64,000 bases of DNA from an uncultured archaeon (GTDB lineage Archaea; Asgardarchaeota; Heimdallarchaeia; Heimdallarchaeales; Heimdallarchaeaceae), in the NCBI GenBank assembly GCA_964534625.1, contig CAZHRF010000003.1, forward strand, positions 65,486 to 129,485, written 5' to 3'. Of the stretch, positions 1 through 64,000 are shown piece after piece. The notes beneath the pieces were generated by a model. The model was not told where the DNA came from. It was given only the letters and a program-made list of their open reading frames with translations, and ran no database searches. The first letter of the stretch is position 1; each line of letters opens with the position of its first letter. The position numbers were made by a program, and so were the translations under genes.

Positions 1-69
1 TCTTCATACAGTCAATAGTATCTTTTTCATAGCCAGGTATTGCTTACTCAGTCATATCTTCATCTTTAA

Positions 70-3511
<3,442 letters not shown>

Positions 3512-3563
3512 GCAAAGTTAACATGTTTTTTGGTGTTTATATAATATATACATATTATAATAT

Positions 3564-4007
3564 ATGAGCGTAATGTCAAATATTATCCCTAATCTCACCC
3601 AAAATAAGTCAAATGAGTCAGAAAAAACCATCTTTCAAAAAATGACACAAGAGGAAGAGAAAAAGAGAGAGAAAGCAAGGAGATTGTTATTAAAAGAAGA
3701 GATTGACTTAACGATTAAAAAATTATGGCGATTAATACCAGGATTATCAAATAATTTTCAGCAGATTAGAATTGAATCCTACAAATTGATTGACCAGGGA
3801 ATAATTCCAGATAGACCAAAACATGATGCTGCGCTAATAATGGTTATTGCTTTGTTTAAATATCATCTACCATTTGAACCATTGAAACAAGTAGCATTGT
3901 GTCTATTAAGAACAGACACTATAAATGATCTACAAACATTAAACACACAAATTTTAGAGTATGAAAAAGATATAGAGAACATTGTACCATTCCAATATAG
4001 GATTTAA
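3564..4007 (+). CDS. Hypothetical protein (147 aa, K/E-rich N-terminus)
   Basis: Intact ORF between hypF and the SRP RNA gene, followed by a T8 run at 4051-4058. I recognise no motif. Confidence 0.45.
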   Translation: MSVMSNIIPNLTQNKSNESEKTIFQKMTQEEEKKREKARRLLLKEEIDLTIKKLWRLIPGLSNNFQQIRIESYKLIDQGIIPDRPKHDAALIMVIALFKYHLPFEPLKQVALCLLRTDTINDLQTLNTQILEYEKDIENIVPFQYRI

Positions 4008-4065
4008 ACAATGTTTATTACATCTTAAGCTTATATTAGACCTGTTTGGGTTTTTTTTCAATAAG

Positions 4066-4403
4066 CCTCCGACTGAAATCGCCCATAGAACCTGTAGTTC
4101 GACCTCACGTCAGAAGCCGTTTCCACCTTATCAGCTCCACACCGATTATTACGTGCATCACACATCGTTCTTAGGGGTGCTTACTTCCGTACCTAACCCA
4201 TTTTGAACTAAACCTTTCTAATGCTCCCCTCCGGGAACACCTCTGGTTTGCGCAATCTCGTAAGTCGATGCTTCAACGCGTACTAAGGAAGGCGTATCTT
4301 TCCTCAGTAAGGCCTCGGCAACAGTATTCGTCCCAGCATATAGAGCGTTTCTGGTTATAGGGTAGCCCTAACACCCCGACTAGTTTTCTACCGATTTCAG
4401 TTG
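4066..4403 (-). ncRNA. Signal recognition particle RNA (archaeal 7S/SRP RNA)
   Basis: GC-rich (about 50%) island in AT-rich DNA.
- Helix-8-like motif on the minus strand: GGUAC-GGAA-GUAAGCACC (4176-4193), a GGAA tetraloop followed by AGCA, close to the E. coli 4.5S sequence GGUCCGGAAGGAAGCAGCC.
- Helix-6-like CCC-GGAG-GGG (4226-4235), the same GGAG tetraloop as human helix 6.
- GCUGAU follows helix 8.
- The 5' and 3' ends pair: 4392-4401 is the reverse complement of 4072-4081.
- A TTATAA TATA-like box lies about 25 nt upstream on the minus strand (4423-4428).
Ends are approximate. Confidence 0.75.
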
Positions 4404-4522
4404 ATTATTGTCATAACCAACATTATAACATTTAAACATTATCATCTTTGGTTTATAGAGTATTATTGCACTATTACTGACATAAAGAAGTATTTATCAA
4501 CGTACTTATAACTTTACACACA

Positions 4523-5083
4523 ATGTGTTCAAGAGTGATAGAAGATTTTACTCCGGAATTCAACAGTCTATTTGATGAATTCTTGTCTGGTGTAACTTCT
4601 TTAGCAATTTTGGGGATCGGTAATGAAATGAATGGCGATGATGCGGCTGGTCTTCATGTTATTTCAACTCTAAAACAATTCCAGTTACCCTCATGGATCA
4701 CTCTTTTTTATTGTGAAAAAGCCCCCGAACATTTTCTCGGTAAACTCTATACTCAAAAACCCAACAGAGTTATTGTTATTGATGCTGCCAATTTATCTGG
4801 TCCACCTGGTGCCATAGGTATCATTCCTACTGCTCTTATTTCCAAACAACTAAATTTTTCTACTCACACTTTATCTTTAACTTTGTTAGCTGATTTTTTA
4901 AAACCCGTTACTGATGATTTTGATATCATGTTTATTGGTATTAAACCAAAATTAATGCTATTCGAAACACCGCTTTCCTTTGAAGTAAAGGAAGCAGTAG
5001 GGGAACTTGCACAATTCTTATTTACCAAGCTTACAAATACAACTCATACTCACAAAATCAATTCTAGTAGGCAGACTACATGA
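4523..5083 (+). CDS. hycI: Hydrogenase maturation endopeptidase (HycI/HyaD family)
   Basis: The GIGNEMNGDDAAG motif (GxGNxxxxDDxxG) is typical of the [NiFe] large-subunit C-terminal protease. Its stop overlaps the hypD start (ATGA at 5080). Confidence 0.8.
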   Translation: MCSRVIEDFTPEFNSLFDEFLSGVTSLAILGIGNEMNGDDAAGLHVISTLKQFQLPSWITLFYCEKAPEHFLGKLYTQKPNRVIVIDAANLSGPPGAIGIIPTALISKQLNFSTHTLSLTLLADFLKPVTDDFDIMFIGIKPKLMLFETPLSFEVKEAVGELAQFLFTKLTNTTHTHKINSSRQTT

Positions 5084-6189
5084 TAAGTGATAAAAATTTC
5101 CGAGATAAAAAGTTAGTCCAAAAAATACTTTTACAGTTACAAGCTGAAGCAAAGAAATTAGACAATCCTATCAAGATAATGCATGTTTGTGGTACTCATG
5201 AACATGAGGTTTCGCGCTGGGGTATTAGAAGTCTTCTTCCCAATAACATTTCTCTCATTGCGGGACCGGGTTGTCCAGTCTGTGTTTGTTCAGCTAAAGA
5301 TATTGATGAAGTTTTATGGATTGCCAAGACCCATAATGTCACTATTTGTACGTTTGGGGATATGATGCGCGTTCCTTCTTCTTCCGATTCACTTTATCAG
5401 GCACAGAGTAAAGGCATTAATGTTAAAGTTGTATACAGTATAAGTGATGCAATTAAACTTGCTAAAAAAAATCCCAATACGGACTATCTTTTTTTTAGTG
5501 TCGGATTTGAGACCACCGCTTGTACTACCGCCCTTGAAGTATTTAGGACAAAACTCCCCAATTTCTCCATCTATTCTTCTCACAAATTAATTCCTCCTGC
5601 AATGGAGCTCTTGTTACAACGAGATGATATAGATTTTGATGGATATCTGGCACCAGGTCACGTTTCTACTATAATAGGTAGTACACCATATCAGATTTGT
5701 ACAGAAAAATATAACTTCCCAGTTTCGATTGCAGGTTTTGAACCTGTTGATATACTAAAAGGCATGTTTTCACTCACCAAACAGATTGTTAAAGGAGAGG
5801 CACGCGTTTCTAATGACTATAGAAGATATGTAAAAGACGAAGGAAACGTTGCGGCCTTGAGTCTTATGGAAAGGGTTTTTACGATTTCTAATGCGAGATG
5901 GCGCGGATTGGGAGTACTAGATAAAACAGGTTATGAAATTCATGAATCTTATTCTAGTATAGATGCTAAAAGCAAGTATAAGATCCCCGATCTACCCTTC
6001 AATGATTTACGTGGTTCTTGTATCTGTGACCAAGTTTTAATTGGAAAGAGTAAACCCAATTCTTGCAAATATTTCATGAAATCATGCACTCCTGAAAATC
6101 CCATAGGTGCTTGCATGGTCTCTCATGAAGGTACTTGTAACATTGCAGCTGCGTATGAAGATATATTTTCAAAGGATCTTAACCCATAA
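5080..6189 (+). CDS. hypD: Hydrogenase maturation protein HypD
   Basis: MHVCGTHEH, GPGCPVCV, GFETT and the C-terminal Cys cluster (CxxxxxxC...C) are HypD signature motifs. Confidence 0.9.
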   Translation: MISDKNFRDKKLVQKILLQLQAEAKKLDNPIKIMHVCGTHEHEVSRWGIRSLLPNNISLIAGPGCPVCVCSAKDIDEVLWIAKTHNVTICTFGDMMRVPSSSDSLYQAQSKGINVKVVYSISDAIKLAKKNPNTDYLFFSVGFETTACTTALEVFRTKLPNFSIYSSHKLIPPAMELLLQRDDIDFDGYLAPGHVSTIIGSTPYQICTEKYNFPVSIAGFEPVDILKGMFSLTKQIVKGEARVSNDYRRYVKDEGNVAALSLMERVFTISNARWRGLGVLDKTGYEIHESYSSIDAKSKYKIPDLPFNDLRGSCICDQVLIGKSKPNSCKYFMKSCTPENPIGACMVSHEGTCNIAAAYEDIFSKDLNP

Positions 6190-6245
6190 ATTTGGTTAAA
6201 TGCAAAAAGTTAATTAGTTGGATTCTTTGCTTCACTTGATAAATT

Positions 6246-6488
6246 ATGTGTTTAGCAATACCTGCCAAAATCTGTGAATTTTTGGAAGAAAATCGTGTCA
6301 TGGTAGACATATCTGGTGTAAAAAGAGAAGCTGATACCTCACTTATCTCCGAAGATTTAGCTATTGGTGATTATCTCTTGCTTCATACAGGTTTTGCTAT
6401 TGCAAAGTTAGATCACCAACAGGCACAAGATAGTCTTAAAGTATGGGATCAAATTGCAGAGTTAACACTAGAGTCCGATATTCAATAA
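6246..6488 (+). CDS. hypC: Hydrogenase maturation protein HypC
   Basis: 80 aa beginning MCLAIPAKI (the essential Cys2 motif MCxxxP), immediately after hypD. Confidence 0.85.
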   Translation: MCLAIPAKICEFLEENRVMVDISGVKREADTSLISEDLAIGDYLLLHTGFAIAKLDHQQAQDSLKVWDQIAELTLESDIQ

Positions 6489-6566
6489 TTTCCCGTATAA
6501 CTTTACCTAACATAGATAATTTCGGTAAAGTTATATAGTTAGAAATTATCTAACATATGATTAACA

Positions 6567-7250
6567 ATGACTTTCAATAATGAAGATTCCAATGCACAAA
6601 TATTAAGACTCATTATTGATTTTTCTATAAAATCAAATCAGTTTTTGACTACTCATTTGTTAAAAGTTCTACCTGATGTCTTAGAACAAGAGAACTGCTC
6701 TTTGGATAACAATGAGATAAAACCGTTGGATGCCCTTTCTATGCTTAAAACTGAAAAAAAAGCACTCAATAACATAGATATAGCTTATATGATTATCCTT
6801 ACCTGTCGTGGATACAAATTTAAGAAGGGGATGGCAGATACAATATTTCTTTGTGAAAAAGACGCCATAAATCCTGATTTTACAGATTTAGCTAATGATA
6901 GACCACAGTTATCACAAGAGTTCGAAATTAAAACAATAATATTAAAATCTATTCTCGAATCGTATAATAAAGATAATCAAACCTTAATTACTAATATACG
7001 TAGATCACTCCCCATATTTATTGAACGGGCAGAAGGAGTATCATATTCAGGAAGAAAATTAACAATAAATCAATGGATAAAGGAAAAGGAGAGTAATGGG
7101 GAATGGATAGGAACTGAAGTTTTGCGCAGCAATAGCCTTAACATTATCACATGGGCAATTGGCAATCTGATTATACTACAAACGAGAGGATACTATTTAC
7201 AAGAAGTTCCTGCATTAAAGGAAAATGAATACATATTCATTAAGGCATGA
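6567..7250 (+). CDS. Hypothetical protein (227 aa) between hypC and the hydrogenase structural genes
   Basis: Intact ORF with no recognisable motif. Its position suggests a hydrogenase-associated role, but that is inference only. Confidence 0.45.
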   Translation: MTFNNEDSNAQILRLIIDFSIKSNQFLTTHLLKVLPDVLEQENCSLDNNEIKPLDALSMLKTEKKALNNIDIAYMIILTCRGYKFKKGMADTIFLCEKDAINPDFTDLANDRPQLSQEFEIKTIILKSILESYNKDNQTLITNIRRSLPIFIERAEGVSYSGRKLTINQWIKEKESNGEWIGTEVLRSNSLNIITWAIGNLIILQTRGYYLQEVPALKENEYIFIKA

Positions 7251-7422
7251 AGCATTCCACAATTTTTCCTTTTTATTTGAATCTATTTTTTAGATTGTCT
7301 TATTGTCAAAACCTTTATTTTACAAAAAAGTATTATACACGCTATTATAGTCGTTAAACCAAATCTTTTTTATATTCTTCAAACTCTTCTAAATTAGTCT
7401 TGAGTTGATAGAGTAGATAACC

Positions 7423-7932
7423 ATGTGTGAAAATTGTAAAGAGCTTAACAAAATTTTGAATACTCAACTTCCAGATAAGCTCATTGATAAAATTTCTAAG
7501 GTTGAAAGAAACCATTTTGACATAGAGACGACTCCTGATAAAGCTTATAATCTAATGAAGTTCCTTCATGAAGAAGTTGGCATTTACTTTTTAAGTACAG
7601 TTTCAGGTTTCGAGGAGAAAGATCACTTAAGTGCTTGTTATCATGTTATGCACAGAAATGAACAAGATGAAACTGAAATTCCCATCAATTTTTATGTTTT
7701 AGGTATAGACAAGGAAAAACCTATAACGCCCTCAATGTGTGATTTTTTTATCAGTGCTGATTATTACGAGCGCGAGATTCATGATTTTTTTGGTATAGTC
7801 TTTGAGGGTCATCCCTATTTAGAACGAATAATTCTTCCTGAGGATTGGCCTTCAGATATTTATCCATTACGTAAAGAATATTCTTGGCAAGAATTAAAAG
7901 AGAAAGCAGAGGAGATAGTTAGAAATGAATAA
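7423..7932 (+). CDS. Group-4 [NiFe] hydrogenase subunit, NuoC/30-kDa-like
   Basis: YYEREIHDFFGIVFEGHP matches the NuoC/HycE-N/MbhK signature (ERExxDxFGxxFxGHP). It overlaps the next gene by 8 nt. Confidence 0.8.
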   Translation: MCENCKELNKILNTQLPDKLIDKISKVERNHFDIETTPDKAYNLMKFLHEEVGIYFLSTVSGFEEKDHLSACYHVMHRNEQDETEIPINFYVLGIDKEKPITPSMCDFFISADYYEREIHDFFGIVFEGHPYLERIILPEDWPSDIYPLRKEYSWQELKEKAEEIVRNE

Positions 7933-9184
7933 AGAATTTCGCTCAAAATTTCGAATGGATCCTTATGGAAAAGGGGATGAACCCGAGGGGAGCGACTATA
8001 AGATTTTTGTTGGTCCTCAACATCCTTGGGCTGAAGAAGCTTGCAGATTTATCATACATTTAAAAGGTGAGGTTGTATCAGAAGCAGATATACGTATTGG
8101 CTTCAGTTTTAGAGGTATTGAAAAAGCAATGGAAAATAGAACATGGGTGCAAAACATCATGTTAGTTCCTCGTGCTTGTGGTATCTGTGGCGCCGTACAT
8201 CAAACTGTCTATGTACATGTCATTGAGGCTCTTGCGGGCGTAACCGAAAAAATATCCGATAGAGCGCGCTATATAAGAATGATATCTCTAGAAGCTGAAC
8301 GCATTCATAGTCATATGTTATGGTATGGCATATTAGCTCATGATGCGGGTTTCGATACTCTATTCCACATCGCTTGGAGAGATAGAGAAATAATAATGGA
8401 TATTATGGAAGACATAGGCGGGAATAGAGTCCATTATAGTCTTTCTTTACCTGGTGGTACTAGAAGAGATATAGATGCTACAAAAATTAAAAGAAATCTA
8501 GAAAAATTAAAAGAATTAGAGAAACAGGTATTATATCATAAGCGCGTATATGAGGAAGAAGCGACACTAAGAGATCGTATCGCCGGTTTAGGTAGATTGT
8601 CAAAAAAAGATGCAGAATTATTGAATTGCGTTGGTCCCAATGCCAGAGGGTCGGGTGTTCCTTATGATGTAAGAAAAGCATATCCCTATGAACTTTATGA
8701 TAAAATAGATTGGAAACCGGTTTATTATACGGGGGGAGAACCTTATGACGTGGGTTTAACACGACTAGATGAAGTTTTAGAGTCTATCAATATTATGAGA
8801 CAATGTTTTGATGCTTTAGAAACAGAGCATGGTGAAACGCTCATAAAAGTCAGCAATAGACTGCCAGAGGGGCGACACATATCTAGAGCTGAAGCTCCAA
8901 GAGGTGAAGACATACATTTTGGCATAGCAAATGGAACAGACACACTTGATAGATATAAAATAAGATCACCTTCTTTAGCTAATATAGATGCTACACTAAA
9001 GAGATTAGATGGAGAATATATAGCAGATGTACCTGTAATTTTAAGAACATATGATCCTTGTTTCTCTTGTACAAATAGGATCCTTTTAATAAAGGAAGAT
9101 ACTAATGAGAAGATGCTTCTAACTCAAGATGAATTTGCTAGAAAAGCGACAATGGCAAAGAAGTATAACAGGAGATTTTTCTAA
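7925..9184 (+). CDS. [NiFe] hydrogenase large subunit, group 4 (NuoD-like)
   Basis: N-terminal Ni-binding motif RACGICGAVH and C-terminal DPCFSCTNR match the group-4 L1/L2 patterns. A 33-aa extension follows the CxxC-xx-R site, as in substrates of HycI-type proteases. Confidence 0.9.
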   Translation: MNKEFRSKFRMDPYGKGDEPEGSDYKIFVGPQHPWAEEACRFIIHLKGEVVSEADIRIGFSFRGIEKAMENRTWVQNIMLVPRACGICGAVHQTVYVHVIEALAGVTEKISDRARYIRMISLEAERIHSHMLWYGILAHDAGFDTLFHIAWRDREIIMDIMEDIGGNRVHYSLSLPGGTRRDIDATKIKRNLEKLKELEKQVLYHKRVYEEEATLRDRIAGLGRLSKKDAELLNCVGPNARGSGVPYDVRKAYPYELYDKIDWKPVYYTGGEPYDVGLTRLDEVLESINIMRQCFDALETEHGETLIKVSNRLPEGRHISRAEAPRGEDIHFGIANGTDTLDRYKIRSPSLANIDATLKRLDGEYIADVPVILRTYDPCFSCTNRILLIKEDTNEKMLLTQDEFARKATMAKKYNRRFF

Positions 9185-9187
9185 CAG

Positions 9188-9691
9188 GTGGAAAAGATGG
9201 AAAAAAAACAAAAGAGACCTAAAAAGAAACTATTAACAATGGGAGCAGAAGCAATTAAAAATCAAGCTTTGGGCCCCGTAACAATGCATGTACTAGAAAG
9301 AATAGAAAAACATCCACCACCAGAAGATATCCGCGGATTACCCAAAATAATTGAAGATCGGTGTATCTTATGTGCCACTTGTGTTCGGGTTTGTCCAACA
9401 CATTGTCTAGAAATAGAGAAGGCAAAAGGAAGAGAAGGAAAAGACAATGGAATGATATGGATCCTTCGTCCGCAATGTATGGTGTGTGGAAATTGCCAAA
9501 CATATTGTCCAACAGATGCAATTATAGTAAATGGGGGAGAATGGTTAAGTGCAACATTTGATTTACACCATGATTATGAGATTTTAGTGGCAAAAGGTAC
9601 CTACAAAGAAAAGGTAAAAGAAAAAATGGAACAATTACGAAAACAAGGCGATGAAGTTGAAAAAGGGAGAAAGGCATTTAGAGGAGAATAA
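9188..9691 (+). CDS. 2x[4Fe-4S] ferredoxin-like hydrogenase subunit (NuoI/MbhN-like)
   Basis: Two CxxCxxCxxxCP motifs (CILCATCVRVCP and CMVCGNCQTYCP). GTG start at 9188, or ATG at 9197. Confidence 0.8.
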   Translation: MEKMEKKQKRPKKKLLTMGAEAIKNQALGPVTMHVLERIEKHPPPEDIRGLPKIIEDRCILCATCVRVCPTHCLEIEKAKGREGKDNGMIWILRPQCMVCGNCQTYCPTDAIIVNGGEWLSATFDLHHDYEILVAKGTYKEKVKEKMEQLRKQGDEVEKGRKAFRGE

Positions 9692-9703
9692 GGAGGAAAA
9701 AAA

Positions 9704-10225
9704 TTGAAACTTGCAGAAAAAATAGCCTGGAAAGCGAGATTAAAATCTCCATGGATAATACATTTCAACTCAGGAGGCTGTAATGGTTGCGATATCGAAA
9801 TAGTAGATATGCTAACACCAAGGCATGATATCGAACAATATGGAATGTTACTAAAAGGAACACCAAGACAAGCTGACATATTGGTGTGCACAGGTCCAGT
9901 AACAGTACAGGTGGCAAAAAGATTAAAGAGAATATATGAGCAAATGCCAGAACCAAAGTTTGTAGTGGCAATAGGAAATTGTGCAACGACAGGAGGAGTA
10001 TTCCAAGAATGCCCATTTGTTATGGGAGGTATAGATAAAATATTACCTGTTTCAGCTTGGGTATATGGATGTCCCCCCCGTCCAGAAGCTATGATCGCCG
10101 CGATTGCAAAATTGTTGGCTAAAGCCGAAGAAGATATGCTAGGGATTAAGGAGAACAGTAAGGAAAACGATAATAGAAATGTTACCGAACCCAAAAATAT
10201 TCATGAACACAAAAAACAAGAATAA
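9704..10225 (+). CDS. [NiFe] hydrogenase small subunit, group 4 (NuoB-like)
   Basis: GGCNGCD, CTGPV, GNCATTGG and GCPPRPE supply the NuoB-type four-Cys cluster ligands. TTG start preceded by AGGAGG. Confidence 0.85.
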   Translation: MKLAEKIAWKARLKSPWIIHFNSGGCNGCDIEIVDMLTPRHDIEQYGMLLKGTPRQADILVCTGPVTVQVAKRLKRIYEQMPEPKFVVAIGNCATTGGVFQECPFVMGGIDKILPVSAWVYGCPPRPEAMIAAIAKLLAKAEEDMLGIKENSKENDNRNVTEPKNIHEHKKQE

Positions 10226-10239
10226 TTTTTCTTCTTTGT

Positions 10240-11190
10240 CTATTTTATACTTTCCAGTCTCTCTTTCAACCAACAAGCCTTACAAAGGTTTCCTGCTGTT
10301 GCTTCACCACATTTATGACAGTCTTTTAATTGTTTTTTTGATTTTATGTTCTGTAGTAGAGGTAATAACTTATCATAGCCAGCTAGTATGTTAAATGCTA
10401 TCATTGGTTGCTCGTTTTGTGCTTTAAACATGAACTCTCTTATCACCCCTCTATATGCTTCAACAGCATATGGACAAGGAATTTCTTGATAGTCTAAATC
10501 ATTTAAGTAACAGTACATTACTATTTCTGCTTGTGGCACCATTCTAAAAGGTTTAGCCCGAGGTACTAAACTTTCATGTATCTTTCGAGGAGTTGGATTT
10601 AATCTAGCTAACCTCATTATATCGCCTCTAGTGATATTCAGTAATATTGTCTCTGCTTCATCTTCTAAATTATGTCCTGTTGCTACCACATCTACTTTCT
10701 CTTCTCTTGCTGCTTGATTCAACAACTTTCTTCTCAGTATCCCACAATAGCTGCATGCACCGTATTTCCTTTGTTCTCCGCGTTCTCCCAATTGTTCAAT
10801 TAAAGCATCCAAACTATATCCAAAATCCTGTTTAAAGGATAAAATCTGATGTTCAATATCAAGTTGTTGTACATGTTTTCTGGCATAGAATAATCCTTCA
10901 TCTCTATAACCCTCGATTCCTTCATCAATTGTTATTGCCATTAATTCGGATTTTGGGAAATCTTCTTCTATTTTTTTTAAAACGTGTAATAAAGCGATAC
11001 TATCTTTTCCGCCTGATATACCCACCCCAATCCTATCTTTTCTTCCAAAGAGCTTGTACTTCGATATAGTCTTTTTTACTCTGCGTTCTAATTGTTCATT
11101 AAAATGATGATGACATAAAGGAGATTTATCATAAGGACGAACATACACAACTTCATCTGTTCCACAAAACATACATTTCATATTAATCAC
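10240..11190 (-). CDS. PP-loop tRNA 2-thiolation enzyme (TtuA/NcsA/Ctu1 family)
   Basis: SGGKDS PP-loop, N-terminal CxxC...CHHH and C-terminal CHKC...CKAC zinc fingers, and GHNLEDE. This is typical of TtuA/NcsA-type sulfurtransferases. Confidence 0.75.
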   Translation of the reverse strand: MINMKCMFCGTDEVVYVRPYDKSPLCHHHFNEQLERRVKKTISKYKLFGRKDRIGVGISGGKDSIALLHVLKKIEEDFPKSELMAITIDEGIEGYRDEGLFYARKHVQQLDIEHQILSFKQDFGYSLDALIEQLGERGEQRKYGACSYCGILRRKLLNQAAREEKVDVVATGHNLEDEAETILLNITRGDIMRLARLNPTPRKIHESLVPRAKPFRMVPQAEIVMYCYLNDLDYQEIPCPYAVEAYRGVIREFMFKAQNEQPMIAFNILAGYDKLLPLLQNIKSKKQLKDCHKCGEATAGNLCKACWLKERLESIK

Positions 11191-12377
11191 AGTAAAAGCA
11201 TAGAAAGCAAAATGTTTGACACTATTAATGCCAGACTACAAATTCTGATTATACGCATTAATTTTTTTATCTCGTTTTCTTTTTTACCTCTGTTTTCTAA
11301 ATAAGACTCTAGTATTTTATCTCCATCTGTAATCTTTAAGGGTAACATATTCATGAATACAGCTATTACTCCAATGTTTATTGTGTATAATACTTCTGTC
11401 TTCCAATAATAAGGTATAAATGGGTTCAGAGATCCTTTTGGTGGAAAATAATTCGTAATACTAATCCCTAGATAATATGAATCGGTCTCTTGCTCTGTTA
11501 TTGGATTATTTCTTGTTGGTATAAGAGAGATATTTTTCTCATCCAAAAATAAAATAATTATTAATTGGTTTTCTGTTAAATTCGAGATATAATTAAGATA
11601 GTCATTAGTTCCATTTAGGCGCGTGTATTCAATACCATTATCATTATCTTTTATACTGCCAAAATGGGTGATTACATCTCCTTTGACAATTCCAGCTTCA
11701 TCTGCAGGTGTATCTTCATATATTTTTGTTACAAGTACTCCACTTGTTTCCTTGTAACCTATTTGATTAAATACTGGCGTTAAAAGTAATAAGATTAAGA
11801 AAACAAGTGCGATCACTGCATTAATAATTGAGCCATTTAACAAAATTTTTAATTTTGATTTAAAAGAAGCTTTTTTCATTCTTTCTTCTACAAGTTCAAC
11901 AAATCCCCCAAAAAGGACACCAAATAAGAAAATACCAGCTGATTCGATTCCCACCCCTTCTCTAACGGCCATTACTGCGTGCCCTATCTCATGAGAAACC
12001 AAAATCAGTACTATTGGGACTACCAGCAATAGCATTTGCTCCCAACTTACTGTAACACCAGGAATGATAACTTGTATTCCCGTAGCTGCTATTGAACCAA
12101 ATACTAACAAAAATGGATTAACGACAAATAACACCAATAATAGAACACATATCAATCCTACTGGTACAATACCTATTCTAAAAACAAAAGTCCATAATTT
12201 TTTTCCTTTTTCTCCTAGTTTTGCTAGCATTTTATTAAAACGCTTTATTCGAAATAAAAACCCTAGTGGGGTAATATATACACCATATTTGTCTAATCTC
12301 AATTTATTTCCTAATAAAGATAACATAGTCATTACTATGAAATACCCTAGGACCACAATTAGTACCGTAATATCCAT
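11187..12377 (-). CDS. Site-2 protease family (M50) membrane metalloprotease with a PDZ-like insert
   Basis: HEIGH zinc motif inside a TM helix, multiple TM segments, and a central soluble segment (VTKIYEDTPADEAGIVKGDVI) resembling PDZ. It overlaps the downstream gene by 4 nt. Confidence 0.75.
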   Translation of the reverse strand: MDITVLIVVLGYFIVMTMLSLLGNKLRLDKYGVYITPLGFLFRIKRFNKMLAKLGEKGKKLWTFVFRIGIVPVGLICVLLLVLFVVNPFLLVFGSIAATGIQVIIPGVTVSWEQMLLLVVPIVLILVSHEIGHAVMAVREGVGIESAGIFLFGVLFGGFVELVEERMKKASFKSKLKILLNGSIINAVIALVFLILLLLTPVFNQIGYKETSGVLVTKIYEDTPADEAGIVKGDVITHFGSIKDNDNGIEYTRLNGTNDYLNYISNLTENQLIIILFLDEKNISLIPTRNNPITEQETDSYYLGISITNYFPPKGSLNPFIPYYWKTEVLYTINIGVIAVFMNMLPLKITDGDKILESYLENRGKKENEIKKLMRIIRICSLALIVSNILLSMLLL

Positions 12378-12533
12378 TTTTTCTCCTTGTATTGCTTTAT
12401 CTTATACCCTTTAATAATTATTGTTTTGTCTGGTTTTGTGCTCATCTTTATTCGTTGTACATCATTTTAATTAAGCTTCTATCTAGTAATTAATGCAATT
12501 ATTTTTATGTAACGTCTATTGATACCCACATAG

Positions 12534-13646
12534 ATGGGGCAGCTAATAAAATGGTATGGAGATAAAACAACGGGTAAACCTCCAAAAGGATGCGAGTTAT
12601 GTGCTTTAGGTGCTAAATTGGTTATATTTATTACGGGAGTCTGTCCAAACAGGTGCTATTACTGTTCTATCTCAAAAGAAAGAAGATATAAGATTACCTT
12701 TGCTAATGAACAGCCTATTACAGATATTTCTGAAGCAATTACTGAAGCGGAAAAGATATCAGCTCTTGGAGCAGGAATTACTGGTGGAGAACCCACTCTT
12801 GAAATCAACAAAATTTTGCAATATATTACTGCTTTCAAATTACATTTTGGATCAGAGTTTCACTTTCATCTTTATACTTCGGTTCCATTAAATCATGATG
12901 AATTATTCTCTTTACATAAAGCAGGTCTTGATGAAATACGATTCCATCCCCCAAGATTAGATTTAACTCAAAAAATGAAAAACACGATATTCCATGCAAA
13001 CCATCTAAATTGGGATTTGGGCTTTGAAATCCCAGTAATCCCAAATTTACCCCATAAAGTAGAAACAATAATACACTTTGCCATCAATAATAATATTGAT
13101 TTTATAAATTTTAATGAATTTGAATTTACTCAAACGAATTATCACGAATTAAAAAAAAGGGGATTTAAACCTAAAAACAGCTTTACTGCTGCTGTTCAAG
13201 GAAGTGAAGAAATTGCGCTCGGACTACTTAAAAAATATGAAGAAGAAAACATCATCTTGCATTACTGTTCTTCCAGTTTTAAAGATGGAGTACAATTAAC
13301 TAATCGATTTCTACGACGGGCAAAGAATACAGCCAGACAGTTTGATGAGATAACACCAGAAGGACTACTTAATCGAGGTAGAATAACAACTACCAATAAA
13401 CAATCACTCCATGAGATAGCTCAATTTATTAAAGAGCAACTAGAAGTTCCTGAAGAATTAATAGAAATACAGAACGAAGTAAATACAATTCTTACCCATT
13501 GTTCAATAGTAAAAGAGATTGGCCAAGAATTAACAGAAATATTTCCAGATATTACTCGAGTAGATATAATCGAACAATATCCGTATCCAAACGGTTTTGT
13601 TACTTATAGTGACCCGATTTATGAAAAAGAAGAAAAATCCACTTAA
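12534..13646 (+). CDS. Radical SAM protein (PFL-activase-related, COG2108-like)
   Basis: CPNRCYYC is the CxxxCxxC radical-SAM cluster motif. GGEPTL follows downstream. Confidence 0.75.
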   Translation: MGQLIKWYGDKTTGKPPKGCELCALGAKLVIFITGVCPNRCYYCSISKERRYKITFANEQPITDISEAITEAEKISALGAGITGGEPTLEINKILQYITAFKLHFGSEFHFHLYTSVPLNHDELFSLHKAGLDEIRFHPPRLDLTQKMKNTIFHANHLNWDLGFEIPVIPNLPHKVETIIHFAINNNIDFINFNEFEFTQTNYHELKKRGFKPKNSFTAAVQGSEEIALGLLKKYEEENIILHYCSSSFKDGVQLTNRFLRRAKNTARQFDEITPEGLLNRGRITTTNKQSLHEIAQFIKEQLEVPEELIEIQNEVNTILTHCSIVKEIGQELTEIFPDITRVDIIEQYPYPNGFVTYSDPIYEKEEKST

Positions 13647-14785
13647 ATTGTTGGTAAGGGGAACCTTAACAAAGCCGCTACTCCTCCTAGTTCAGATAAT
13701 TTTTCACCTGTTTCATGCATTATCGACATAAAAACGGTTTTTCCTCCTTTTTGTTTAGTCTCTTCCACTAATTCATCAATTAATGCTCGTTTTTCAACAT
13801 CCAAAACTTGTAACATATCATCAGAGATCATTAAAGTCTCCACAGCTCCCATTTCTATTGCCCTTCTCACACTATCTAAACCATAAGTAGCGTTGTCTGT
13901 TTCTTTTCCTATTCTTCTATAAAATTCTTCCAATAACTGAGTTTCAAAGACCACTCTTTGTTTTTTTGCTATTTTTTCAGGTAATTTCCTTGATAAAACC
14001 TCATGCAAGCCTACTTTTCCTCCCGTATGTGCATGGACATGTTGTATTTTTTCTAGTAAACTTGGATCCCGTTTTTTTACAAAATCGAGGAATTCTTCTG
14101 CAGTAAAACCCGGACCAGCTATAATAATAACCTCGGGTTCATATTGATCTGTGGTGTCTTTAATAATTTGATGTAACTCTTTAAAGAAATTACCTTTTGT
14201 TGTTGAATGTTGCTTTGCATCACTAAACTTACGAGTTATAGCTGAAGAAACTTCAGTAATAATTTTCACTTGAAAAGGAGTAACCAATGCTATACAAGCA
14301 GTACCCTCATCTAAGGTAATAATTAATATTTGGGAACGCATGGAATCTTCTTTAGCCTCTTCTATTATCTGTCTTTCTGAAGATTTCCATTCGTTTTTTG
14401 TCAATCTTGCTTTTTCCATAGTTGAAAGGGCAATTGTGTGATAACTACCTAAAGATATAAGATCCTCGTTTCCTGCAACAATAATTCCCTTGACACGTAA
14501 AGTATCACCAAAACCACCAAAAGCGAATTCTTCAACTTCTATTTCTAACGTCATCTTTACCCGTTCACCAGTATCAGCACGACCGAACTCATCATTTCTT
14601 CTAATTCTTCTGCTAGTTTCAGCCCTAAGAAGATCACTTGGTTTTAGAATTCGATATATAGCATAAAGATCACCCGAAGTTTCGGGAATAAATTCTATAA
14701 TTCCATGATTATAATCTAAAGTTAAAATTTTCAAAGTAATTTCACTACTATTATAATAAAAAAGATACAAATAAAAAACTTTCAT
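13643..14785 (-). CDS. pelA: mRNA surveillance protein Pelota (Dom34 homologue)
   Basis: LKILTLDYNHGIIEFIPETSGDLYAIYRIL and the eRF1-like central and C-terminal domains. The true start is probably the TTG at 14734 (LKILTLD), so the ORF's first 17 codons look like a spurious 5' extension. Confidence 0.85.
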   Translation of the reverse strand: MKVFYLYLFYYNSSEITLKILTLDYNHGIIEFIPETSGDLYAIYRILKPSDLLRAETSRRIRRNDEFGRADTGERVKMTLEIEVEEFAFGGFGDTLRVKGIIVAGNEDLISLGSYHTIALSTMEKARLTKNEWKSSERQIIEEAKEDSMRSQILIITLDEGTACIALVTPFQVKIITEVSSAITRKFSDAKQHSTTKGNFFKELHQIIKDTTDQYEPEVIIIAGPGFTAEEFLDFVKKRDPSLLEKIQHVHAHTGGKVGLHEVLSRKLPEKIAKKQRVVFETQLLEEFYRRIGKETDNATYGLDSVRRAIEMGAVETLMISDDMLQVLDVEKRALIDELVEETKQKGGKTVFMSIMHETGEKLSELGGVAALLRFPLPTI

Positions 14786-14880
14786 ATTCAGAGATTTAAT
14801 AAAGAATGCCTATATACTCATCGCATTTTCAATATAGTTTTTATATCATCATATTATGATATAAAAGTGGAGAAAATCAC

Positions 14881-15291
14881 ATGGGAAAAAAACTAGCATC
14901 GGATTATGAGAGAAGATTAGCGAATAAATTTTGGGATAATGGTTTTGCGGTTATTAGGGCGCCATCTTCTTCAGGGACATCTAGAATGCCTCGACCAGAT
15001 ATTTTTGTTGGTTCAGCAGAGAAGAATCAAATGTATGCTATTGAAATTAAAACATCGAGACAAGATACTTTCTATGTACAAAAAGATCAAATTGATGGGT
15101 TGATCCTATTTTCAAAAAGAATGGGGGCAAAATCACTCTTAGCTGTGAAGTATGTAGGGTATCAAATGAGGTATAGGTTTTTAAGAGTACCCGAAGATTT
15201 AGTTGAAAGTAGTGGTAACAGTTATCGCGTAAATATAGACTATGTAAGAGAATATGGATTAACGTTTACTAAATTAGTGTTTAAAAAATAA
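14881..15291 (+). CDS. hjc: Archaeal Holliday junction resolvase Hjc
   Basis: G-x-x-YER...GFAVIRAPSS...PDIFVG...AIEIKTS reproduces the Hjc catalytic E / PD / ExK layout. The size (136 aa) fits. Confidence 0.85.
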   Translation: MGKKLASDYERRLANKFWDNGFAVIRAPSSSGTSRMPRPDIFVGSAEKNQMYAIEIKTSRQDTFYVQKDQIDGLILFSKRMGAKSLLAVKYVGYQMRYRFLRVPEDLVESSGNSYRVNIDYVREYGLTFTKLVFKK

Positions 15292-15312
15292 TTATGAATA
15301 ACAGAAAACATC

Positions 15313-15780
15313 TTGGGGGCGAATGATATCTCAAATAGTAATATTAGGGTAATGGGAAAAGAGGATTTAGATGTTGTTTATAATATCGAACGTAAAACAT
15401 TCCCTAATCCATTCAATCAGACATTAATTCGTAGTATTTTTTTTCATAATCCTCATTTATGTTTAATTATTGAAATAAATACAAAAGTAATTGGATTTGT
15501 GTTAGGTGGGAAAACATCACATACGAATCAGAATCACATACTCTCATTTGCAATATTAAAAGATTATCAAGGAAAAGGGTATGGAAGTGAACTTCTTAGA
15601 AAGTACATAGATCTCTCGAAAATGTTTGGATATGAATCAATTATATTAGAAGTACGTATAGATAATCAGCAAGCCATTAAACTATATGAAAAATTTAAGT
15701 TCAAGAAAACACACACTATCAGAAAATACTATGAAGACAAATGTGATGCATATGTATATGTATTAAACATTAGAAACTAA
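15313..15780 (+). CDS. rimI: GNAT N-acetyltransferase, RimI-like
   Basis: The acetyl-CoA motif QGKGYGSELL and the family-typical IRxM...DLxxVxxIE N-terminus, which supports the TTG start at 15313. Confidence 0.7.
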   Translation: MGANDISNSNIRVMGKEDLDVVYNIERKTFPNPFNQTLIRSIFFHNPHLCLIIEINTKVIGFVLGGKTSHTNQNHILSFAILKDYQGKGYGSELLRKYIDLSKMFGYESIILEVRIDNQQAIKLYEKFKFKKTHTIRKYYEDKCDAYVYVLNIRN

Positions 15781-15822
15781 AAACTAAATTAAACCAGGTT
15801 TTCATATTGTGTATCAAGAGTT

Positions 15823-17250
15823 TTATTCTTTCTTATTCATTATATACTCATCAATACTTTGAGCAGCTATTTTACCTGTACCCATTGCAGCGATGACAGT
15901 AGCGGCACCAGTAGCTACATCACCACCCGCAAATACTCCTTCTTTGCTAGTTTTACCCGTTTTAAGGTCGGTGACTATTGTACCCCATCTTGATACGTCT
16001 AAATCAGGTGTTGTTGAACTGATTAACGTATTAGGTTTATTCCCTATTGCGATGATTACTAAATCACATTCAATCAAATGTTCCGAACCGGGTATTGGAA
16101 TGGGTTTAGCTCTTCCCGATTCATCGGGTTCTCCCAAATCATATCGAAGACACTCTATCGCCTTTACTTTGCCCAAAGCATCTGGAATTAGTCTTACTGG
16201 GTTATTCAAAAATTTAAAGTCTATACCTTCTTCTTCTGCATGATGGATCTCATCTTGTCTTGCTGGACACTCCTTTCTGCTTCGTCTATAAACTATAATA
16301 GACTCTTCTGCCCCTAGTCTTTTTGCTGTTCTTGACGCATCCATAGCTACATTTCCTGCCCCTATGGTTACCACTTTTTTAGCTCGTTTGACAGGAGTCT
16401 GATATTCTGGAAATTTATAACCGCGCATTAAATTAACCCTTGTTAAATACTCATTAGCAGAATAAACATTTATCAAATTTATTCCTTTGATATCCAACAA
16501 ACGAGGTGCTCCTGCTCCCGAACCTATAAATACTGCATCATATTTATGTAGTAAATCATCAATTGTCTTATTTCTGCCTACAATGAAATTATTGTGGATT
16601 TCCACACCCAATTTTTTAACATAGTCTACTTCATATTTTACAATTTTTTTTGGCAATCTAAATTCAGGAATTCCATAGACTAGAACACCGCCTGATTTAT
16701 GCAATGCTTCAAATATTTCCACTTTATGGCCCATTAGTGCCAAATCACTAGCACATGTAAGACCTGCAGGACCAGCACCGACTATCGCAATTTTTTTACC
16801 AGTTGAATTAGGGATGTTTGGAATTGTTTCTCCATGTTTCCTAGCATAATCAGCAACAAAACGTTCTAGATTACCTATAGCAACAGGTTCATATCTACGA
16901 CCCATAATGCAGCGCGCCTCACATTGACTCTCTTGCGGGCATACTCGCCCTGTTATGGCAGGTAAACTGTTTTTTGTTTTAATCAATTCAGCAGCTTCCA
17001 TATATGCTCTATTTTTAATTAAAGTAATGAAGTCTCTAATAGGTACTTCAACAGGGCATCCTCTTTGACATGGGGAGTGTTTACAATTAAGACATCTAGA
17101 AGCTTCTATCAAAACTTCCTCTTCTGAGTATCCTAAAGGAACTTCTTTAAAATTATATCTTCTTTCAATTGGATCTTGCGATGGCATAGGAGTCTTTTGC
17201 TTTATGAGTGATTGCCTTTTTGTCGATTTAGGCTTATTTTCTTCATTCAT
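15823..17250 (-). CDS. nfnB: NADPH-dependent FAD/[4Fe-4S] oxidoreductase, GltD/SudA/NfnB-like large subunit
   Basis: N-terminal Cys clusters (CLNCKHSPCQRGCP and CPQESQCEARC) plus two Rossmann motifs (VGAGPAGL and IGAGNVAMD). Start moved to the ATG at 17250, which is preceded by GGTGA. The longer ORF would overlap the upstream gene. Confidence 0.8.
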   Translation of the reverse strand: MNEENKPKSTKRQSLIKQKTPMPSQDPIERRYNFKEVPLGYSEEEVLIEASRCLNCKHSPCQRGCPVEVPIRDFITLIKNRAYMEAAELIKTKNSLPAITGRVCPQESQCEARCIMGRRYEPVAIGNLERFVADYARKHGETIPNIPNSTGKKIAIVGAGPAGLTCASDLALMGHKVEIFEALHKSGGVLVYGIPEFRLPKKIVKYEVDYVKKLGVEIHNNFIVGRNKTIDDLLHKYDAVFIGSGAGAPRLLDIKGINLINVYSANEYLTRVNLMRGYKFPEYQTPVKRAKKVVTIGAGNVAMDASRTAKRLGAEESIIVYRRSRKECPARQDEIHHAEEEGIDFKFLNNPVRLIPDALGKVKAIECLRYDLGEPDESGRAKPIPIPGSEHLIECDLVIIAIGNKPNTLISSTTPDLDVSRWGTIVTDLKTGKTSKEGVFAGGDVATGAATVIAAMGTGKIAAQSIDEYIMNKKE

Positions 17251-17260
17251 GCCTATCACC

Positions 17261-18103
17261 TTAAGCTTTTTTTTTCTTCTTTCGATATTTTTCCATAGCA
17301 ATACGTTCCTCTTCTTTATATGCAGTCATTCTTTGTGCCATCTCTTCCCAATCCACTTTATGTGCATCAAAATCGGGACCGTCAACACATACAAGTTTTG
17401 TCTCACCACCAACTGTTGTACGACATGCCCCACACATTCCCGTACCATCTAACATGATTGTATTTAGGCTGGCTATCGTTTTAATGGGGTTTTGCTGTTC
17501 TTTGGTGATTTTAGAGATAAATTTCATCATCAGCGGTGGTCCTACAACAAAACAAGTTTTGTAATCCTTACCTGCTTTTATTTGTTTTTTGAGTTCTTCT
17601 GTTACATAGCCTTTTCTACCCTTCGATCCATCGTCGGTGCACACATATAGATTATCAGCAAAAGATTTTATCTCCTCTTCATTAAACAAAAGTTTTTCTT
17701 TTCTTGCTCCAATTATGACATCAACAGAATTGCCTGCTTTTTTAAATGCTCGCGCAACAGGAGTAGCGATAGCGATACCTAAACCCCCACCTACAACGAC
17801 AGTATATCCCGCATTTTTAACACTTGTTGGATGACCTAAAGGCCCAGCAACAGCTTCTAACTCATCACCTACTTTAAAATCAGATAATCTATAAGTTCCA
17901 GCGCCCACTAACTGAAAAACAACCTTAATCCACCCGTCTTCACTATTCCAATCAGATAAAGTCAAAGGAATTCTTTCACTTGTTTCTTTTCCCATTAGAA
18001 TAACAAATTGACCAGCTTTACACACTTTCGCGATATTTGGTGCATGGATCTTAAACATAATTGATTCATCAGTTACATATTCTTTCTCAAGCAGTTTGTA
18101 CAT
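17261..18103 (-). CDS. nfnA: Ferredoxin-NADP reductase-like small subunit (SudB/NfnA/PyrK-like)
   Basis: FNR-like barrel plus NAD domain, with a C-terminal [2Fe-2S] motif CGxGxCGACR (GTGMCGACR). It lies immediately upstream of the GltD-like subunit. Confidence 0.8.
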   Translation of the reverse strand: MYKLLEKEYVTDESIMFKIHAPNIAKVCKAGQFVILMGKETSERIPLTLSDWNSEDGWIKVVFQLVGAGTYRLSDFKVGDELEAVAGPLGHPTSVKNAGYTVVVGGGLGIAIATPVARAFKKAGNSVDVIIGARKEKLLFNEEEIKSFADNLYVCTDDGSKGRKGYVTEELKKQIKAGKDYKTCFVVGPPLMMKFISKITKEQQNPIKTIASLNTIMLDGTGMCGACRTTVGGETKLVCVDGPDFDAHKVDWEEMAQRMTAYKEEERIAMEKYRKKKKKA

Positions 18104-18281
18104 GTCATGGTAGACTTTAAATCAATACTTAAAAGTATATCACTCTGTATAAACGGGTTCTCTTGTCCCGAAAGACCAATATACAACTTTGTGTAAGTAA
18201 TATACATTTTAGAAAAATTTATATGTCATACAGATATTTGTAATATAGTTACAAAATAATAATTCTTAAAGGTGGTTTAAA

Positions 18282-19676
18282 GTGTCAGAAGACGATGAAA
18301 TAAAAGAATTAAAGGATGAAGTTTCAGAATTAAAAAAACTAATTAAGGATCTAACAAAAGCAAAATCTGGATTATACAATTCTAAAGGTATAGAACATAC
18401 CAGTGAGCATAATATGGAAACTGGTTCTAATTTTGAAAGAAAAATAGACGGAAATGTTAATGATGAAAATAGTTCTGGACATAAGAACCAGTTCAGGAAA
18501 TCATTAAGACCAGAAGTGAAACATGGTAAAAGATCATTTGATAATTCAAACGCATCTAAAGCCTCAACGCCCCCAGACCAATCAGTAAGACATCCCAGAA
18601 GGTTTAATGGCGAAGAAAAAAAATCGACCATAGACTTGGATATTGATTTTGCCAAAATTGCAGAAAGCATAGATAAAACAATTAAAAGTGTTGAAATCAT
18701 TAGTGAAAAAGGTATGACTATTGCGGAAAATATCACAAAAACAATTACAGATAAGATCCAAAAAGGAATTGACAAAAAAATCCTTAAACTTCAAGACATG
18801 CCAGATATATCTAAAAAAGAGTATGAAAAGTTACGAGAGGATCTAGAAAAGTTACGTGATGAAATGGAAAAAGAAGAAGCAGAAGTCAATCGAATAACCT
18901 ATGAACTCACAAAAGCACGAGAGGATTTATTAAATGCACGTATTGATTTAGATAAAGCAACTCTTGCTGGTAATGATAAGGAAAAATTGAAAGCTGAACA
19001 GAAATTACTAGCTGCCGAAAAGAAATTGGATCAAACTTCAACAGAACTAAATACCACAGAATATAAATTAAGACAAACAAAACGGATCTTTCATCGTTTA
19101 CAGAAAAAACTACAGAGAAAAAGATTTGGGTTTTATTCTCCGCATGGTCAAGAATCATCACATACTGCTTGGAAGTGGGATGAAACAATTAGTGACTATA
19201 TGGAAAACGTGCTTTCCTCAATTGCTAAAAACATAGAATCATCTTTCAAATCAGCATTTATTGGGGGAAAGAGGATATACAAGGAAATTAGCAAACCAAT
19301 TACAAGTTCATCCATCCTTTCTTCTATTGACGAACTTACAGGTGAAACTCTTGAAGAGTTTGTTGAAACTGCATCGGAAATTCTTTCTTCAGTTAGCGAT
19401 AAAAAACGCTTGTTAGTTCTAAAAATACTAGAAAATGGTCCTGAATACCAAAAAGAATTATCAGCAAAAACAGATCTAAAAGGAGGATCATTTAAACATC
19501 ATACAGATATTTTACAAGATGCGGGGTTAATCACACAAGAGGCTGTACGTGGTCGATATATTATCACACAATTAGGTATTGAAACTCTTAAATTGGCGGA
19601 AATGATTTATGTTAGAGACAAGAGTTTGAAAAAATCCAAAGATGACGATGAAAGTTTTGAGATTAATATTGAATAG
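18282..19676 (+). CDS. Coiled-coil protein with a C-terminal ArsR-like winged helix
   Basis: GTG start after GGTGG. Long heptad-like K/E-rich region. The C-terminal KKRLLVLKILENGPEYQKELSAKTDLKGGSFKHHTDILQDAGLI resembles ArsR/SmtB wHTH domains. Confidence 0.6.
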   Translation: MSEDDEIKELKDEVSELKKLIKDLTKAKSGLYNSKGIEHTSEHNMETGSNFERKIDGNVNDENSSGHKNQFRKSLRPEVKHGKRSFDNSNASKASTPPDQSVRHPRRFNGEEKKSTIDLDIDFAKIAESIDKTIKSVEIISEKGMTIAENITKTITDKIQKGIDKKILKLQDMPDISKKEYEKLREDLEKLRDEMEKEEAEVNRITYELTKAREDLLNARIDLDKATLAGNDKEKLKAEQKLLAAEKKLDQTSTELNTTEYKLRQTKRIFHRLQKKLQRKRFGFYSPHGQESSHTAWKWDETISDYMENVLSSIAKNIESSFKSAFIGGKRIYKEISKPITSSSILSSIDELTGETLEEFVETASEILSSVSDKKRLLVLKILENGPEYQKELSAKTDLKGGSFKHHTDILQDAGLITQEAVRGRYIITQLGIETLKLAEMIYVRDKSLKKSKDDDESFEINIE

Positions 19677-19690
19677 AAAGAGGACAAAAT

Positions 19691-20341
19691 ATGAGCTTAC
19701 GACTAGAAAACAGACCTATCAAAATCACACACAATATCGAACACACATTTATACCCAATCAAACACAGCTCAAAATAAAAAGAAAAACAAAGTTATTTCC
19801 TCTATTCGATATGAGCAATGATATACAAATAGGGTTCTTCTTTAATGGAAAAGTTGAAATTCTATCAGATTTACTAATTCACTCTAATAATGGCGTGGTA
19901 GGTAAAGTGGTAGAAAATATATTTTCTAAAGGATTAATTTTACCTGCCCAACTACCTTTCTTTACAGAACGAAATACAAAAAAGATCTCTAAATTTGACG
20001 AAGAAAATTTTCATATTGTTCTATTATGGTTACAGAGACACCTTGAATCAAATATGAGAATATTTTTAGAGAGAACAAGTGAGGACTTTAAAATAATGTT
20101 ACTGAACAAGAGTCCATTAAAATTTTGGTCAATTCAGAATGAAACAGTCATTCATCTAAATCAAGGAGAGATAATGATGAAGAACGCAGATAAATATTTT
20201 GCATGGGTCTCTTCTTATTATGGGATGTATTGTGTTAATGAACAGGGGAAATTATCTTACACTAGTATTGAAGAACATTTGAACCCAAAAGAACAATTAT
20301 ATACTTTTGGATCTCTTAAATGTAATAAAATCTCTTCATAA
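19691..20341 (+). CDS. Hypothetical protein (216 aa)
   Basis: Intact ORF 14 nt after the preceding gene and convergent with the C5 methyltransferase. No clear motif. Confidence 0.45.
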   Translation: MSLRLENRPIKITHNIEHTFIPNQTQLKIKRKTKLFPLFDMSNDIQIGFFFNGKVEILSDLLIHSNNGVVGKVVENIFSKGLILPAQLPFFTERNTKKISKFDEENFHIVLLWLQRHLESNMRIFLERTSEDFKIMLLNKSPLKFWSIQNETVIHLNQGEIMMKNADKYFAWVSSYYGMYCVNEQGKLSYTSIEEHLNPKEQLYTFGSLKCNKISS

Positions 20342-20363
20342 TTTTAGATCGGTTAACTTAAAT

Positions 20364-21344
20364 TCATTCTGTTTTTTTCATTATTTTTTCTGCGATCAAT
20401 CGGGATATTATTGGAGTTACAGCTTCACCTACTTGATCATATTGTTGGTCTATTCTTCCTGAGAAGAAATAAGAATCATCAAATCCCATTAAACGAGCAT
20501 GTTCACGAACAGTCAAGGGTCTATTTTTTCCATAATGAATAAATCTTGATTTTCCCATTACAGTAGGAGCTACAGATGCTTTAGGTAGTTTCATCCAATT
20601 TGTTTTTTCAGTTTTAGCACCTCTAAAATATACTGCCGATTGACCCTCAGATAATTTGTGCACTCTCTTTAATACTCTTTTTGGAAAAGGGAGATGGACA
20701 TGATTCTTGACATGGTGTAATTCATTAACTTCAGGCAGATCACCTATTGCTTCTTCAACTGTTGGAGGTTTGTTTCTTTTTAGCTTTAAAGAGAGATTGG
20801 ACATATAAACACGATTTCGTCGAGAAGGACACCCATGTTGTGATGCTTCAATAACATTAAAATATACGTTATTATATCCTACTTGTTCAAATTCATCTTT
20901 TATTATACTCTTACCTTCCCCATTTATCATTGGTACTACGTTTTCTATAACAAAATATACTGGTTCTAAATCCCCAATAATCCTAATCGCCTCAAAAATT
21001 AAGTCACCCATTGAATCTTTGAAAAAACGATCCCAAGGCGTTTTCTGTCTTTTTTTATTTGCACTAGTAAAAGATTCACATGGTGGTGACGCCAAAATCA
21101 CTGTTGGTTGCTTCCCTATTTTATTAATTATATCGATTGAATGTACGTTTCTAATATTTCTTCTAAAAATGTAAGCACTTTTATTATTATACTTATATGA
21201 TCTAGCGTGTGTTTCATTTATTTCTATAGCACATAGATCTCTAAAACCTGCTTTTACAAAACCCGAACTAAAACCGCCTGCACCAGCAAATAGATCACAA
21301 AACGTATAATCAGTTTCACTTCCAATTTTGTTCATTCTTATCAA
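20364..21344 (-). CDS. dcm: Cytosine-5 methyltransferase (Dcm/Dnmt superfamily)
   Basis: Motifs appear in canonical order: I DLFAGAGGFSSGF, IV SPPCESFT, VI IENV, VIII SRRNRVYM, X GEAVTP. Confidence 0.85.
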   Translation of the reverse strand: MIRMNKIGSETDYTFCDLFAGAGGFSSGFVKAGFRDLCAIEINETHARSYKYNNKSAYIFRRNIRNVHSIDIINKIGKQPTVILASPPCESFTSANKKRQKTPWDRFFKDSMGDLIFEAIRIIGDLEPVYFVIENVVPMINGEGKSIIKDEFEQVGYNNVYFNVIEASQHGCPSRRNRVYMSNLSLKLKRNKPPTVEEAIGDLPEVNELHHVKNHVHLPFPKRVLKRVHKLSEGQSAVYFRGAKTEKTNWMKLPKASVAPTVMGKSRFIHYGKNRPLTVREHARLMGFDDSYFFSGRIDQQYDQVGEAVTPIISRLIAEKIMKKTE

Positions 21345-21409
21345 ACCACTTATGTTTCACTTATATAAAAGTAGCATTATTTGGGGATTTACAAACATTT
21401 GTTGAATAT

Positions 21410-21485
21410 TGGTGGGGCAAGGCGGAATTGAACCGCCGACTTTCGCTGTGTGAGAGCGATATCATAGCCACTAGATCATTGCCCC
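21410..21485 (-). tRNA. tRNA-Val (anticodon CAC), 76 nt, 3' CCA encoded
   Basis: Hand fold. Acceptor GGGGCAA/UUGCCCC, anticodon stem UCGCU/AGCGA with loop CUCACAC, T arm GGCGG-UUCAAUU-CCGCC, discriminator A, then CCA. Confidence 0.9.
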
Positions 21486-21555
21486 GATTATTTTTATTGT
21501 TCTCCTTCCAGAGTTATTCTTTATATCTATTTCTGTTTCATTCTCAATTTTTGGA

Positions 21556-21797
21556 TGTAGCTCCAGGGGCTAACTCTGTTTTTCATCTTTGGGATTATCC
21601 CACATCCAACAGTTGAGCTTGCCTAGGAGCGGATGTTGCCTGCGGGGGTTGACTCTCCGTCACCGATGAGCATCACGCTCTACTCTGGTTAGAGCCCGTT
21701 TACTGCAGTCTGTTGCCTCTTTTTTGCTCTTTCTATCATAGTTGGCCTAAGCCCACTCTAGAAAGTCCTCGAACGAGGCATATTACAACTATTATTT
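21556..21797 (-). ncRNA. rnpB: Candidate RNase P RNA (divergent and compact)
   Basis: GC-rich island about 70 nt upstream of tRNA-Val on the same strand. Minus-strand motifs occur in the same 5'-3' order as in E. coli M1 RNA:
- AGAGUGGGCU (21750-21759), CR-I-like
- GCAACAGA (21709-21716), then GUAAAC
- UAGGCAAGCU (21616-21625)
- AGAUGAA (21582-21588)
- ACAGAGUUAGCCCC (21566-21579), CR-V-like
The CR-I-like and CR-V-like strands can form a P4-like helix with a bulged U after AG. A TATA-like ACTATATAA lies upstream. CR-I deviates from the near-universal GGAAAGUCC, so this call is tentative. Ends are approximate. Confidence 0.5.
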
Positions 21798-22089
21798 CAA
21801 GTATTTAACTTTGTGATTATATAGTTTTCATTTCCTCAAATAGTCCACTATGTTTATCAAAGTATTTTCTTGAAGGTTCGAGAAGATCACATAAAAATAG
21901 TTAATTGGTAAAGAGAAAATGCTCCAAGTCTTTTTTAATTCGGATAAAAGATTTACTTTAGAGGTAATAGATATTCCAAGGGCAGTATCTCTAACAAGAA
22001 AAAGAAAAGTTATCTAATAAAGATTTTCCTTCAAAATAGTATATTGAACTTAGAGACATCAAATAAAAACTCCACCATGAACCTAATAA

Positions 22090-22174
22090 GTATCTTTTAT
22101 ACAACAGTATCTTTTATACAACAGTATCTTTTATACAACAGTATCTTTTATACAACAGTATCTTTTATACAACA
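22090..22174. repeat. Perfect tandem repeat, 5 x 17 bp (GTATCTTTTATACAACA)
   Basis: Read directly: five identical head-to-tail units at 22090, 22107, 22124, 22141 and 22158, in the intergenic region between the RNase P candidate and the 3' end of dnaG. Confidence 0.95.
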
Positions 22175-22220
22175 TGATAAAATAATAAAAAAAAATACAG
22201 GAAAGGAATAGAAGAAAGTG

Positions 22221-23645
22221 TTACAAATTTTTATATTCAACAATTTTTAGTGCAGAGGGTTTTTTTGTTAAATCGCCCATTCTTGCACATATAATCATAG
22301 ATATACCCTTATTGTATGCAACCTCTAAAACTCGTTGGGTTGCTATCCCATCTAATATTAAAGTATTGGCTTTCTCAATTGATAAAAGCTCGTCGTATAT
22401 GTTTTTTGCTTCTGTCTTTAGAATTTGTTTCTGATTTTCATCAATCACAACAGCTTCTAATTTCTGTTTTATCTCTTTTAATGCAGCATCAAGATGATCA
22501 GGTAAATGTACTTTTCGTTCTTGATATCTTGCACTTCGATCTTTATATCTTTTTGATTGATATTTTGAAGACCTTGTTCTCTGTCCAGATTTTGAATACT
22601 TTGAACTTTTTTGAGATTTGGGTGGATGTCTATGTTTTGTAACGTGGGATGTGGTTTTTCTTGCCTCGTGTTTTACGTCCTTCTTTGGTTCTCTTTTTTG
22701 AACTTCTGGTTTTCTTTCTATTTTTGTAGGTTTTTCTTCTTCAATAACAAAAGTATTTTTTGCTTTTGTTTTCTTAATAAATTCTTTAACTGTCAGCCCT
22801 TCATGAGACCCAGTAAGAAATATAGCGTTTTTTACAGTAGTAGCATTATCTAAAGCTTCTTTAATTTCATCACTCTTTAAATCTTCCACTTCTTTTCCTT
22901 CTGGAGCACGAGCTACTTTATCAATATTGGCCACTTGTAAGAGTTCTTTTAATATTAAATCGCCACCTCTGTCCCCATCTAGAAAAGCAGTTACTGTTTT
23001 GTCTTTAAGTATTGATTTTAAAGATCTTGGAACGCTAGTTCCATCAACAGCGATTGTATTGTCGATTCCTACTTTTAACAAATTTATAATATCAGCTCTT
23101 CCTTCCACCAAAATTACTTTTGATGAAGTTTCAAATCCTCGTCCCGCAGTAATTTTTTCTTTACCCAACTTAATTACGGAACTAGGAGTTTTGGCTGATT
23201 TTTCAACTTCAGAAGTGATAGAAGATACAAAGGGACTAACATTCTGATCCCAATTTCTTATGATTTCAGAAGCTCGATTTACAATAGATTTACGTTTATC
23301 TACGCGTACATCAGTAATTTCTTGTAAATTTATTTGACAAGTACAAGGTCCCACTCGATCCACAGTTTCAATTGTTGCTGCAAGAATAGCTGTCTCCGTT
23401 CTAGCCAAACTCGTTGGAATTAAGATTGTTCCACTAGTTTTTCCTCTTGAACTTCTAAGTTCAACATTAATCCTACCTATCTTACCTGATTTTTGTAGTT
23501 CTCTAATATCTAATTCTTCACTTAAAAGGCCGTCTGTTTGACCATAAAGAGCCCCTATAATATCGGGGCGCTCTACAATCCCATCGACCTCAAAATGTGC
23601 TTTTATTTCATATTTTGTTGTTGAAGCGTCAGTTTTTGCGCCCAT
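22221..23645 (-). CDS. dnaG: Archaeal DnaG (TOPRIM primase-like, exosome-associated)
   Basis: N-terminal KYEIKAHFEVDGIVERPDIIGALYGQTDGLL is the archaeal DnaG signature. TOPRIM motifs VEGRADI and DGDRGGDLI are present. It contains an unusually basic insert of about 85 aa. Confidence 0.85.
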   Translation of the reverse strand: MGAKTDASTTKYEIKAHFEVDGIVERPDIIGALYGQTDGLLSEELDIRELQKSGKIGRINVELRSSRGKTSGTILIPTSLARTETAILAATIETVDRVGPCTCQINLQEITDVRVDKRKSIVNRASEIIRNWDQNVSPFVSSITSEVEKSAKTPSSVIKLGKEKITAGRGFETSSKVILVEGRADIINLLKVGIDNTIAVDGTSVPRSLKSILKDKTVTAFLDGDRGGDLILKELLQVANIDKVARAPEGKEVEDLKSDEIKEALDNATTVKNAIFLTGSHEGLTVKEFIKKTKAKNTFVIEEEKPTKIERKPEVQKREPKKDVKHEARKTTSHVTKHRHPPKSQKSSKYSKSGQRTRSSKYQSKRYKDRSARYQERKVHLPDHLDAALKEIKQKLEAVVIDENQKQILKTEAKNIYDELLSIEKANTLILDGIATQRVLEVAYNKGISMIICARMGDLTKKPSALKIVEYKNL

Positions 23646-24381
23646 TAAACATCACCTTTAATTGATTAATTAGTGTATTGCTACAAAAACAGAAGATTTT
23701 ACGCCCGTTCCCCTCTATCTCAGTAAGTCTATGTATAACAAATATGTCATACAAGTAACCTTTTGATTTTCTAGGTTTTTTTCTCTTGGTTTCATATAGT
23801 CTTCATAATGAATTGAATATGATATTTGAAATGATGAGCATAATTTATTAAATTAACTTATAATCTTATATACTCTCTGTTCTTGAAAGATTGCCATACA
23901 CTCTTATGATTATTTGTTTAAAGTTTTACAGTAATTTTATTTGTCTGAACTTTCAATATAGTTTTTCAGACCTCATGAAATATAAAACAAAGCATGTTAA
24001 AAAAGTTACTCATATATCACTCATGATACTTTACAAAGTATCGCCTAATTATACTTAATGTAAGCTAAAGTTACTTCACAAAAGTTTCGTTACCCCTTGA
24101 ATCATACGTTTTCTTAGTCATTTACAAACAAGAGGATTTTATTGACCACGCGAGAATACAGGATCAACTCATATGTCTCCTCATCGAACTCTTCTTGTTT
24201 CACAGCGGCTATTGTACGCTTTATTTTGATTATTGAGTATGAAAACTTATGTAACAAAATAGTACTAGACTTTTGTAAAGGCACTCTAATAGACTGGTTT
24301 AACCAGAAAAATATCACTCTAACTGAAATGTTGTTTCCAATTAGCCAAGATATTTATAGTTAATCCACTGATAATATTTTG

Positions 24382-24798
24382 ATGACAAACATTTATCTAT
24401 ATCTAGGAATTTTTTTAGGATTAATCTTTATAGGGATAATTTTATACTTAATTTTAAAAAAACAAGGTAAAGATACACATCCTGTAATTAGTCGATCTAA
24501 AGATATGATCATAATAATCAACCAACGAATAAACACAGTTTATAGGGAAATACAGCAAAAAGATAAAAAAGTTAATGAACTTGTAATGAAACAAGAAAAA
24601 ACTCAATCTTCAGAAAAAACGGAAAAAGTTTCCCAATTAAATACAGAAATACAAGAATTGATAGCAGATATTGAAGATTTAAACGAATTTAAGAACAATA
24701 TTGAGGAAAAAATTAAGAAGCCTAAAAGGATCAATATTGATGAATTACAAGAATATCTCACCTATGTTGCGGATAGAATTAAGTTTCGATATACTTAG
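24382..24798 (+). CDS. Small membrane-anchored coiled-coil protein
   Basis: N-terminal TM helix (IYLYLGIFLGLIFIGIILYLIL) followed by a K/E-rich helical region. No family recognised. Confidence 0.45.
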   Translation: MTNIYLYLGIFLGLIFIGIILYLILKKQGKDTHPVISRSKDMIIIINQRINTVYREIQQKDKKVNELVMKQEKTQSSEKTEKVSQLNTEIQELIADIEDLNEFKNNIEEKIKKPKRINIDELQEYLTYVADRIKFRYT

Positions 24799-24926
24799 TA
24801 GTCAATAAAGAAATAAAATATTATATTGGTTCCTCATTTTCTTTAACAATAAAAAAACATCCAACGAAATTTTTTTAATAGAGGTAAAAAGTTTGAAATA
24901 AGAACAAAGTATAGGTGACAAAAAGA

Positions 24927-25085
24927 ATGCCCGTAACCAACCCTGAATACCGTGCTATCGCCCGAAAACACTTAATGAACAAAAAAGTTTGCAGAAAATG
25001 TTATGCAACCAACTCAGCTAGAGCTGTAAAATGTAGAAAATGCAGATCTACTGAACTTAGAATGAAACGTTCTGATAGAAAATAG
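24927..25085 (+). CDS. rpl40e: Ribosomal protein L40e
   Basis: Not in the supplied ORF track (52 aa). My translation is MPVTNPEYRAIARKHLMNKKVCRKCYATNSARAVKCRKCRSTELRMKRSDRK, which is the L40e zinc-ribbon pattern (CRKC...CRKC). Confidence 0.85.
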   Translation: MPVTNPEYRAIARKHLMNKKVCRKCYATNSARAVKCRKCRSTELRMKRSDRK

Positions 25086-25209
25086 AAGCACAGATGATAC
25101 CAATTGTGATTTGTCACAATATTTAAATTACTCTTCATTCTCTTATAGAATAGAAAGGAGAGTGACTTTCGCAATGTTCTTTACTCCTATAATACTTCGG
25201 AGTGACTAA

Positions 25210-26124
25210 ATGAATTCCAGCACCGAGATTGATAATAAGAAATCTATGCTTAAAGAGAAGCGAGAACGTCTTTCTGAATTACGCTCGAACAAACGAGACT
25301 TAATTGATGAATTAAAAAGAACTAGTAAACTTCGTAATGAGAAACGTTCCTTACGTGATAAGTTGAATTTCCAAGCTAAAGAAGCATTTATTACTGCTAG
25401 AGAAAGCAGAAATAAAAGAGATCAAATTAACGAAGAGGTTCAAGTTCGAAAACAGATGAGGGATATTCTTCGTGAGGACGCAGAACGCATTAAGAAACGT
25501 TTAACTGAACTAAGTTCTCAGATGAAAGGATATGGACGAGGAAATAAAAATCATCGAGTATCTGAACGGATTAAACACTTAGAACGTCGTTTGGAAACTA
25601 CACCATTCCTAACAAAAGAAAAGGAAAGAGAGACATTACAACAGCTAGAAGAACTCAGCGAAGAATTTGAGAGATTAGAAGAATTTCGTGAACTTCGTGG
25701 AGAATTCCGAGAAATAAAAAGCAAGTTACGTAATATGCAAACAGAAATTAAAGCATATCATACTAGCGTTACTACATTAGCACAAGAATCTCAAGTTCAT
25801 CAAGAAAAGATGCTTGACTCAACAAAATCTGCTAAAAAGATTAAAGATGAAGCAGATAAAACTCATGCAGAAGTTATCGAGTATAGTAAAAGAATCAAAG
25901 AAATTCGAAATCAACTTGATCAAATATCAGCTGAGATAAGGAAAATCTCTAGCGAAGTACAAGATAAATCCCAGGCTATGAGAATAGCACGTAAAACACA
26001 CGCTAAAAGAGCCAGAGAGAGAAGACTCGATGTTAAAGCTGAAGAGATATTGTCAAAATACAAAGATGGCGATAATCTGACTTTAGATGAGTTTAAGGTC
26101 TTAATGGAAAGAGGATTGATTTAG
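25210..26124 (+). CDS. Conserved archaeal coiled-coil protein (COG1340-like)
   Basis: 304 aa, almost entirely R/K/E-rich heptad-like sequence. GGAGTGA precedes the ATG. The family assignment is from memory of the COG1340 architecture. Confidence 0.55.
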   Translation: MNSSTEIDNKKSMLKEKRERLSELRSNKRDLIDELKRTSKLRNEKRSLRDKLNFQAKEAFITARESRNKRDQINEEVQVRKQMRDILREDAERIKKRLTELSSQMKGYGRGNKNHRVSERIKHLERRLETTPFLTKEKERETLQQLEELSEEFERLEEFRELRGEFREIKSKLRNMQTEIKAYHTSVTTLAQESQVHQEKMLDSTKSAKKIKDEADKTHAEVIEYSKRIKEIRNQLDQISAEIRKISSEVQDKSQAMRIARKTHAKRARERRLDVKAEEILSKYKDGDNLTLDEFKVLMERGLI

Positions 26125-26256
26125 TTCGCTATATTAACGTTTATTTTTGTTTTTATTTTATTTTATTTTCATATAAGAGGTAAATAATTTAACTCGTTAT
26201 ACAAAATTTTTAAATCTAAACAAATTGTTGTCTTTTATAGCGGGTTAGTAAGACTA

Positions 26257-26760
26257 ATGAAACTTCCAATATGCACCATAGATGCACGAACAGGTAGTTT
26301 GTGTGCAAAGTGTAAAAAAGCACTAAGACAGGGGGATATAACAGAAACAGATATTGAGATATCTGAGGAACTTGTATCTTTAGCCAAAACCAATAAAGAC
26401 TTAAGTTCAATAAAAGTATATTCTTGCATTGATTTAAGCGATACAATATTAGTATTAACAAAAGATACAGATATACCGATATTATCTTCTCCCAGCATCA
26501 AAAACAGACTTGAAAATAGAGTTCACAAGAAGATCCGTTTTTTACAAAAAACAAATGATCCAAAGAAAATAGTTGAGAAATTGATTGCACCAATACCAGT
26601 CATAGCTGTTACAATACTGTTCTTACCTCCCTTCAGCGAAAAGGAATACAAAATAGAGATTGATAAAAAATACAGAAATCAGCTACCTATTACAAAAGAG
26701 ACCATAGTAAAGACAGTTTCTTCAATACTAGATACTGCGGCTTATTTAGAGTTTGTTTAG
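26257..26760 (+). CDS. Hypothetical protein with an N-terminal Cys cluster
   Basis: The N-terminal PICTIDARTGSLCAKCKK (C-x8-C-x2-C) suggests a small zinc-binding module. The rest is unassigned. Confidence 0.45.
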   Translation: MKLPICTIDARTGSLCAKCKKALRQGDITETDIEISEELVSLAKTNKDLSSIKVYSCIDLSDTILVLTKDTDIPILSSPSIKNRLENRVHKKIRFLQKTNDPKKIVEKLIAPIPVIAVTILFLPPFSEKEYKIEIDKKYRNQLPITKETIVKTVSSILDTAAYLEFV

Positions 26761-26835
26761 TCATTTAACTTAAATTTTTTTTAAAACTTAGATATAACAT
26801 CACCCATTTAAAGGTAATATAGATAAAAAGAAGGA

Positions 26836-28089
26836 TTAGTACTTGAAAAATTCTTTTAATAGTACAGTGGCATATGATCCCTTCTTTAGTCTAAAATCAA
26901 GAGTTGTTTTTGTCATATTTTCATTTAATTCATCATGATTTATATTATGAATTTTTAGATCTTGAATTTTCATTAATATATTACGATATGTTCCTTTTGC
27001 TCCTAATTTTTTAGCTAACTGCGAATCAAAACTTTTAAGTGTTATATTTTCAGTCTCTAATATCCTTTGGTATATTTCAGCTGAATCACCCTTTAAATCC
27101 ACCTTAGATCCAATTATAGGTGCATATACTTCGCCATCCCTCTTAACTTCACCTTTCAATGGTTCTGAAAATGGTTGATTATATTCAAGCATTCTTATTT
27201 TTAGATATTTGTTAAATAACGCTGACTGATATGCGTGTATAAACAATTTTCTTAAACCATAAGATAGAGAATTAAATGCTTGAATGTAATCCATTTGTGT
27301 TTCCACCAATTTTTTAAGCAACTTTCTTTCTATTTTTAAGTAAGCAGGAAAATGCTTCAAACTAACTTTAGGGTCTTGATTTTCTAAATACGCCATTCTT
27401 GCTTTTTTTGCTTCTTCAGGTTCATTTTCGAATACTGTCCCAATATAGCTTTTTACAGCTTCTTCAACAGTATTATCAAGAAGCTTTCTTCCAACAATAT
27501 GAGTAATTGGTCTTGTTTTACCAAACCTCTGATAACCAAACGCATTAGGTACTCCACCAAAGCGAGAAATCTCATTAAGTCCTGCACCTATAATTTTCCT
27601 TATTGCGGGTTCTTCATGTTTGAGATTTCGTATTGTTATTTCAAATTTGTTTCCCCAGAGATTACCTAACCTTTGTTCTCTCATTCTAAAACATAAAGAA
27701 TGCGTTTTTATCTTTGATAAGTCAATAGGTTTCAAGTCTCCTTTTTCAACTCTTTTTCTAACACCCCATAAAGATACTCTTTGTGCAGTAAGAGCTCTTT
27801 TATCTTTAGTTCCAGCGATACCAAAATCATTTATTGGTACAGACCATAACTTTGACAGTAGAGATAATGCAGATTCAGTAGAGATGTCCTTTTTTACTAA
27901 AACAAAATGAAGAAATAAGCCTGATCGACCAGGTAGATTAATAATCTGTTCACTTTTTGGATCAAGAATTTGCCCATTTGGCAAAATTTCAGAGACCATA
28001 AAATCTCTTGGTATTTGTTTAATAATCCCCCTCAGCTGATTTACATCCACAATACGGGGGGGATAAATAACGGTTTGCTCTCCAAACAT
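26836..28089 (-). CDS. truD: tRNA pseudouridine synthase TruD/Pus7 family
   Basis: GIAGTKDKRALTAQ contains the catalytic Asp motif GxKDxxAxTxQ of TruD. Length and the NAFGYQRFG motif fit. Confidence 0.85.
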   Translation of the reverse strand: MFGEQTVIYPPRIVDVNQLRGIIKQIPRDFMVSEILPNGQILDPKSEQIINLPGRSGLFLHFVLVKKDISTESALSLLSKLWSVPINDFGIAGTKDKRALTAQRVSLWGVRKRVEKGDLKPIDLSKIKTHSLCFRMREQRLGNLWGNKFEITIRNLKHEEPAIRKIIGAGLNEISRFGGVPNAFGYQRFGKTRPITHIVGRKLLDNTVEEAVKSYIGTVFENEPEEAKKARMAYLENQDPKVSLKHFPAYLKIERKLLKKLVETQMDYIQAFNSLSYGLRKLFIHAYQSALFNKYLKIRMLEYNQPFSEPLKGEVKRDGEVYAPIIGSKVDLKGDSAEIYQRILETENITLKSFDSQLAKKLGAKGTYRNILMKIQDLKIHNINHDELNENMTKTTLDFRLKKGSYATVLLKEFFKY

Positions 28090-28100
28090 TTTATTTCATC

Positions 28101-28469
28101 CTATAAGAGTTTTAAATTACCTGTTATCCTATCGACTGTAGCTTCAAGTGCGGGTCCAATTGCTATTACAGTTGTTGTACCTGGAGTTAATTCGGTTAAA
28201 CCAGCGTCATTTATTACAGAGTATGGGAGATTTGCTTGGTGTGCCTTTGTCGCTAGATCTTTTACGTCATTTTCTGTTCTTACTTTAACAGTAACTTTTT
28301 TTTGCCCTTCTCTAATCCAATTTGCGACCCAATCGGGATTGTGCCGTTTAGCAACAATATAAGCAGAAACAGACCCATGAGCTACTTGGACAGCTGTTTT
28401 TCCCTTCGACATTTTTAAATCAGTTCTAACTGCAATTACTTGTTTATAATTGAATCTTCGCATATTCAA
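28101..28469 (-). CDS. pth2: Peptidyl-tRNA hydrolase, archaeal/eukaryotic type (Pth2)
   Basis: KQVIAVRTDLKMSKGKTAVQVAHGSV and DAGLTELTPGTTTVIAIGP are typical Pth2 blocks. The size (122 aa) fits. Confidence 0.85.
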   Translation of the reverse strand: MNMRRFNYKQVIAVRTDLKMSKGKTAVQVAHGSVSAYIVAKRHNPDWVANWIREGQKKVTVKVRTENDVKDLATKAHQANLPYSVINDAGLTELTPGTTTVIAIGPALEATVDRITGNLKLL

Positions 28470-28596
28470 ATACCAATTGCTATATCTAAATATCTATTAA
28501 GAGCATTGTTGTTTATGACAAATAAGATTTGCATATCTTAAAAACAAACAGTATGTTTTTTAACATTTATCAGAGATAGTTATTGTGTGATATACA

Positions 28597-29808
28597 ATGC
28601 ATGTTGAGGTGTCAGTTGTTGGCGGTGGACCAGCTGGCTTACTAACAGCCCTTAATATAGGTTTAGAAGGCCATCAGGTGCACTTGTTTGAATCTAAAGA
28701 AACCATAGGAAAAACAGAACATTGTGCGGGACTTCTCAGTCTTGATGGTTTAGATAAAATCGGACTAGATGCTTTACCATCAGGGATTATACAGAATGAT
28801 AATATTTTAGGAGGAAAATTATACTCTCCAACAGGTAGAGAATTGATAGTAAAAAAAAGTCAATCTCATGCTATTGTTGTAAATCGCGCTAGATTTGATC
28901 AATATCTTGCTAATTTGGCTCAACAAAACAATGTAATAATTCATACATCATCACGAGTTGTTAACATAAATAGAAAAAAGAACAATTTAGAACTCATACT
29001 TGGAAGAAAAAAAGAGTATTCAAAATTTTCATCAAATTTGGCGATATTAGCAGAGGGAAGATTTCCAAGACTAAATTCTAAAGTGGGATTACCCGTCCCT
29101 AGAAAGAGTGATATCGTATTTACCACACAATTCCTTGTTAGTAACATTAATAATTTAGACCCACAATTCGTTGAGCTCTTTCAGACAAATCAATATGCAC
29201 CGGGATTTTTTGCTTGGATTATACCTATAAGTAAAACAACAGCAAAGATTGGTTTAGGTTCAGTAAACAGACCAACAAAGAATTATTTGGAACAGTTCAT
29301 GTATAATCATCCTTCAGTAAAAGACAGATTATACAATGCCAAAATCCTTCAGAAAATGAGTGGTGCCATTCCTTTAGGAGGCCCCATTAAACGAACATAT
29401 ACAGATAATGTCCTTATTGTTGGTGACGCAGCAAGTCAAACAAAACCAACAACAGGGGGAGGAGTTGTATTTGGAGGAATAGCTGCTTTACACGCCGCAA
29501 ATATTACAATTCAAGCCATAAAAGAACAAGATTATTCATCAAAAATCTTATCAAATTATGAAAAGGCTTGGAAAAAAAACCTGAAAAAAGAATTGTTTTA
29601 TATGAGATGTGTTAGAAAGTATTTGAATTGTATTTCAGATAAAGACACAGACAGACTCTTTGAGCTACTGAATGATTCAAAGATAAAAGATCTTTTTACC
29701 AATTATGGTCATGTTGATAATCAACGAAAAATTGTCCAAAAATGTCTTCTTGAACCACGATTATGGCCATTTATTCTCAAAACTGGCCTAAAATTTCTGT
29801 TTTCATGA
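28597..29808 (+). CDS. Geranylgeranyl reductase family flavoprotein
   Basis: N-terminal VVGGGPAGL FAD motif, GDAA(S)Q and PTTGGG motifs, about 400 aa, as in archaeal lipid and menaquinone saturases. Confidence 0.8.
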   Translation: MHVEVSVVGGGPAGLLTALNIGLEGHQVHLFESKETIGKTEHCAGLLSLDGLDKIGLDALPSGIIQNDNILGGKLYSPTGRELIVKKSQSHAIVVNRARFDQYLANLAQQNNVIIHTSSRVVNINRKKNNLELILGRKKEYSKFSSNLAILAEGRFPRLNSKVGLPVPRKSDIVFTTQFLVSNINNLDPQFVELFQTNQYAPGFFAWIIPISKTTAKIGLGSVNRPTKNYLEQFMYNHPSVKDRLYNAKILQKMSGAIPLGGPIKRTYTDNVLIVGDAASQTKPTTGGGVVFGGIAALHAANITIQAIKEQDYSSKILSNYEKAWKKNLKKELFYMRCVRKYLNCISDKDTDRLFELLNDSKIKDLFTNYGHVDNQRKIVQKCLLEPRLWPFILKTGLKFLFS

Positions 29809-29965
29809 TAAACATATATAACACTTTTTTTATTCAGAGGACTAAGTTCATTCAAAGACAACATATATATTAGTAAAGCTTATATGTAAAATCAAGAAGA
29901 TACACGTGTTACAATAATATTAGTTAACTACTACGTATCAAATACTCTTATAAAGGAAGATTTTC

Positions 29966-31132
29966 ATGAGCGGATTCTCCCCTACTTGGACATCAAAAGG
30001 CAGTGACAAGCTTAGAGCTTTACAAGTAACAAAAATTTTGATGAACACATTAAAAAGATTAATTCTATCTTTTGACTTATCTGATGATAAAAATCAAAGT
30101 TTTTTAATTTCAACAATAGCAAATACTATTTATACCCACTTTACTCCTAATAAGGATCTAAAAATTGAAGAGCAATATTCGATGTTGCTAGAATTTTTAG
30201 GATGGAAAACAATGTCATTTGAAAGACAGAAAGATATAACTTTAGTCAAACTAGGTGCCAACAGGTACTTGTCTTCTAACACAAAAGATCAATCTTATCT
30301 TATCTTGATATCGGGAATAATATCTGCATTAGGATATTATATTTATGAATCCAATGTTGTCTTAGAAGAAGTTCCTAGTCAATTCGATAGTAAACAAATA
30401 GAGATAGTTTTACGAAAAATTGATGAAGATATCCCTACAGAAGGTGAATTATCAAATAAAATAACAGCCACCATCCCATCTAAAAAAAGCAAAAAATCCA
30501 CGTTTGACACTAAAGAGACTAAAATAGAGAAAAAACAAACAGAAGAAACAATAACTGAAAAAGATTTAAGAGTCAATATTGATCTTTCATTAGAAAATGC
30601 CTTTAATCCTTTTCTAGAAGAATATCCCCTATCTAAAGTCTTGCCAATATTCCACAAAGTTTTAGCAGAGATAGTAACTACTTATTTCCGTGAAATCGAA
30701 GGAATTCAGGTACAGAAAGCTAAAAAAGAATTTACAGAAATACATATTTTATTTTTAATTGAATTTATCTTACTAAATGCGAAAGATACAAATCAGAACA
30801 TATCAGAAATCGCAAAAATGGTTGGAGAATATACAATTAAAGCATTGGAATCACAAACGGGTGAGAATCTTAGTGATTATTTGCCTAAAGAAATTACTTC
30901 AACAATATCGCGCAGAGTATCTTATGTTGAGTTCCCAGCTAGGGCATATTGTTTTCTACGAGCCGGTGAGAAGTGTGTTTCTGGAAAGAGAGATTTATGC
31001 GACTTCATACTTTGTATGTGGGAAGGAATGCTGAAAGTACTTAAGGCAGATAAACGATTTAACCTTGGGGAAAGAATACCTGCTACGCGAAGAGGAAAAT
31101 TCTGTCTTGCTGAGTTTTTAAAAGGTAATTAA
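29966..31132 (+). CDS. Hypothetical protein with a Cys-rich, possibly V4R-like, C-terminal domain
   Basis: Two globular halves separated by a K/E/T-rich linker. The C-terminus carries CFLRAGEKC...C...C...C. The V4R resemblance is a weak impression only. Confidence 0.4.
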   Translation: MSGFSPTWTSKGSDKLRALQVTKILMNTLKRLILSFDLSDDKNQSFLISTIANTIYTHFTPNKDLKIEEQYSMLLEFLGWKTMSFERQKDITLVKLGANRYLSSNTKDQSYLILISGIISALGYYIYESNVVLEEVPSQFDSKQIEIVLRKIDEDIPTEGELSNKITATIPSKKSKKSTFDTKETKIEKKQTEETITEKDLRVNIDLSLENAFNPFLEEYPLSKVLPIFHKVLAEIVTTYFREIEGIQVQKAKKEFTEIHILFLIEFILLNAKDTNQNISEIAKMVGEYTIKALESQTGENLSDYLPKEITSTISRRVSYVEFPARAYCFLRAGEKCVSGKRDLCDFILCMWEGMLKVLKADKRFNLGERIPATRRGKFCLAEFLKGN

Positions 31133-31383
31133 AAAATAAAAGTAAACATTAACATATAAATTGATTAAATGAAAACAGTAGTTGGTAGTATTTTTCTAGT
31201 CTTTCTTGTTCCTTAAATCAACAAAAAGTTCAAAGAGTGTAACCACACGATCTATCATAAAGGAACTAACACCTCTAGTAGCTTTTTTTGTTTTTTAGCA
31301 TTTTAAATTAAAAAACATTAGATTCAAAAACCTTAAAACAAGTATTTTTTTTTATCACAAAAGAGATGAAATTGTGATTTATT

Positions 31384-31566
31384 ATGAGTAAAGAGATCAA
31401 TATATCGAGATGTACTTCTTGTAATTCATTAATTAGCCCTTCAGAAGAAGGCGCAACAAGATTTCGTTGTCCTAATTGTGGTGAAGTAATGATTATTCGA
31501 TGTTCCAAATGCAGACTTTTTGGAAATGACTATGTTTGTCCAAAATGTAATTTTGAAGGTCCATAA
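31384..31566 (+). CDS. Zn-ribbon protein (COG2888-like) upstream of aEF-1beta
   Basis: Four CxxC pairs (CTSC, CPNC, CSKC, CPKC) in 60 aa. This small zinc-ribbon gene classically precedes aEF-1beta in archaea. Confidence 0.7.
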   Translation: MSKEINISRCTSCNSLISPSEEGATRFRCPNCGEVMIIRCSKCRLFGNDYVCPKCNFEGP

Positions 31567-31577
31567 AGGTGATAACT

Positions 31578-31847
31578 ATGGCAGAAGTATTGTTAGTATA
31601 TGAAGTTCGTCCTGAGAGCCCAGAAATAGACCCCAGTACACTAGCAGAAAAAATTAGAAAGGATTTACCTGCTAAATACAAAATGCAAAATCAGATTGAA
31701 GTAAAACCTTTGTTTTTTGGTATAAACGGATTTGTTGGTCAGTTTATCATGCCAGAGGAAGATGGAGATCAAGATGAGCTAGAAGAATATTTAAATGGAT
31801 TTGAAGGCGTATCTTCAATACAATTATCTTATACAACGCGCTTATAA
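31578..31847 (+). CDS. ef1b: Translation elongation factor aEF-1beta
   Basis: MAEVLLVYEVRPESPEIDPSTLAEKIR...KPLFFGINGF...LSYTTRL matches aEF-1beta in length and pattern. The ATG at 31578 is preferred over 31569. Confidence 0.85.
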   Translation: MAEVLLVYEVRPESPEIDPSTLAEKIRKDLPAKYKMQNQIEVKPLFFGINGFVGQFIMPEEDGDQDELEEYLNGFEGVSSIQLSYTTRL

Positions 31848-31850
31848 ATT

Positions 31851-33416
31851 TCATTTATCTAGTATAGGTAAAAACACCCGTATTATTTCTCTTTTTTCAT
31901 TTTTATTATTCTTAATATTCAATATTTCTATAAAATAATCACATCTAAAAGCAATCTCCTTTACAATTATAAATGGCAGATATTTTGACATTGAACCCTC
32001 AAAAAGGTCTAGGTCAAATACTCGTTTAACACTGTAGAGAGTGTTGAGGGGAATTATATTGTTATCATAAAAAGAGACGCATATAGTAGGTTGATTATTA
32101 TACTCACATTCTTCTCCTATAATCAATAGTTTACCAGCATTATCCATTAATTGGCATAATCCAAAAATTAAGTAATCAAAAAAAGTAGAAAGAAACCAAT
32201 TCCCTACCATCATTAAATTATCTGTTAATGTAACATCGATCGTTGTTGATAATCGATCAAATCTTGCTTTTACTGTTTTTATCGAATTATCAATTATCAT
32301 CTCCAAAGAAACTTCGTTCAGATTTCGATCAGTAGATGTATCTAAGATTTTTCCAAGCATTGTGGTATCTTGAATTAAAATAGTGCCTTTTTTCGTTATT
32401 TCATCGATTTTGCTGATAAATTTTTTCTTTTCTAAAGGTACAACTTTCTGCAATAATTGAGAATATCCATATAGTGCAAAAAGAATATCCTTAATATCAT
32501 GGCCCAATATGCTCATATAATATGAATGCCGTCTCTGGTATTCTTCTGCAATTGACTGTAATTTAATAGACCCAGAGATATCAATTAATGAAATAACCAC
32601 ACAGTATTCACTTGTAAGATTTGATACTGTTGGGGAAAGTTGCACAAAATATTGTGTTTTTCTTTTTTTTGACGAAAGAGAAAATTCTATTTTCAGTAAT
32701 TCATTTGTTAATTTTTCAAAGACCAACTCTATTTTTGAGTAAAACCAGTTTTTCATTTCTTCTGTAAAATAGAATAGTTCATGAATTTTTTTACCTATTA
32801 CATTGTCCAAAATTAAATTAAAGTCATCCTCTGCCTTTTTATTTATATATAAAAACTCATAATTGTTTTTTACTAAAAAAACGGGGAATGAAGCAAATTC
32901 AACATTTCTCGTAATATGCCGTGTATCAGCCAAAAGTTTCTGTCTCTGAAAAACAAAAAATAGTTGTTTCCTTATTAATCTCAAAAATTTTAAAATTTCA
33001 ACATTAAAAATTTCTTTCTTCGAGCTGACAAAGAGGAGAAAACCAAAACTCAACTCTTGTTTTGAAAGAGGGAGAATCAATCCATATTTGGATTGAGGGT
33101 TATAAAACGGAAATCCATCCAATTGTCCCCACCCATTAAAAATATTCAATTCGGGGAAATCTAAAGTGACCTCTTGGAAGTAATTTTTTATTTTTTCATC
33201 AATATCCCCACTTTGGAAAATAAATGAGTTACCTTGTTTTTGAAAATAAGCTATTCCACTTAGGGGGAGAACCTTTTCAATCTTTTTTATTATCGTATCA
33301 AATATTAAATTATGGTTTGTAGTTTTAAGAATTAAATCGGTGATATCATCAATAATGTCTAATTGATTTTCACAAGTTATTAATAAGGGCTCAACATCTT
33401 CATGCATCATAATCAC
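31851..33416 (-). CDS. Sensor histidine-kinase-like protein (GAF/PAS-like N-terminus, HisKA, degenerate ATP-binding domain)
   Basis: H-box SILGHDIKD. The N-box-like QLMDNAGKL is present, but G1 (DNNIIP) and G2 lack the glycines. No response regulator gene is adjacent. Confidence 0.55.
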   Translation of the reverse strand: MIMMHEDVEPLLITCENQLDIIDDITDLILKTTNHNLIFDTIIKKIEKVLPLSGIAYFQKQGNSFIFQSGDIDEKIKNYFQEVTLDFPELNIFNGWGQLDGFPFYNPQSKYGLILPLSKQELSFGFLLFVSSKKEIFNVEILKFLRLIRKQLFFVFQRQKLLADTRHITRNVEFASFPVFLVKNNYEFLYINKKAEDDFNLILDNVIGKKIHELFYFTEEMKNWFYSKIELVFEKLTNELLKIEFSLSSKKRKTQYFVQLSPTVSNLTSEYCVVISLIDISGSIKLQSIAEEYQRRHSYYMSILGHDIKDILFALYGYSQLLQKVVPLEKKKFISKIDEITKKGTILIQDTTMLGKILDTSTDRNLNEVSLEMIIDNSIKTVKARFDRLSTTIDVTLTDNLMMVGNWFLSTFFDYLIFGLCQLMDNAGKLLIIGEECEYNNQPTICVSFYDNNIIPLNTLYSVKRVFDLDLFEGSMSKYLPFIIVKEIAFRCDYFIEILNIKNNKNEKREIIRVFLPILDK

Positions 33417-33491
33417 TATTTAATTCGTTGATGTTTATTGAGGGAGTATCTATTTTTTTAGATAGTGCTTCCTCTATAATCTTTGTTTTTC

Positions 33492-35819
33492 TTATTCAAT
33501 AATGTTTCTAGAAATCTTTTGAAATTCATTAATTCCTTTCGCTAATTTTTTCTTTGTTATATTCATATGTGTTTCTACATCATCAAAAGCAAGTTTAATG
33601 CTATTCTGAAGCATATCCATTGCTGTTTCTATACCTTTTAATTGACTTTGTATTGACTTTTCTACTTTAGCAGTCGTTTCTCTGGTACTATTTTTGATTC
33701 GTCTGTTTATCGAACTTGAATCAGTTTTTTCTTGGACAGAATTTAATTGAGTTAACACAGTTGTCCATATTTGATCAATTTTGTGTGGGATTAATGCAGC
33801 AAGTTCATCAAAAATAACTTTTATTGTACCACTATTTGTTTCTTTTGTGTCTTCAAAATAATTCAAAAGTACTTCATATTCCTTACCCAATTTATTTTCT
33901 AAATTATTTATTAAACTCGTTAAAGAGATAGATAAATCCTCATAAATTTGTTTCAATTCGAAGTACGACTGATTTTGATTTACTTCAAATTCATTTAGAA
34001 TTCTTGTAATTGTATTTGCAACAGTTGCTTGATGGTTTGTATAAAAGTCCAGTGTTTCTTTCAATAATAAAGAGAAACTTTCTTCAAAACCCAATCGAGT
34101 CCTTTTAATGGTTTCAGAGAAAGTTTCAATTTTATTGTTAAATTCCTTTTTTTGGTCACCAAGATAGGCTTTAATTTCATATTTATTGGTTGTCAAACTA
34201 TCGGAAAATTCCTTTTTCGTTTTGTCTCGTATATCGTCCAGTTTTTGTTGATATTCTTTATGTAACTCAGAAATGGTTAAGTTTATTCGGCGAATTTTTG
34301 AACCTATAGTTGTATAAATAGTCTCCAAAATAGTTTCCAGTCCATTAACCACTACTTGTGACAGATACGTGTTAATCTGAACTTCAATGTTTTCTAATTC
34401 ATTTATCTTCTTTTTTAGTCCAACGCTAATATCATTTGTATCTTTTACAAAATCACTATTGTTTTTCTTGTATATTTTTTGATTCTCTTTAATATGATTA
34501 AGTTCCATTTCTAATTTTATAACTTCTTGTTTTATCCGTTCATATTTATTTACTTCAGAATTAATGTGTGTCTTCTCATCTTTTTTTATCATTTTTTTCA
34601 GTTTCTTAATTAAATCATCACTTTTTTCTAGCTTTTTTTCCACAATGTTACTAAAACGATTGTCTTGAGTATTTTTTTTCTGATAGTAGTTCAATAACCC
34701 ATTTAACTCAGTGATGGTTTGTACTAATTTTGGAGTGAACAGGTATGTTATTGATGAAATTTGGTTTTTTACAATATCATCAATTAAATCCTGGAATTCG
34801 TCATTTATTGTTTCAATATACCCTTCTACTCCAGAAAGATGTTGTGTTAACAAATCTTGCTCTTGTCTTTGTTTTTCAGAGATTTCGGTATCTAATTTCA
34901 TTTGAAGATCGAGAAACTTTTTCCTGACATTCTCATTTAAACTAGAAATTCTATTTTCTAGGTGCAAATTTATAGTTTCCACATAATGTCTTAGATCACC
35001 TTCAAATGCACTAATTTTATTTAGGAATAGATATTTCTCTGTAGTAAATAGTTGATCTGTTTTTTCTAAATTTTCATTTATCTCTTTTTTTAGATTTGAA
35101 AGAAGCTTGTTTGCAGAGGTTTTGACTTCATTCTTTTTTTTCGAATAAGTTGCTTTGGTCTTATTATCAATTTCTTGAAAACCCCGCTTTATTAATTCTC
35201 TTGAATTATTTATTGTTTCTGCGATATATAATGCAGATGGTAGTTTAGGAGGCGTTTTAAAATCACCAGTACTGAGATCACCATTAGGTGACATACCTAA
35301 TTTTGATTTCAGTTGATGAATGATTCGCTCTTTTTCAGACCGGATAAAAGAATCAAGATTTATCCTGTAGTGCCCAAAGGCCCTTAATCTATTGGTTTCG
35401 TATTTGTTAATTTGTATATCTAAATCATCTTGAAGCTTTAATCCAAGAGTTGAGACTTCCTTGAAGAGTATATTCATGGAACTTGACAGATGATTGTTGG
35501 CAGCTGACATTGATTCCTTTAAACTTGTAGATGTTTCCTTAAGGAACTCTTTTTCTTCTTCATTAACTTTTTCATAACATTTATTTAACCCATCAAGTGA
35601 ACTATCAAATAATTCTAACATATCCACTTCATAATGTATGTCATCTTTTTTCTTCACCCAATTTAATTTTGTTAGAAGATTTAAGGATGATTGAATGGTT
35701 GATAATGACATTTTGAGTTTTTCACTTAATGATTCTAAACTCACATTTTTCTCCCCAACCATAGTGGCAATGACTTTTAGATCATTTTCATTGAATTGGT
35801 TTAGTGGTGTCAAGCTCAT
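33492..35819 (-). CDS. 775-aa protein with an N-terminal winged helix and a very long coiled coil
   Basis: The N-terminal VIATMVGEKNVSLESLSEKLKMSLSTIQSSLNLLTKLNWVKKKD looks like a MarR/TrmB-type wHTH. The remaining ~700 aa are N/K/E/L-rich helical repeats. Confidence 0.6.
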   Translation of the reverse strand: MSLTPLNQFNENDLKVIATMVGEKNVSLESLSEKLKMSLSTIQSSLNLLTKLNWVKKKDDIHYEVDMLELFDSSLDGLNKCYEKVNEEEKEFLKETSTSLKESMSAANNHLSSSMNILFKEVSTLGLKLQDDLDIQINKYETNRLRAFGHYRINLDSFIRSEKERIIHQLKSKLGMSPNGDLSTGDFKTPPKLPSALYIAETINNSRELIKRGFQEIDNKTKATYSKKKNEVKTSANKLLSNLKKEINENLEKTDQLFTTEKYLFLNKISAFEGDLRHYVETINLHLENRISSLNENVRKKFLDLQMKLDTEISEKQRQEQDLLTQHLSGVEGYIETINDEFQDLIDDIVKNQISSITYLFTPKLVQTITELNGLLNYYQKKNTQDNRFSNIVEKKLEKSDDLIKKLKKMIKKDEKTHINSEVNKYERIKQEVIKLEMELNHIKENQKIYKKNNSDFVKDTNDISVGLKKKINELENIEVQINTYLSQVVVNGLETILETIYTTIGSKIRRINLTISELHKEYQQKLDDIRDKTKKEFSDSLTTNKYEIKAYLGDQKKEFNNKIETFSETIKRTRLGFEESFSLLLKETLDFYTNHQATVANTITRILNEFEVNQNQSYFELKQIYEDLSISLTSLINNLENKLGKEYEVLLNYFEDTKETNSGTIKVIFDELAALIPHKIDQIWTTVLTQLNSVQEKTDSSSINRRIKNSTRETTAKVEKSIQSQLKGIETAMDMLQNSIKLAFDDVETHMNITKKKLAKGINEFQKISRNIIE

Positions 35820-36062
35820 ATATTTAAAAGTACTTAGAATCTTTAAAAGGATTAATATTCAATTATATTTTACGGAATAATAAATCAAATTAAAGTTTAA
35901 GGATAATAAAATCCTATGAACTTTGTTTTTAGCTTTCAACTAACCAAAAAGGGAGATTTAGAAGGAAAATCCCGTAGAGACACCATAAGGATAAAAAAAT
36001 AATATTTTAGATTAATAGTAAACATCCCAAACTTTTTTTTGTAGATTTCAACTGATGTTCTT

Positions 36063-36869
36063 ATGCAAGACTCTCCTGAAGATAAAGATAATAAATTTAC
36101 GATTAAGCCTGGTTCAAAAATACTCATCATTTTAGATCGTCGGAGAAGGTGGATTCGTGTTGTTGAGGAAGATAAAAGATTTCATTGCAATAAGGGGTTT
36201 TTTGACTATAACGAAATACTAGGCAAACCATTTGGCACTAGTGTCAAAACAAATAAATCAACCACTTTATGGATTTATTTTCCAACACCAACTGACGAAC
36301 TAATGTCCATCTCTCACAGTTCTCAGATTATTTATCCTAAAGATGCTGGTTTAATACTTTTATATGGAGGTATTAAAAACGGATCAAAGATAATTGAGAT
36401 AGGGACAGGCAGTGGTGCCCTAACTTCAGTTTTAGCAAACTATGTTGGACCAAAAGGGATGATATACAGTTATGAAATCAGAGAAAAAGCATATATTGTA
36501 GCAAAGAAAAACATCAAAAAGTTAGGATTAGAAGCTAATGTGGTTTTAAAGAACGTTGATGGTAGAGAGGGCTTTAACGAAAAAAATGTTGACGCAATTG
36601 TTGTTGATATGGGAGATCCATGGGAAATCATCGAATCAGCCTATGAGGCATTAAGACCATCTGGAATAATTAGTTTTTTCATTCCAACTACCAATCAATT
36701 AGAAAAAGTATACATCAAATTAAAAGAGAATAACTTCAAAGACATAGAAGCCTTAGAGTTAATAGAACGAGGAATACAGCTCAAAGAAAATGCGATAAGA
36801 CCAAAAACCTGGACACATGTTGGGCATACAGGGTATCTTGTTTTCGCAAGAAAATTTATTGAGGAGTAG
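36063..36869 (+). CDS. trmI: tRNA (adenine-N1)-methyltransferase TrmI/Gcd14 family
   Basis: N-terminal beta-domain followed by IIYPKDAGLILLYGGIKNGSKIIEIGTGSGALT (SAM motif I) and DAIVVDMGDPW. This is typical TrmI. Confidence 0.8.
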   Translation: MQDSPEDKDNKFTIKPGSKILIILDRRRRWIRVVEEDKRFHCNKGFFDYNEILGKPFGTSVKTNKSTTLWIYFPTPTDELMSISHSSQIIYPKDAGLILLYGGIKNGSKIIEIGTGSGALTSVLANYVGPKGMIYSYEIREKAYIVAKKNIKKLGLEANVVLKNVDGREGFNEKNVDAIVVDMGDPWEIIESAYEALRPSGIISFFIPTTNQLEKVYIKLKENNFKDIEALELIERGIQLKENAIRPKTWTHVGHTGYLVFARKFIEE

Positions 36870-36871
36870 AA

Positions 36872-37348
36872 ATGTCAAAGATTATTTTTCGTTGTTTAAA
36901 TTGTGAAAAAATCAATGAAATTCCAAGCCAATATTTCCATCGTACGTGTAAAAGATGTGGAAAAATCGTTAGTTATTCCCAGGATAATGCTTTTTTTATA
37001 GATCAAGATAGCGATATGGATGAATACTATAAATTTATGAAAGGAAAAAGATTAACAAATAAATTGGCCAAAGATTTTTTTTCTTTGGTTGATAGAGATA
37101 GAACCATTATGTCTAAATTACTATCCAGAGAAAAGAGAGAGATAGAATTACCTATAATCAAATCATCTTCTTCTTACGAAATATTTCTTGAGTTGGTACG
37201 AGATCATAATTATACAACTTTGGATGATTTGATTTTTATATGGGAAAAATTAGGGTATAAAAAAGATAAGCTTGAAGCTCTTTTGAAGTTTATGAATGAA
37301 CAAGGTATAATATACAAGCCAAAACCATGGAAATTGGATATACTATAA
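36872..37348 (+). CDS. Zn-ribbon protein with a helical C-terminal domain
   Basis: CLNC...CKRC zinc ribbon at the N-terminus. It starts 2 nt after the trmI stop. Function unknown. Confidence 0.45.
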   Translation: MSKIIFRCLNCEKINEIPSQYFHRTCKRCGKIVSYSQDNAFFIDQDSDMDEYYKFMKGKRLTNKLAKDFFSLVDRDRTIMSKLLSREKREIELPIIKSSSSYEIFLELVRDHNYTTLDDLIFIWEKLGYKKDKLEALLKFMNEQGIIYKPKPWKLDIL

Positions 37349-37398
37349 AAAATGAACTGTCGCTATCAAAAGCCTATGTTTTCCTGTAAGACAAAAAG

Positions 37399-37992
37399 CT
37401 AGTATCTCTTTTCTTTTAATTTATTTTTAATATAACTACCAATCAACACTAATACAGTAACACCAACTATACTAACGAAACCAATACCAATGCCTAAAAC
37501 TATACCAGAGGAACTACGCATATCAATAACTCTTACAACAACATCTTTCACTGCAAAATAATCATTAGGTAAAGGACTTAATGGATTATTAGCATTGTAG
37601 ATATCTTCTGCTACAAAGAATATGCTTACATTGTAATATGAAGGTACATTAGTTATTTTTGCCTTTAATGTGGCAGTCATACTTTCTTGAGCGTCTAAGG
37701 TTCTGTGATATGTATTAAAGTTTCTTGAATAATTAGAATTATATCTTTCACTACCATTAATGTTGACAAACATTACATTTATTGAAATAACCTCAAATGA
37801 TTCATTTCCAATATTAACTAAAGTAGCAAAAAAATTCACTTCTTCCCCACGTACTATATTTGTTTTAGATAAAACGCCATCATACGCTTCAATCTCATTA
37901 ACAGCAGCTTTTGTCGAATGGATGAACATGTTACTCGCAAATAACATAAAGATTATTGAAAAGATTTTTAGTGTGTTTTTATTTTGAAGCAT
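37399..37992 (-). CDS. Predicted surface protein (signal/TM at the N-terminus, C-terminal TM anchor)
   Basis: N-terminal hydrophobic segment ending AAV, C-terminal TM followed by KNKLKEKRY, and several NxS/T sequons. Confidence 0.5.
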   Translation of the reverse strand: MLQNKNTLKIFSIIFMLFASNMFIHSTKAAVNEIEAYDGVLSKTNIVRGEEVNFFATLVNIGNESFEVISINVMFVNINGSERYNSNYSRNFNTYHRTLDAQESMTATLKAKITNVPSYYNVSIFFVAEDIYNANNPLSPLPNDYFAVKDVVVRVIDMRSSSGIVLGIGIGFVSIVGVTVLVLIGSYIKNKLKEKRY

Positions 37993-38200
37993 GATATCTA
38001 CCTGTTTTTTATATTAATAACATCAACTATTTCTCTCGAAGTCGTAGAGAACTTTTATAATTCATCTAAATTATTATCTATAGAGTATTTTTAGCTCCTC
38101 TTTTTTGTTTATAAGAATTTTGGTACTGTTTTATTTTTCTGATACACATAATACAGGAAAAACAATAGAATAGGGAAAATGAAAAATAAAAATAAATCTC

Positions 38201-39232
38201 TTAAAATAGAGCCTCATCTTCTGCATATTTATAGGCCAACAAGAATAAAACAAAAAATACACCAGCAGATAGAGCAACAACTAAGGATATAGCACCGCCC
38301 CAATAGTTTGCGATAAAATTGATTGCAATAAAGATTGGAACCATTATTGTTCCACTTCCACCGCCATCATCTTTATTTAGTCCTTTTTTCCATCTAACAA
38401 GAGTCTCAAAAGAACTTAGAGCAACAGCAATTCCATTAGTTATAAACATCGCCAAGTGTGAAGAATTCCATTTCGCGACAAATGCAAATATCAGGAATAT
38501 ACCCGAAAATAAAAAGGTTTTGAGTAAAAAGCCAACTCGTGGAGGGTATGGCTTAATATAAGAGATTTCAGCTTGCGCCTCTCTCACGAATAAAAAGAAA
38601 TTGCCAATCACCATAGCACATGCTAAACATAACACAACCCCATAAAAGATTGGTGCTAATTTTTCCCAGAGAGAGAGTATAGGTTCAACAACCTCAAAAT
38701 ATGATCTGTAAAAAGCTATTGCCACAATTAAAGGAATAATAGATAAAATCAATCCAGGTATAACAATAAGTAATGCGGGAGGTGATCTTTCTGTATTTAA
38801 CGCAATAAATAATAGTTTTACAGCAAAAAAGGAGCCGAAAACAGCCAGTATAGGGGACGTAAAAGGTAATATAAAGAAGAATAAACAAAATACTGCATTA
38901 GCAAGATAAAACAAACGGGTATCAATTCTAACTTTACCAATAGCACGCCACATTAATTCGTAAGCATTGGCAATTCTATTCGCTCTAATGATAGAAAACA
39001 ATGTAAAAGGCAAAGCAAAGAGTAGTGGAGCTAATATTTTTAAAATAAGAAATTCTGTGTTTGGGTTAAAAGTACTCGTTTCTGTAACACGCCAGAAGAA
39101 AAAATAATCCAAACTTATGTCTTTCATTGGACCAATAAATGACCACAGATAGAAATATACAGGAAACACAAATATCTGAATTAATACAATAAGGCGATTA
39201 ATCATTAATTTAGGCATCTCATCAGAGGACAT
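38201..39232 (-). CDS. Polytopic membrane protein (about 9-10 TM)
   Basis: Hydrophobic throughout. No family motif recognised. Confidence 0.5.
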   Translation of the reverse strand: MSSDEMPKLMINRLIVLIQIFVFPVYFYLWSFIGPMKDISLDYFFFWRVTETSTFNPNTEFLILKILAPLLFALPFTLFSIIRANRIANAYELMWRAIGKVRIDTRLFYLANAVFCLFFFILPFTSPILAVFGSFFAVKLLFIALNTERSPPALLIVIPGLILSIIPLIVAIAFYRSYFEVVEPILSLWEKLAPIFYGVVLCLACAMVIGNFFLFVREAQAEISYIKPYPPRVGFLLKTFLFSGIFLIFAFVAKWNSSHLAMFITNGIAVALSSFETLVRWKKGLNKDDGGGSGTIMVPIFIAINFIANYWGGAISLVVALSAGVFFVLFLLAYKYAEDEALF

Positions 39233-39345
39233 AATAAACTCCTTACAAAGTAAAAAGCAATAATACTAAAAAAACATTTGCTTTTACATTTGGTCTGCAA
39301 ACCAAAATTTAAATAAATTTAGAAGAAAAGTAAATTCAGAGAAAA

Positions 39346-40485
39346 ATGAATGAAACTTCCACATCTCTTGATGCATTACTTGAAAGGTATAACATCGCAA
39401 AATACGACTTAGAGTATATCCTTAATTTTATGGAAAAAGAAAACATCTCACCACAACTTGCAATGAGAAGAATAAAGGTTTTCGAGAAACTGCAAGAGAA
39501 AATGAAAAAAGCTGAATCAAATGAAAAGGTAAAAGAGCTTACAAAAGAATTGGATGAATTCTCAAAAGTGATAGAAGATTTACAAAAAGAAAAGGAAGAA
39601 TTAGACAAAAAGATACAAGAAAGTAAGCTAGAACAAGATTTGTTCCAAGCAGAGAGAGAAGAACTAAAAATCCAAATGAATTTGCTTATGGATTCAATGG
39701 GAGCAATGGATCAAGAATCAGACGTAGAAGAGATGAAAAGCGAAACACAACAATTAAAAAAACAGATTAGTGTAATGACAGCGGGATGCCAAACATTAAA
39801 AACAAAATTAAAAGAAGTAGAGAAAGAAAAAAAGCAGTTAGAACCATTAACAAGTAGTCTAATCAAAATTTTAGATGTAGTGATTGAGGGAAAGGAAATA
39901 CCAAAAGAAGTAAGAATTATCACTCCAAAAATACCAACACAAAAAATTGCGGGAGTAGTACCACCAGAAGATAGGGAAGAAATCGGGGAAGAAAGAGAAG
40001 AAGAAAAGATCACATTTATTCAACCATCGGCTATTAGTAAAAGTAGAGAAATAATAAGCGAGAAAAGTGTAGCAAAAACAGAAGAAGAAAAGCAAAAACC
40101 GAAAATTGACGATAAGTTATTTGCAGAACCAGAAGAGATCGACAAGAAAATACAAACTAAACAAGAAGTGGTACCGAAAAAAGAAGTAAAACACAAAGAA
40201 GAAGCCAAAGTTGACATTAGTGTGAGCCCAGATAAAAGTGAAGTAGTTGTTGAACCGAAGGTTGAAAAGATTCTTCGGTTATTTATTAGTTATGTTGAAG
40301 AATCAGACGATAATGATAATTTCAAAGCGAGAGTGGCAAGTATTTGTGATCTTGATGACGCGTATGTGGAATTGGGAGGATTGGCGATGGCCCAGTTATA
40401 CAGCTACCAAACAAAAACGATCAATGCCAAGAAAGAATTAATAAGATTACTAAACTCGTGGATAGAAAATGGTCTACCAAGATAA
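39346..40485 (+). CDS. E/K-rich coiled-coil protein with a globular C-terminal domain
   Basis: 379 aa with long charged helical segments. Followed by an A9/T11 tract. Confidence 0.5.
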   Translation: MNETSTSLDALLERYNIAKYDLEYILNFMEKENISPQLAMRRIKVFEKLQEKMKKAESNEKVKELTKELDEFSKVIEDLQKEKEELDKKIQESKLEQDLFQAEREELKIQMNLLMDSMGAMDQESDVEEMKSETQQLKKQISVMTAGCQTLKTKLKEVEKEKKQLEPLTSSLIKILDVVIEGKEIPKEVRIITPKIPTQKIAGVVPPEDREEIGEEREEEKITFIQPSAISKSREIISEKSVAKTEEEKQKPKIDDKLFAEPEEIDKKIQTKQEVVPKKEVKHKEEAKVDISVSPDKSEVVVEPKVEKILRLFISYVEESDDNDNFKARVASICDLDDAYVELGGLAMAQLYSYQTKTINAKKELIRLLNSWIENGLPR

Positions 40486-40495
40486 TAAAAAAAAA

Positions 40496-40506
40496 TTTTT
40501 TTTTTT
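40496..40506 (+). terminator. Oligo-T tract (T11), likely archaeal terminator
   Basis: An uninterrupted run of 11 T starts 11 nt after the stop at 40485 and is preceded by A9. Archaeal RNA polymerase terminates at oligo-T. Confidence 0.4.
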
Positions 40507-40561
40507 ACACTTTCAACAGAAAAAATAAATAGAAAAAAAATTTTTGGTCTACAGACATAAA

Positions 40562-40639
40562 GGACCAGTAGTCTAGCCTGGATAAGGCACCTGCCTTCGG
40601 AGCAGGATACCGCAGGTTCAAATCCTGCCTGGTCCGCCA
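40562..40639 (+). tRNA. tRNA-Arg (anticodon UCG), 78 nt, 3' CCA encoded
   Basis: Hand fold. Acceptor GGACCAG/CUGGUCC, anticodon stem CCUGC/GCAGG with loop CUUCGGA, T arm GCAGG-UUCAAAU-CCUGC, discriminator G, then CCA. Confidence 0.9.
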
Positions 40640-40747
40640 ATCACTAACATTGGTAATCGTGATAGAGTTATTTTTTTTACATGTCCATAAAAAGTTGTTT
40701 TTTAATTTTATCATAAAATTTAACAATGTTATTTCTGCATTTACCTT

Positions 40748-41500
40748 ATGCAAATAAAACAAAAGTCATTAATTTTTGGAATGCTAATTGTTATTATTCT
40801 TTTTTCAGCCTCTTTTAACTTACCAATCAGAGGTTCATCTTTCGTACAAAGTGGAGATTATTTTAGATATAATGTTATAAGTTCGAGTAACACAACAAAC
40901 ATTTTTTATGGGGCATGGCCACCAGGAAACTTATTTGGAAATTGGAGTGTAAAACCGGGGGACATACTGCTTTTCAATGTTTCTATTGTCAATGAAACAA
41001 CAATAAAAGGGAATATTACGATTGGGAACAGTTCATTCATAAATGTAAGAAATATAGATATAGCTAATGCCCTTTTAATTAGTATATATCCTTGGTTGGG
41101 GGGATTAATAGTTAATGAAGAGTGGTCAGAAATCGAAAATAAAATTGAAGAAACAAATACCACCTCAACAAGAATAAACAATTACTCATTCATAAGTAAT
41201 GGTATACAAAAATCTTTTTCAGCAATTATATTCAATACAACAAATTATTATGGTCAATATAGCATTCTGATATATGATTATGATACAGGAATATTATTAT
41301 CTGTAGACACTTCATTTGGCAATTACCATTTAGCTATGAATCTGTCTGATACTTCTATTAAAATCGGAGAAGACAAAATTATTAAAACCACTCTTTTCTC
41401 AACTCTAACCATTATTGGTGTTCTTTTCTTGACTGTAATTAAAAAAAGTGTTTACGGGGATAGAGAGAGGACAAACTCCGCACCAAAGATGTTAAAGTAG
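40748..41500 (+). CDS. Predicted N-glycosylated surface protein (signal peptide plus C-terminal TM)
   Basis: N-terminal TM/signal, at least 10 NxS/T sequons (NTT, NWS, NVS, NET, NIT, NSS and others), and a C-terminal TM followed by a basic tail. Confidence 0.5.
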   Translation: MQIKQKSLIFGMLIVIILFSASFNLPIRGSSFVQSGDYFRYNVISSSNTTNIFYGAWPPGNLFGNWSVKPGDILLFNVSIVNETTIKGNITIGNSSFINVRNIDIANALLISIYPWLGGLIVNEEWSEIENKIEETNTTSTRINNYSFISNGIQKSFSAIIFNTTNYYGQYSILIYDYDTGILLSVDTSFGNYHLAMNLSDTSIKIGEDKIIKTTLFSTLTIIGVLFLTVIKKSVYGDRERTNSAPKMLK

Positions 41501-41503
41501 CGA

Positions 41504-41936
41504 TTAATGAGTGTTTATCCCAAATCTTGCTATCCTATCAGTATATGTATAGAATATTCCTTCGATCTTCTGGATTACTTTTACTCGTAACATTCGCTGT
41601 AGCTCTTTTCTCTCCTCATTTATACTTGACCCGATTTCAGAGAAAATCTTAACAAGTTATAACCCATTTTGTTACGCATACTTCACTAGTTCTCCCTTTT
41701 GCCATTTCAAGCCTCCTTTTTGTTTAGTGGCACTGACTCTCGTATATCCCACCACGACCCGTCTGTATTCGTTTTTTCTTTTTTTGGTTGTTCTTTTCGC
41801 CATATCCCATTTAGATCATATTTTCTGTGTCTTCTTTTGTTCTAAAGTTATAGTGTATCTTTTCTTTTTTCCATGCTCTTCACGTCTTTGTGCTCACTCC
41901 CCAGTATTTCATTGCTATCCCACTTCGCACTAACAT
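41504..41936 (-). pseudogene. Decayed IS607-family serine recombinase (tnpA) remnant
   Basis: The minus-strand translation gives three recognisable pieces.
- IAMKYWGVSTKT*RAWKKEKIHYNFRT is a MerR-like HTH with an in-frame TGA at 41880-41882 where Leu is expected.
- After a frameshift, RVVVGYTRVSATKQKGGLE carries the catalytic Y-x-R-V-S-x-x-x-Q.
- In a third frame, SEIGSSINEERKELQRML...YTDRIARFG resembles the G-S-G-x-N...DRLxRFG blocks.
It is shorter than an intact tnpA (about 600 bp), and no tnpB is adjacent. Confidence 0.7.
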
Positions 41937-42088
41937 ACTTTTCTGTTCTCTCCTACTTTTACTTTTCCCGTTCCTCTCTCGTCGCTATAAGTTTAGTTCA
42001 AGTTTTGTCTCCTCAGTTGTTCACGGTAATTTTGATATACTAGCCAGAACATTATTAAACTAATAGTGTTAAAATAGGTTGGGAAACA

Positions 42089-42916
42089 ATGAGTGAAAAC
42101 AGTCAAAAATGTCCAAATTGTAGTGAGCCTATTCCACTAGAATATAGTGTTTGCCCTTTCTGTGGTTTTGGTATCCTTGAATTTGAATTACAAAAATTTG
42201 CTTATACTCCATCTTATAAAGAGGTTTATTATCGTCTATATTCATTTTTACGCGCACCTCTCAAAACCAGTAAGAACCAATTTACACACGCAAATGAAGT
42301 AAGAGCGGCCAAGCATTTTATGTTGATTTTTTCTTTCTTCTTGTCTTTACGTCTTTTTTTTACTCTATCAAAAATGGGTTTAAACTATCAAACTGTTTTG
42401 GTTATTGGCATTACTGAAAATATTTCTATTACTATTAGGATGGGCTTCTTCTTATTCATCTTCTGTATTTTTATCTTGCCTTGGTTTATTTGGTTCGGTT
42501 ATAGATTACTCTTCACATTAGGTACGTGGTTAATAACTCGTTTTTGTGGTATGCTAGGAGCAGATTTATCTAATTTGCAAACAAAAACGGTCTTTGGATA
42601 CATCATTGCGCCAATTGCTGCAGGAGAATTTTTAGGGATTTTATTTACACTTATTGGTCCAAAAGGTTCAATCGGCGATACCTCTATCGATATTACTACA
42701 CTTTATGATGAAATTTTTTCTTTTATGGAGAGTTTTTATATATCTGGCGTTATGATTGTTTTTCGTTTTTTGATGATTATTATTTGGACTATTGCTATTG
42801 TTTACGCAATTTTTGGGATCAGAACCGTTGGGAAGATGGCTTGGGCAAATGCAATAATTGGTATTACTTTTCCCATGGTACTTTTTGTTTACTTCTTCTA
42901 TATCTTGGGTATTTAA
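42089..42916 (+). CDS. Zinc-ribbon plus multi-TM membrane protein (Yip1-like topology)
   Basis: N-terminal CPNC...CPFC ribbon followed by about 5 TM helices. The Yip1-domain assignment is a weak impression. Confidence 0.5.
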   Translation: MSENSQKCPNCSEPIPLEYSVCPFCGFGILEFELQKFAYTPSYKEVYYRLYSFLRAPLKTSKNQFTHANEVRAAKHFMLIFSFFLSLRLFFTLSKMGLNYQTVLVIGITENISITIRMGFFLFIFCIFILPWFIWFGYRLLFTLGTWLITRFCGMLGADLSNLQTKTVFGYIIAPIAAGEFLGILFTLIGPKGSIGDTSIDITTLYDEIFSFMESFYISGVMIVFRFLMIIIWTIAIVYAIFGIRTVGKMAWANAIIGITFPMVLFVYFFYILGI

Positions 42917-42937
42917 ATTGTAACAATCTTATTTTTT

Positions 42938-43399
42938 TTATCCAATTGTATAAGCCAATTTCAGCATATCACCATCTTTTATTTTATATGTGCTTACACC
43001 CGTTTCAGCATATATCCAAGTTTCATCACAATATTGGCGATAATAAAAAGCCCAATAATCGGGAGGGTTGGCCACATAACCATTAACACCCTCTATAAAT
43101 ATTCCAAAAGAATAATTTTTTGTCTGTAAGTCTACCACTTCATTAAATGCATCATAGGCGGAAGTACCGGATTTAACCGTTATATTATAAAATTCTTCTT
43201 GTGGTGTTTTTAGTTTGCCGTAATCTAGCACTATGGTAATATTAAATGGGTCATCTGTTATCTCTGGCATTTTTTGATATTCAAAGTAGATAACAAGACC
43301 CGTTGTTGCTAATAATAGAATAATAGTTCCTATTATTGAAAAAACTATCTTATGTCTTTTCATTTTTGTTTGCTCCCTTATTATAATCTTCTTTTTCAA
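42938..43399 (-). CDS. DUF4430-like (transcobalamin-like fold) secreted protein
   Basis: N-terminal TM, then TSAYDAF...GVNGYVAN...YWAFYY...GDMLKLAY, a pattern I associate with DUF4430 proteins found next to ECF S-components. The start is possibly the ATG at 43363. Confidence 0.5.
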   Translation of the reverse strand: MKKKIIIREQTKMKRHKIVFSIIGTIILLLATTGLVIYFEYQKMPEITDDPFNITIVLDYGKLKTPQEEFYNITVKSGTSAYDAFNEVVDLQTKNYSFGIFIEGVNGYVANPPDYWAFYYRQYCDETWIYAETGVSTYKIKDGDMLKLAYTIG

Positions 43400-44006
43400 G
43401 AGTCATTTTAAAATCAAATAAGTCTAAAAGTTTAATTCCACGTATTTTAAATGCCACTTCAACCCATCCTATAATACTTTTAATTAAGCTGAATAATATA
43501 AAATTACCAATGAGATGAATTAGAGTAAATGGAATACCAAAGATCAGTAAGGCTAGCACGGAACTAGTTAAAACTTGTTGGAAAACAAGTATATATCCAC
43601 CTAATGTCGTGATTAAATCATAAATTATTGCAAAAAGACTCCCTATTATGCCTAATTCCCACCATGATAATCTATATATTAGATTTCTCATTTTTCCCGC
43701 TATTATAGCCAGTGGTATATATGAAAACAATTTAAAAAAAACAATAAGTCCTCCTGATCCATAAATACTAGTGACAATAAATTCATAAACAAAAATTATT
43801 GCAACACTACTGATTAATCCATAATAAGCACCAAATAATAAAGCTATTAAAAAAATTGTTACGGAAATAAATTCTATATTTGGTATGAGTACCATCATCA
43901 CAGATAAAATTATACCAAAACTAGCTAATGTACCACTAATACTTATTTTTAGTAATGAAGATATTTCTATTTTAGTTTTTTCAAGTGGTGTTTGATTAGA
44001 ATGCAT
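43350..44006 (-). CDS. Membrane protein, ECF-transporter S-component-like
   Basis: About 6 TM in 218 aa, overlapping the DUF4430-like gene. The assignment rests on topology and neighbourhood, not on a motif. Confidence 0.4.
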   Translation of the reverse strand: MHSNQTPLEKTKIEISSLLKISISGTLASFGIILSVMMVLIPNIEFISVTIFLIALLFGAYYGLISSVAIIFVYEFIVTSIYGSGGLIVFFKLFSYIPLAIIAGKMRNLIYRLSWWELGIIGSLFAIIYDLITTLGGYILVFQQVLTSSVLALLIFGIPFTLIHLIGNFILFSLIKSIIGWVEVAFKIRGIKLLDLFDFKMTLEKEDYNKGANKNEKT

Positions 44007-44090
44007 ATATCTTGAACCTACATTTCTGAATTTCTCTTCTTATCAAATTGCAATTCTCATTGCATCATTCGTTAACATTTTTAGTCATTA

Positions 44091-44582
44091 ATGTCTATGT
44101 ATATATTAGAGAATATGAGTAATACTAAGAAAGATGATCTCTTAAGGGTTATTAAAATTGATGTTCTTACAGCTAGTCCCGAATTTACAACAGAGGATGA
44201 GACTATTAAAAGAAGTTTTCCAGAGATCCCTTTATTGAACTTTGAACTTGAGGATGGAAAAAACTTTTTAATGTCAAACATACCCACATCGATTGCAGTT
44301 GAAATAGCAAGAAATCAGAGTGGTATGGATAGTTTAGACTCTCGCTTGACTATTGCAGAACTTATTCCTGAATTAGCAAAAATTGACCGTGTAATAATTG
44401 ATGCTATTGTGCCATTTTCAACTGCTTATCAAGCCACACTCGAGGTTACTTTAGAAGCGGTATCAGAAAAACAAGTATTTCAATTAATCCCATCACATGC
44501 TACTTTGATTGCCACTATTGCTAATGCACCTATTTTTGTTTCTAAATCATTGATTATTGCCCAGAGTGAAGAAGGGGAGTAA
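44091..44582 (+). CDS. Bifunctional nuclease (BFN/DUF151) domain protein
   Basis: SRLTIAELIPELAKIDRVIIDAIVPFSTAYQATLEV and IPSHATLIATIANAPIFVS parallel the RPLTHDLL...TFYA and RPSDAI...GAPIFV blocks of DUF151 proteins. Confidence 0.65.
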   Translation: MSMYILENMSNTKKDDLLRVIKIDVLTASPEFTTEDETIKRSFPEIPLLNFELEDGKNFLMSNIPTSIAVEIARNQSGMDSLDSRLTIAELIPELAKIDRVIIDAIVPFSTAYQATLEVTLEAVSEKQVFQLIPSHATLIATIANAPIFVSKSLIIAQSEEGE

Positions 44583-44620
44583 TTTGTGATTCGATAGGTT
44601 AAAAAAGCAGAATTTTTACA

Positions 44621-44806
44621 ATGTTATACATGTCAAACAATAAAGAAAAAGGAGAAAAATATACAGATAATAAAACAATTCCTAATAAAAACAATGACGA
44701 AGAATATGTGGGACGAGATTGGTCCAAAGTCTTTATGCTATTCTTGATTGTTTTTATTGTTACAGTCGCATGGTATGTTTTGAAAGCTCTAACAGGCATG
44801 GGGTGA
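44621..44806 (+). CDS. Possible small membrane protein (61 aa)
   Basis: Charged N-terminus and a single C-terminal TM (VFMLFLIVFIVTVAWYVL). An antisense ORF of similar size exists, so coding is uncertain. Confidence 0.3.
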   Translation: MLYMSNNKEKGEKYTDNKTIPNKNNDEEYVGRDWSKVFMLFLIVFIVTVAWYVLKALTGMG

Positions 44807-44818
44807 ACATCATCTAGT

Positions 44819-45940
44819 TTAAGCCAAATATCGCTCTTTTCTAGCTTTTTCTAATATTTGATCAACTATGAAGTCTTTTGAATCACGCCAAGACATTTTT
44901 CTGAAAGAATAATTGTCTGGATTAAATGGCTTCTTTCTATAACTTTTAGGGTCTAAGAGTATAATTTGCAGTTGAGGAAATAACGACCACAAAAGATTCA
45001 TCACTTCAATCTTGTCTCGTGGAGGCAAAAGCATTTTCCACAAGAACCCATCTTCAGTTTGTCTGAAATCGGTTTGATAAGGTAGCAGTAAATTCTTTTT
45101 GAGATAAAGAATTTTTACCATTGCTCTTTGACTACATATTGCTTTGAATATTATTTCGTCTTCCAAACCAAAAAAATGTTGATTGAAATCTACCGAATAA
45201 TTTCGTATTACATATTCATTTAGAAATTTTAATCTGCGAGAAAAAGTGTATTGCGGAATATCAATCTTTTTTGATAGATCAGTATTTTTTTGTCTAGCAT
45301 CTATTGCTAGTTCTTTTAAGATTAAAAAATCATGATATCTTATATTATTAAGAACATTTTTTGGTTTCTTTCTGGATATTTTTTGAAAGTAATCATAATG
45401 GAAGATATAATCTACACTATCAAGATTCTTCTTCCATAAATCCCATCTAAATTTCCATTCATTCTTTTTTGGATCCCAGTATGTCAAATCTATATAAGAT
45501 TTGATTCCTTCTCCTATTGTCGTTGAGTGAACAATTTCATCTATTAAGTCATTTTCTTTTAAGTGTTCCAAAAAAAGGAAAAATTTATTTATCGTTCCTA
45601 TAGGAACATGAACTTTAAGATAAACGCCCATAATTGAGCCATAGCAATCAGATATCATTACCGTATATGGATGTAAATAGAGAATTTTTTCGACTAAATT
45701 CAATTTATCAATAGATCCAACATGCAAAAGAAAGATATGACTCTCAAGTCCGACAGAATCTGGATGATACTCACAATAAATACCTTGTATTATATTATTA
45801 TGCTTTAAATTTTCAAATTTTTTCTTAACTGTTGGAGCAGAAAAATCCACTTTATCAGCTAGCTGACTATATGGTAAAATGGGATCTTGAAAAATTTGTT
45901 TTAGTATTTCATACTCACCATGAGACAATACAAGAGACAA
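44819..45940 (-). CDS. Lrp/AsnC-like transcription regulator with duplicated modules
   Basis: Two wHTH-like segments (EILKQIFQDPILPYSQLADKVDFSAPTVKKKFENL and LILKELAIDARQKNTDLSKKIDIPQYTFSRRLKFL), each followed by a putative ligand-domain-like region. Confidence 0.55.
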   Translation of the reverse strand: MSLVLSHGEYEILKQIFQDPILPYSQLADKVDFSAPTVKKKFENLKHNNIIQGIYCEYHPDSVGLESHIFLLHVGSIDKLNLVEKILYLHPYTVMISDCYGSIMGVYLKVHVPIGTINKFFLFLEHLKENDLIDEIVHSTTIGEGIKSYIDLTYWDPKKNEWKFRWDLWKKNLDSVDYIFHYDYFQKISRKKPKNVLNNIRYHDFLILKELAIDARQKNTDLSKKIDIPQYTFSRRLKFLNEYVIRNYSVDFNQHFFGLEDEIIFKAICSQRAMVKILYLKKNLLLPYQTDFRQTEDGFLWKMLLPPRDKIEVMNLLWSLFPQLQIILLDPKSYRKKPFNPDNYSFRKMSWRDSKDFIVDQILEKARKERYLA

Positions 45941-46003
45941 TAAAACTCACACATCTAAATGTACAAAGACCATTAAAAGTTTGATGGAAATGGAGAAGAA
46001 GAC

Positions 46004-46885
46004 CTAGTTGTACTTCTTTCTCCATACAGGTATAGCTAAAAGCATTGATATCAGCAGAGTCGGGAGGAACCAAGTAAAAACGGTTTCTTGGGGTTCAGTA
46101 GTGGGGTCTGTAGTTGTGGTGGGTTCGGGTGGCGGAGGGATGTATCTCCCCCATTTAAAGTCTATATCAAATGGTTGTTCAAATGAATCTATGGATCTTA
46201 TTCTAAGATTTACATCATCAAATATACCTATCTCGGCATTGAAAGTAACTGTTACATTCATTGTGAAATCAGTTAAATTATCTGGAAAACTAAAAGGCAA
46301 GTCGGCATCACCGAGATTAGCAGATAACTGCTCAATCAAAGTAGAATTGAGCTTTGAAGCAGAAAAATCCCCGTGGATATTAAAGTATTCTTCGTTGATT
46401 GTAGAATAGACAGTAATATTTGCCTCTTCCCCAATTTCGTCTAGTGATATATTAAGTAAATCGTCTATTCCGATGAATGTTGCAGTATCATTTATTAATG
46501 TGCTTAAGTATGTCAAATAATCGGATATTGTTCCAATACGTAATGGCAAAATTATTGGAAGTCCATTTGGTAGGATATAAGTTGTTTCCTCTATTTCAAT
46601 TTCTTCAAAGCAAGTTACATTCGATTCAATCAAATCATTAGAGTTATTGTAAATTTCATAAGAATAACAAGATTCGTTAATACTTGGGAATCCAACATAG
46701 AAAGTAAGGTTCTGACTTAAAAAGGCTGTATAATCATCGCCAAATATTCTAAATTTTTTAAGCTCCAACTTATATTCATCTTCTGTAGTTATACCCCATT
46801 CAGTATCTGCTCTTATTGGGATAGTACCAACAATCAATAACGCCATGGTTAAGACGCATACAAAAACAGTAAGGTTTTTTTTCAT
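46004..46885 (-). CDS. Predicted surface protein with a Pro/Thr-rich stalk and C-terminal TM
   Basis: Signal-like N-terminus, many NxS/T sequons, and PPPPEPTTTTDPTTEPQ immediately before the C-terminal TM plus RKKYN. Confidence 0.5.
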   Translation of the reverse strand: MKKNLTVFVCVLTMALLIVGTIPIRADTEWGITTEDEYKLELKKFRIFGDDYTAFLSQNLTFYVGFPSINESCYSYEIYNNSNDLIESNVTCFEEIEIEETTYILPNGLPIILPLRIGTISDYLTYLSTLINDTATFIGIDDLLNISLDEIGEEANITVYSTINEEYFNIHGDFSASKLNSTLIEQLSANLGDADLPFSFPDNLTDFTMNVTVTFNAEIGIFDDVNLRIRSIDSFEQPFDIDFKWGRYIPPPPEPTTTTDPTTEPQETVFTWFLPTLLISMLLAIPVWRKKYN

Positions 46886-46924
46886 AATCTATCAGTAATA
46901 AATAACATATACGCCTTTTTATAC

Positions 46925-48730
46925 TTAATCATATATAGAAAAGTTCTGATGATTTTTAGCTTTTTGAATTACTTCATTTGCAATTTGTTCATCTATTTTT
47001 AATAAAACCATTATTTTTTCTGGAGATGCTTCAGCTATGCTTTTAATATCCTCAAAATGCTTGAATAACATAAAACTTTTTTTCTTGCCAATACCTTTTA
47101 TTGATTCAAATATAGATTTTTTTTTCGATAATGATCTGAGGGTTTTATGATAATTAATCGCAAACCTATGAGCTTCATCTCTAACATGCTGTATCAATCT
47201 TAAAACGGGAGATCCTTTGGGAAAGTTCAATGGTTCATTAGTCCATGTTACAAAAACTTCTTCCTTCTTTTTAGCTATACTAATTACAGAAATTTCAAGT
47301 CCTAATTGTTGTAAAACACTCTTTGCACTATTTAACTGTCCTTTGCCACCATCAATTATTATCAAATCAGGCATGAGATCGTTTTTTAATCTGTCTGAAG
47401 TGTATCGTCTTCTTATTACTTGTTCCATCATTCTATAATCATCAGGATGATCATAGTTTCCTTTTATTCTAAAACGCCTATAGAAAGATTTTCTGGGTTC
47501 ACCATCCACAAAAACAACACAGCTTCCTACTGAGTGTGAACCAGCTAACGTAGATATATCAAAACCATTAATTATGGCTGGCTCTTTTTTTAACTTAAAA
47601 ATAAGCTTCATGTCCTTTCCAACAGAAATCATATCTTTTTTATAAGTAAAAAAACGGCGATACTTTCTTATTTCTTTTTTAGCATTTTTTTCAGCAACTT
47701 CTACTAAATTTTTACTATTTTCATCTTTGGGATGTATAATTGGAATACTTGTATTATCATTAAAAATCGTTAATAAATCACGCTTAACTAAAAGAAGATC
47801 AGGTAGATTGCTCTTAGCATAAATTATTGAGATAAGTTGTGATATCTTTGTGAACGAATCACTCTTTCCTGGTGGAATAATAAAAGAATTAATTTTGTTT
47901 ATTCTTTGATTTTTTATGATAATTCTACAGAAAGAAAATAAATCATCATCTTTTACATATCCTATAACATCAATATCATTATACGGCAATTTCAGATCTT
48001 TTTGAATATTTAAAGTGACTTTTACGGCACGGATAAGATCTCGCAACTTAGCTGCATGTTCAAAATTATTTTCATTTGAAGCTTGCCACATTTCTTCTTC
48101 TAAATTATCTAGTAATCGCCCAACATTTCCGCTCAGGAATTGAATAACATTATCAACAACTTGATCATATTTTTCTTTTTTAACTTTGTTTACACAAGGA
48201 GCTAAACATCGCCCGAGTTTATAACGCATGCATCTTATTCTTCTATTACTCTGGTTGATTTTGTCTACAGATATTTTACAGTTGCTTATTGGAAAAAATT
48301 TTAAGATTATTTTTACAGTATCCCTTAACATGCTGTCACTGAGATATGGACCAAAGTAGACGCTCCCACTATTCTTACTTTCTCCTTCCCTCTCGATTAA
48401 TAATCTAGGGTAGGTTTCTTCCATTGTTATTCTTATGACCAATGAGGATTTGTCATCTTTTTGCTTATAATTAAATCTTGGTTCCAGTTGTTTTATCATT
48501 TTTCTTTCTAATAGTAAAGCTTCTGTTTCATTTCTTGTTTCAACATAGTCAACTCTGTTTCCTATATTTTGTATCTTAATCTCTTTTATTTCATCAGCGA
48601 TAAAATGTTGTTTTACTCGATTTTTAAGATTTTTAGCCTTACCTATATATATTACCAAGCCTTTTTCATCTTTAATCAAGTATACACCCGGTTTTTCAGG
48701 CAGATTTTCTATGTCATCAAGAAGACTCAT
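46925..48730 (-). CDS. uvrC: Excinuclease ABC subunit C
   Basis: N-terminal GIY-YIG (GVYLIKDEKGLVIYIGKAKNLKNRV), a UvrBC-interaction region, an RNase H-like endonuclease domain and a C-terminal (HhH)2. Confidence 0.9.
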   Translation of the reverse strand: MSLLDDIENLPEKPGVYLIKDEKGLVIYIGKAKNLKNRVKQHFIADEIKEIKIQNIGNRVDYVETRNETEALLLERKMIKQLEPRFNYKQKDDKSSLVIRITMEETYPRLLIEREGESKNSGSVYFGPYLSDSMLRDTVKIILKFFPISNCKISVDKINQSNRRIRCMRYKLGRCLAPCVNKVKKEKYDQVVDNVIQFLSGNVGRLLDNLEEEMWQASNENNFEHAAKLRDLIRAVKVTLNIQKDLKLPYNDIDVIGYVKDDDLFSFCRIIIKNQRINKINSFIIPPGKSDSFTKISQLISIIYAKSNLPDLLLVKRDLLTIFNDNTSIPIIHPKDENSKNLVEVAEKNAKKEIRKYRRFFTYKKDMISVGKDMKLIFKLKKEPAIINGFDISTLAGSHSVGSCVVFVDGEPRKSFYRRFRIKGNYDHPDDYRMMEQVIRRRYTSDRLKNDLMPDLIIIDGGKGQLNSAKSVLQQLGLEISVISIAKKKEEVFVTWTNEPLNFPKGSPVLRLIQHVRDEAHRFAINYHKTLRSLSKKKSIFESIKGIGKKKSFMLFKHFEDIKSIAEASPEKIMVLLKIDEQIANEVIQKAKNHQNFSIYD

Positions 48731-48734
48731 ATTT

Positions 48735-50741
48735 TTATCTCACAAGCATTTTCTCTAATTCACGTATTTTATCACGAAATACTGCTGCTTTTTCAAAATT
48801 CAACTCACCAGCAGCTTCTGCCATTCTTTCTTTTAGATCATCAATCATAAATGAGATGTCTTGAATTGTTATATCAGGGGGTAAAGACAAATCATCAGGT
48901 TTTTTCTCTCTTGCTGTTACATCCATTAAAGTTTCTACAATTGATCTTACTTCAGTTCGTACTGTCTGTGGTTCAATGTTATTTTTTCTGTTGAAATCCA
49001 ATTGTATTTGTCTCCGTCTATTATTTTCTGAAATAGCTTCTTTCATAGCTTCTGTTAACTCTGAAGCATAAAGTATGACACTCCCATGTACATTTCTACT
49101 TGCACGGCCCATTAACTGAATTAAGGAACGTTTTGATCGGAGGAACCCTTGTTTATCTGCATCGAGAATAGCCACCAAACTCACTTCAGGTAAATCAAGT
49201 CCCTCCCTGAGCAGATTAATTCCAACAACCACGTCATGTTTCCCTAATCTTAAATCACGTAAGATATCAATCCGATCAAGTGTATCTACTTCATGATGAA
49301 GATATATGGATTTTACTCCCATATCGATTAAGTAATCAGATAATTCCTCTGCCATTTTTTTAGATAAGGTAGTAACAAGAGACCGTTCTCCCTTTTTAGA
49401 ACGCATGTTTATCTCACTTAACAAATTGTCTATTTGTCCCTCTATCCCCCTAATTTCTATTTTGGGATCTACTAAACCAGTGGGCCTGTTTATTTGTTCT
49501 ACAATTGCATCTGAATGTTCCCGTTCATAAGATCCAGGAGTTGCACTTGTAAAAATTACGGTGTTCATGTATAATTCAAATTCATCAAAACGCAAAGGTC
49601 TATTATCAATAGCAGAGGGTAAACGAAAACCAAAGTCTACCAAATTCTTCTTTCGCGCATAATCTCCACGATGCATTCCCCTTAGCTGTGGTATAGTGAG
49701 ATGAGATTCATCAATAACTAATAGAAAATCAGAAGGAAAATGATCAAGAAGAGTAAATGGTGGATCACCAGCTACTCTATGATCAAAATGTCTAGAGTAA
49801 TTTTCCATACCAGGACAATAACGAACTTCTTTCAACAATTCTAGATCATATAAAGTACGTTGTCTTAAACGATGTGCTTCAATGTTTTTTCCTGCTTTCT
49901 TTAAGCTATATAATCTTTCGTTAAGTTCATTTTCAATTGAATCTATAGCTTCATCAAATAAATTGTCATTAGTTAAATAATGAATACCCGGATAAATATC
50001 CAAACTATTGAATTCACGGATCATTTCATTAGTAATGGGATGACGAGCAGTAATACGGTCTATTTCATCTCCAAAAAATTCGATACGATATATATTTGAT
50101 CCATACAAAGGATAAATATCAATTGTATCACCTCTTACCCTAAATGACCTTCGTTCAAGAACAGTGTCGTTTCTATTATATTGATTTAAGACTAGTTGCA
50201 TTAACAAATCTTGTCTATCTAAAGTGCTCCCCGTTTGAAGATATATTCTTTTATTTCTGTAAAGATTAGGATCACCAACACTATAAATGCATGAGACAGT
50301 TGCACAAACGATTACATCATCTCTAGTTGCCAACGCCTCAGTTGTAGAATGCCTAAGGCGGTCTATTTCTTCATTGATGCTAAAATCTTTTTCAATATAC
50401 AAGTCTTTAGCAGGGAGATATGATTCTGGTTGATAGTAATCATAAAAACTTACAAAATACTCTACTCTAGCTGATGGAAACAGTGATTTGAATTCGCCAT
50501 AAAGTTGTGCTACCAAAGTTTTGTTTGGCCCTACTACTAAAGTTGGTTTCTTAACTTTATCAATTACTTGTGCTATTGTGTACGTTTTTCCGCTTCCTGT
50601 AACACCTAGTAATGTTTGTTTCTTGTAATCCTGTGCTGTTATTCCTTCAACAAGTTTCCGAATCGCCTTAGGTTGATCTCCTTTTGGTTCTAAATTTGTT
50701 TGTATAGTTAATGGCATTCTTATTCCACGTACTTTGGTCAT
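48735..50741 (-). CDS. uvrB: Excinuclease ABC subunit B
   Basis: GDQPKAI, Walker A GVTGSGKT, DESH box, helicase motifs and the C-terminal UVR domain (FEKAAVFRDKIRELE). The start is possibly the internal ATG at 50717. Confidence 0.9.
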   Translation of the reverse strand: MTKVRGIRMPLTIQTNLEPKGDQPKAIRKLVEGITAQDYKKQTLLGVTGSGKTYTIAQVIDKVKKPTLVVGPNKTLVAQLYGEFKSLFPSARVEYFVSFYDYYQPESYLPAKDLYIEKDFSINEEIDRLRHSTTEALATRDDVIVCATVSCIYSVGDPNLYRNKRIYLQTGSTLDRQDLLMQLVLNQYNRNDTVLERRSFRVRGDTIDIYPLYGSNIYRIEFFGDEIDRITARHPITNEMIREFNSLDIYPGIHYLTNDNLFDEAIDSIENELNERLYSLKKAGKNIEAHRLRQRTLYDLELLKEVRYCPGMENYSRHFDHRVAGDPPFTLLDHFPSDFLLVIDESHLTIPQLRGMHRGDYARKKNLVDFGFRLPSAIDNRPLRFDEFELYMNTVIFTSATPGSYEREHSDAIVEQINRPTGLVDPKIEIRGIEGQIDNLLSEINMRSKKGERSLVTTLSKKMAEELSDYLIDMGVKSIYLHHEVDTLDRIDILRDLRLGKHDVVVGINLLREGLDLPEVSLVAILDADKQGFLRSKRSLIQLMGRASRNVHGSVILYASELTEAMKEAISENNRRRQIQLDFNRKNNIEPQTVRTEVRSIVETLMDVTAREKKPDDLSLPPDITIQDISFMIDDLKERMAEAAGELNFEKAAVFRDKIRELEKMLVR

Positions 50742-50829
50742 TGTTGAAAAATATAATTATTTATCCACTATTTTTTTAGCTATAAAAAGCTGGATTATAC
50801 TTATTCATAATCTGAAAAATTTATGCTGG

Positions 50830-51591
50830 TTAATTCTTAGAAACAGGGAAGTAAACAGGAAATATAAGGTTACTGAAGTTATTATACATTTCGGGTCTAT
50901 ATGACGCTTCTTCTAGTAAAACTTCTAACTTGATTATCTCAAATTCCGTATAACCTTTCATTTTTGGAAAGTTAGCTGGATTGCCATGGTCTAATATTTT
51001 TTTTATGATTTCACCAAGTTCTGTTAGCTCAACATAAGACTCAAATAACAGATGAATATGAGTGGTTAAGCCATCTAATTGCTTCTCTTCTTCAACAGAG
51101 TTAGATATCCTCACTACAGAAAGAATAGCTGCACGCCTAGTAATGTAATCTTTTGCGTAAACTACTTTACTAAGGGAAGAAAGTACATCTACATCATCAA
51201 GAAACCCTATCGCCCTAATTGCTGCATATTGTAAATCATATCCACTTCCTTCTAAAACACTCAAAAAATAAGGTTTTGATGAGTAGGCTTTTAATTTGCC
51301 TAAGATCTCTAAAACAGCTATTTTTACTCCAAGTGAACTTTCTTGTAAAATATCATGAAGATTATCTAAAACATCATTTTTAACTTTCGGTGTTCTTTTC
51401 ACTAAATCAATTATAGTCTGAGCACCAGCATTTCTCACATTCCAATTACTATCCTTAAGTAGTGAATATAAGATCCATAAGTCATTTTCGGATCCATTAT
51501 TTTTTAGAAATAATGCTACTTTTATTCTAGCTAAAGGATCATCATTCTTTCTCTTTGGTAATACAAACAATCTTTTTATGAAACTAAACAA
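50830..51591 (-). CDS. HEAT-repeat protein (PBS-lyase-type repeats)
   Basis: Repeated xxVRxxAAxxLGxL-like units (NWNVRNAGAQTIIDL, LGVKIAVLEILGKL, LQYAAIRAIGFL, YITRRAAILSVVRI). Last gene of the cassette, overlapping the upstream gene by 8 nt. Confidence 0.7.
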   Translation of the reverse strand: MFSFIKRLFVLPKRKNDDPLARIKVALFLKNNGSENDLWILYSLLKDSNWNVRNAGAQTIIDLVKRTPKVKNDVLDNLHDILQESSLGVKIAVLEILGKLKAYSSKPYFLSVLEGSGYDLQYAAIRAIGFLDDVDVLSSLSKVVYAKDYITRRAAILSVVRISNSVEEEKQLDGLTTHIHLLFESYVELTELGEIIKKILDHGNPANFPKMKGYTEFEIIKLEVLLEEASYRPEMYNNFSNLIFPVYFPVSKN

Positions 51592-53137
51592 AGTACATCC
51601 CCTCTTTAATCAGATATTTAATTGCCCTTCTTTGTGGTTGACTTAGATCATTCAAATACGTATAATCTATTCGATTAACATCTACTTTCTCTTCTTTTTC
51701 TTCATCCAACTCAAAATCGTAAGCATCTCTCCTTTTTGACACATGTACAGCTCTTGTAATCACAGGTAGATTATAAGGAGACAAAGGTTCTTTCCCTTTC
51801 TTATGTACTGCAAATAGACTAGCAATATGTAAACCAGTTATTTTTCTAAAAAGAACAATATCAGCGAATGCAGGTAATATTGTACGAAAATCATCACGAT
51901 AGAGACTAGAGTGATTGTGGAGGATAACTAGTTGATCTAATCCCACACCATGTTCATCTATTTCAAACACATGAACTTTTTTCTCGTCAACCCTTACATA
52001 ACCTTTAAAACTTATTTTGGGTTTATAATCATGTAATTGCCCAAAAGTTGAGAATTTACGTCGATATGTGGTTTTTGCATAATCTTCTAGCTCTCTCCAT
52101 TTATATGCATATACGGACCAAACATCTGTCCAATTAGTTCTTGAAGTATGCCATTCTTCAATTACAGACTCGGAATGTTTATTATTTTCTGTTGCTAGTA
52201 TATTTTTTATAACATCATAGGAGAATTCTTCAAGAAGTTCTAAATCGGTCTTATAATTGAATAATTTCTTGAATAATATTTTTTCAGTTTCTACTTGTTT
52301 TAATAAACGTTGTATAAGAGCATAACTTAAAATGCCAACAGGAGGCGCCATAAGCGGTTTAAGCCCTTTTGGATATTTTTTAAATTCATAATCATCAAGT
52401 ATGGTTGTCAAAAATTTGTTTTTGATGTAATGAGCAAAACCCTCTTCTATCAGAATATGATTGTGTTTCTTTCGCGCGATTTTTGCTCTTTCTTTGAGAA
52501 GATTTATTGCTTCAATAGAAAAGTTATTGAACAGAGTAATATCTCGAGCTTCATCTGGGGGAATATAAAAATCATCTATGCCACTTTCTGTGAATAAACG
52601 TATTATACCTATTAAATCTTGAAAATATTGCCATGCCCATAAATATCCTCTATTACTTATTTTGTTCATTTTGTAAACATTATTGGACATCAATTCTTTT
52701 AATATAACATCAATTTGATACAATCTCGACATTATTTTAACTGAATTTGATTCAGTTTTTTCATTCATATACGCATGAGCAAGTGCATGAACCAACTCTG
52801 TTCTTAATATAAACTCTTTTTCTTTATTTAGCTCTCGGTAAGGTACTGTAAGATATATAATAGTAGGTAATGAGTTAAAAATTGTTTTTTTATCTGTAGG
52901 AAGAAAATCTTGCAATCTTGCTGATCTAAGATGATTTACTTCTTCTGCAGTTAAAATTGCTTGAGGCGTTCCTGCGCTATCTATTATCCGATTGACAGAA
53001 ACTTGTATATCAGGGTTATTAAAAATCAAGATACGATATTCTTCAGGGCACTCACCAAGAATAGTGTATATGTCTTTTCGCGCTTGTTGATGTACGGTTT
53101 CTATTTGTCCTAGTTCTATGCTCATCAATCTATTCAT
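51584..53137 (-). CDS. Unknown 517-aa protein of the AAA+/vWA cassette
   Basis: Intact ORF translationally coupled on both sides by 8-nt overlaps. No family recognised. His-rich patches (HALAHAY, ILHNHSS) do not fit zincin or JAMM spacing. Confidence 0.6.
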   Translation of the reverse strand: MNRLMSIELGQIETVHQQARKDIYTILGECPEEYRILIFNNPDIQVSVNRIIDSAGTPQAILTAEEVNHLRSARLQDFLPTDKKTIFNSLPTIIYLTVPYRELNKEKEFILRTELVHALAHAYMNEKTESNSVKIMSRLYQIDVILKELMSNNVYKMNKISNRGYLWAWQYFQDLIGIIRLFTESGIDDFYIPPDEARDITLFNNFSIEAINLLKERAKIARKKHNHILIEEGFAHYIKNKFLTTILDDYEFKKYPKGLKPLMAPPVGILSYALIQRLLKQVETEKILFKKLFNYKTDLELLEEFSYDVIKNILATENNKHSESVIEEWHTSRTNWTDVWSVYAYKWRELEDYAKTTYRRKFSTFGQLHDYKPKISFKGYVRVDEKKVHVFEIDEHGVGLDQLVILHNHSSLYRDDFRTILPAFADIVLFRKITGLHIASLFAVHKKGKEPLSPYNLPVITRAVHVSKRRDAYDFELDEEKEEKVDVNRIDYTYLNDLSQPQRRAIKYLIKEGMYFV

Positions 53138-54572
53138 CTCCCGTTATACTTTGTTTCAAGATTTGTACTCCCAAGGATTTTATCTCTGCTGGATCCACTA
53201 ATATAGGATCTGTTATTCCTTTTAACATTTGCTTAGTCTGGATGTAAATCTCTTTTTTCTTTAGTGACTTTGGCCCCATCAAGAAATATCCAATATTCCA
53301 GTTTCTGGTTTTGTCATTTATCAAAGAACTAAATAAAGCATTTAACTGTATCATACATTCAATAGTCTCTGGTTTTGTTTTAGTATCAATCCTAGAAAAA
53401 TATTTTTTTAAGGTTCTATTTGTCTTGTATTCAAATGGAAATATAGGTACATTTGGCATACCATCAGTAAGTATTGTTAATTGTACATCTATATTTTTGT
53501 ATTTATATTGTTCTTTTGCGTGTGCAATTGCTTCTTTAACAGCTTGAATCATATATGTTTTTCCTTTAGCGTCTGCACTAAGGAGAAAATCTTCCATTTT
53601 CTGATGATTGTCTATAACTTTAGGGGTTTGTCTTATTGGCACAACAGCCAGTTTAAACATGTCATGTTTTTTACGTTTTCTTCTGTTTTGGAGTTTAAAA
53701 TAATAGTAGAGAGCTAAAGAGGTGAGTAATGCTCCATCCAACCGGCTCATTCCACCTTCAAAAACCGTTTTTCGCATGCTTTGACTTAAATCCACAATAA
53801 AGTAGACTAATGCAGTTCTATCTTTTTTTACTCTAATAATATCTTCTTGTTTAACACTGGTAGGTGGTATCTTCTGTGAAGCGAGTACTGCACTTTTATA
53901 AGTCTCCCGCATTTTGATTAAACCACGTGGTCTTTTTTGTTTTTCATCAATTGGGGATATAGAGATTTGTTTTACTAGATGATGACCAAGAATGTTACCT
54001 AAAACATCCATTACGCTCTCTCTTGAAAGTCTCTTCTTTCGACCATATGCATCTGTTATTTCTAAATCTGCTATATCTGTTAAATCTTGTAATTTTTCAG
54101 CTAACCCATGAAGGTCAAAGTTGCCCTCATATTTGACTGATTTCAATAGTTCTTGAATATATTTCAATATATCCTCAATCGTTTGCAGTTCGTTTCTATT
54201 AACTTTTTCAAGAACTTCCGGTAAAACGCGTTCCCCAACAAACCGCAACAACCTTAGTTCATTAACTAATCTCTTTTCTTCTTCAGCAGATAAAGGAGTT
54301 GTGACTATTTTTTCTATTATATTATCTATTGCTACAGCATTTTTTGATGCCATAGAAAGTACAGCCCCTTCTCTTGAACTACGACCGAGATGAGGATTTC
54401 TCCATAATCTCAAAAGTTGTGCTGCATTTTCAAAGTCCAATATGAATTCAGCTTCCCCATAATTTTGTAGAGGGTCTCTGAAATCTGATTCTGTCATATA
54501 GTGAAGTCTTTTATCCATTTTAATCATCACTCTCCCAAGAGAGTTTATTTGAAGATTGTTAGATATATTCAA
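53130..54572 (-). CDS. von Willebrand factor A (vWA) domain protein with an intact MIDAS
   Basis: The C-terminal half has VYFIVDLSQSM (DxSxS), GKTYM (Thr) and TILTDGMPN (Asp), the full MIDAS set. The ~250-aa helical N-terminal region is of unknown type. Confidence 0.75.
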   Translation of the reverse strand: MNISNNLQINSLGRVMIKMDKRLHYMTESDFRDPLQNYGEAEFILDFENAAQLLRLWRNPHLGRSSREGAVLSMASKNAVAIDNIIEKIVTTPLSAEEEKRLVNELRLLRFVGERVLPEVLEKVNRNELQTIEDILKYIQELLKSVKYEGNFDLHGLAEKLQDLTDIADLEITDAYGRKKRLSRESVMDVLGNILGHHLVKQISISPIDEKQKRPRGLIKMRETYKSAVLASQKIPPTSVKQEDIIRVKKDRTALVYFIVDLSQSMRKTVFEGGMSRLDGALLTSLALYYYFKLQNRRKRKKHDMFKLAVVPIRQTPKVIDNHQKMEDFLLSADAKGKTYMIQAVKEAIAHAKEQYKYKNIDVQLTILTDGMPNVPIFPFEYKTNRTLKKYFSRIDTKTKPETIECMIQLNALFSSLINDKTRNWNIGYFLMGPKSLKKKEIYIQTKQMLKGITDPILVDPAEIKSLGVQILKQSITGDE

Positions 54573-56106
54573 CCCTTAAGATATTCTCGTACGAGTCCTT
54601 TAGTTTTGCAATAATCGCATCCACCACACCTTCTTCTGCTTTTTCAAGGTTCTCATATTGTTTTATTAACTCCGCTAATTCTTCATCACTTAAAGCTTTC
54701 ATTTTTGAGATATCTTCAGATATATCTTTTACATTCACTGCCACATCTGAATCTTTTATATTTGCACGTAATCTTATTTTGATTTCTTGAATAGCATCAT
54801 TTACCATAGAAGAAGGTATATCATAAGCATCCATTGTTTTTCTCACACGTTCAAGTGTTACTACATTAATGTCATCCTCACTATCAAGTTTTTGTAAAAT
54901 GATAGTTTCTCCAAGAATGTTATTTAAGGTTCTTAGATCTAGATGAGGATTTCTCTGCGGGTCGTGTATTTCGTCCAATCCCGAATAAAAATCACTTCTA
55001 GCCACACGGCTTTCGGATCTTAAAGTTTTTGTCTTCAAAGTCTCAGGTAATGAGATGTTACTCAGGAATGCCAAAAATTCAGCAGCTAATCTACTAACAT
55101 AATCTGTTGTTTCCCGCTCTAACTGATGGAGTTGAATAATTGAAGGATTGGCAGTTATTTTTCGTTGTGATAAAATGATTTGCTCGTTAAACATATCTTT
55201 AACAATTTGTACGCGACTATCCAAAGCACGGGCAGGCCACAATACTTCGGGGATACGATTAATGATGGGCTGACTTTCTTCTCCAAATACAGTTAATGGT
55301 GCGTTTGAAGTAAATATAACAGCACCATCGACATAAACAGGTTCACCTTGTATATTATATTTGATACCCATGGGATCTTCAAGAAAACCCATCAAGGCCT
55401 CTAATACGGATAACGGAAGACGTTGTATTTCGTTTACAACAAGAAAACCTCGCGATAAAACACCCACTTTATGAGATGTTGCAGCATAAGTTGTCTTTGT
55501 TTCTTTCCCGAATAATTCTTCTAAGTTTTCTACACCAGCTAAAAGCATGTAAAGGCTTTCAGGGTCCGTCCTAGGATCTAATTGGGCGCGTCTTACAATT
55601 GTTTTTTCTACTTCAAGATCATTCAAACGTGAAATTAAATCGTTTGGGGATATTTTTAGTACACTATTTGTATTATCCAATTGAACAACTCCGTTAGTAG
55701 AGAGTGTTTTTTCAATATTGCTTCTACAGAAAGGACAAAGTGATTGTAAAACTTTAATGGCACCAAAAGTGTTAGTTTGAATCTTTGAAAGAACATCAAT
55801 TATATAACCAGAATCTTCTAAAAATGGACAACCTGCGATATGATACTTATGATTGTTAGTTTCCGTAACAATATGATCTAACAATACTCGGGCAAAAAGC
55901 GTTTTTGCTTCTCCTGTTGGACCTGTGATGAGTACTTTTCCACCCACAGCCAGTTTATCCATAACTAAATTTTTTGCTTTTTCATTACCTCTAACAGAAA
56001 CATCATTCAATACGCGTTTTCTGAAATCAGCATTCATCAAAATAGAACGTACAGAATATCCTTTATAACCTTCATTTATTAAATCTTTAATTGTGGGCAT
56101 ATTCAT
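54559..56106 (-). CDS. AAA+ ATPase, MoxR/ChlI (helix-2-insert) clade, with atypical motifs
   Basis: Walker A-like GPTGEAKT (compare RavA GPPGIAKS). The Walker B region FLVVNEIQRLPLSVLEALMGFLED parallels MoxR LLADEINRAPxKxQSALLEAMQE but has N in place of D. A ~150-aa insert with H-x3-C...C-x2-C sits between the two motifs, reminiscent of the GCPF...CxxC inserts of ChlI homologues. Confidence 0.7.
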   Translation of the reverse strand: MNMPTIKDLINEGYKGYSVRSILMNADFRKRVLNDVSVRGNEKAKNLVMDKLAVGGKVLITGPTGEAKTLFARVLLDHIVTETNNHKYHIAGCPFLEDSGYIIDVLSKIQTNTFGAIKVLQSLCPFCRSNIEKTLSTNGVVQLDNTNSVLKISPNDLISRLNDLEVEKTIVRRAQLDPRTDPESLYMLLAGVENLEELFGKETKTTYAATSHKVGVLSRGFLVVNEIQRLPLSVLEALMGFLEDPMGIKYNIQGEPVYVDGAVIFTSNAPLTVFGEESQPIINRIPEVLWPARALDSRVQIVKDMFNEQIILSQRKITANPSIIQLHQLERETTDYVSRLAAEFLAFLSNISLPETLKTKTLRSESRVARSDFYSGLDEIHDPQRNPHLDLRTLNNILGETIILQKLDSEDDINVVTLERVRKTMDAYDIPSSMVNDAIQEIKIRLRANIKDSDVAVNVKDISEDISKMKALSDEELAELIKQYENLEKAEEGVVDAIIAKLKDSYENILRVEYI

Positions 56107-56151
56107 GACCTCGTTGTTTTTATATTTTTATATTTAAGTTATTCAACCTAT

Positions 56152-56757
56152 TTAATTATTATCTTCATCATCAATAATTAAATCTACTTTTCTTGGACCA
56201 AGTGATTCAATTAATTCTTCTTTAATTTCCCAAGATTTAAGGTAACCCATTCGTATGACTTTTTTTAACCAATTCAATACGGTTAGTAAATTGTTAGAAT
56301 CCTGAGTTTCTCCTGTTTCAAACAGTTCCCAGAGATGATCACTAAGGCGTATCAATGACAGATTTTCTATAAGTTCAGCTCGGGATAAAGATCCTTGTAT
56401 ATGTGAGTTATATGCACAGATAGCAATTGGTAACGATTTAGTGCTTTCATTCCAACATATTTTTTCCCAAAAGAAGTTCCGTTCATGTTTAATCATTTCT
56501 TCTTTAGTAGCATCAATAAAGTAAAGAATACCTTCAAAAGGTAAGAAATGATTAGAATGAAATGAGAAAGTTTCTGGGGCTGGTAATTCAACTAAAGAAT
56601 CATCAAGAATATATGTGTCAAGATCAGCGTGTGCTTTTAGTACTAGAGTTCGGTTACGGGTAGCAGAATTATCATCACCAAGAATAAGTATAGAAACTTC
56701 AGGATAACCTAATTTACGCTTAATGGTTTTGATGAAAGATTGAACTGCGTTAGTCAT
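56152..56757 (-). CDS. Arf/Arl-like small-GTPase-fold protein lacking all nucleotide-binding motifs (predicted pseudo-GTPase)
   Basis: Collinear with human ARF1, aligned by hand from memory.
- ILILGDDNSATRNRTLV aligns with ILMVGLDAAGKTTILY.
- GILYFIDATKEE aligns with GLIFVVDSNDRE.
- PIAICAYNSHIQGSLSRAELIENLSL aligns with [25 protein letters not shown].
- WELFETGETQDSNNLLTVLNWL aligns with [21 protein letters not shown].
G1, G3, G4 and G5 are all substituted. Confidence 0.6.
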   Translation of the reverse strand: MTNAVQSFIKTIKRKLGYPEVSILILGDDNSATRNRTLVLKAHADLDTYILDDSLVELPAPETFSFHSNHFLPFEGILYFIDATKEEMIKHERNFFWEKICWNESTKSLPIAICAYNSHIQGSLSRAELIENLSLIRLSDHLWELFETGETQDSNNLLTVLNWLKKVIRMGYLKSWEIKEELIESLGPRKVDLIIDDEDNN

Positions 56758-56907
56758 TGGGTTTCGTCAAAAATGAAGAATAATTGACCTTTAATAATGT
56801 TATGTATTGTTAGAATTCAAAAAGAAAAGGGAGAGAGCTATAGCGAAAAAGGTTAAATTAAAATAATATAGAAAAAAAGAGAAAAAAACAAAAGGAGAAA
56901 GAGGAAA

Positions 56908-57387
56908 TTGACAAACAAAATACTAAATGTCGTGGTAGCTGGAATACAAAAAAATGATGAGTGGTTATTAATTAAAAGGAAAAGAGGTGACTATCAAAAA
57001 AAATGGGCACTAGTAGGAGGAAAGATGGAGTTCAATGAAGAAATTGAAGAAGCAATTAAAAGAGAAATAGAGGAAGAAACGGGATTAGAAGTAAAGTTTA
57101 GTGGAGTTGTCGGTTTCATAAATGAAAGGCTATTAGAAGATGATGAAATAAAAAAACAATTTTTAATCATATTATGCAAAACAGAAATGACGGGAGGAAT
57201 TAAGAAACAAACGGAAGAAGGAGAAGTAGCGTGGTTCAAAATTGATGAAATTAAGAAAATGAAAGAACTAATCATACCATCTGATTACTTCATGATAGAA
57301 ATGTTATTGAAAAAAAATCGAGACAGATTTGTAGAAGTTGAAATGAAGAGAGAGAGAGGAGAATTGAAAATAAAAAAAAAAGCGTAA
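56908..57387 (+). CDS. Nudix hydrolase
   Basis: Nudix box GGKMEFNEEIEEAIKREIEEETGL (Gx5Ex7REUxEExGU). TTG start preceded by AGGAG. Confidence 0.8.
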   Translation: MTNKILNVVVAGIQKNDEWLLIKRKRGDYQKKWALVGGKMEFNEEIEEAIKREIEEETGLEVKFSGVVGFINERLLEDDEIKKQFLIILCKTEMTGGIKKQTEEGEVAWFKIDEIKKMKELIIPSDYFMIEMLLKKNRDRFVEVEMKRERGELKIKKKA

Positions 57388-57600
57388 TTAGAGAATTTTA
57401 AAATTTTAACAGGAATAATAATTGGAGCTATTTTATAAAGCAGGCATAAGGAATACCCCTAATACAAATAAATTTAGAGTAACTGCACATGGATAAAAAA
57501 AAAGCATTAAAAGTAAGTTTACCGAAACAAAAAATATTTAAGGTGAACGTGGAAAGGAAAAACAGTCTGTGTAAAACAGATAAAAGTGGAACAAATAACC

Positions 57601-57710
57601 GGGGTGGTGATCTAGCTCGGCTATGATATCTCCTTGACGAAAATCATAGGTGCGACCTATAGTTTTCAGAATGGAGAAGGTCGCAAGTTCAAATCTTGCT
57701 CACCCCACCA
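57601..57710 (+). tRNA. tRNA-Val (anticodon GAC) with a 32-nt intron at 37/38, 3' CCA encoded
   Basis: Hand fold. Acceptor GGGGUGG/UCACCCC, anticodon stem UCUCC/GGAGA, loop UUGACG then an intron (about 57640-57671, containing the hairpin AUAGGU-GCG-ACCUAU), T arm GCAAG-UUCAAAU-CUUGC, discriminator A, then CCA. Confidence 0.85.
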
Positions 57711-57730
57711 TTAACTATTTTATAAGTTTA

Positions 57731-58183
57731 TTAAGTTGAAAGTATTTTTCTTACTTCTTCTGATAATCCTGCAACATTTTTTATATCAATCGCCATAAGT
57801 TTCAATAAGTCTTCGGGTGCTCTCCTTAACTCATAAATTGTTTCTATCCATTCTTCTAACATCTCATTATCTATATGGGAATCTTTTATAACTGTCCTTA
57901 CAGCCACTATCTTTTGTTTTTTTGGTACATTAGGCTCTTCTAACAATACTGCTGTTGCCCACATATTTAAAATTGAACGTATTTCTTTATTCAAATTAGT
58001 TTTGCAATCAAATGCTTTTGAAAATAGTTTTTTTTTCTCTTCAACCAAAGCTCTTGTTAGTGTTATTCGCTTTCCTAGTTTTATTGCATTTTCTTTTGTT
58101 ATATTTTGTTTAAATTCAATCAAAGGGGTGAAGTTCATACCAATCAACACACATATCAGTATATTTATCTTACGCCAATTCAC
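57731..58183 (-). CDS. Hypothetical protein with an N-terminal TM (150 aa)
   Basis: Intact ORF divergent from the GTPase gene. No motif recognised. Confidence 0.4.
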   Translation of the reverse strand: MNWRKINILICVLIGMNFTPLIEFKQNITKENAIKLGKRITLTRALVEEKKKLFSKAFDCKTNLNKEIRSILNMWATAVLLEEPNVPKKQKIVAVRTVIKDSHIDNEMLEEWIETIYELRRAPEDLLKLMAIDIKNVAGLSEEVRKILST

Positions 58184-58280
58184 ATTAAATTGCTCTAATA
58201 CACCAAATTCTATTTGTGAAATTAATTATTCATTTATCACAAACCTAAGATTTTTTATCATTAAATTACATCTTGTAATT

Positions 58281-58808
58281 ATGTCAAAAAAACCTCAGTA
58301 TCTCAAGAAGATAGTTATGCTTGGGGATGGTGGTGTTGGTAAAACCTCTTTAGTGAAGCGTTTTAAGACCGGTCAATTCAATCCAGCTTATCTTATTACT
58401 TTAGGGGCTTCCATTACAAAAAAAGAAATTGATTTTGATCATTGTTTGGTAACACTAGCAATTTGGGATATTGGAGGTCAAGAGATGTTCCAAAAAGTTC
58501 ATTCCAAATATTTTATTGGATCTGAAGGCGCTTTAGCTGTTTGTGATGTTACTGATTTTACTTCTTTTCAGAATTTATCCAATTGGATAAAATCATTTCG
58601 TAAAGTAGTCGGAGATAAACCAGTTATATTTTTAGCAAACAAAATTGACTTAAAGGATCAGAAAGTTACAGAACACGATATTTCTGCTTTAAGTGCAAAG
58701 TTCTCTAATTCCCAGTTTATATTAACATCAGCTAGAAATGGTACAAATACAAATGAGGCATTTTCTAATATTGCAAGATTAATACTTGATAGCTCAAATA
58801 CAAAATGA
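58281..58808 (+). CDS. Ras-superfamily small GTPase, Rab/Ras-like
   Basis: All G motifs are intact: G1 GDGGVGKTS, switch I TLGASI, G3 WDIGGQE, G4 NKIDL, G5 TSARNG. No C-terminal prenylation Cys. Start set at the ATG at 58281 (MSKKPQYLKKIVMLG); the track ORF from 58002 is a spurious 5' extension. Confidence 0.85.
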   Translation: MSKKPQYLKKIVMLGDGGVGKTSLVKRFKTGQFNPAYLITLGASITKKEIDFDHCLVTLAIWDIGGQEMFQKVHSKYFIGSEGALAVCDVTDFTSFQNLSNWIKSFRKVVGDKPVIFLANKIDLKDQKVTEHDISALSAKFSNSQFILTSARNGTNTNEAFSNIARLILDSSNTK

Positions 58809-58990
58809 AAATCTTATAGTCTAGTACTTCTGAATTAAAATATTCAAGATTTCTCTCCATTTAAAACGAATTTTAACCCCCCTATCACAGAAATCACAAA
58901 AGTAGAACACTGCTTTGGAAGTACTATAATCATTTTTATCTTATCTTTAAATACAATATCTTTAATATATTCCCTCTTGTGTTATTTTTT

Positions 58991-60445
58991 ATGAATGATT
59001 CTTCACAATTCAGACAAAGACTCAATTCAAGTATTAGCAAAGTTTATGCGGGTGAGATAGAAAAAGGCTTTAATGAGCTTAAAAACCTATTTGAAACTGC
59101 TTTATCGGAAGAAAACAATCATCAAGCATCACTCATTGCTTTATCTATTGGTACTCTCAAAAGTAACTATGAAGAGCATGAAGAAGCCATAAAATACTTG
59201 AATTTAGCCCTATCACATGCCAAAAAAACAGACGACAAGCAACTAATTTTAAGATGTCTTACTAATCTCGCAAACTTTGTAATACAATTTGATGTAAAAA
59301 TAGCAGCAGAAGTCTACAATGAAGCCCGTTCTATTTCTAGAAAACTTTCTGATAAGAAACAATATGCTATTAATACAGTTCAATACGCAAATTGTCTTCC
59401 ATTAAAAAACACCGATAAAATCCTTTCTTTATATAAAGAAGGCAAAGAATATTTTGAAACCACTAATAATAAGAAATGGTTGGGAACTATTAATTTTAAA
59501 ATTGGAATGGTTTTGCATCATTTGTCTAAATATGGTGAAGCTAAAGAATACTTACTTAAAAGCAAAGACATTCTCCAAAGTTTTCCTGAAATATATAAAA
59601 ATTTGAGAATACAAGAGGTATTAAAAGAAAATCAATTTTTTATGTATAGTGGCAAGGCAAAAGACTATTTTTTAGACTTTCCTCAACGAGAAAAATTGTC
59701 TAATAGTCCTGGAAATCAAGAAATTATTAAAAAATTAATACGCCTTTCTTCTTTTGATAGTAAAAAGCAACTTTCCAAAATGAATATTTCCAATATCTCA
59801 AACATGAATCAACAAGAGATCTATAACATTGTGAGTAAAGCAAGCGAAATACCTTTAGAACCCACGGATGTTAAAGAGAAAGCCGCTCTTACTCTAGAAG
59901 TAGCTGAGGATTTGCTTGAGAAAGGAGATAGGCTCAATGCATATTTTCTTATTGTTGATGCCACTGCTTTCTTTGTGCAAGCTCAAGAAAAAAGAAAGGC
60001 AAAAAAAGCATTAAAAAAACTCCGAAAAATTGCCAAAAAACACCATAAGAGGGAAGAATTAGAGTTATACGCATTAGATTTTTTCGGTTCGTTTGCTGTT
60101 AAAGAGAACCCAAAAAAAACGTTAGAATTTGCTAAAGAAGCCAAGGATCTTGCAAACCAAATAGGCAATAAATACTATGAAGCAAAAGCATTGTTAGCAA
60201 TTGCAGAGGCTCAAGCCCAATTAAACGTGGATAAATCTTTAGGATACTATGAACAAGCTATTTCTTCTTTTGCTATGTTAGAAGATCAATATAACATGCT
60301 AAGAACTTTAGTAAAATATGGTAAGAACCTTCTCTCTAATGATAAAAATAAGGGAAAGGTGATTCTCAAACGAGCAAAGGGTCTTGCAGAAGAAATGCAA
60401 GACATAGAGGTGATCAAGAATATCGATAACAGTCTTAGTAAATGA
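58991..60445 (+). CDS. TPR-repeat protein
   Basis: Multiple 34-aa-like repeats with the A/Y/L pattern (EEAIKYLNLALSHAKK, YGEAKEYLLKSKDIL, YYEAKALLAIAEAQAQL, LGYYEQAISSFAML). The ATG at 58991 is preferred over the GTG at 58979. Confidence 0.7.
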   Translation: MNDSSQFRQRLNSSISKVYAGEIEKGFNELKNLFETALSEENNHQASLIALSIGTLKSNYEEHEEAIKYLNLALSHAKKTDDKQLILRCLTNLANFVIQFDVKIAAEVYNEARSISRKLSDKKQYAINTVQYANCLPLKNTDKILSLYKEGKEYFETTNNKKWLGTINFKIGMVLHHLSKYGEAKEYLLKSKDILQSFPEIYKNLRIQEVLKENQFFMYSGKAKDYFLDFPQREKLSNSPGNQEIIKKLIRLSSFDSKKQLSKMNISNISNMNQQEIYNIVSKASEIPLEPTDVKEKAALTLEVAEDLLEKGDRLNAYFLIVDATAFFVQAQEKRKAKKALKKLRKIAKKHHKREELELYALDFFGSFAVKENPKKTLEFAKEAKDLANQIGNKYYEAKALLAIAEAQAQLNVDKSLGYYEQAISSFAMLEDQYNMLRTLVKYGKNLLSNDKNKGKVILKRAKGLAEEMQDIEVIKNIDNSLSK

Positions 60446-60461
60446 ATAATTAATTAATTAA

Positions 60462-61487
60462 TTAATATCCTTCATCAATATTTACTACATTCAAAAATTC
60501 ACTTTCACCAGTTACAAATCTACTAATATTCTCAATTACTTCATCCCATCGTTTTAAATCACTAAAAGGTGACGCTCCACGGTGGGGAGATAACACAACA
60601 TTTTCTAAATTGTAGAAAGGATAAGCTGAAGGAAATTTATGCCCTTCTTTATCGGGTTCTGGTTGGTATTCATACCACACATCAATAGCTGCACCTGCTA
60701 TTGCTTTATTATCTAATGCTTCATACAAGTCTTTTTCTTTAACAACAGGACCCCTAGCAACATTTACCAACAAACCTTCTTTACCCAGTAGGTTTAGTTC
60801 TTTTTTAGTAATCATATTTTCCGTTTTTGAAGTCAATGGCACTGCTATAATTAGCGTGTCAACGGTCTCAAGAAATAAATGAAGCTCCTCTTCAGAATAT
60901 TTTTTAGCTGGAGTTGGTAGTGAGCTATGCTGTTTGTCCCAATTTTTTCTAAGAATATGAAATTCAACATCAAAACCAGCTAAAAAACGATTTACTTTTT
61001 GATTTATTGCTCCATAACCTAATAATCCCACCTTTCTATTCCTCAAAGGAATAGATGCGGCATCTGAGTCGCCTTTTCTCCACTGTTTGGCAACTAGCCA
61101 ATTATGATGAAGAACAATTTTATTCATTAGAGATAGTAAAAGTGCTACTGCGTGTTGGGCAGTAAAATATGTATTACCATGGCCATTAACTAATACTATT
61201 TTTTCGTTATTTAGCTCTTTATATAAAGGAATTAAATGTTGCACTCCAACTCCAGGATTTATATGTAATCTAAGATTCTCAGCTGTTTCTAGCATTTTTT
61301 TAGTTGGTCGCCAACCAACAATAATATCAGCATCTTTTACTAGATCAATTAACGTTTCTTCGTCTGTTTTTTCTGGAAAAATAAGATCAACATTAGAATG
61401 TTTTTTTAAATTGTTTTCGAGGTAATCCTTTAATTCTTCTCGTGGTTTCCATATAAAAACTACTTTAGTCAATTTTTTCTCTGTCAT
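60462..61487 (-). CDS. D-isomer-specific 2-hydroxyacid dehydrogenase family (glyoxylate/hydroxypyruvate reductase-like)
   Basis: NAD motif VGLLGYGAINQKV, NVARG, and the catalytic region VLSPHRG plus AIDVW. Confidence 0.8.
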   Translation of the reverse strand: MTEKKLTKVVFIWKPREELKDYLENNLKKHSNVDLIFPEKTDEETLIDLVKDADIIVGWRPTKKMLETAENLRLHINPGVGVQHLIPLYKELNNEKIVLVNGHGNTYFTAQHAVALLLSLMNKIVLHHNWLVAKQWRKGDSDAASIPLRNRKVGLLGYGAINQKVNRFLAGFDVEFHILRKNWDKQHSSLPTPAKKYSEEELHLFLETVDTLIIAVPLTSKTENMITKKELNLLGKEGLLVNVARGPVVKEKDLYEALDNKAIAGAAIDVWYEYQPEPDKEGHKFPSAYPFYNLENVVLSPHRGASPFSDLKRWDEVIENISRFVTGESEFLNVVNIDEGY

Positions 61488-61559
61488 TATACCAAGTATT
61501 TATTTAATGCCGTGATTAAAAACTTTAATTATTATGCGAGAAATGCTTAAGAAAAAATT

Positions 61560-61660
61560 TGGCGCCGCCCGCAGGACTTGAACCTGCGACCTTACGGTTT
61601 CTGCATACAATGAAAAATGGTTTTAACAGCCGTATGCTCTACCGACTAAGCTAGGGCGGC
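61560..61660 (-). tRNA. tRNA-Asn (anticodon GUU) with a 25-nt intron at 37/38, 3' CCA encoded
   Basis: Hand fold of the minus strand. Acceptor GCCGCCC/GGGCGGC, D arm GCUU-AGUCGGUA-GAGC, anticodon stem UACGG/CCGUA, loop CUGUUA then the intron, T arm GCAGG-UUCAAGU-CCUGC, discriminator G, then CCA. Confidence 0.85.
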
Positions 61661-61842
61661 TTTTAATTATGAAGCCTATATTTTGCTTTCGTTCTCCCTT
61701 CTGTTCTTTTGTTTTTAAACTTTTTTTTCTTTGTTTGTTCTTTTTGTTTCTTTGAACATTCGAAGACAATTGTTATATTAACAATATACCAAACAAGTAT
61801 TATACAACCAACCAATTAGTATTTAAAGGCTAATATAAAAAA

Positions 61843-62619
61843 ATGGCATATATGATAACAGCTGATTCGGAGTGCAAAACCTCCTATAATGAAGAGCTTT
61901 TTCTCTTCAAACATATTTCTTTTAAAATCAACTCCTCTTTTATCTTAAGGGACATTTCAACAAGTATTCCCTTTAAAGGTATAACTGGCATCATTGGGCC
62001 ATCTGGTGCAGGTAAAAGCACATTTCTTAGGTTGATGAATAAATTAATAACACCCACAGAAGGCAGTATCTATTTTAAAGGAGAGAATTATCAACATATA
62101 AATTCTCGTCAAATTAGAAAAGATGTCGGACTTGTTCAACAAGAAGCCAATTTATTTCCTGGTACAGTCAAATATAATCTCCTTTATGGGCCTAAAATTT
62201 GGGGTTTAGAATATACCGAAAGACAACTTGAAGAGCTACTAAATAAAGTGGCTTTAGATCACCCTTTTCTTTATAGAGAAATATCGACTCTTTCTGGAGG
62301 AGAAAAACAACGTGTTAATGTCGCAAGAAGTTTGGCTAACAATCCTTGTGCTTTACTTCTTGATGAACCCACGAGTTCACTTGATGTTTCTTCAGCAGAA
62401 ATATTAGAAAACACAATTGAGCGCCTTTCAGACAGCGGAATAAAACTAATCATAGTTACTCATAGTTTAGAACAAACAAAGAGATTAACCGATGAACTTA
62501 TTTTCTTAAAGGAAGGAAAACTGATAGAGAGAGTTTCAACCAAAGAATTTTTTGAAAAAAATAATGAAAAAAAGATACGTTCTTTTTTTAAAAAAAGTGA
62601 GGAGGAAGAGGAAAAATGA
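61843..62619 (+). CDS. ABC transporter ATP-binding protein (FetA/YbbL-like)
   Basis: Walker A GPSGAGKST, signature LSGGEKQR, Walker B LLLDEPTSSLD. Overlaps the permease gene by 4 nt. Confidence 0.8.
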   Translation: MAYMITADSECKTSYNEELFLFKHISFKINSSFILRDISTSIPFKGITGIIGPSGAGKSTFLRLMNKLITPTEGSIYFKGENYQHINSRQIRKDVGLVQQEANLFPGTVKYNLLYGPKIWGLEYTERQLEELLNKVALDHPFLYREISTLSGGEKQRVNVARSLANNPCALLLDEPTSSLDVSSAEILENTIERLSDSGIKLIIVTHSLEQTKRLTDELIFLKEGKLIERVSTKEFFEKNNEKKIRSFFKKSEEEEEK

Positions 62620-63533
62620 CAGATATACTTGAAATCTTAGTATCCATTATTGAAACACTTTCCGAACAATCAGTCATTTCAAGAATGATCATATCTTTAA
62701 TTTTGATTGTTATTTTAGTCAGTTTTTCAGCTTGGCAAAAGCTTGACATGGAAAAAATGTTCTTAGTCAGTTTTGCTAGGGGATTTATTCAAATCGTCTT
62801 GATGGGCTCAATTCTTATAATTATCTTTGGACTTGAAAAACTATGGGTACTATATATAGTACTATTAATTATGTGTGCTTTTGCTTCGTATACCACATCT
62901 TCAAGATACAACTATCCTAATATGTTTAAGATATCGATGATAGCAACTACATTCGGAGGATTATCAGTAATGACATTGGCAATATTCTCAGGTATAATTC
63001 CTTATACTAATTATATAACTCTATTTAGGATCGGAAATTGGTACATCAATTTACCCATTAAGACAACAGGCGAGTATGTTGTACCTATGGGATCTATGGT
63101 TTTATCCAATACAATGACAATAGGACAAATTACCATCGAAAGAATGAAATCAGACATAATTAAATCAAAAGGGAAAATAGAAGCAGCTCTCGCTTTGGGA
63201 GACACACCTCGTCATGCAATACAAAATATAGTAAGAGAATCATTTAGAGCGGGGTTGTTACCGACAACAAATCGTGTAGCAATATTGGGTATAGTCAATA
63301 TCCCCGGTTTAATGAGTGGTATGGTCATTGGTGGTGTTAATCCTGTAGAAGCTGCTGTGTATCAAATAATTATTTTTGTACTAATTCTTCTTTCAGCATT
63401 CATAGGGTCACTAATTATAAGTTATCTTTTTCCTAGAGTCTTCTTTACCTCAAAAGATCAATTAAACCTTAAACTTATTCGGGAACTAACGGAGAACCAA
63501 CGAGATAAAAACAGCAGAAATAGAAAAAAGTAA
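62616..63533 (+). CDS. ABC transporter permease, UPF0014/FetB(YbbM)-like
   Basis: Multi-TM protein with GGVNPVEAAVYQIIIF, resembling the G-x-x-P-x-x-A-x-x-YQI block of YbbM/FetB. Coupled to the ATPase. Confidence 0.6.
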   Translation: MTDILEILVSIIETLSEQSVISRMIISLILIVILVSFSAWQKLDMEKMFLVSFARGFIQIVLMGSILIIIFGLEKLWVLYIVLLIMCAFASYTTSSRYNYPNMFKISMIATTFGGLSVMTLAIFSGIIPYTNYITLFRIGNWYINLPIKTTGEYVVPMGSMVLSNTMTIGQITIERMKSDIIKSKGKIEAALALGDTPRHAIQNIVRESFRAGLLPTTNRVAILGIVNIPGLMSGMVIGGVNPVEAAVYQIIIFVLILLSAFIGSLIISYLFPRVFFTSKDQLNLKLIRELTENQRDKNSRNRKK

Positions 63534-63770
63534 TAGAAACGAGTGGTTCTTTTTTCTTTACTAGACTAATTTCTTGAAAGCCCCGTCCTTTAGGGTGGGG
63601 TAGTTCATCATTCTCTCCCAATTATGAAACTATGATTAGTTTTATTTGAGTAAATTAAGAAAGTTAGAATGAGATAAGAGTATAGCAATAACTAGTTTAG
63701 ATGAATGTTTACAATTAATACTTTGACAAAAAGGAATTCTTATATTATCTAACAAGTAATACAAACCATT

Positions 63771-64000
63771 ATGGAATACAAAAGATTAGGTACAACAGGT
63801 ATCAAAATCTCGTCAATTGTCCTTGGTACAATGCAGTTTGGTTGGAGAATTGATGAAGACCAATCATTCAAAGTGATGGATCGTGCTTTAGAGCTAGGTA
63901 TTAATTGTTTTGATACTGCTGATATTTATAGCTATTGGGCAGATAATAGTTATCCGGGGAAAACTGAAGAAATAATTGGTCGCTGGCTTAATGACCGCGA
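63771..64000 (+). CDS. Aldo/keto reductase (5' partial, runs off the window)
   Basis: MEYKRLGTTGIKISSIVLGTMQFGW...MDRALELGINCFDTADIYS is the canonical AKR N-terminus. Confidence 0.8.
   Translation, partial: MEYKRLGTTGIKISSIVLGTMQFGWRIDEDQSFKVMDRALELGINCFDTADIYSYWADNSYPGKTEEIIGRWLNDR

Follow-up and report, generated by a model that had tools for sequence, protein, structure and literature searches.

Can a group-4 [NiFe] hydrogenase dispense with the membrane? The question is raised by four genes at positions 7423-10225 of the window, the whole 64,000-nucleotide stretch of DNA analysed, in which the preliminary description had seen a catalytic module with no membrane subunits next to it. The first anchor-free group-4 [NiFe] hydrogenase seemed on offer. 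Our analysis leads to a different answer: the window genes very probably encode one arm, the soluble one, of a Complex-I-like group-4 [NiFe] hydrogenase that is bound to the membrane, with the membrane arm on another contig, C15, of the same genome; because the membrane arm is encoded there, the locus is a case of split gene layout rather than of a new enzyme that does without the membrane. The genome is that of a member of the Heimdallarchaeaceae, a MAG of 3.37 Mb in 120 contigs, 89.8% complete with 2.6% estimated contamination; the window lies on its contig C3. A separate, soluble group-3b-type hydrogenase operon is present on contig C54.

The four genes lie on the plus strand in the order C-D-I-B and form an operon, with overlaps or gaps of 3-12 bp between them. 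Pfam and motif matches bear out the identities first assigned by inspection: a nuoC-like subunit gene (7423-7932; PF00329 Complex1_30kDa, 1e-27), the gene of a NuoD-like, group-4 [NiFe] large subunit (7925-9184; PF00346 Complex1_49kDa, 7.6e-54, and PF00374 NiFeSe_Hases, 4e-10), that of a NuoI-like 2x[4Fe-4S] subunit (9188-9691; Fer4 family matches and two CxxCxxCxxxCP ferredoxin motifs) and that of a NuoB-like small subunit with one proximal [4Fe-4S] cluster (9704-10225; PF01058 Oxidored_q6, 1.6e-30). The Ni-binding motifs of the large subunit are RACGICGAVH (L1) and DPCFSCTNR (L2), with all four Cys ligands present, and both motifs are kept in 21/21 clade members; the group-4 forms of L1 (CxxC...H) and L2 (DPCxxCxxR) are those of the HydDB definitions. 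The Asn before the final Arg of L2 (NR, against the usual D/E-R) counts against our explanation. Among solved structures the large subunit matches MbhL best (6cfw_L, 233 bits) and HycE second (187 bits), which together with L1 and L2 agrees with the earlier placing of the four genes as the peripheral arm of a group-4 enzyme of the Mbh/Ech/FHL type. It scores far higher with NuoD models (PRK06075, 292.8 bits) than with that of group-3 frhA (75.6 bits), and so does not belong with the soluble group 3 [NiFe]-hydrogenases. Cysteine ligands of the two remaining iron-sulphur subunits were read from the sequence. Those of the NuoI-like subunit, the presumed site of ferredoxin docking and electron entry, form the motifs CILCATCVRVCP and CMVCGNCQTYCP, and the protein scores 53.7 bits with TIGR01971 NuoI, under the model cut-off; those of the NuoB-like subunit lie in GGCNGC, GNCATTGG and GCPP, and its score with NF005012 NuoB, 151.5 bits, is over the cut-off.

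Upstream, also on the plus strand, are the maturation genes hypE (73-1125; cyanide ligand synthesis; AIRS and AIRS_C domains), hypF (1139-3511; carbamoyltransferase; Acylphosphatase, zf-HYPF, Sua5 and HypF_C domains), the gene of a HycI-type maturation endopeptidase (4523-5083; PF01750; 90.9 bits, over the cut-off, with the hydrogenase maturation protease model TIGR00072, and 93.3 bits with TIGR00142 hycI), hypD (5080-6189; PF01924, 9e-138) and hypC (6246-6488; PF01455, 1e-22). No hypA or hypB is found within the window, as had been stated, but a genome search finds the pair, as hypB-hypA, on contig C2. The C-terminal extension of the large subunit that had been linked to the HycI-like protease is present, as is the protease, but its length after the L2 Arg is 34 aa rather than 33; this tail is conserved across the clade and, matched with the HycI-type endopeptidase, is its predicted substrate. 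Downstream, the 3' neighbour of nuoB is the convergent tRNA thiolase-like gene already recognised, of the PP-loop type (10240-11190).

That no membrane subunit is encoded locally also stands. A hydropathy scan, the transmembrane check that had been proposed, finds no transmembrane segment in any protein of the window cluster, and no NuoH or antiporter-like gene occurs across the whole 130-kb contig carrying the window. Searches of the window by tblastn for remnants of membrane genes, with all the membrane proteins of C15 and of a complete sister genome, G004, returned only noise (E > 0.1).

Contig C15 carries, at 36080-39987, a stand-alone operon of five genes, nuoH-nuoA-like (orf126)-nuoJ-nuoK-nuoN, with no peripheral genes alongside. 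It lies at least ~75 kb from the window operon if the two contigs abut. The genome has exactly one NuoH gene, that of this operon, and one clear antiporter-like gene, the operon's nuoN, whose product finds its best solved-structure match in MbhH (137 bits). A second antiporter-like gene, suggested on contig C6 by a weak PF00361 match (24.8 bits), was rejected, no Pfam family being found in the 631-aa ORF or its neighbour. By tblastn the genome also yields one NuoB, one NuoC and one group-4 NuoD, all from the window operon. With one NuoH and one NuoB/C/D set, neither arm has any possible partner but the other, the single-copy counts covering a MAG ~90% complete, in whose missing 10% a second copy of either arm may lie. 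The product of orf126 has three predicted TM helices and aligns with that of the first gene of outgroup operons; a profile search of the PDB did not match it to NuoA, and 2/5 of the proteins aligned with it match PF00507, the NuoA family (best E 3.4e-7). We call it nuoA-like because these outgroup homologues match PF00507. The AT-rich spacers upstream of nuoC and nuoH share no word of 10 bases or more that might be a common promoter or operator motif, a negative result that weighs against our explanation.

An independent assembly, from SRR31660269, contains a large subunit 93% identical to that of the window, in the same gene order and with the same downstream boundary; because order and boundary are repeated there, the window layout is not an assembly artefact. 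The same sample also contains a nuoJ-nuoK-nuoN contig 92% identical to C15.

The cognate NuoH/A/J/K/N set on C15 is the kind of finding that the preliminary description had itself named as fatal to its orphan reading, and the synteny comparison that it had proposed points the same way: both arms are co-conserved in 29/31 Heimdallarchaeaceae genomes, in separate operons every time, and a C15-type NuoH is present in 30/31. The arms share a contig in 13 Heimdallarchaeaceae genomes, 6.0-20.8 kb apart. In G004, hypE-hypF-nuoH-nuoA-like-nuoJ-nuoK-nuoL-like-nuoN-orf264-hycI converges on nuoB-nuoI-nuoD-nuoC, the whole forming one supercluster. In G004 and in another relative, G027, the hypE upstream of nuoH shares 68% identity with that of the window; 3' of hypF, where the relatives have nuoH after ~200 bp, the window has an ORF of its own, orf147, and an SRP RNA gene.

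Other Heimdallarchaeia have all subunits in one operon with the gene order of Complex I, the outgroup large subunits (45-46% identical to that of the window) sitting in a single operon A-B-C-D-H-I-J-K-L-N, and nuoH directly follows the large-subunit gene at ~27/30 loci outside the Heimdallarchaeaceae as against 0/29 inside. Membrane and peripheral subunits have diverged in parallel: NuoH is 49-50% identical to its family orthologues, 35% to the proteins of outgroup operons and 28% to the Complex-I-like paralogue of G004, and NuoD follows the same pattern at 63-66%, 45-46% and 29%. In the tree a 52-row clade (SH-aLRT 100) joins the large subunits of Heimdallarchaeaceae with those of Heimdallarchaeota and Hodarchaeales, the Heimdallarchaeaceae forming a clade whose stem is long (1.07 changes per site). 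Given the family survey and the single operon of other Heimdallarchaeia, the split into arm-specific operons is a trait of the whole Heimdallarchaeaceae: one ancestral operon split family-wide into two, and the window's genus further unlinked both arms and lost the NuoL-like subunit. After the split, hypEF stayed with one arm and hycI-hypDC with the other.

The two unassigned ORFs that had been placed inside the cluster part company here: orf227 belongs to the system and orf147 does not. The first (6567-7250, plus strand), directly upstream of nuoC, encodes a soluble protein found only in Heimdallarchaeaceae, where it is single copy in 30/31 genomes and directly upstream of nuoC in 23; it is missing from outgroup hydrogenase operons. 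It is genetically linked to the peripheral-arm operon and is a candidate assembly factor or regulator. A 12-bp inverted repeat lies upstream of its gene. Only 3 full-length representatives occur among 1.84 billion clusters, and no family match was found in Pfam or NCBIfam. Its AF2 model is confident (pLDDT 86.6, pTM 0.87), with no significant fold match in the PDB by Foldseek. Judged by the order of its secondary structure, the model looks winged-helix-like.

The other ORF, orf147 (3564-4007, plus strand), encodes a soluble, genus-specific protein with no Pfam or NCBIfam match. It was rejected as a hydrogenase component: the hydrogenase clusters of relatives hold no orthologue, and elsewhere it shows only 22-33% identity to part of proteins of 260-330 aa. 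It sits at a rearrangement breakpoint. The stretch between it and hycI is not empty, being occupied by an archaeal SRP (7S) RNA gene (4083-4393, minus strand; Rfam RF01857, 101.3 bits against a gathering score of 96.5, full length 1-317), which stands in the place that the membrane-arm operon takes in relatives and is unrelated to the hydrogenase. That it is an ancestral feature of the cluster was rejected, relatives' clusters lacking it, and a 74-aa ORF at 3982-4206, which overlaps it, is taken as spurious.

Relatives have two antiporter-like subunits and the window's genus one. The N-type subunit lacks the TM7 lysine throughout the Heimdallarchaeial clade, and the NuoN of the window's genome has in addition a K->R change in TM12 and DAH->DAT; its pumping competence is therefore uncertain. 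Such a shrunken membrane arm might suit a stand-alone soluble group-4 ferredoxin:H+ oxidoreductase without an anchor, the C15 operon serving some other purpose or being a relic, as might the want of predicted transmembrane segments in the window cluster, the lack of any membrane gene within at least ~55 kb on the window contig, and the lineage-specific soluble orf227 attached to the peripheral operon. We nevertheless think this very unlikely. NuoH has no known role beyond docking NuoB and NuoD, and there is no other partner for it in the genome; the genes on C15 are intact and share 41-54% identity with their Heimdallarchaeaceae orthologues, and they are conserved at 92% in the independent sample; and sister genera hold both operons within one hyp-hydrogenase supercluster. 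No soluble group-4 hydrogenase is known to have been characterised.

It is also highly improbable that the system is decaying, the hydrogenase having ceased to work after the unlinking and the loss of NuoL and now heading for loss itself. The nine structural genes, hypABCDEF and hycI are all full-length and free of stops, every metal ligand is retained, and the gene set persists, in unchanged order and at 92-93% protein identity, in two independent genus members; against this stand the missing NuoL-like subunit, the two NuoN changes, specific to the window's genome, and the soluble group-3b-type operon, which could cover H2 metabolism. As for a binning artefact, in which C3 and C15 would come from different organisms and the window's true genome would have no membrane arm, it is scarcely credible even for a contaminated MAG of so many contigs, since composition (GC 32.5% on C3 vs 32.3% on C15, tetranucleotide r = 0.995) is indistinguishable, the second sample has relatives of both contigs (93% and 92%), the C15 subunits are closest to Heimdallarchaeaceae membrane subunits, at identities that parallel those of the peripheral arm, and nearly all genomes of the family carry their own C15-type NuoH; misbinning of C15 was rejected on the first two of these grounds.

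The preferred reading, two arms of one membrane-bound enzyme, can be set beside known systems. For Heimdallarchaeia, Heimdallarchaeaceae among them, Complex-I-like group 4 hydrogenases that depend on ferredoxin and evolve H2 have already been described (Appler et al. 2024, bioRxiv 10.1101/2024.07.04.601786). Taken together, these group 4j/4m/4p/4q enzymes share with that of the window a NuoB/C/D/I peripheral arm without NuoEFG, a NuoD that keeps the [NiFe] ligands, a NuoH/A/J/K membrane arm whose antiporter-like subunits are fewer than those of Complex I, and predicted ferredoxin-driven H2 evolution. They differ in gene layout, the Heimdallarchaeaceae genes forming two operons, C-D-I-B and H-A-J-K-L-N, rather than one nuo-like cluster; in the window's genus the operons are moreover unlinked (by at least ~75 kb) and without an L-type subunit, and the window has orf227 before nuoC and DPCFSCTNR as L2. 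The Mbh of Pyrococcus furiosus (PDB 6CFW, group 4d), source of the best solved matches for the large subunit (MbhL) and the antiporter-like subunit (MbhH), is itself a ferredoxin-dependent, H2-evolving, ion-translocating enzyme, as that of the window is predicted to be. Mbh is, however, encoded by a single operon of 14 genes with Mrp-type small subunits, whereas the window enzyme has a NuoA/J/K membrane arm encoded apart; the order C-D-I-B, in contrast to mbhJKLMN, as had been remarked, and the NuoA/J/K-type genes of C15 set it outside group 4d. In E. coli FHL (HycE, PDB 7Z0S, group 4a) a HycI-type endopeptidase removes a C-terminal extension after DPCxxCxxR, and the window has both parts; unlike FHL, its enzyme has no formate dehydrogenase partner, its NuoC and NuoD are unfused, and its membrane subunits are different and separately encoded.

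The 11-subunit, ferredoxin-dependent NDH-1 of cyanobacteria and plastids also lacks NuoEFG, ferredoxin entering at NdhI. It is encoded at several dispersed loci, evidence that enzymes of the Complex I family do assemble from unlinked operons. NDH-1 reduces plastoquinone, and its NdhH is without the [NiFe] cysteines, whereas the window enzyme keeps them together with a full Hyp set. With all four Cys ligands in its NuoD and hyp genes flanking the operon it falls outside Complex I, NDH-1 and Fpo; the NuoD paralogues of G004, by contrast, end in CPADVDR or CPADLDR, without CxxC. What marks group 4 is present: the L1 and L2 motifs, NuoB/C/I-like subunits, the C-terminal extension with a HycI gene and, at the level of the genome and unlinked, genes for NuoH and an antiporter-like subunit. 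The single operon usual in characterised group 4 members is lacking, but this is a matter of customary gene arrangement rather than of biochemistry.

The gene content, metal-binding motifs, single-copy arms, orthology and synteny in relatives, and the splitting of one ancestral operon throughout the family are shown by the present data; from the homologues Mbh, FHL, Ech and Complex I, and from Appler et al. 2024, we infer that the two arms physically assemble, and the likely electron donor (ferredoxin), catalytic direction and ion pumping follow the same models. The NuoI-like 2x[4Fe-4S] subunit would take electrons from reduced ferredoxin; by way of the one cluster in the NuoB-like subunit they would reach the [NiFe] site, in the NuoD-like subunit, where H2 would be formed from protons. 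The free energy would be transmitted via NuoH, NuoA, NuoJ and NuoK to the one NuoN-type antiporter-like subunit, and ions would cross the membrane.

A bolder joint reading, which we consider unlikely, is of a minimal nine-subunit enzyme (NuoB/C/D/I, NuoH/A/J/K and only one antiporter-like subunit, itself partly degenerate) whose soluble arm is made and matured apart, perhaps as a free cytoplasmic pool, with orf227 as a dedicated chaperone or regulator born at the operon split. If true, it would offer, in the archaea nearest to eukaryotes, a natural model for modular assembly in the Complex I family and possibly for part-time soluble activity.

The anchor-free enzyme has given way to a membrane arm that exists and is conserved, and the split operon leaves knowledge of the enzyme class itself unchanged. 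It does carry a warning for annotation: in Heimdallarchaeaceae, the neighbours of the catalytic subunit alone miss half of the complex. The interest lies in a Complex-I-family operon cleanly split, across an Asgard family, into soluble-arm and membrane-arm operons, in the further step taken by the window's genus, where the arms are unlinked and one antiporter-like subunit is gone, and in a lineage-specific protein without a recognised fold match, orf227, tied to the soluble arm. All three bear on the assembly and remodelling of Complex-I-like machines in the archaea most closely related to eukaryotes.

The peripheral arm of the hydrogenase is encoded at 7423-10225 by four closely spaced genes, all on the plus strand and as the preliminary description had them: a NuoC-like protein (7423-7932; PF00329), a NuoD-like [NiFe] large subunit (7925-9184; PF00346 and PF00374), a NuoI-like 2x[4Fe-4S] protein with two CxxCxxCxxxCP motifs (9188-9691) and a NuoB-like small subunit (9704-10225; PF01058). 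Both RACGICGAVH and DPCFSCTNR are present in the large subunit, the latter with a tail of 34 residues after it rather than the 33 first counted, and the small subunit has the four cysteines for a single proximal cluster. The genes for HypE, HypF, a HycI-type protease, HypD and HypC lie 5' of nuoCDIB, a convergent PP-loop tRNA-thiolase-like gene is the 3' neighbour, and an eRF1 gene farther along identifies the DNA as archaeal. An independent assembly from SRR31660269 (large subunit 93% identical) has the same hycI-hypD-hypC-orf227-nuoCDIB order and the same convergent neighbour. The L2 motif DPCFSCTNR (residues 377-385; window ~9053-9079) is invariant in 21 of 21 Heimdallarchaeaceae large subunits examined, and the position of its Asn is Asp or Glu in the matches listed outside that clade; at the sequence level this Asn is a signature of the clade.

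None of the cluster's proteins has a transmembrane segment by hydropathy scan, a point in favour of a truly soluble module. The description of an isolated catalytic module was right, but its implication, that a membrane partner is lacking, is refuted by the very finding that the preliminary description named as decisive against it, cognate membrane subunits encoded elsewhere. A whole-genome search with PF00146 (NuoH) gave one match, on contig C15 of the same MAG, and with PF00361 (antiporter-like) one clear match on C15 and one weak match on C6; the latter was rejected as an antiporter-like gene, no Pfam family being found in that ORF. C15:36080-39987, minus strand, is a stand-alone membrane-arm operon of nuoH (345 aa), orf126 (three predicted TM helices), nuoJ (182 aa), nuoK (137 aa) and a NuoN/MbhH-type gene (506 aa; locus L004:8081-9601), neighboured by a P-type ATPase gene (divergent) and a gene for a membrane protein (convergent), and with no NuoB, C, D or I gene adjoining it. 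Since orf126 can be aligned to the first gene of outgroup operons, and 2 of the 5 aligned proteins match PF00507 (NuoA family; best E 3.4e-7), we read it as a divergent NuoA. Using the window proteins in tblastn we found no second NuoB or NuoC in the genome, and other large-subunit-like matches were only 23% identical, one of them in an operon on C54 for a soluble hydrogenase of group-3b type. With one membrane arm and one peripheral arm in the genome, each is therefore the other's only possible partner, and a soluble module is unlikely. The genes hypB and hypA, missing from the window, are together on contig C2.

The two operons would be about 75 kb apart even if C15 directly abutted C3, the 130,645-bp contig to which the window belongs. 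Scattered genes are well known in cyanobacterial NDH-1 and other Complex-I relatives. That C15 was misbinned from another organism is unlikely: although the MAG (3.37 Mb, 120 contigs, 89.8% complete) has 2.6% contamination, C3 and C15 match in composition (GC 32.5% vs 32.3%; tetranucleotide r = 0.995).

The pairing recurs in relatives. The closest public large subunits are annotated Candidatus Heimdallarchaeaceae (63-69% identical), and behind them, at 45-48%, stand proteins of other Heimdallarchaeia, Hodarchaeales, Bathyarchaeota and Nitrososphaerota. Of 31 family genomes, 29 have a clear orthologue of the large subunit (61-67% identical) and 30 have this type of NuoH, mostly 48-55% identical at full length, two of the matches being fragments at contig ends; 29/31 have both. 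The two genes are never adjacent among the 31 genomes surveyed: 16 have them on separate contigs and 13 on one contig, 6.0-20.8 kb apart. In the complete genome G004, hypE-hypF-nuoH-nuoA-like-nuoJ-nuoK-nuoL-like (597 aa)-nuoN-orf264-hycI is convergent with nuoB-nuoI-nuoD-nuoC; in G027, hypD-hypC-orf227-nuoC-D-I-B is followed after about 20 kb by hypE-hypF-nuoH-A-J-K-L-N. The outgroup large subunits P0027 (Heimdallarchaeota) and P0036 (Hodarchaeales) are each encoded in one operon arranged as in Complex I (A-like,B,C,D,H,I,J1,J2,K,L,N). By hand tally from two tables covering 83 Heimdallarchaeia genomes, nuoH directly follows the large-subunit gene (gap about 50-220 bp) at about 27/30 loci outside the family and 0/29 inside. 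In the tree, 21 family large subunits form a clade on a long stem, nested in a fully supported clade with those of contiguous-operon outgroups. Identities to family orthologues are 49-50% for NuoH and 63-66% for NuoD, to outgroup hydrogenase operons 35% and 45-46%, and to the Complex-I-like paralogue of G004 28% and 29%; judged by these values, membrane and peripheral subunits diverge in step.

Several family members, not this genome, also have one or two extra NuoD paralogues (370-375 aa) that lack the [NiFe] cysteines. One of those in G004 (loci L011/L012) belongs to a full Complex-I-like operon that includes four antiporter-like genes; the other is part of a B-C-D-I cluster, and the 14-kb region examined there gave no NuoH match.

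Relative to the rest of the family, the membrane operon has moved away in this genus. The slot between hypF and hycI, which holds it in G004, here contains orf147 (3564-4007) and an archaeal (7S) SRP RNA gene (4083-4393, minus strand; RF01857, 101 bits), with no membrane-gene remnant left in the window and no SRP RNA in the relatives' hydrogenase clusters. The SRP RNA gene fills the apparently empty orf147-hycI spacer, and a 74-aa ORF overlapping it (3982-4206) was taken as spurious. Two further Rfam matches, to tRNA (57601-57707, plus, 107 nt; 61563-61660, minus, 98 nt) and uncalled by ARAGORN, are probably intron-containing archaeal tRNA genes.

The L-type antiporter-like subunit has been lost from the genus as well: on C15 nuoK and nuoN directly adjoin, the G004 L-type protein as query matches only NuoN in the genome, and the nuoJ-nuoK-nuoN junction is repeated in an independent contig from SRR31660269. 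At antiporter key positions, assigned by alignment to MbhH and by what we take to be the conserved antiporter residues, the relatives' L-type subunit keeps the canonical Glu of TM5 and Lys of TM7, TM8 and TM12. The N-type subunit is without the TM7 Lys across the whole Heimdallarchaeial hydrogenase clade, and in this genome its TM12 Lys is further replaced by Arg and DAH by DAT. Such losses might point to a decaying system, which is unlikely: the parts list is in place, the ligands are intact and the maturation set is present.

Of the two ORFs left unassigned, orf147 is confined to this genus and has no connection with the hydrogenase. The other, orf227 (6567-7250, plus), encodes a genuine soluble protein that is conserved and occurs once in each of 30/31 family genomes, directly 5' of nuoC in 23 of those 30, 6 kb upstream in one genus, and not in outgroup operons. 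Its family is restricted to Heimdallarchaeaceae and has only three full-length representatives among 1.84 billion protein clusters. It matches no Pfam family, and its AF2 model, although confident (pLDDT 86.6, pTM 0.87), finds no significant fold match among solved structures (PDB). From the order of secondary structure we read the model as two winged-helix-like units; a repeated motif (RGYKF / RGWYLQE) lies at two helix-plus-hairpin units, and C44 and C96 are invariant. The protein may be an assembly factor or regulator. The hypC-orf227 spacer contains, at window ~6496-6538, a perfect inverted repeat of 12 bp, TATAACTTTACC...GGTAAAGTTATA, which could be a terminator hairpin or operator.

The locus belongs to the Complex-I-like group 4 hydrogenases already described for Heimdallarchaeia including Heimdallarchaeaceae (Appler et al. 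2024, bioRxiv 10.1101/2024.07.04.601786), in which NuoBCDI make up the peripheral arm, NuoEFG are missing, the membrane arm is shortened and the predicted chemistry runs from ferredoxin to H2. The models of those complexes were built from directly neighbouring ORFs, and the words "operon" and "synteny" are absent from that text. We found no published description of the splitting of the genes into two operons, of their further unlinking, of the loss of NuoL from this genus or of the linkage of orf227.

The C54 operon (C54:~9700-14500; locus L022:3704-8512, minus) is group-3b-like and encodes Fer4_22, FAD/NAD-binding, small and large (427 aa) subunits as well as a maturation protease of its own, and so gives the organism a second, cytoplasmic hydrogenase. 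The split locus itself, we consider with good confidence, most likely encodes a nine-subunit, ferredoxin-oxidising, H2-evolving, ion-translocating enzyme. Its parts, ligands and maturation genes and the cognate relation of the two arms are shown directly by the genome; judging from the homologous Mbh, FHL and Complex I, and following Appler et al., the two arms would assemble into one complex, take electrons from ferredoxin, work toward H2 evolution and couple catalysis to ion movement.

Follow-up and report, generated by a model that had tools for sequence, protein, structure and literature searches.

The window analysed in this study is a 64,000-nt stretch of DNA from an uncultured archaeon (GCA_964534625.1, contig CAZHRF010000003.1, positions 65,486 to 129,485 of the forward strand), and within the Asgard archaea the host is of the Heimdallarchaeaceae type. 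Five consecutive, co-oriented genes are located on the minus strand at 50830-56757, where the ORF list gave exactly the coordinates reported in a preliminary description of the sequence. These are G1, encoding an Arf-fold pseudo-GTPase (56152-56757, 201 aa), G2, encoding a PrkA-related AAA+ ATPase (54559-56106, 515 aa), G3, encoding a vWA protein (longest ORF 53130-54572, 480 aa), G4, encoding a family-less protein (51584-53137, 517 aa), and G5, encoding a HEAT-repeat protein (50830-51591, 253 aa).

Of the junctions in the preliminary description, the 45-nt gap between G1 and G2 and the 8-nt overlap of G4 and G5 (51584-51591) were both present, the latter with a TTG start of G5 that overlaps the G4 stop and has GAGGGG upstream; in homologous loci this overlap is 4 or 8 nt. 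The 8-nt overlap of G3 and G4 (53130-53137) was also found, and its equivalent recurs at the same position in most related loci, but the NCBI model of an identical G4 protein uses the second ATG (53125) as start, which gives a 4-nt gap after G3 instead. The 14-nt overlap of G2 and G3 (54559-54572) was not upheld, since it depends on a TTG at 54572. Because all homologues begin with 'MPHR...' and the deposited identical G3 protein of 465 aa fits an ATG at 54527 with GGGAG upstream (53130..54527), the real junction is probably a 31-nt gap, and the overlap is probably a product of picking the longest ORF. Gaps of about 4-50 nt separate G2 and G3 in other loci. The AT-rich intergenic region at 56758..56907 is shared with a divergent NUDIX gene, which adjoins the cassette in all Heimdallarchaeaceae loci, and judging from sequence and synteny the cassette promoter probably lies there; the promoter scan of this region used a sigma-70 model, not an archaeal one, and is uninformative for this host.

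The neighbourhood comparison suggested in the preliminary description came out in favour of co-conservation. The same gene order was found in more than 40 Heimdallarchaeia loci from different species, a recurrence far beyond chance, and was identical across about 28 loci of Heimdallarchaeaceae. The five tightly packed genes make up a single operon that is conserved in Heimdallarchaeia. In distant tiers G2-G3-G4-G5 are also linked (G4 33-35% identical) next to other flanking genes, and G2-G3-G4 and a helical-repeat protein persist together when the flanking genes change. In locus L065, G2 lies beside G3-G4 and a helical protein, while locus L057, from an organism of 57% GC, contains the triad of G2 (E = 2.5e-23), G3 (E = 2.7e-24) and G4 (E = 3.2e-8) but no Arf or HEAT partner. 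G2 occurs alone, without G3-G5, in two loci of Hodarchaeota type (L042 and L043) and in L044.

This distribution bears on the possibility that the cassette serves in antiviral defence or biological conflict, as a 'ternary' system of vWA plus AAA+, in which the variable accessory genes would be sensors or effectors. The accessory genes do differ between lineages, weak PADLOC matches to TRIP13 and HEAT-ARM_XIII were obtained, and AAA+/vWA pairs whose third component varies are known as conflict systems (PMC7159879). However, the PADLOC matches were all insignificant (E >= 6e-4, tiny scores), and the searches found no nuclease, protease, TIR, pore-former or other effector domain in the cassette proteins. 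In addition, the locus is syntenic in all Heimdallarchaeaceae, with housekeeping flanks (NUDIX, UvrBC), and only one locus was recovered from either complete Heimdallarchaeum chromosome of the two (L024 and L037), both unlike a variable defence island, so that a defence role appears very unlikely.

The AAA+ fold of G2 was confirmed by an AlphaFold2 model (pLDDT 80.5), and the protein retains Walker A, the catalytic Glu, sensor 1 and conserved arginines. Walker A (GPTGEAKT, residues 62-69, 55900..55923, minus strand) is invariant or nearly so in 44 sequences. Between Walker A and Walker B lies a Cys-bearing insert of 120 aa, whose cysteine cluster C93...C124-x2-C127 ('GCPFLED' ... 'LCPFC', 55726..55830, minus strand) is invariant in alignment A2 and reaches at least 90% conservation in alignment A4 of 44 sequences. 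These motifs align with 'GCPMHEEPL' and 'LCPWC' of PrkA, and the cluster is a possible Zn site that also occurs in Firmicutes/Chloroflexi-type PrkA. Walker B is non-canonical (VVNE, residues 223-226, 55429..55440, minus strand), Asn replacing Asp, with V224, N225 and E226 invariant and V223 conserved in at least 90% of the sequences; the aligned position in PrkA reads EFVE and is likewise Asp-less.

Profile comparison by hhalign showed that the AAA+ core of G2 is homologous to that of PrkA, with 95.8-96.9% probability and E = 6.8e-9 to 1.5e-10 over 258-425 columns (z = 20 against shuffles). Among the controls, ClpX, HslU, YifB, Lon and RavA aligned over 27-76 columns only, around the P-loop, and NtrC aligned over 121 columns with a probability of just 46%. 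In an exhaustive hmmsearch of 1.84e9 proteins, the G2 profile gave 20 matches, almost all from its own family, with one true PrkA as the sole annotated outsider, and the AAA+ proteins of L057 and L065 matched the G2 and PrkA profiles alike. The match of E. coli YeaG to the G2 profile was poor (3.5%), and the helical C-terminal region of G2 bears no relation to the C-domain of PrkA (z = 0.2). HslU-type and ClpX-type unfoldases share some features with G2. HslU has a large inserted domain (I-domain) between Walker A and Walker B, as G2 has a large insert there, and in the G2 model the sensor-1 strand is directly preceded by two beta-strands, consistent with a pre-sensor-1 hairpin. In Foldseek the model found HslU and MCM AAA+ folds, HslU chains being best, and the P-loop region of ClpX matched at 94% probability. 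The differences are TM-scores of only 0.14-0.26, sequence similarity over 42-61 columns and a cassette without a partner peptidase.

G3 consists of a helical N-domain (230 aa) followed by a C-terminal vWA domain that retains its MIDAS (D246-x-S248-x-S250 at 53778..53792, minus strand, with T324 and D355 downstream), whose columns are invariant in alignment A3. VWA_2 was found in 10/12 family members and VWA_CoxE in 2/12, in agreement with the earlier assignment of G3 as a MIDAS-bearing vWA partner of G2; in the window copy VWA_2 is below the Pfam cut-off. The G3 profile matched TRAP vWA in the PDB. Against DUF444, hhalign gave E = 1e-4 and z = 8.3, and YhbH matched with 48% over 220 columns, but the N-domain by itself did not resemble the DUF444 N-region (z = 1.6), so that the link to YhbH consists of generic vWA similarity plus context, from which we infer homology to YeaH/YhbH.

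An AAA+ gene adjoining a MIDAS-bearing vWA gene is also the arrangement of the MoxR pairs (RavA/ViaA, CbbQ/CbbO, NorQ/NorD and CoxD/CoxE), which have in common with G2/G3 the general logic of an ATPase and a MIDAS adaptor. G2 and G3 might accordingly be an independent MoxR-type chaperone pair that matures, or inserts a metal cofactor into, a client whose gene lies elsewhere, while the HEAT protein would assist in the manner of a lyase or chaperone. The weak VWA_CoxE signal and intact MIDAS of G3, AAA_5 (a MoxR/dynein-type domain) in 42/44 and Sigma54_activat in 40/44 members of the G2 family, the JGI names of homologues ('MoxR-like ATPase', 'Mg-chelatase') and weak matches of G5 to the phycobilin-lyase-type HEAT proteins NblB and CpcE are in line with this. 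In the window copy of G2, the Sigma54_activat, AAA_5 and Mg_chelatase matches are all weak, and that to Mg_chelatase is below cut-off and covers the P-loop only. Moreover, no MoxR, ChlI, CbbQ or sigma-54 protein was found at E <= 1e-3 in the exhaustive G2 profile search, RavA matched G2 with 28% probability over 27 columns (PrkA reached 96% over 207-425 columns), and ViaA, the partner of a MoxR protein, was the poorest vWA match of G3 (1.4%). G2 shows PrkA traits in its large Cys insert and its Walker B without Asp, and in the loci compared the flanks of the cassette differ between lineages and include no conserved client gene. A MoxR-type pair is thus considered unlikely, and of the preliminary assignment of G2 as a 'MoxR/ChlI-type AAA+' only the AAA+ part was retained.

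G4 (513-517 aa) always follows G3; its helical N-domain, with motifs like those of SpoVR, precedes a beta-rich C-domain and a final helix. It had been described as a protein of no recognisable family, and no Pfam, NCBIfam, PADLOC or PDB match was indeed obtained; an AlphaFold2 model (pLDDT 67) likewise gave no match in Foldseek. The N-domain aligned with the SpoVR N-domain by hhalign (score 25.8, E = 0.01, z = 4.2), a score reached by 0/100 shuffles, with an hhalign probability of only 3-4% and, in the full-length comparison, cross-controls nearly as high. Four motifs (GTP/GMP, NSxP..YL, HxxxH and EG[FW]A) are colinear in the two N-domains, and the 'HALAH' (HxxxH) motif of G4 at 52775..52789 (minus strand) aligns with 'AHxxxGH' of SpoVR. 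The G4 C-domain matched neither its SpoVR counterpart nor others. The HxxxH motif is kept in Heimdallarchaeaceae and L057; because the Kariarchaeaceae-like tier, P0024 and L065 have lost it, the alignment indicates that it is not a universal catalytic site. Taken together, the G4 N-domain resembles that of SpoVR weakly, and the two may be homologous.

The proteins at the two ends of the cassette had been identified as an Arf-like pseudo-GTPase with erased GTP motifs and a HEAT protein, and both assignments were supported. G1 matched Pfam Arf in its C-terminal half only (26.5 bits, residues 68-167) and ARL3/Arf structures in the PDB (best E = 4e-6, ARL3). Like Arf-family GTPases, including Asgard ArfR (10.1101/2024.02.28.582541; PDB 8ouk/8oul), it has the Arf-type C-terminal half, two Arf-typical tryptophans and a basic, amphipathic N-terminal helix, and its C-terminal tail is acidic. 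In contrast to them, all five nucleotide-binding motifs are gone and the interswitch region is shortened; the family alignment showed loss of the P-loop GK[ST], DxxGQ, NKxD and SA motifs throughout. No description of this protein was found in the Asgard Arf papers checked. G1 is confined to Heimdallarchaeaceae and the L031/L045 clade. G5 matched Pfam HEAT_2 (E = 4e-20) and follows G4 in nearly all loci; in L065 a membrane-anchored helical protein takes its position.

An Arf fold with an amphipathic N-terminus, next to a solenoid with faint Adaptin_N matches, in a host that is one of the nearest relatives of eukaryotes within the Archaea, recalls a proto-eukaryotic trafficking or remodelling machine in which the Arf-fold protein would recruit the HEAT solenoid as Arf recruits coats, or the AAA+/MIDAS pair would act like midasin. 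The membrane anchor of the L065 protein and a Roadblock/LC7 gene after the cassette in L045, with a homologous ORF at the equivalent place in L031, could be read in the same way. However, G1, as judged from its sequence, cannot bind GTP and therefore cannot serve as a recruitment switch; the Adaptin_N matches are far below cut-off; G2 is a PrkA relative and, in contrast to midasin, has one AAA+ module only; and the conserved neighbours of the cassette include no membrane or coat component. Kariarchaeaceae-like loci, L065 and L057 all keep the core without G1. The Arf-coat and midasin comparison of the preliminary description thus fares poorly, with no supporting evidence for a coat-like or midasin-like role, and such a machine is considered very unlikely.

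The idea of an AAA+ and vWA pair lacking characterised relatives did not hold up: the order AAA+, vWA and protein of about 500 aa mirrors that of the PrkA/YeaG, YeaH/YhbH (DUF444, PF04285) and SpoVR/YcgB (PF04293) module of bacteria and some archaea. In annotated PrkA-YhbH/YeaH-SpoVR loci the second junction overlaps by 4-8 nt in 4/7, as is common in the cassette core. YhbH/YeaH proteins have 379-441 aa, compared with 461 aa for G3, and SpoVR proteins 411-542 aa, compared with 513 aa for G4, while PrkA with 599-649 aa is longer than G2 (515 aa). Further likenesses are the Cys-bearing 'GCPxxE[DE]' and 'LCPxC' insert of PrkA together with its Asp-less Walker B, the vWA domain in the C-terminal half of DUF444 proteins, and the colinear motifs of the SpoVR N-domain. 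The differences are that G2 lacks the C-terminal 'kinase-like' domain of PrkA, that the G3 N-domain and G4 C-domain are unrelated to their counterparts, and that the bacterial module has no equivalents of G1 or G5. No cassette protein matched the AAA_PrkA, PrkA_C, DUF444 or SpoVR models of Pfam and NCBIfam. On balance, G2-G3-G4 are probably a very divergent, unannotated sister of the PrkA-YeaH-SpoVR module to which genes have been added. The preliminary description knew of no published system with this five-part composition, and none was found in the searchable literature.

The bacterial PrkA, YeaH/YhbH and SpoVR/YcgB proteins act jointly in starvation, stress and sporulation responses, and the trio shows cofitness of r > 0.7 in six bacteria (10.1101/072470). 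According to the cited literature, the PrkA ATPase is needed for sporulation and stress tolerance, but its biochemical activity is itself disputed, so that functional transfer to the cassette is weak. In the most likely mode of action of the cassette, its products would form a complex in which G2 would be an ATP-driven AAA+ assembly, G3 an adaptor whose MIDAS metal site would grip an acidic residue on its substrate or partner, and G4 an obligatory third subunit. G5, translationally coupled to G4, would be a docking scaffold, and in Heimdallarchaeaceae the nucleotide-free G1 would be a constitutive adaptor and no switch. The physiological output of the cassette would then lie in remodelling at least one target protein in a regulatory manner rather than in membrane coating.

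The five cassette genes, designated G1 to G5 in the order of transcription, are consecutive open reading frames on the minus strand, and their coordinates agree with the preliminary description in both the ORF list and the sequence. G1 is located at 56152-56757 (201 aa), G2 at 54559-56106 (515 aa), G3 at 53130-54572 as the longest ORF (465 aa from the ATG at 54527), G4 at 51584-53137 (513-517 aa) and G5 at 50830-51591, the last encoding a HEAT-repeat protein as proposed earlier (Pfam HEAT_2, E = 4e-20, four stretches; HEAT, E = 3.7e-5). The 45-nt gap between G1 and G2 and the 8-nt overlaps at the G3-G4 and G4-G5 junctions are present in the sequence, and overlaps of 4-8 nt at these two junctions were seen again in most related loci. 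The 14-nt overlap previously described between G2 and G3 rests on a TTG at 54572 and was not retained; a 31-nt gap is most likely, since every G3 homologue in the alignment starts with 'MPHR...', a deposited protein identical to G3 has 465 aa, and a GGGAG motif precedes the ATG at 54527. Repeats and structured RNA above chance were not found within the cassette. A scan for sigma-70 promoters and terminators gave fewer sites than shuffled sequence and was discarded, the model being bacterial and not applicable to an archaeon.

The GC content of the window is about 32%, and its proteins have their nearest relatives among entries named as Heimdallarchaeaceae or Heimdallarchaeota MAGs. Immediately after G5, in the same orientation, come the genes for bacterial-type UvrB (668 aa) and UvrC (601 aa) (46925-50741, -). 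Most Heimdallarchaeaceae loci share this adjacency; in L022/L023 it is found inverted and upstream, and distant lineages have lost it, so it is regarded as synteny outside the unit. On the opposite strand, some 1.5 kb upstream of the cassette, lies a gene for a canonical small GTPase of the Ras/Roc type (58305-58808, +; Pfam Ras, E = 5e-40), followed by one for a 488-aa TPR protein (58979-60445, +), and the intact GTPase contrasts with the degenerate Arf-like G1. Two Rfam tRNA matches of 107 and 98 nt (57601-57707, +; 61563-61660, -) were missed by ARAGORN, and their length suggests intron-containing archaeal tRNAs.

A lack of co-conservation of the five genes had been named beforehand as refuting, and this was not what was seen in related loci. 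The G4 alignment was used to scan one genome per species, giving 37 loci, all from Heimdallarchaeota, and the five proteins were mapped onto these and onto loci fetched by protein identity. About 28 Heimdallarchaeaceae loci display the order NUDIX(-), G1, G2, G3, G4, G5, usually with UvrB and UvrC next. In a distant tier, where G4 is only 33-35% identical, the flanking genes are different, yet G2-G3-G4-G5 are kept together in the same order; within this tier G1 occurs only in L031 and L045, and its position is elsewhere occupied by a Cys-rich 193-aa protein, a ParB_N protein or a hydrophobic, by inspection probably membrane protein. The proteins encoded before G2 in distant lineages (the Cys-rich protein with its CxxC pairs, ParB_N, hydrophobic and PadR/wHTH-like) were also considered as divergent forms of G1, and none of them matches the G1 profile. 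At locus L065, G2 is divergent to genes encoding a G3-like protein (E = 3e-63), a G4-like protein (E = 2e-34) and a membrane-anchored helical protein, and G1 is absent. The Hodarchaeota-type loci and L044 carry G2 without G3-G5, and L003 carries G4 and G5 only. From these patterns, the unit under selection is G2, G3 and G4 (the triad) together with a helical-repeat partner, and G1 is a lineage-specific addition.

Several neighbouring genes were recorded in the related loci. At L065, the helical protein in the HEAT position (3894-5069, -) has hydrophobic, probably membrane-spanning N-terminal segments, and a small, very hydrophobic, probably membrane protein follows G2 (9593-10108, +), an indication that the system may be membrane-associated in some lineages. 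In the Hodarchaeota-type MAGs, the G2 orthologue lacks vWA, G4 and HEAT neighbours and is preceded by a conserved protein of 192 aa that matches PadR and winged-helix models weakly (L042, 9365-9943, +; L043, 5835-6413, +). In the distant-tier loci L036 (6218-6949, +), L035 (12266-13042, -) and L040 (12294-13037, -), the cassette is directly adjoined, on one side or the other, by a gene for a protein of about 245-258 aa; the L036 copy matches ParB_N (E = 2.7e-6), and the L035 and L040 copies look similar judging from their N-terminal sequence. At L045, the HEAT gene is followed by a Roadblock/LC7-domain protein (15507-15908, +; 26.1 bits, above the cut-off), and the Arf-like gene is preceded, at a distance of about 1 kb, by an actin-like ALP/MreB-like gene (7344-8405, +). 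At L031, a 136-aa ORF at the Roadblock position (12495-12905, +) is near-identical to that of L045 in N-terminal sequence, and an ORF upstream of the Arf-like gene resembles the ALP/MreB-like gene by position and N-terminal sequence. In Ca. Heimdallarchaeum endolithica (L001), a Cas12f1-like TnpB gene lies between the HEAT gene and uvrB (13494-14945, +) and looks like a mobile-element insertion splitting the usual synteny.

The earlier reading of G1 as a pseudo-GTPase was borne out. The Pfam Arf model matches G1 at 26.5 bits (cut-off 22.3) in the C-terminal half only (profile positions 76-173), and the best match to solved Arl3/Arf structures in a PDB sequence search had E = 4e-6. Nine family members were aligned with ARF1 and ARL3, with a motif placement consistent with the PDB ARL3 alignment; in all nine members the nucleotide-binding motifs G1 to G5 (GxxxxGK[ST], switch-I Thr, DxxGQ, NKxD and SA[KLT]) are absent or substituted, part of the interswitch is missing along with DxxGQ, and two Arf-typical tryptophans are retained. 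Given the loss of motifs throughout the family and the Arf match, G1 is, judged from its sequence, a conserved pseudo-GTPase. The preliminary description had compared the cassette with eukaryotic Arf-recruited coats and with midasin, and a eukaryotic analogue of either kind is disfavoured because G1, with its motifs lost, is predicted to be unable to bind GTP, because it is dispensable in many lineages, and because the triad also occurs without Arf or HEAT partners. The C-terminus of G1 (56152-56220, -) is acidic in Heimdallarchaeaceae orthologues, ending for example in IDDEDNN or EEENDLDV, and the L031 and L045 versions have a basic tail. That the acidic tail might serve as the sort of ligand bound by a MIDAS site is pure speculation.

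For G2 of the window, only weak AAA+ matches were found in Pfam, and AAA_5 and Sigma54_activat were found in 42/44 and 40/44 family members, respectively. The AlphaFold2 model (pLDDT 80.5, pTM 0.82) has an AAA+ core with an insert of about 120 residues between Walker A and Walker B; the sensor-1 strand is immediately preceded by two beta-strands, a predicted element read as a pre-sensor-1 hairpin. The best Foldseek neighbours were HslU, which has an insert comparable to that of G2, and MCM, with low TM-scores (0.14-0.26). Walker A (GPTGEAKT), Walker B (VVNE, with Asn replacing Asp), sensor-1 N268, R284, R293 and R298, and also C93, C124 and C127, are invariant or at least 90% conserved across 44 sequences.

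In word-indexed searches with G2, G3 and G4, all proteins recovered were from Heimdallarchaeia, the scores fell off abruptly and no outgroup appeared, and PDB sequence searches with single proteins and profiles for the same three gave only a weak vWA match. The exhaustive HMMER search of 1.84 billion representatives with the G2 profile yielded 20 proteins at E <= 1e-3, in which PrkA was the only annotated outsider. This match (P0221) is a genuine PrkA (Pfam AAA_PrkA, 6e-20; PrkA C-domain, 2e-31) and aligns with the G2 profile across Walker A and the Cys-bearing insert. Besides members of the family, the same search gave a distant full-length G2 homologue (P0214, E = 6.5e-15), an intermediate that has a weak AAA_PrkA match of its own (E = 0.0015), and a partial match (P0220). 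The AAA_PrkA model itself (PF08298) had no match in G2 of the window at E <= 1 and was outside the 25 most frequent of 40 families across the 44 G2 members.

Reference alignments were built for PrkA, DUF444 and SpoVR, and with these shallow profiles (Neff about 2-3) hhalign aligned G2 with PrkA at 95.8% probability (E = 6.8e-9, 258 columns), with enriched profiles at 96.4% (E = 1.4e-9, 425 columns), and over the AAA+ cores only at 96.9% (E = 1.5e-10), with z = 20 against column-shuffled nulls, which preserve composition but not relatedness. The reciprocal comparison of the PrkA profile with G2 gave 93%, higher than all E. coli controls. The motifs '[YF]xIxGCPxxE[DE]' and 'LCPxC' are common to both families, and the Walker-B Asp is absent from both (VVNE in G2, EFVE in PrkA). 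Against the G2 profile, the ClpX, HslU, YifB, Lon and RavA controls aligned over 27-76 columns around the P-loop only (RavA, 28.5% over 27 columns), and NtrC over 121 columns with only 46% probability. That the AAA+ core of G2 is homologous to PrkA is well supported by profile comparison. The C-terminal region of G2 was also considered as the PrkA C-domain (PF06798) and rejected, with no Pfam match and an hhalign score of 15.5 (z = 0.2) for residues 295-515.

These results also bear on the former classification of G2 as MoxR/ChlI-type, under which the cassette would be a MoxR-type metal-insertion chaperone. AAA_5 and Mg_chelatase do match G2 of the window, but below their cut-offs (15.4 bits against 22; 14.7 bits against 20.3, residues 37-83 only), and none of the 20 proteins from the exhaustive search was a MoxR, ChlI or sigma-54 protein, so the classification was abandoned and the chaperone reading is disfavoured by that search and by the control comparisons. 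In Pfam, the N-domain of G3 is not AAA+, as it would be in a ChlD-type partner (N-terminal AAA+ fused to vWA). The absence of a nearby CobN/BchH client, already remarked on, holds for the related loci, in whose flanks no large CobN/BchH-like gene is conserved.

G3 consists of a helical N-domain of about 230 residues followed by a C-terminal vWA domain (VWA_2 in 10/12 family members), in which the MIDAS residues D246, S248, S250, T324 and D355 are invariant in the alignment. The AAA+/vWA(MIDAS) pairing described earlier is thus sustained, G3 lying directly after G2 wherever it occurs, except in L065, where the two are divergent neighbours. PF04285 (DUF444) had no match in 12 G3 members, and hhalign of G3 against DUF444 gave E = 1e-4 to 4e-4 (z = 8.3), with the signal confined to the vWA core; G3 reached 48% over 220 columns against YhbH and 1.4% against ViaA. 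The N-domain of G3 was rejected as an equivalent of the DUF444 N-region (z = 1.6 for the N-domains alone).

G4 has no recognisable family, as first reported, with nothing found in Pfam, NCBIfam, PADLOC or PDB sequences. Its AlphaFold2 model is of moderate quality (pLDDT 67) and poor over residues 37-89, and Foldseek against the PDB assigned no fold (best E = 0.4). SpoVR (PF04293) had no Pfam match in 15 G4 members, and default hhalign of G4 against SpoVR found nothing. With enriched profiles and greedy alignment, the score was 28.7, slightly above cross-controls (z = 2.6), and for the N-domains of G4 and SpoVR only it was 25.8 (E = 0.0097, 0/100 shuffles, z = 4.2), at a probability by hhalign's own estimate of 4%; GTP/GMP, NSxP..YL, HxxxH and EG[FW]A are lined up in this N-domain alignment. 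No similarity to the SpoVR C-domains was found by hhalign. An active zincin-like metalloprotease (HxxxH and EGFAHY) was considered and rejected, as G4 lacks the catalytic Glu, and neither His is preserved in the Kariarchaeaceae-like tier, in P0024 or in L065. The loss of the HxxxH dyad from several lineages makes it improbable that G4 is a metalloenzyme.

PrkA/YeaG is accompanied by the vWA protein YeaH/YhbH (DUF444) and by SpoVR/YcgB. The order PrkA, YhbH/YeaH, SpoVR was confirmed in annotated records of seven bacteria, four of which have a 4-8-nt overlap at the YhbH/SpoVR junction; in E. coli, yeaG and yeaH are adjacent and ycgB is elsewhere. The cassette resembles this module in order, sizes and junction style, whereas G3 is like DUF444 at the vWA level only, the PrkA C-domain is missing, two extra subunits are present, and the core is missed by current family models. 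At L057 (57% GC), three consecutive genes encode proteins (510, 456 and 505 aa) that match the profiles of G2, G3 and G4 (E = 2.5e-23, 2.7e-24 and 3.2e-8, respectively), and the AAA+ protein also matches the PrkA profile (E = 4.8e-8); by these profile matches, this apparent bridging lineage supports the PrkA-module picture. The L057 accessory genes are unrelated to G1 and G5. The L057 triad lies amid four helical proteins of 237, 730, 509 and 324 aa without a Pfam family (101-814 and 5354-10043, +), the last three with a common 'RRFY(G)' C-terminal tail; considered as G5/HEAT equivalents, the accessory helical proteins showed no similarity to G5 and are paralogues of each other.

Descent of the whole triad from the PrkA-YhbH-SpoVR module appears fairly probable, because of the link between G2 and PrkA and the identical order, sizes and junction style, and because G3 modestly prefers YhbH and the N-domain of G4 is similar to that of SpoVR, the last a likeness that is suggestive and not conclusive. 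No paper describing the cassette or linking PrkA/SpoVR to Asgard archaea was found in the library searched, and literature searches on the five-part combination and on pseudoGTPases with Asgard returned nothing relevant.

In bacteria, the three genes of the trio are tightly cofit and are believed to serve a single pathway (10.1101/072470). Sporulation and osmotic-stress tolerance require the PrkA ATPase, whose kinase and protease activities are disputed, the latest study finding neither (PMC9512850, PMC13001217). By analogy, function could be transferred from this trio only loosely, and the cassette is accordingly proposed to be an ATP-driven regulatory remodeller, in which the G3 MIDAS would hold a partner, G4 would be an obligate third subunit, G5 a scaffold and G1 a nucleotide-independent adaptor. 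A defence system is disfavoured by the lack of effector domains, by stable housekeeping synteny and by PADLOC matches that are marginal only (TRIP13, E = 0.0024, 15 bits; WGR_XIII/HEAT-ARM_XIII, 12-16 bits).

Beyond the proposed remodeller, it is conceivable, though rather doubtful, that in Heimdallarchaeia a PrkA-like AAA+/vWA/SpoVR-like core recruited a nucleotide-free Arf-fold protein and a HEAT solenoid as new stoichiometric subunits, that the Arf fold had been co-opted for a structural adaptor role by the time eukaryotes arose, and that the machine is membrane-tethered; such a tether may be provided by an amphipathic N-terminal helix of G1 or by membrane-anchored solenoid variants like that of L065. 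If true, archaea would offer a precedent for attaching a GTPase-fold adaptor and a solenoid scaffold to an AAA+/MIDAS remodeller.

The trio of PrkA, YeaH and SpoVR has a wide distribution and strong genetic coupling, and the deeply divergent branch indicates which features are kept (the Cys-insert-bearing AAA+ core, a catalytic Glu in a Walker B that has no Asp, the MIDAS, and N-domain motifs like those of SpoVR) and which are, judging by this branch, dispensable (the PrkA C-terminal 'kinase' domain, the DUF444 N-region and the SpoVR C-domain), giving concrete hypotheses on the minimal machine. For Asgard biology, the analysis provides a context for four or five 'hypothetical' proteins conserved across Heimdallarchaeia. 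G1 is a documented case of a conserved Arf-fold pseudo-GTPase that would serve as an operon-encoded subunit, and a caution that not every Asgard Arf-like gene is trafficking machinery.

Follow-up and report, generated by a model that had tools for sequence, protein, structure and literature searches.

A predicted Arf-derived pseudo-GTPase heads a conserved AAA+/vWA gene cassette in Heimdallarchaeia

Introduction

Arf GTPases of Asgard archaea are under intense study as forerunners of eukaryotic membrane traffic. Described examples are the ArfR/AArf proteins, with structures for HodArfR1 (PDB 8OUK/8OUL) and GerdArfR1 (8OUM/8OUN) (Vargova et al., bioRxiv 10.1101/2024.02.28.582541; PMC11914678). 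These are the best structural match for the protein considered here, which we call pArf. They share its Heimdallarchaeia neighbourhood, carry the same Arf-type alpha4-beta6 signature and, like pArf, have an N-terminal amphipathic helix that lacks the myristoylation Gly2. Unlike pArf, they bind GTP and GDP, and their G boxes, switch regions and interswitch toggle are all intact. Nor do they belong to a fixed AAA+/vWA/HEAT operon, as pArf is predicted to do. Eukaryotic Arf/Arl proteins (PF00025; Arl3 5DI3, Arf1, Arl1) also share the fold, and are similar to pArf in sequence across the C-terminal half. Compared with them, pArf has no GTP-binding motifs, a switch region 15 residues shorter, and an additional C-terminal helix (residues 176-186) and tail.

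To our knowledge, nearly all other pseudo-GTPases are eukaryotic. Among them are nucleotide-free scaffolds such as CENP-M and the pG1 and pG2 domains of p190RhoGAP (PMC10211241), which, like pArf, combine a small-GTPase fold with lost G motifs. CENP-M is reported to drive both the assembly and the stabilisation of a multi-subunit complex (PMC4080450). Unlike either, pArf is of independent origin, archaeal and Arf-derived, with a predicted membrane-binding helix and AAA+/vWA partners.

AAA+ proteins of the MoxR type are paired with vWA proteins, as in RavA-ViaA, CbbQ-CbbO, NorQ-NorD, CoxD-CoxE, the Mg-chelatase pair ChlI-ChlD, and midasin. We know of no such pair with an Arf-like protein. In MoxR-vWA pairs, the MIDAS of the vWA protein captures an acidic client peptide, and the AAA+ ring remodels or releases the client (PMC7159879).

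We found no published description of the pArf group. It is absent from the text of 10.1101/2024.02.28.582541 and PMC11914678, which treat G-box-intact ArfR/AArf proteins. Similarly, none of six pArf-family accessions occurs in the searched part of the ArfR preprint supplementary tables (10.1101/2024.02.28.582541). A full-text search for 'pseudoGTPase' with 'archaea' returned general papers only (a pseudoenzyme review and noncatalytic kinase functions). Features of the locus are listed in Table 1, where coordinates refer to the window, the whole 64,000-nucleotide stretch of DNA that was analysed.

Table 1. Positions of pArf, its elements and the other cassette genes in the window
Feature	Coordinates	Strand	Evidence
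pArf, 201-aa Arf-fold predicted pseudo-GTPase, gene 1 of the predicted operon	56152..56757	minus	ATG-to-TAA ORF, Pfam, hhalign, AF2, Foldseek, dN/dS
Basic amphipathic N-terminal helix, aa 2-15, TNAVQSFIKTIKRK	56713..56754	minus	AF2, hydrophobic moment
Degenerate P-loop GDDNSATR, aa 27-34	56656..56679	minus	hhalign column mapping
Residual switch region, aa 50-75, one strand and loop	56533..56610	minus	hhalign deletion, AF2
G4 remnant YNSH (NKQD in Arf), aa 116-119	56401..56412	minus	hhalign mapping
Signature block E131-N-L-S-L-I-R-L-S-D-H141, alpha4 and alpha4-beta6 loop	56335..56367	minus	99-sequence conservation
Acidic tail IIDDEDNN, aa 194-201	56155..56178	minus	Predicted disordered by AF2
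AAA+ ATPase, 515 aa, gene 2	54559..56106	minus	Pfam, invariant columns
vWA protein, complete MIDAS	53130..54572	minus	Invariant residues, orthologue N-termini, Pfam
X517, 517 aa, without recognisable family	51584..53137	minus	8-nt overlap of its start with the vWA stop
HEAT-repeat protein, 253 aa, last gene of the predicted operon	50830..51591	minus	Pfam HEAT_2 E 4e-20; start overlaps X517 stop by 8 nt

Results and discussion

Arf homology and fold of pArf

A first-pass annotation of this DNA had read the first gene of the cassette as encoding an Arf-fold protein. Pfam, hhalign, AF2 and Foldseek all agree. The sole Pfam match at E<=1 is to Arf (PF00025; E 5.2e-6, 26.5 bits, cut-off 22.3), and this match is restricted to residues 68-167. 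Profile-profile comparison with canonical Arfs, using hhalign, covers about 170 columns (98.95 % probability, E 1e-17). With a 99-sequence alignment, which took in distant pArf subfamilies, AF2 predicts a GTPase fold (pLDDT 85.9, pTM 0.83). Note that the model made with only the 24 close orthologues was unusable (pLDDT 35). When the AF2 model was compared with PDB by Foldseek, 50/50 of the best matches were Arf or Arl proteins (TM 0.6-0.7). The first-ranked match was Asgard HodArfR1 (8oul, E 6e-8). The structure prediction and structural search that the annotation had proposed therefore return a confident GTPase fold. The hydrophobic core blocks that it singled out (ILILG, ILYFID, IAICA and LNWL) are indeed kept, and hhalign places them on beta1, beta4, beta5 and alpha5 respectively.

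In the pArf family, the N-terminal half varies, and most of the conserved positions lie in alpha3, the G4 loop, alpha4, beta6 and alpha5. The signature block has the consensus ExLSLIRLTDR, with E131, S134, L135, R137 and D140 invariant in 99 sequences. Also in the conserved half are R93, F96, W97, E98 and W102 (alpha3), F146 and E147 (beta6), and W163 and L164 (alpha5). We conclude that pArf is, with good support, an Arf-family homologue that has kept both the fold and the alpha4-beta6 signature specific to Arf.

Both termini carry the features first ascribed to them. The N-terminal segment is basic and amphipathic, with a hydrophobic moment (muH) of 0.68, versus 0.41 for shuffled sequences (p about 0.01), and a net charge of +3. 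The acidic tail is likewise present, and pLDDT is below 50 across residues 192-201.

Substitution and deletion of the G motifs

In the hhalign alignment, GLDNAGKT of canonical Arfs falls on G27-DDNSATR34 of pArf, with Lys replaced by Thr33 and Thr by Arg34. At the P-loop position, the pattern GxxxxGK[ST] was found in none of the pArf family members. The column of the G2 switch-I Thr is occupied by D52. Similarly, ANKQD aligns to A115-YNSH119, where N117 is invariant among close orthologues, and the G5 C-A-L/T columns hold G149-E-T151. The alignment to canonical Arfs thus reproduces the G1, G4 and G5 mappings made by hand in the first pass (GDDNSATR, YNSH and the ETGE region). It reveals no functional residues at G1 or G4 that misalignment had hidden.

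For G3, the earlier mapping does not hold. DVGGQ had been taken to be replaced by approximately HSNH. Instead, HSNHF of pArf aligns with the end of switch II/alpha2 (WKTYY, YWRNYF), and G3 is deleted rather than substituted. The deletion, of 12+3 columns opposite NIRFLMWDLGGQ, takes out the G3 motif WDxGGQ and the preceding strand. In the AF2 model, just one strand (E49-53, pLDDT above 90) lies between alpha1 and beta4, and there is no beta2-beta3 hairpin. Collinearity with Arf along the whole length, as first claimed, is therefore broken at this point. The residual switch region stands in for switch I, the beta2-beta3 interswitch, WDxGGQ and alpha2; in the other pArf subfamilies it is ~12 residues shorter.

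As judged by profile alignment, G1, G2, G4 and G5 of pArf are substituted, and G3 is deleted with one interswitch strand. Hence, canonical GTP binding or hydrolysis by pArf is predicted to be impossible. Note that database labels for the gene are 'ADP-ribosylation factor-like protein' or hypothetical. The former implies a working GTPase, and such labels are unfit for counting functional Arf switches in Asgard genomes.

Loss of canonical GTP binding would still be compatible with control by some other ligand. In this case, pArf would be a switch in which T33-R34-N35-R36 and D52 hold, in a non-canonical way, a phosphate-containing ligand such as a nucleotide, a lipid head group or a phosphopeptide. 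R34-N35-R36 and D52 are at the former phosphate-binding site and are invariant within the subfamily (24 close orthologues). Furthermore, the loop replacing the switches is predicted with high confidence by AF2, and certain pseudo-GTPase domains do bind nucleotide (PMC10211241). However, the T33-R34-N35-R36/D52 set is not conserved in subfamilies 2 and 3, though the operon is the same. The guanine-specificity motifs, G4 and G5, are also lost, besides the deletion of G3. We consider a ligand-controlled switch quite unlikely.

Distribution and selection

We found ~110 pArf relatives without G motifs, forming three subfamilies, almost exclusively in Heimdallarchaeota MAGs. The reading frame of pArf is intact in 41 species-level genomes/loci. 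Measured against a 97 %-identical orthologue, dN/dS of pArf is 0.073, which is near the values for its operon partners (0.064-0.13). The first-pass annotation had asked whether motif loss was conserved or unique to this genome; it is conserved. Since the loss is common to ~110 relatives, and occurs together with purifying selection, we conclude from these sequence comparisons that pArf, a predicted pseudo-GTPase, is a functional, conserved protein of Heimdallarchaeia and not a decaying gene.

The G1 lesion differs by subfamily. It is a GDxxPATR substitution in subfamily 1, and in subfamily 3 the P-loop is shortened to R-I/V-G-K-A. This difference suggests that the nucleotide site was already free of constraint in a common ancestor of the subfamilies. 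The termini also vary. The N-terminal amphipathic helix is present in subfamilies 1 and 3, and absent from subfamily 2. C-terminal tails are acidic in subfamily 1 only; they are polybasic (+4 to +8) in subfamily 2 and mixed in subfamily 3.

The family data bear on another explanation, in which an Arf-like GTPase gene was duplicated and this copy is decaying towards a pseudogene, or its G motifs have been misaligned. Poor conservation of the N-terminal half, in the wider pArf family, would fit decay. Conversely, the C-terminal half is highly conserved, synteny is kept, the frame is intact at all 41 loci, and there are the many relatives and the low dN/dS. In the profile alignment there is no place where G1, G3 or G4 motifs could be hidden, and the motifs are absent family-wide. 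We regard decay and misalignment as refuted and give them virtually no credence. pArf would indicate that small GTPases were already becoming pseudoenzymes in Heimdallarchaeia, the archaeal lineage closest to eukaryotes.

A five-gene predicted operon

That pArf heads a cassette, as first proposed, is borne out by the conserved downstream order at related loci. The order pArf-AAA-vWA-X517-HEAT occurs in all loci with enough downstream DNA. There is one exception, L049, from a genome in which pArf lies apart from the cassette. The genes are tightly packed, neighbours either overlapping by 8 nt or lying about 40-45 nt apart, and all five are under strong purifying selection. We predict that pArf is co-transcribed with the AAA+, vWA, X517 and HEAT genes as an operon.

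In the AAA+ protein, the Walker A motif (GPTGEAKT), sensor-1 residue N268, and R284 are invariant, and there is a Cys cluster (C93/C124/C127). The Walker B motif is VVNE, with an invariant Asp to Asn change (NE, not DE). Because of this change, the protein may be a slow or non-hydrolysing ATPase. The protein is a candidate member of the MoxR/sigma54-activator type. Two Pfam models, AAA_5 and Sigma54_activat (above cut-off, E 4e-5), are matched by 6/6 of the AAA+ orthologues. For the AAA+ protein, the AAA_5 and Mg_chelatase matches fall below cut-off, MoxR-related models match weakly, and a sequence search gave no PDB match. The vWA protein has a complete and invariant MIDAS (D261xS263xS265...T339...D370). 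Its orthologues match VWA_2 (4/6) or VWA_CoxE (2/6) in Pfam, every match being below the gathering score. The protein probably starts at Met16-19, rather than at the mechanical TTG. With the AAA+ and vWA proteins as queries, sequence and profile searches against NCBIfam, PADLOC and PDB gave nothing interpretable. The cassette thus resembles MoxR pairs in the adjacency of its AAA+ and MIDAS-vWA genes, and in its similarity to AAA_5, Sigma54_activat and VWA_CoxE, which is partly sub-threshold. Unlike the AAA+ proteins of those pairs, this one is 515 residues long, carries an insertion with Cys residues, is extended at the C-terminus by a long helical segment, and has Asn-Glu in Walker B.

PDB, PADLOC, NCBIfam and Pfam gave no family match for X517. 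When 5.8 billion proteins were searched by profile, orthologues came from Heimdallarchaeota only, and no family assignment followed. The repeats of the HEAT protein are of the PBS-lyase/alphaRep type, according to the best PDB matches. An Arf-adaptin link, through this protein, was considered and rejected. The Pfam Adaptin_N match (E 0.001) reflects generic HEAT similarity; alphaRep and PBS-lyase proteins match best, and AP-3 beta matches with E 0.009. In subfamily-2 loci, a Roadblock/LC7 gene immediately follows the HEAT gene. Roadblock domains are partners of small GTPases, as with MglB and Ragulator.

An AAA+/vWA pair with a large lineage-specific third protein is also the shared core logic of vWA-MoxR 'ternary' conflict systems, and GTPase-centred conflict systems have been described too (PMC7159879). 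The cassette could then be an archaeal immunity system of this kind, with X517 as the third component and pArf as an accessory sensor or regulator. However, the described systems are bacterial. They typically show effector displacement and variable architecture, and the effector domains, themselves variable, are joined to the vWA protein or to the third component (PMC7159879). Here, Pfam finds no effector domain in the cassette and PADLOC gives no meaningful match. Across 40+ genomes, neither architecture nor gene order varies, and strong purifying selection acts on all five genes. A conflict system is, in our view, distinctly improbable.

A proposed adaptor role for pArf

We think it fairly probable that pArf is an Arf-derived pseudo-GTPase and that, within an AAA+/vWA remodelling complex, it serves as a nucleotide-independent adaptor or anchor. 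The Roadblock/LC7 gene of subfamily-2 loci and the scaffold precedent of CENP-M also favour this reading. The mechanism that we infer is as follows. pArf would be a structural subunit, independent of nucleotide, in a complex built round the AAA+/vWA chaperone pair. Conservation would have shifted from the former switch/nucleotide face to alpha3/alpha4/beta6, and this putative family-invariant face would dock pArf on a partner. In this genome, the N-terminal basic amphipathic helix would be the constitutive membrane tether of the complex. The interswitch toggle, which hides the helix in Arf-GDP, would have been removed from pArf. In Asgard ArfR proteins, the corresponding N-terminal helix mediates membrane binding (bioRxiv 10.1101/2024.02.28.582541). 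In relatives without the helix, a polybasic C-terminal tail could replace it as tether. Note that the anchoring role may be confined to the subfamily, or wrong. CENP-M reportedly binds CENP-I, a HEAT-type repeat protein, and this would parallel a pArf-HEAT pairing.

Alternatively, the AAA+/vWA machine might act on pArf as its client, or as a target that it regulates, and pArf would then not be a stable subunit. The MIDAS would grip the acidic tail, or E131/D140, and the AAA+ ring would extract pArf from the membrane or re-load it. Hence, an ATP-driven cycle would replace the GTP cycle. MIDAS sites do bind acidic peptides of clients (PMC7159879). In this genome, pArf has a disordered acidic tail, and invariant acidic residues are in a predicted exposed loop. 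Its operon association is conserved and, while the switch apparatus is lost, putative membrane-binding elements are kept. Against this, subfamilies 2 and 3 have no acidic tail. With polybasic tails in the former and mixed tails in the latter, we rejected the acidic tail as a family-wide MIDAS ligand. Sequence data cannot tell a client from a subunit, and 1:1 operon stoichiometry fits a subunit equally well. We rate the client role as unlikely.

A five-subunit machine of Heimdallarchaeia can also be envisaged, in which the GTP switch of pArf was traded for the ATP-driven AAA+/vWA pair. Here, a complex with a HEAT solenoid would be held at the membrane, and the AAA+ ring would cycle pArf on and off. 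We consider this improbable. If true, 'Arf recruits an alpha-solenoid adaptor' would have a nucleotide-independent counterpart in prokaryotes. A second parallel would lie in eukaryotic assemblies that join an AAA_5-type motor to a Roadblock protein and a pseudo-G-domain, of which dynein light intermediate chain with LC7 is an example. Such a machine would bear on the origin of eukaryotic GTPase-scaffolded complexes. Returning to the adaptor role, the strict operon provides four candidate physical partners for pArf. Hence, function is testable by co-expression, which is rare for uncultured Asgards.

Genes around the cassette

Flanking genes vary between pArf loci, while the five-gene order stays the same. 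In the window, a Ras-like GTPase gene at 58281-58808 had been described as intact and taken to show that degeneration was specific to pArf. The gene is intact (Pfam Ras 6e-40; GDGGVGKT/DIGG/NKID), but its presence here is accidental and uninformative on the cassette. We rejected it as a member of the system, since it is missing from almost all related loci. Between 55000 and 64000, ARAGORN called no tRNAs and Rfam two.

Fold and nucleotide-binding motifs of pArf

The only Pfam family matching pArf, the Arf-fold protein encoded first in the cassette, at E ≤ 1 was Arf (PF00025; E 5.2e-6; 26.5 bits, cut-off 22.3), and only residues 68-167 are aligned. Similarly, phmmer comparison with PDB sequences detected Arl3, the Asgard 'Arf GTPase' (8OUK/8OUL), Arf3, Arl8 and Arl1, in each case via the C-terminal half only. 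AF2 modelling with 24 close orthologues gave a pLDDT of 35; with a 99-sequence alignment, pLDDT was 85.9 and pTM 0.83. The predicted elements are helix 2-15, β1 (21-28), α1 (31-43), a single strand (49-53), a confident loop (54-75), β4 (76-82), α3 (86-101), β5 (111-116), α4 (126-138), β6 (143-148), α5 (154-169), an extra helix (176-186) and a disordered tail. Foldseek recovered the GTPase fold expected by the first-pass annotation. The best 50 PDB matches are exclusively Arf/Arl structures; first among them is HodArfR1-GDP (8OUL, E 6e-8, TM 0.62/0.66), a protein of an Asgard archaeon in the Hodarchaeales.

We used hhalign to compare the pArf family profile with 16 canonical Arfs (98.95 % probability, E 1e-17, 169 columns). 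At G1, the GLDNAGKT columns are occupied by G27-DDNSATR34, with T33 replacing Lys and R34 replacing Thr. D52 is in the switch-I Thr column (G2), A115-YNSH119 is opposite ANKQD (G4) and T148-G-E-T151 is opposite C-C-A-L (G5). The G3 segment, NIRFLMWDLGGQ, faces a 12-column gap, with another 3-column gap just downstream. Column by column, these assignments support the G1, G4, G5 and hydrophobic block mappings made earlier by eye, and overturn that of HSNH to DVGGQ. Residues H67-SNHF71 instead match WKTYY at the end of α2, and phmmer agrees (YWRNYF in Arl3). G3 has been lost by deletion, together with one interswitch strand. Note that the switch region of pArf is thus shorter by some 15 residues, and that the protein is not collinear with ARF1 along its whole length as had been claimed. 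Judged from sequence, pArf derives from the Arf family and has kept the fold, but lacks every element for canonical GTP binding, as well as those for the Arf interswitch toggle.

Conservation of the pArf family

A first search found 40 full-length orthologues (51-97 % identity). In place of the P-loop they have G-(D/N)-x-x-P-A-T-R-N-R, in which R34, N35 and R36 do not vary; A-Y-N-(S/T) is at the NKxD position. A less likely alternative role, in subfamily 1 only, is that T33-R34-N35-R36 could hold a non-canonical ligand containing phosphate. When 1.84 billion cluster representatives were searched exhaustively with a profile, 81 matched. Those below about 1e-9 were additional short proteins of Arf type, also devoid of G motifs; canonical Arfs entered only from about 4e-8 onward. 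A second indexed search, using the widened alignment as query, gave 100 family members. Among about 110 members scanned with regular expressions, none has GxxxxGK[ST], DxxG or [NT]KxD where these motifs would be expected, and most full-length-looking canonical Arf matches carry them. Hence, motif loss is conserved, and not decay unique to one genome.

Scanning one genome per GTDB species identified 41 pArf loci, almost all labelled Heimdallarchaeota. Between pArf and its 97 %-identical orthologue in locus L051 there are 23 synonymous and 7 non-synonymous differences (dS 0.205, dN 0.015). The resulting dN/dS of 0.073 is indistinguishable from those of the four operon partners (0.064-0.132). We conclude that pArf is conserved and under purifying selection; simple decay of the gene is refuted.

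The relatives form three subfamilies, between which G1 damage differs.

Properties of the pArf subfamilies
Subfamily	Length	Features
1 (window's type)	192-202 aa	N-terminal amphipathic helix; GDxxPATRNR; acidic tail
2	about 170-190 aa	begins MFKKQKPPKHILF; no helix; polybasic C-terminal tail (+4 to +8)
3	about 155-190 aa	aromatic N-terminal helix; P-loop shortened to R-(I/V)-G-K-(A/T)

The C-terminal half is nearly invariant across the family. Residues W97, L124, E131, S134, L135, R137, D140 and W163 never vary, and R93, F96, E98, W102, G122, the L133-R141 block, F146 and E147 are at least 85 % conserved.

A conserved five-gene operon

The pArf gene (ATG start, TAA stop) is followed, on the same strand and after 45 nt, by genes for an AAA+ protein, a vWA protein, X517 (517 aa, without a recognisable family) and a 253-aa HEAT protein. 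The end of the vWA gene and the start of X517 share 8 nt, as do the end of X517 and the start of the HEAT gene. In all three subfamilies, every related locus with enough downstream DNA has the five genes in identical order, with L049 the sole exception. In two distant loci, tblastn did not match the HEAT gene, the sequence being too divergent. Genes flanking the cassette vary. We conclude that pArf belongs to a fixed five-gene operon that includes an AAA+/MIDAS-vWA pair. The cassette could be a conflict system, but its architecture does not vary, effectors are absent and dN/dS of its genes is low, all of which speak against this.

Coordinates of features in the window and in related loci
Feature	Location	Strand	Size
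pArf	56152-56757	-	201 aa
AAA+	54559-56106	-	515 aa
vWA	53130-54572	-	
X517 residues 117-121	52775-52789	-	5 aa
UvrB	48735-50741	-	668 aa
Divergent ORF	57731-58183		150 aa
Listed ORF, TTG start	58002-58808	+	268 aa
Ras-like GTPase, from ATG	58281-58808	+	175 aa
SRP RNA	4083-4393	-	
tRNA call	57601-57707	+	107 nt
tRNA call	61563-61660	-	98 nt
Subfamily-3 pArf, 16-kb locus	L049 7764-8294		176 aa
Roadblock/LC7	L007 15085-15486		133 aa
Arf/SRPRB/Ras/Roc protein	L004 4123-5061		312 aa
UvrB	L051 7268-9928		1216 aa

In L049, none of the four partner genes is near pArf. The Ras-like GTPase, the only canonical small GTPase within the window, has all G motifs intact; its domain begins at an internal ATG of the listed ORF. 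We rejected it as a cassette member because it is missing from nearly all related loci. The divergent ORF matched no family. A divergent NUDIX gene beside the cassette is conserved in subfamily 1 only. In nine of nine subfamily-2 loci (L007, L009, L037, L038, L041, L044, L045, L046 and L050), a Roadblock/LC7 gene is directly 3' of the HEAT gene on the same strand, and a predicted membrane protein of about 229 aa is encoded divergently upstream of pArf. Neither gene is beside the window's cassette. In one branch of subfamily 1 (L004, L005 and L006), a protein matching Pfam Arf, SRPRB, Ras and Roc is encoded about 5 kb upstream of the cassette; this may be an ArfR-like paralogue of canonical type that carries an extension.

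Partner proteins

Mean column identity among AAA+ orthologues is 72 %. Walker A (GPTGEAKT), Walker B (V-V-N-E, in VVNEIQRL), sensor-1 N268 and R284 are invariant, as are C93, C124 and C127, located in a ~110-residue insertion between the Walker motifs. Walker A has Ala where Gly is usual, and Asn-Glu replaces the usual Asp-Glu in Walker B; on such sequence grounds the protein may be a slow or regulatory ATPase. In six of six orthologues, Pfam finds both Sigma54_activat, with a best value of 4e-5 that passes the cut-off, and AAA_5, with 4e-4 at best. One also matches a Zn-ribbon model. PDB sequences gave no match.

The vWA protein has an invariant MIDAS set (D261xS263xS265, T339, D370) and sub-threshold matches to VWA_2 and VWA_CoxE. 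Its orthologues start at the Met19 position, and in another assembly the protein is annotated with 465 aa. Translation probably begins at Met16-19, the listed TTG being too far upstream; the apparent overlap with the AAA+ gene then disappears.

X517 matched nothing in Pfam, NCBIfam, PADLOC or the PDB, and its orthologues are confined to Heimdallarchaeota (profile search, 5.8 billion proteins). Its H-A-L-A-H segment (VHALAHAY) resembles an HExxH zincin motif minus Glu; H117 is invariant in six orthologues, one of which (L008) has Lys in place of the second His. The HEAT protein has generic PBS-lyase/alphaRep-type repeats, and we rejected its Adaptin_N match (E 0.001) as non-specific.

A proposed role for pArf

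In the Ras fold, α3 and α4 are adjacent, on the same face of the sheet. The family alignment shows that pArf conservation has shifted from the nucleotide/switch face to α3/α4/β6, which would form a docking surface for one cassette partner. In MoxR-type AAA+/vWA pairs, a chaperone acts with a co-chaperone: a peptide is caught at the MIDAS site, and the complex so formed is remodelled by the ATPase (PMC7159879). Most likely, pArf would serve an AAA+/vWA/X517/HEAT complex as an adaptor or anchor subunit that works independently of nucleotide. Less likely, pArf could be a client of the AAA+/vWA machine. Among eukaryotes, CENP-M provides a precedent for a scaffold of pseudo-GTPase type (PMC4080450, PMC10211241).

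Asgard ArfR proteins bind membranes through an N-terminal amphipathic helix (10.1101/2024.02.28.582541). Because pArf subfamilies 1 and 3 have such a helix, and subfamily 2 a polybasic tail, membrane (or polyanion) attachment seems to be kept across the family. Attachment would be constitutive, since pArf has lost the toggle by which Arf-GDP keeps the helix sequestered.

Canonical Asgard ArfR/AArf proteins have been described and structures solved; both primary papers deal with G-box-intact proteins only (10.1101/2024.02.28.582541; PMC11914678). Six pArf family accession numbers were not found in the searched part of the ArfR preprint supplement. Full-text literature searches on archaeal pseudo-GTPases and on an operon of Arf, AAA and vWA genes in Asgard archaea returned nothing relevant. 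The kinds of component are known (Arf family, pseudo-GTPases, AAA+/vWA pairs) and their combination is so far undescribed.

Source DNA

The nearest pArf relatives are all from Heimdallarchaeota MAGs. Window G+C content is ~32 %, and a full-length SRP RNA of archaeal type (Rfam RF01857, 101 bits) identifies the DNA as archaeal chromosome. UvrB, encoded downstream of the cassette in L051, has intein-splicing and LAGLIDADG domains; the window's UvrB has no intein. ARAGORN detected no tRNA in the region of the two Rfam tRNA calls, which are probably intron-containing archaeal tRNAs.
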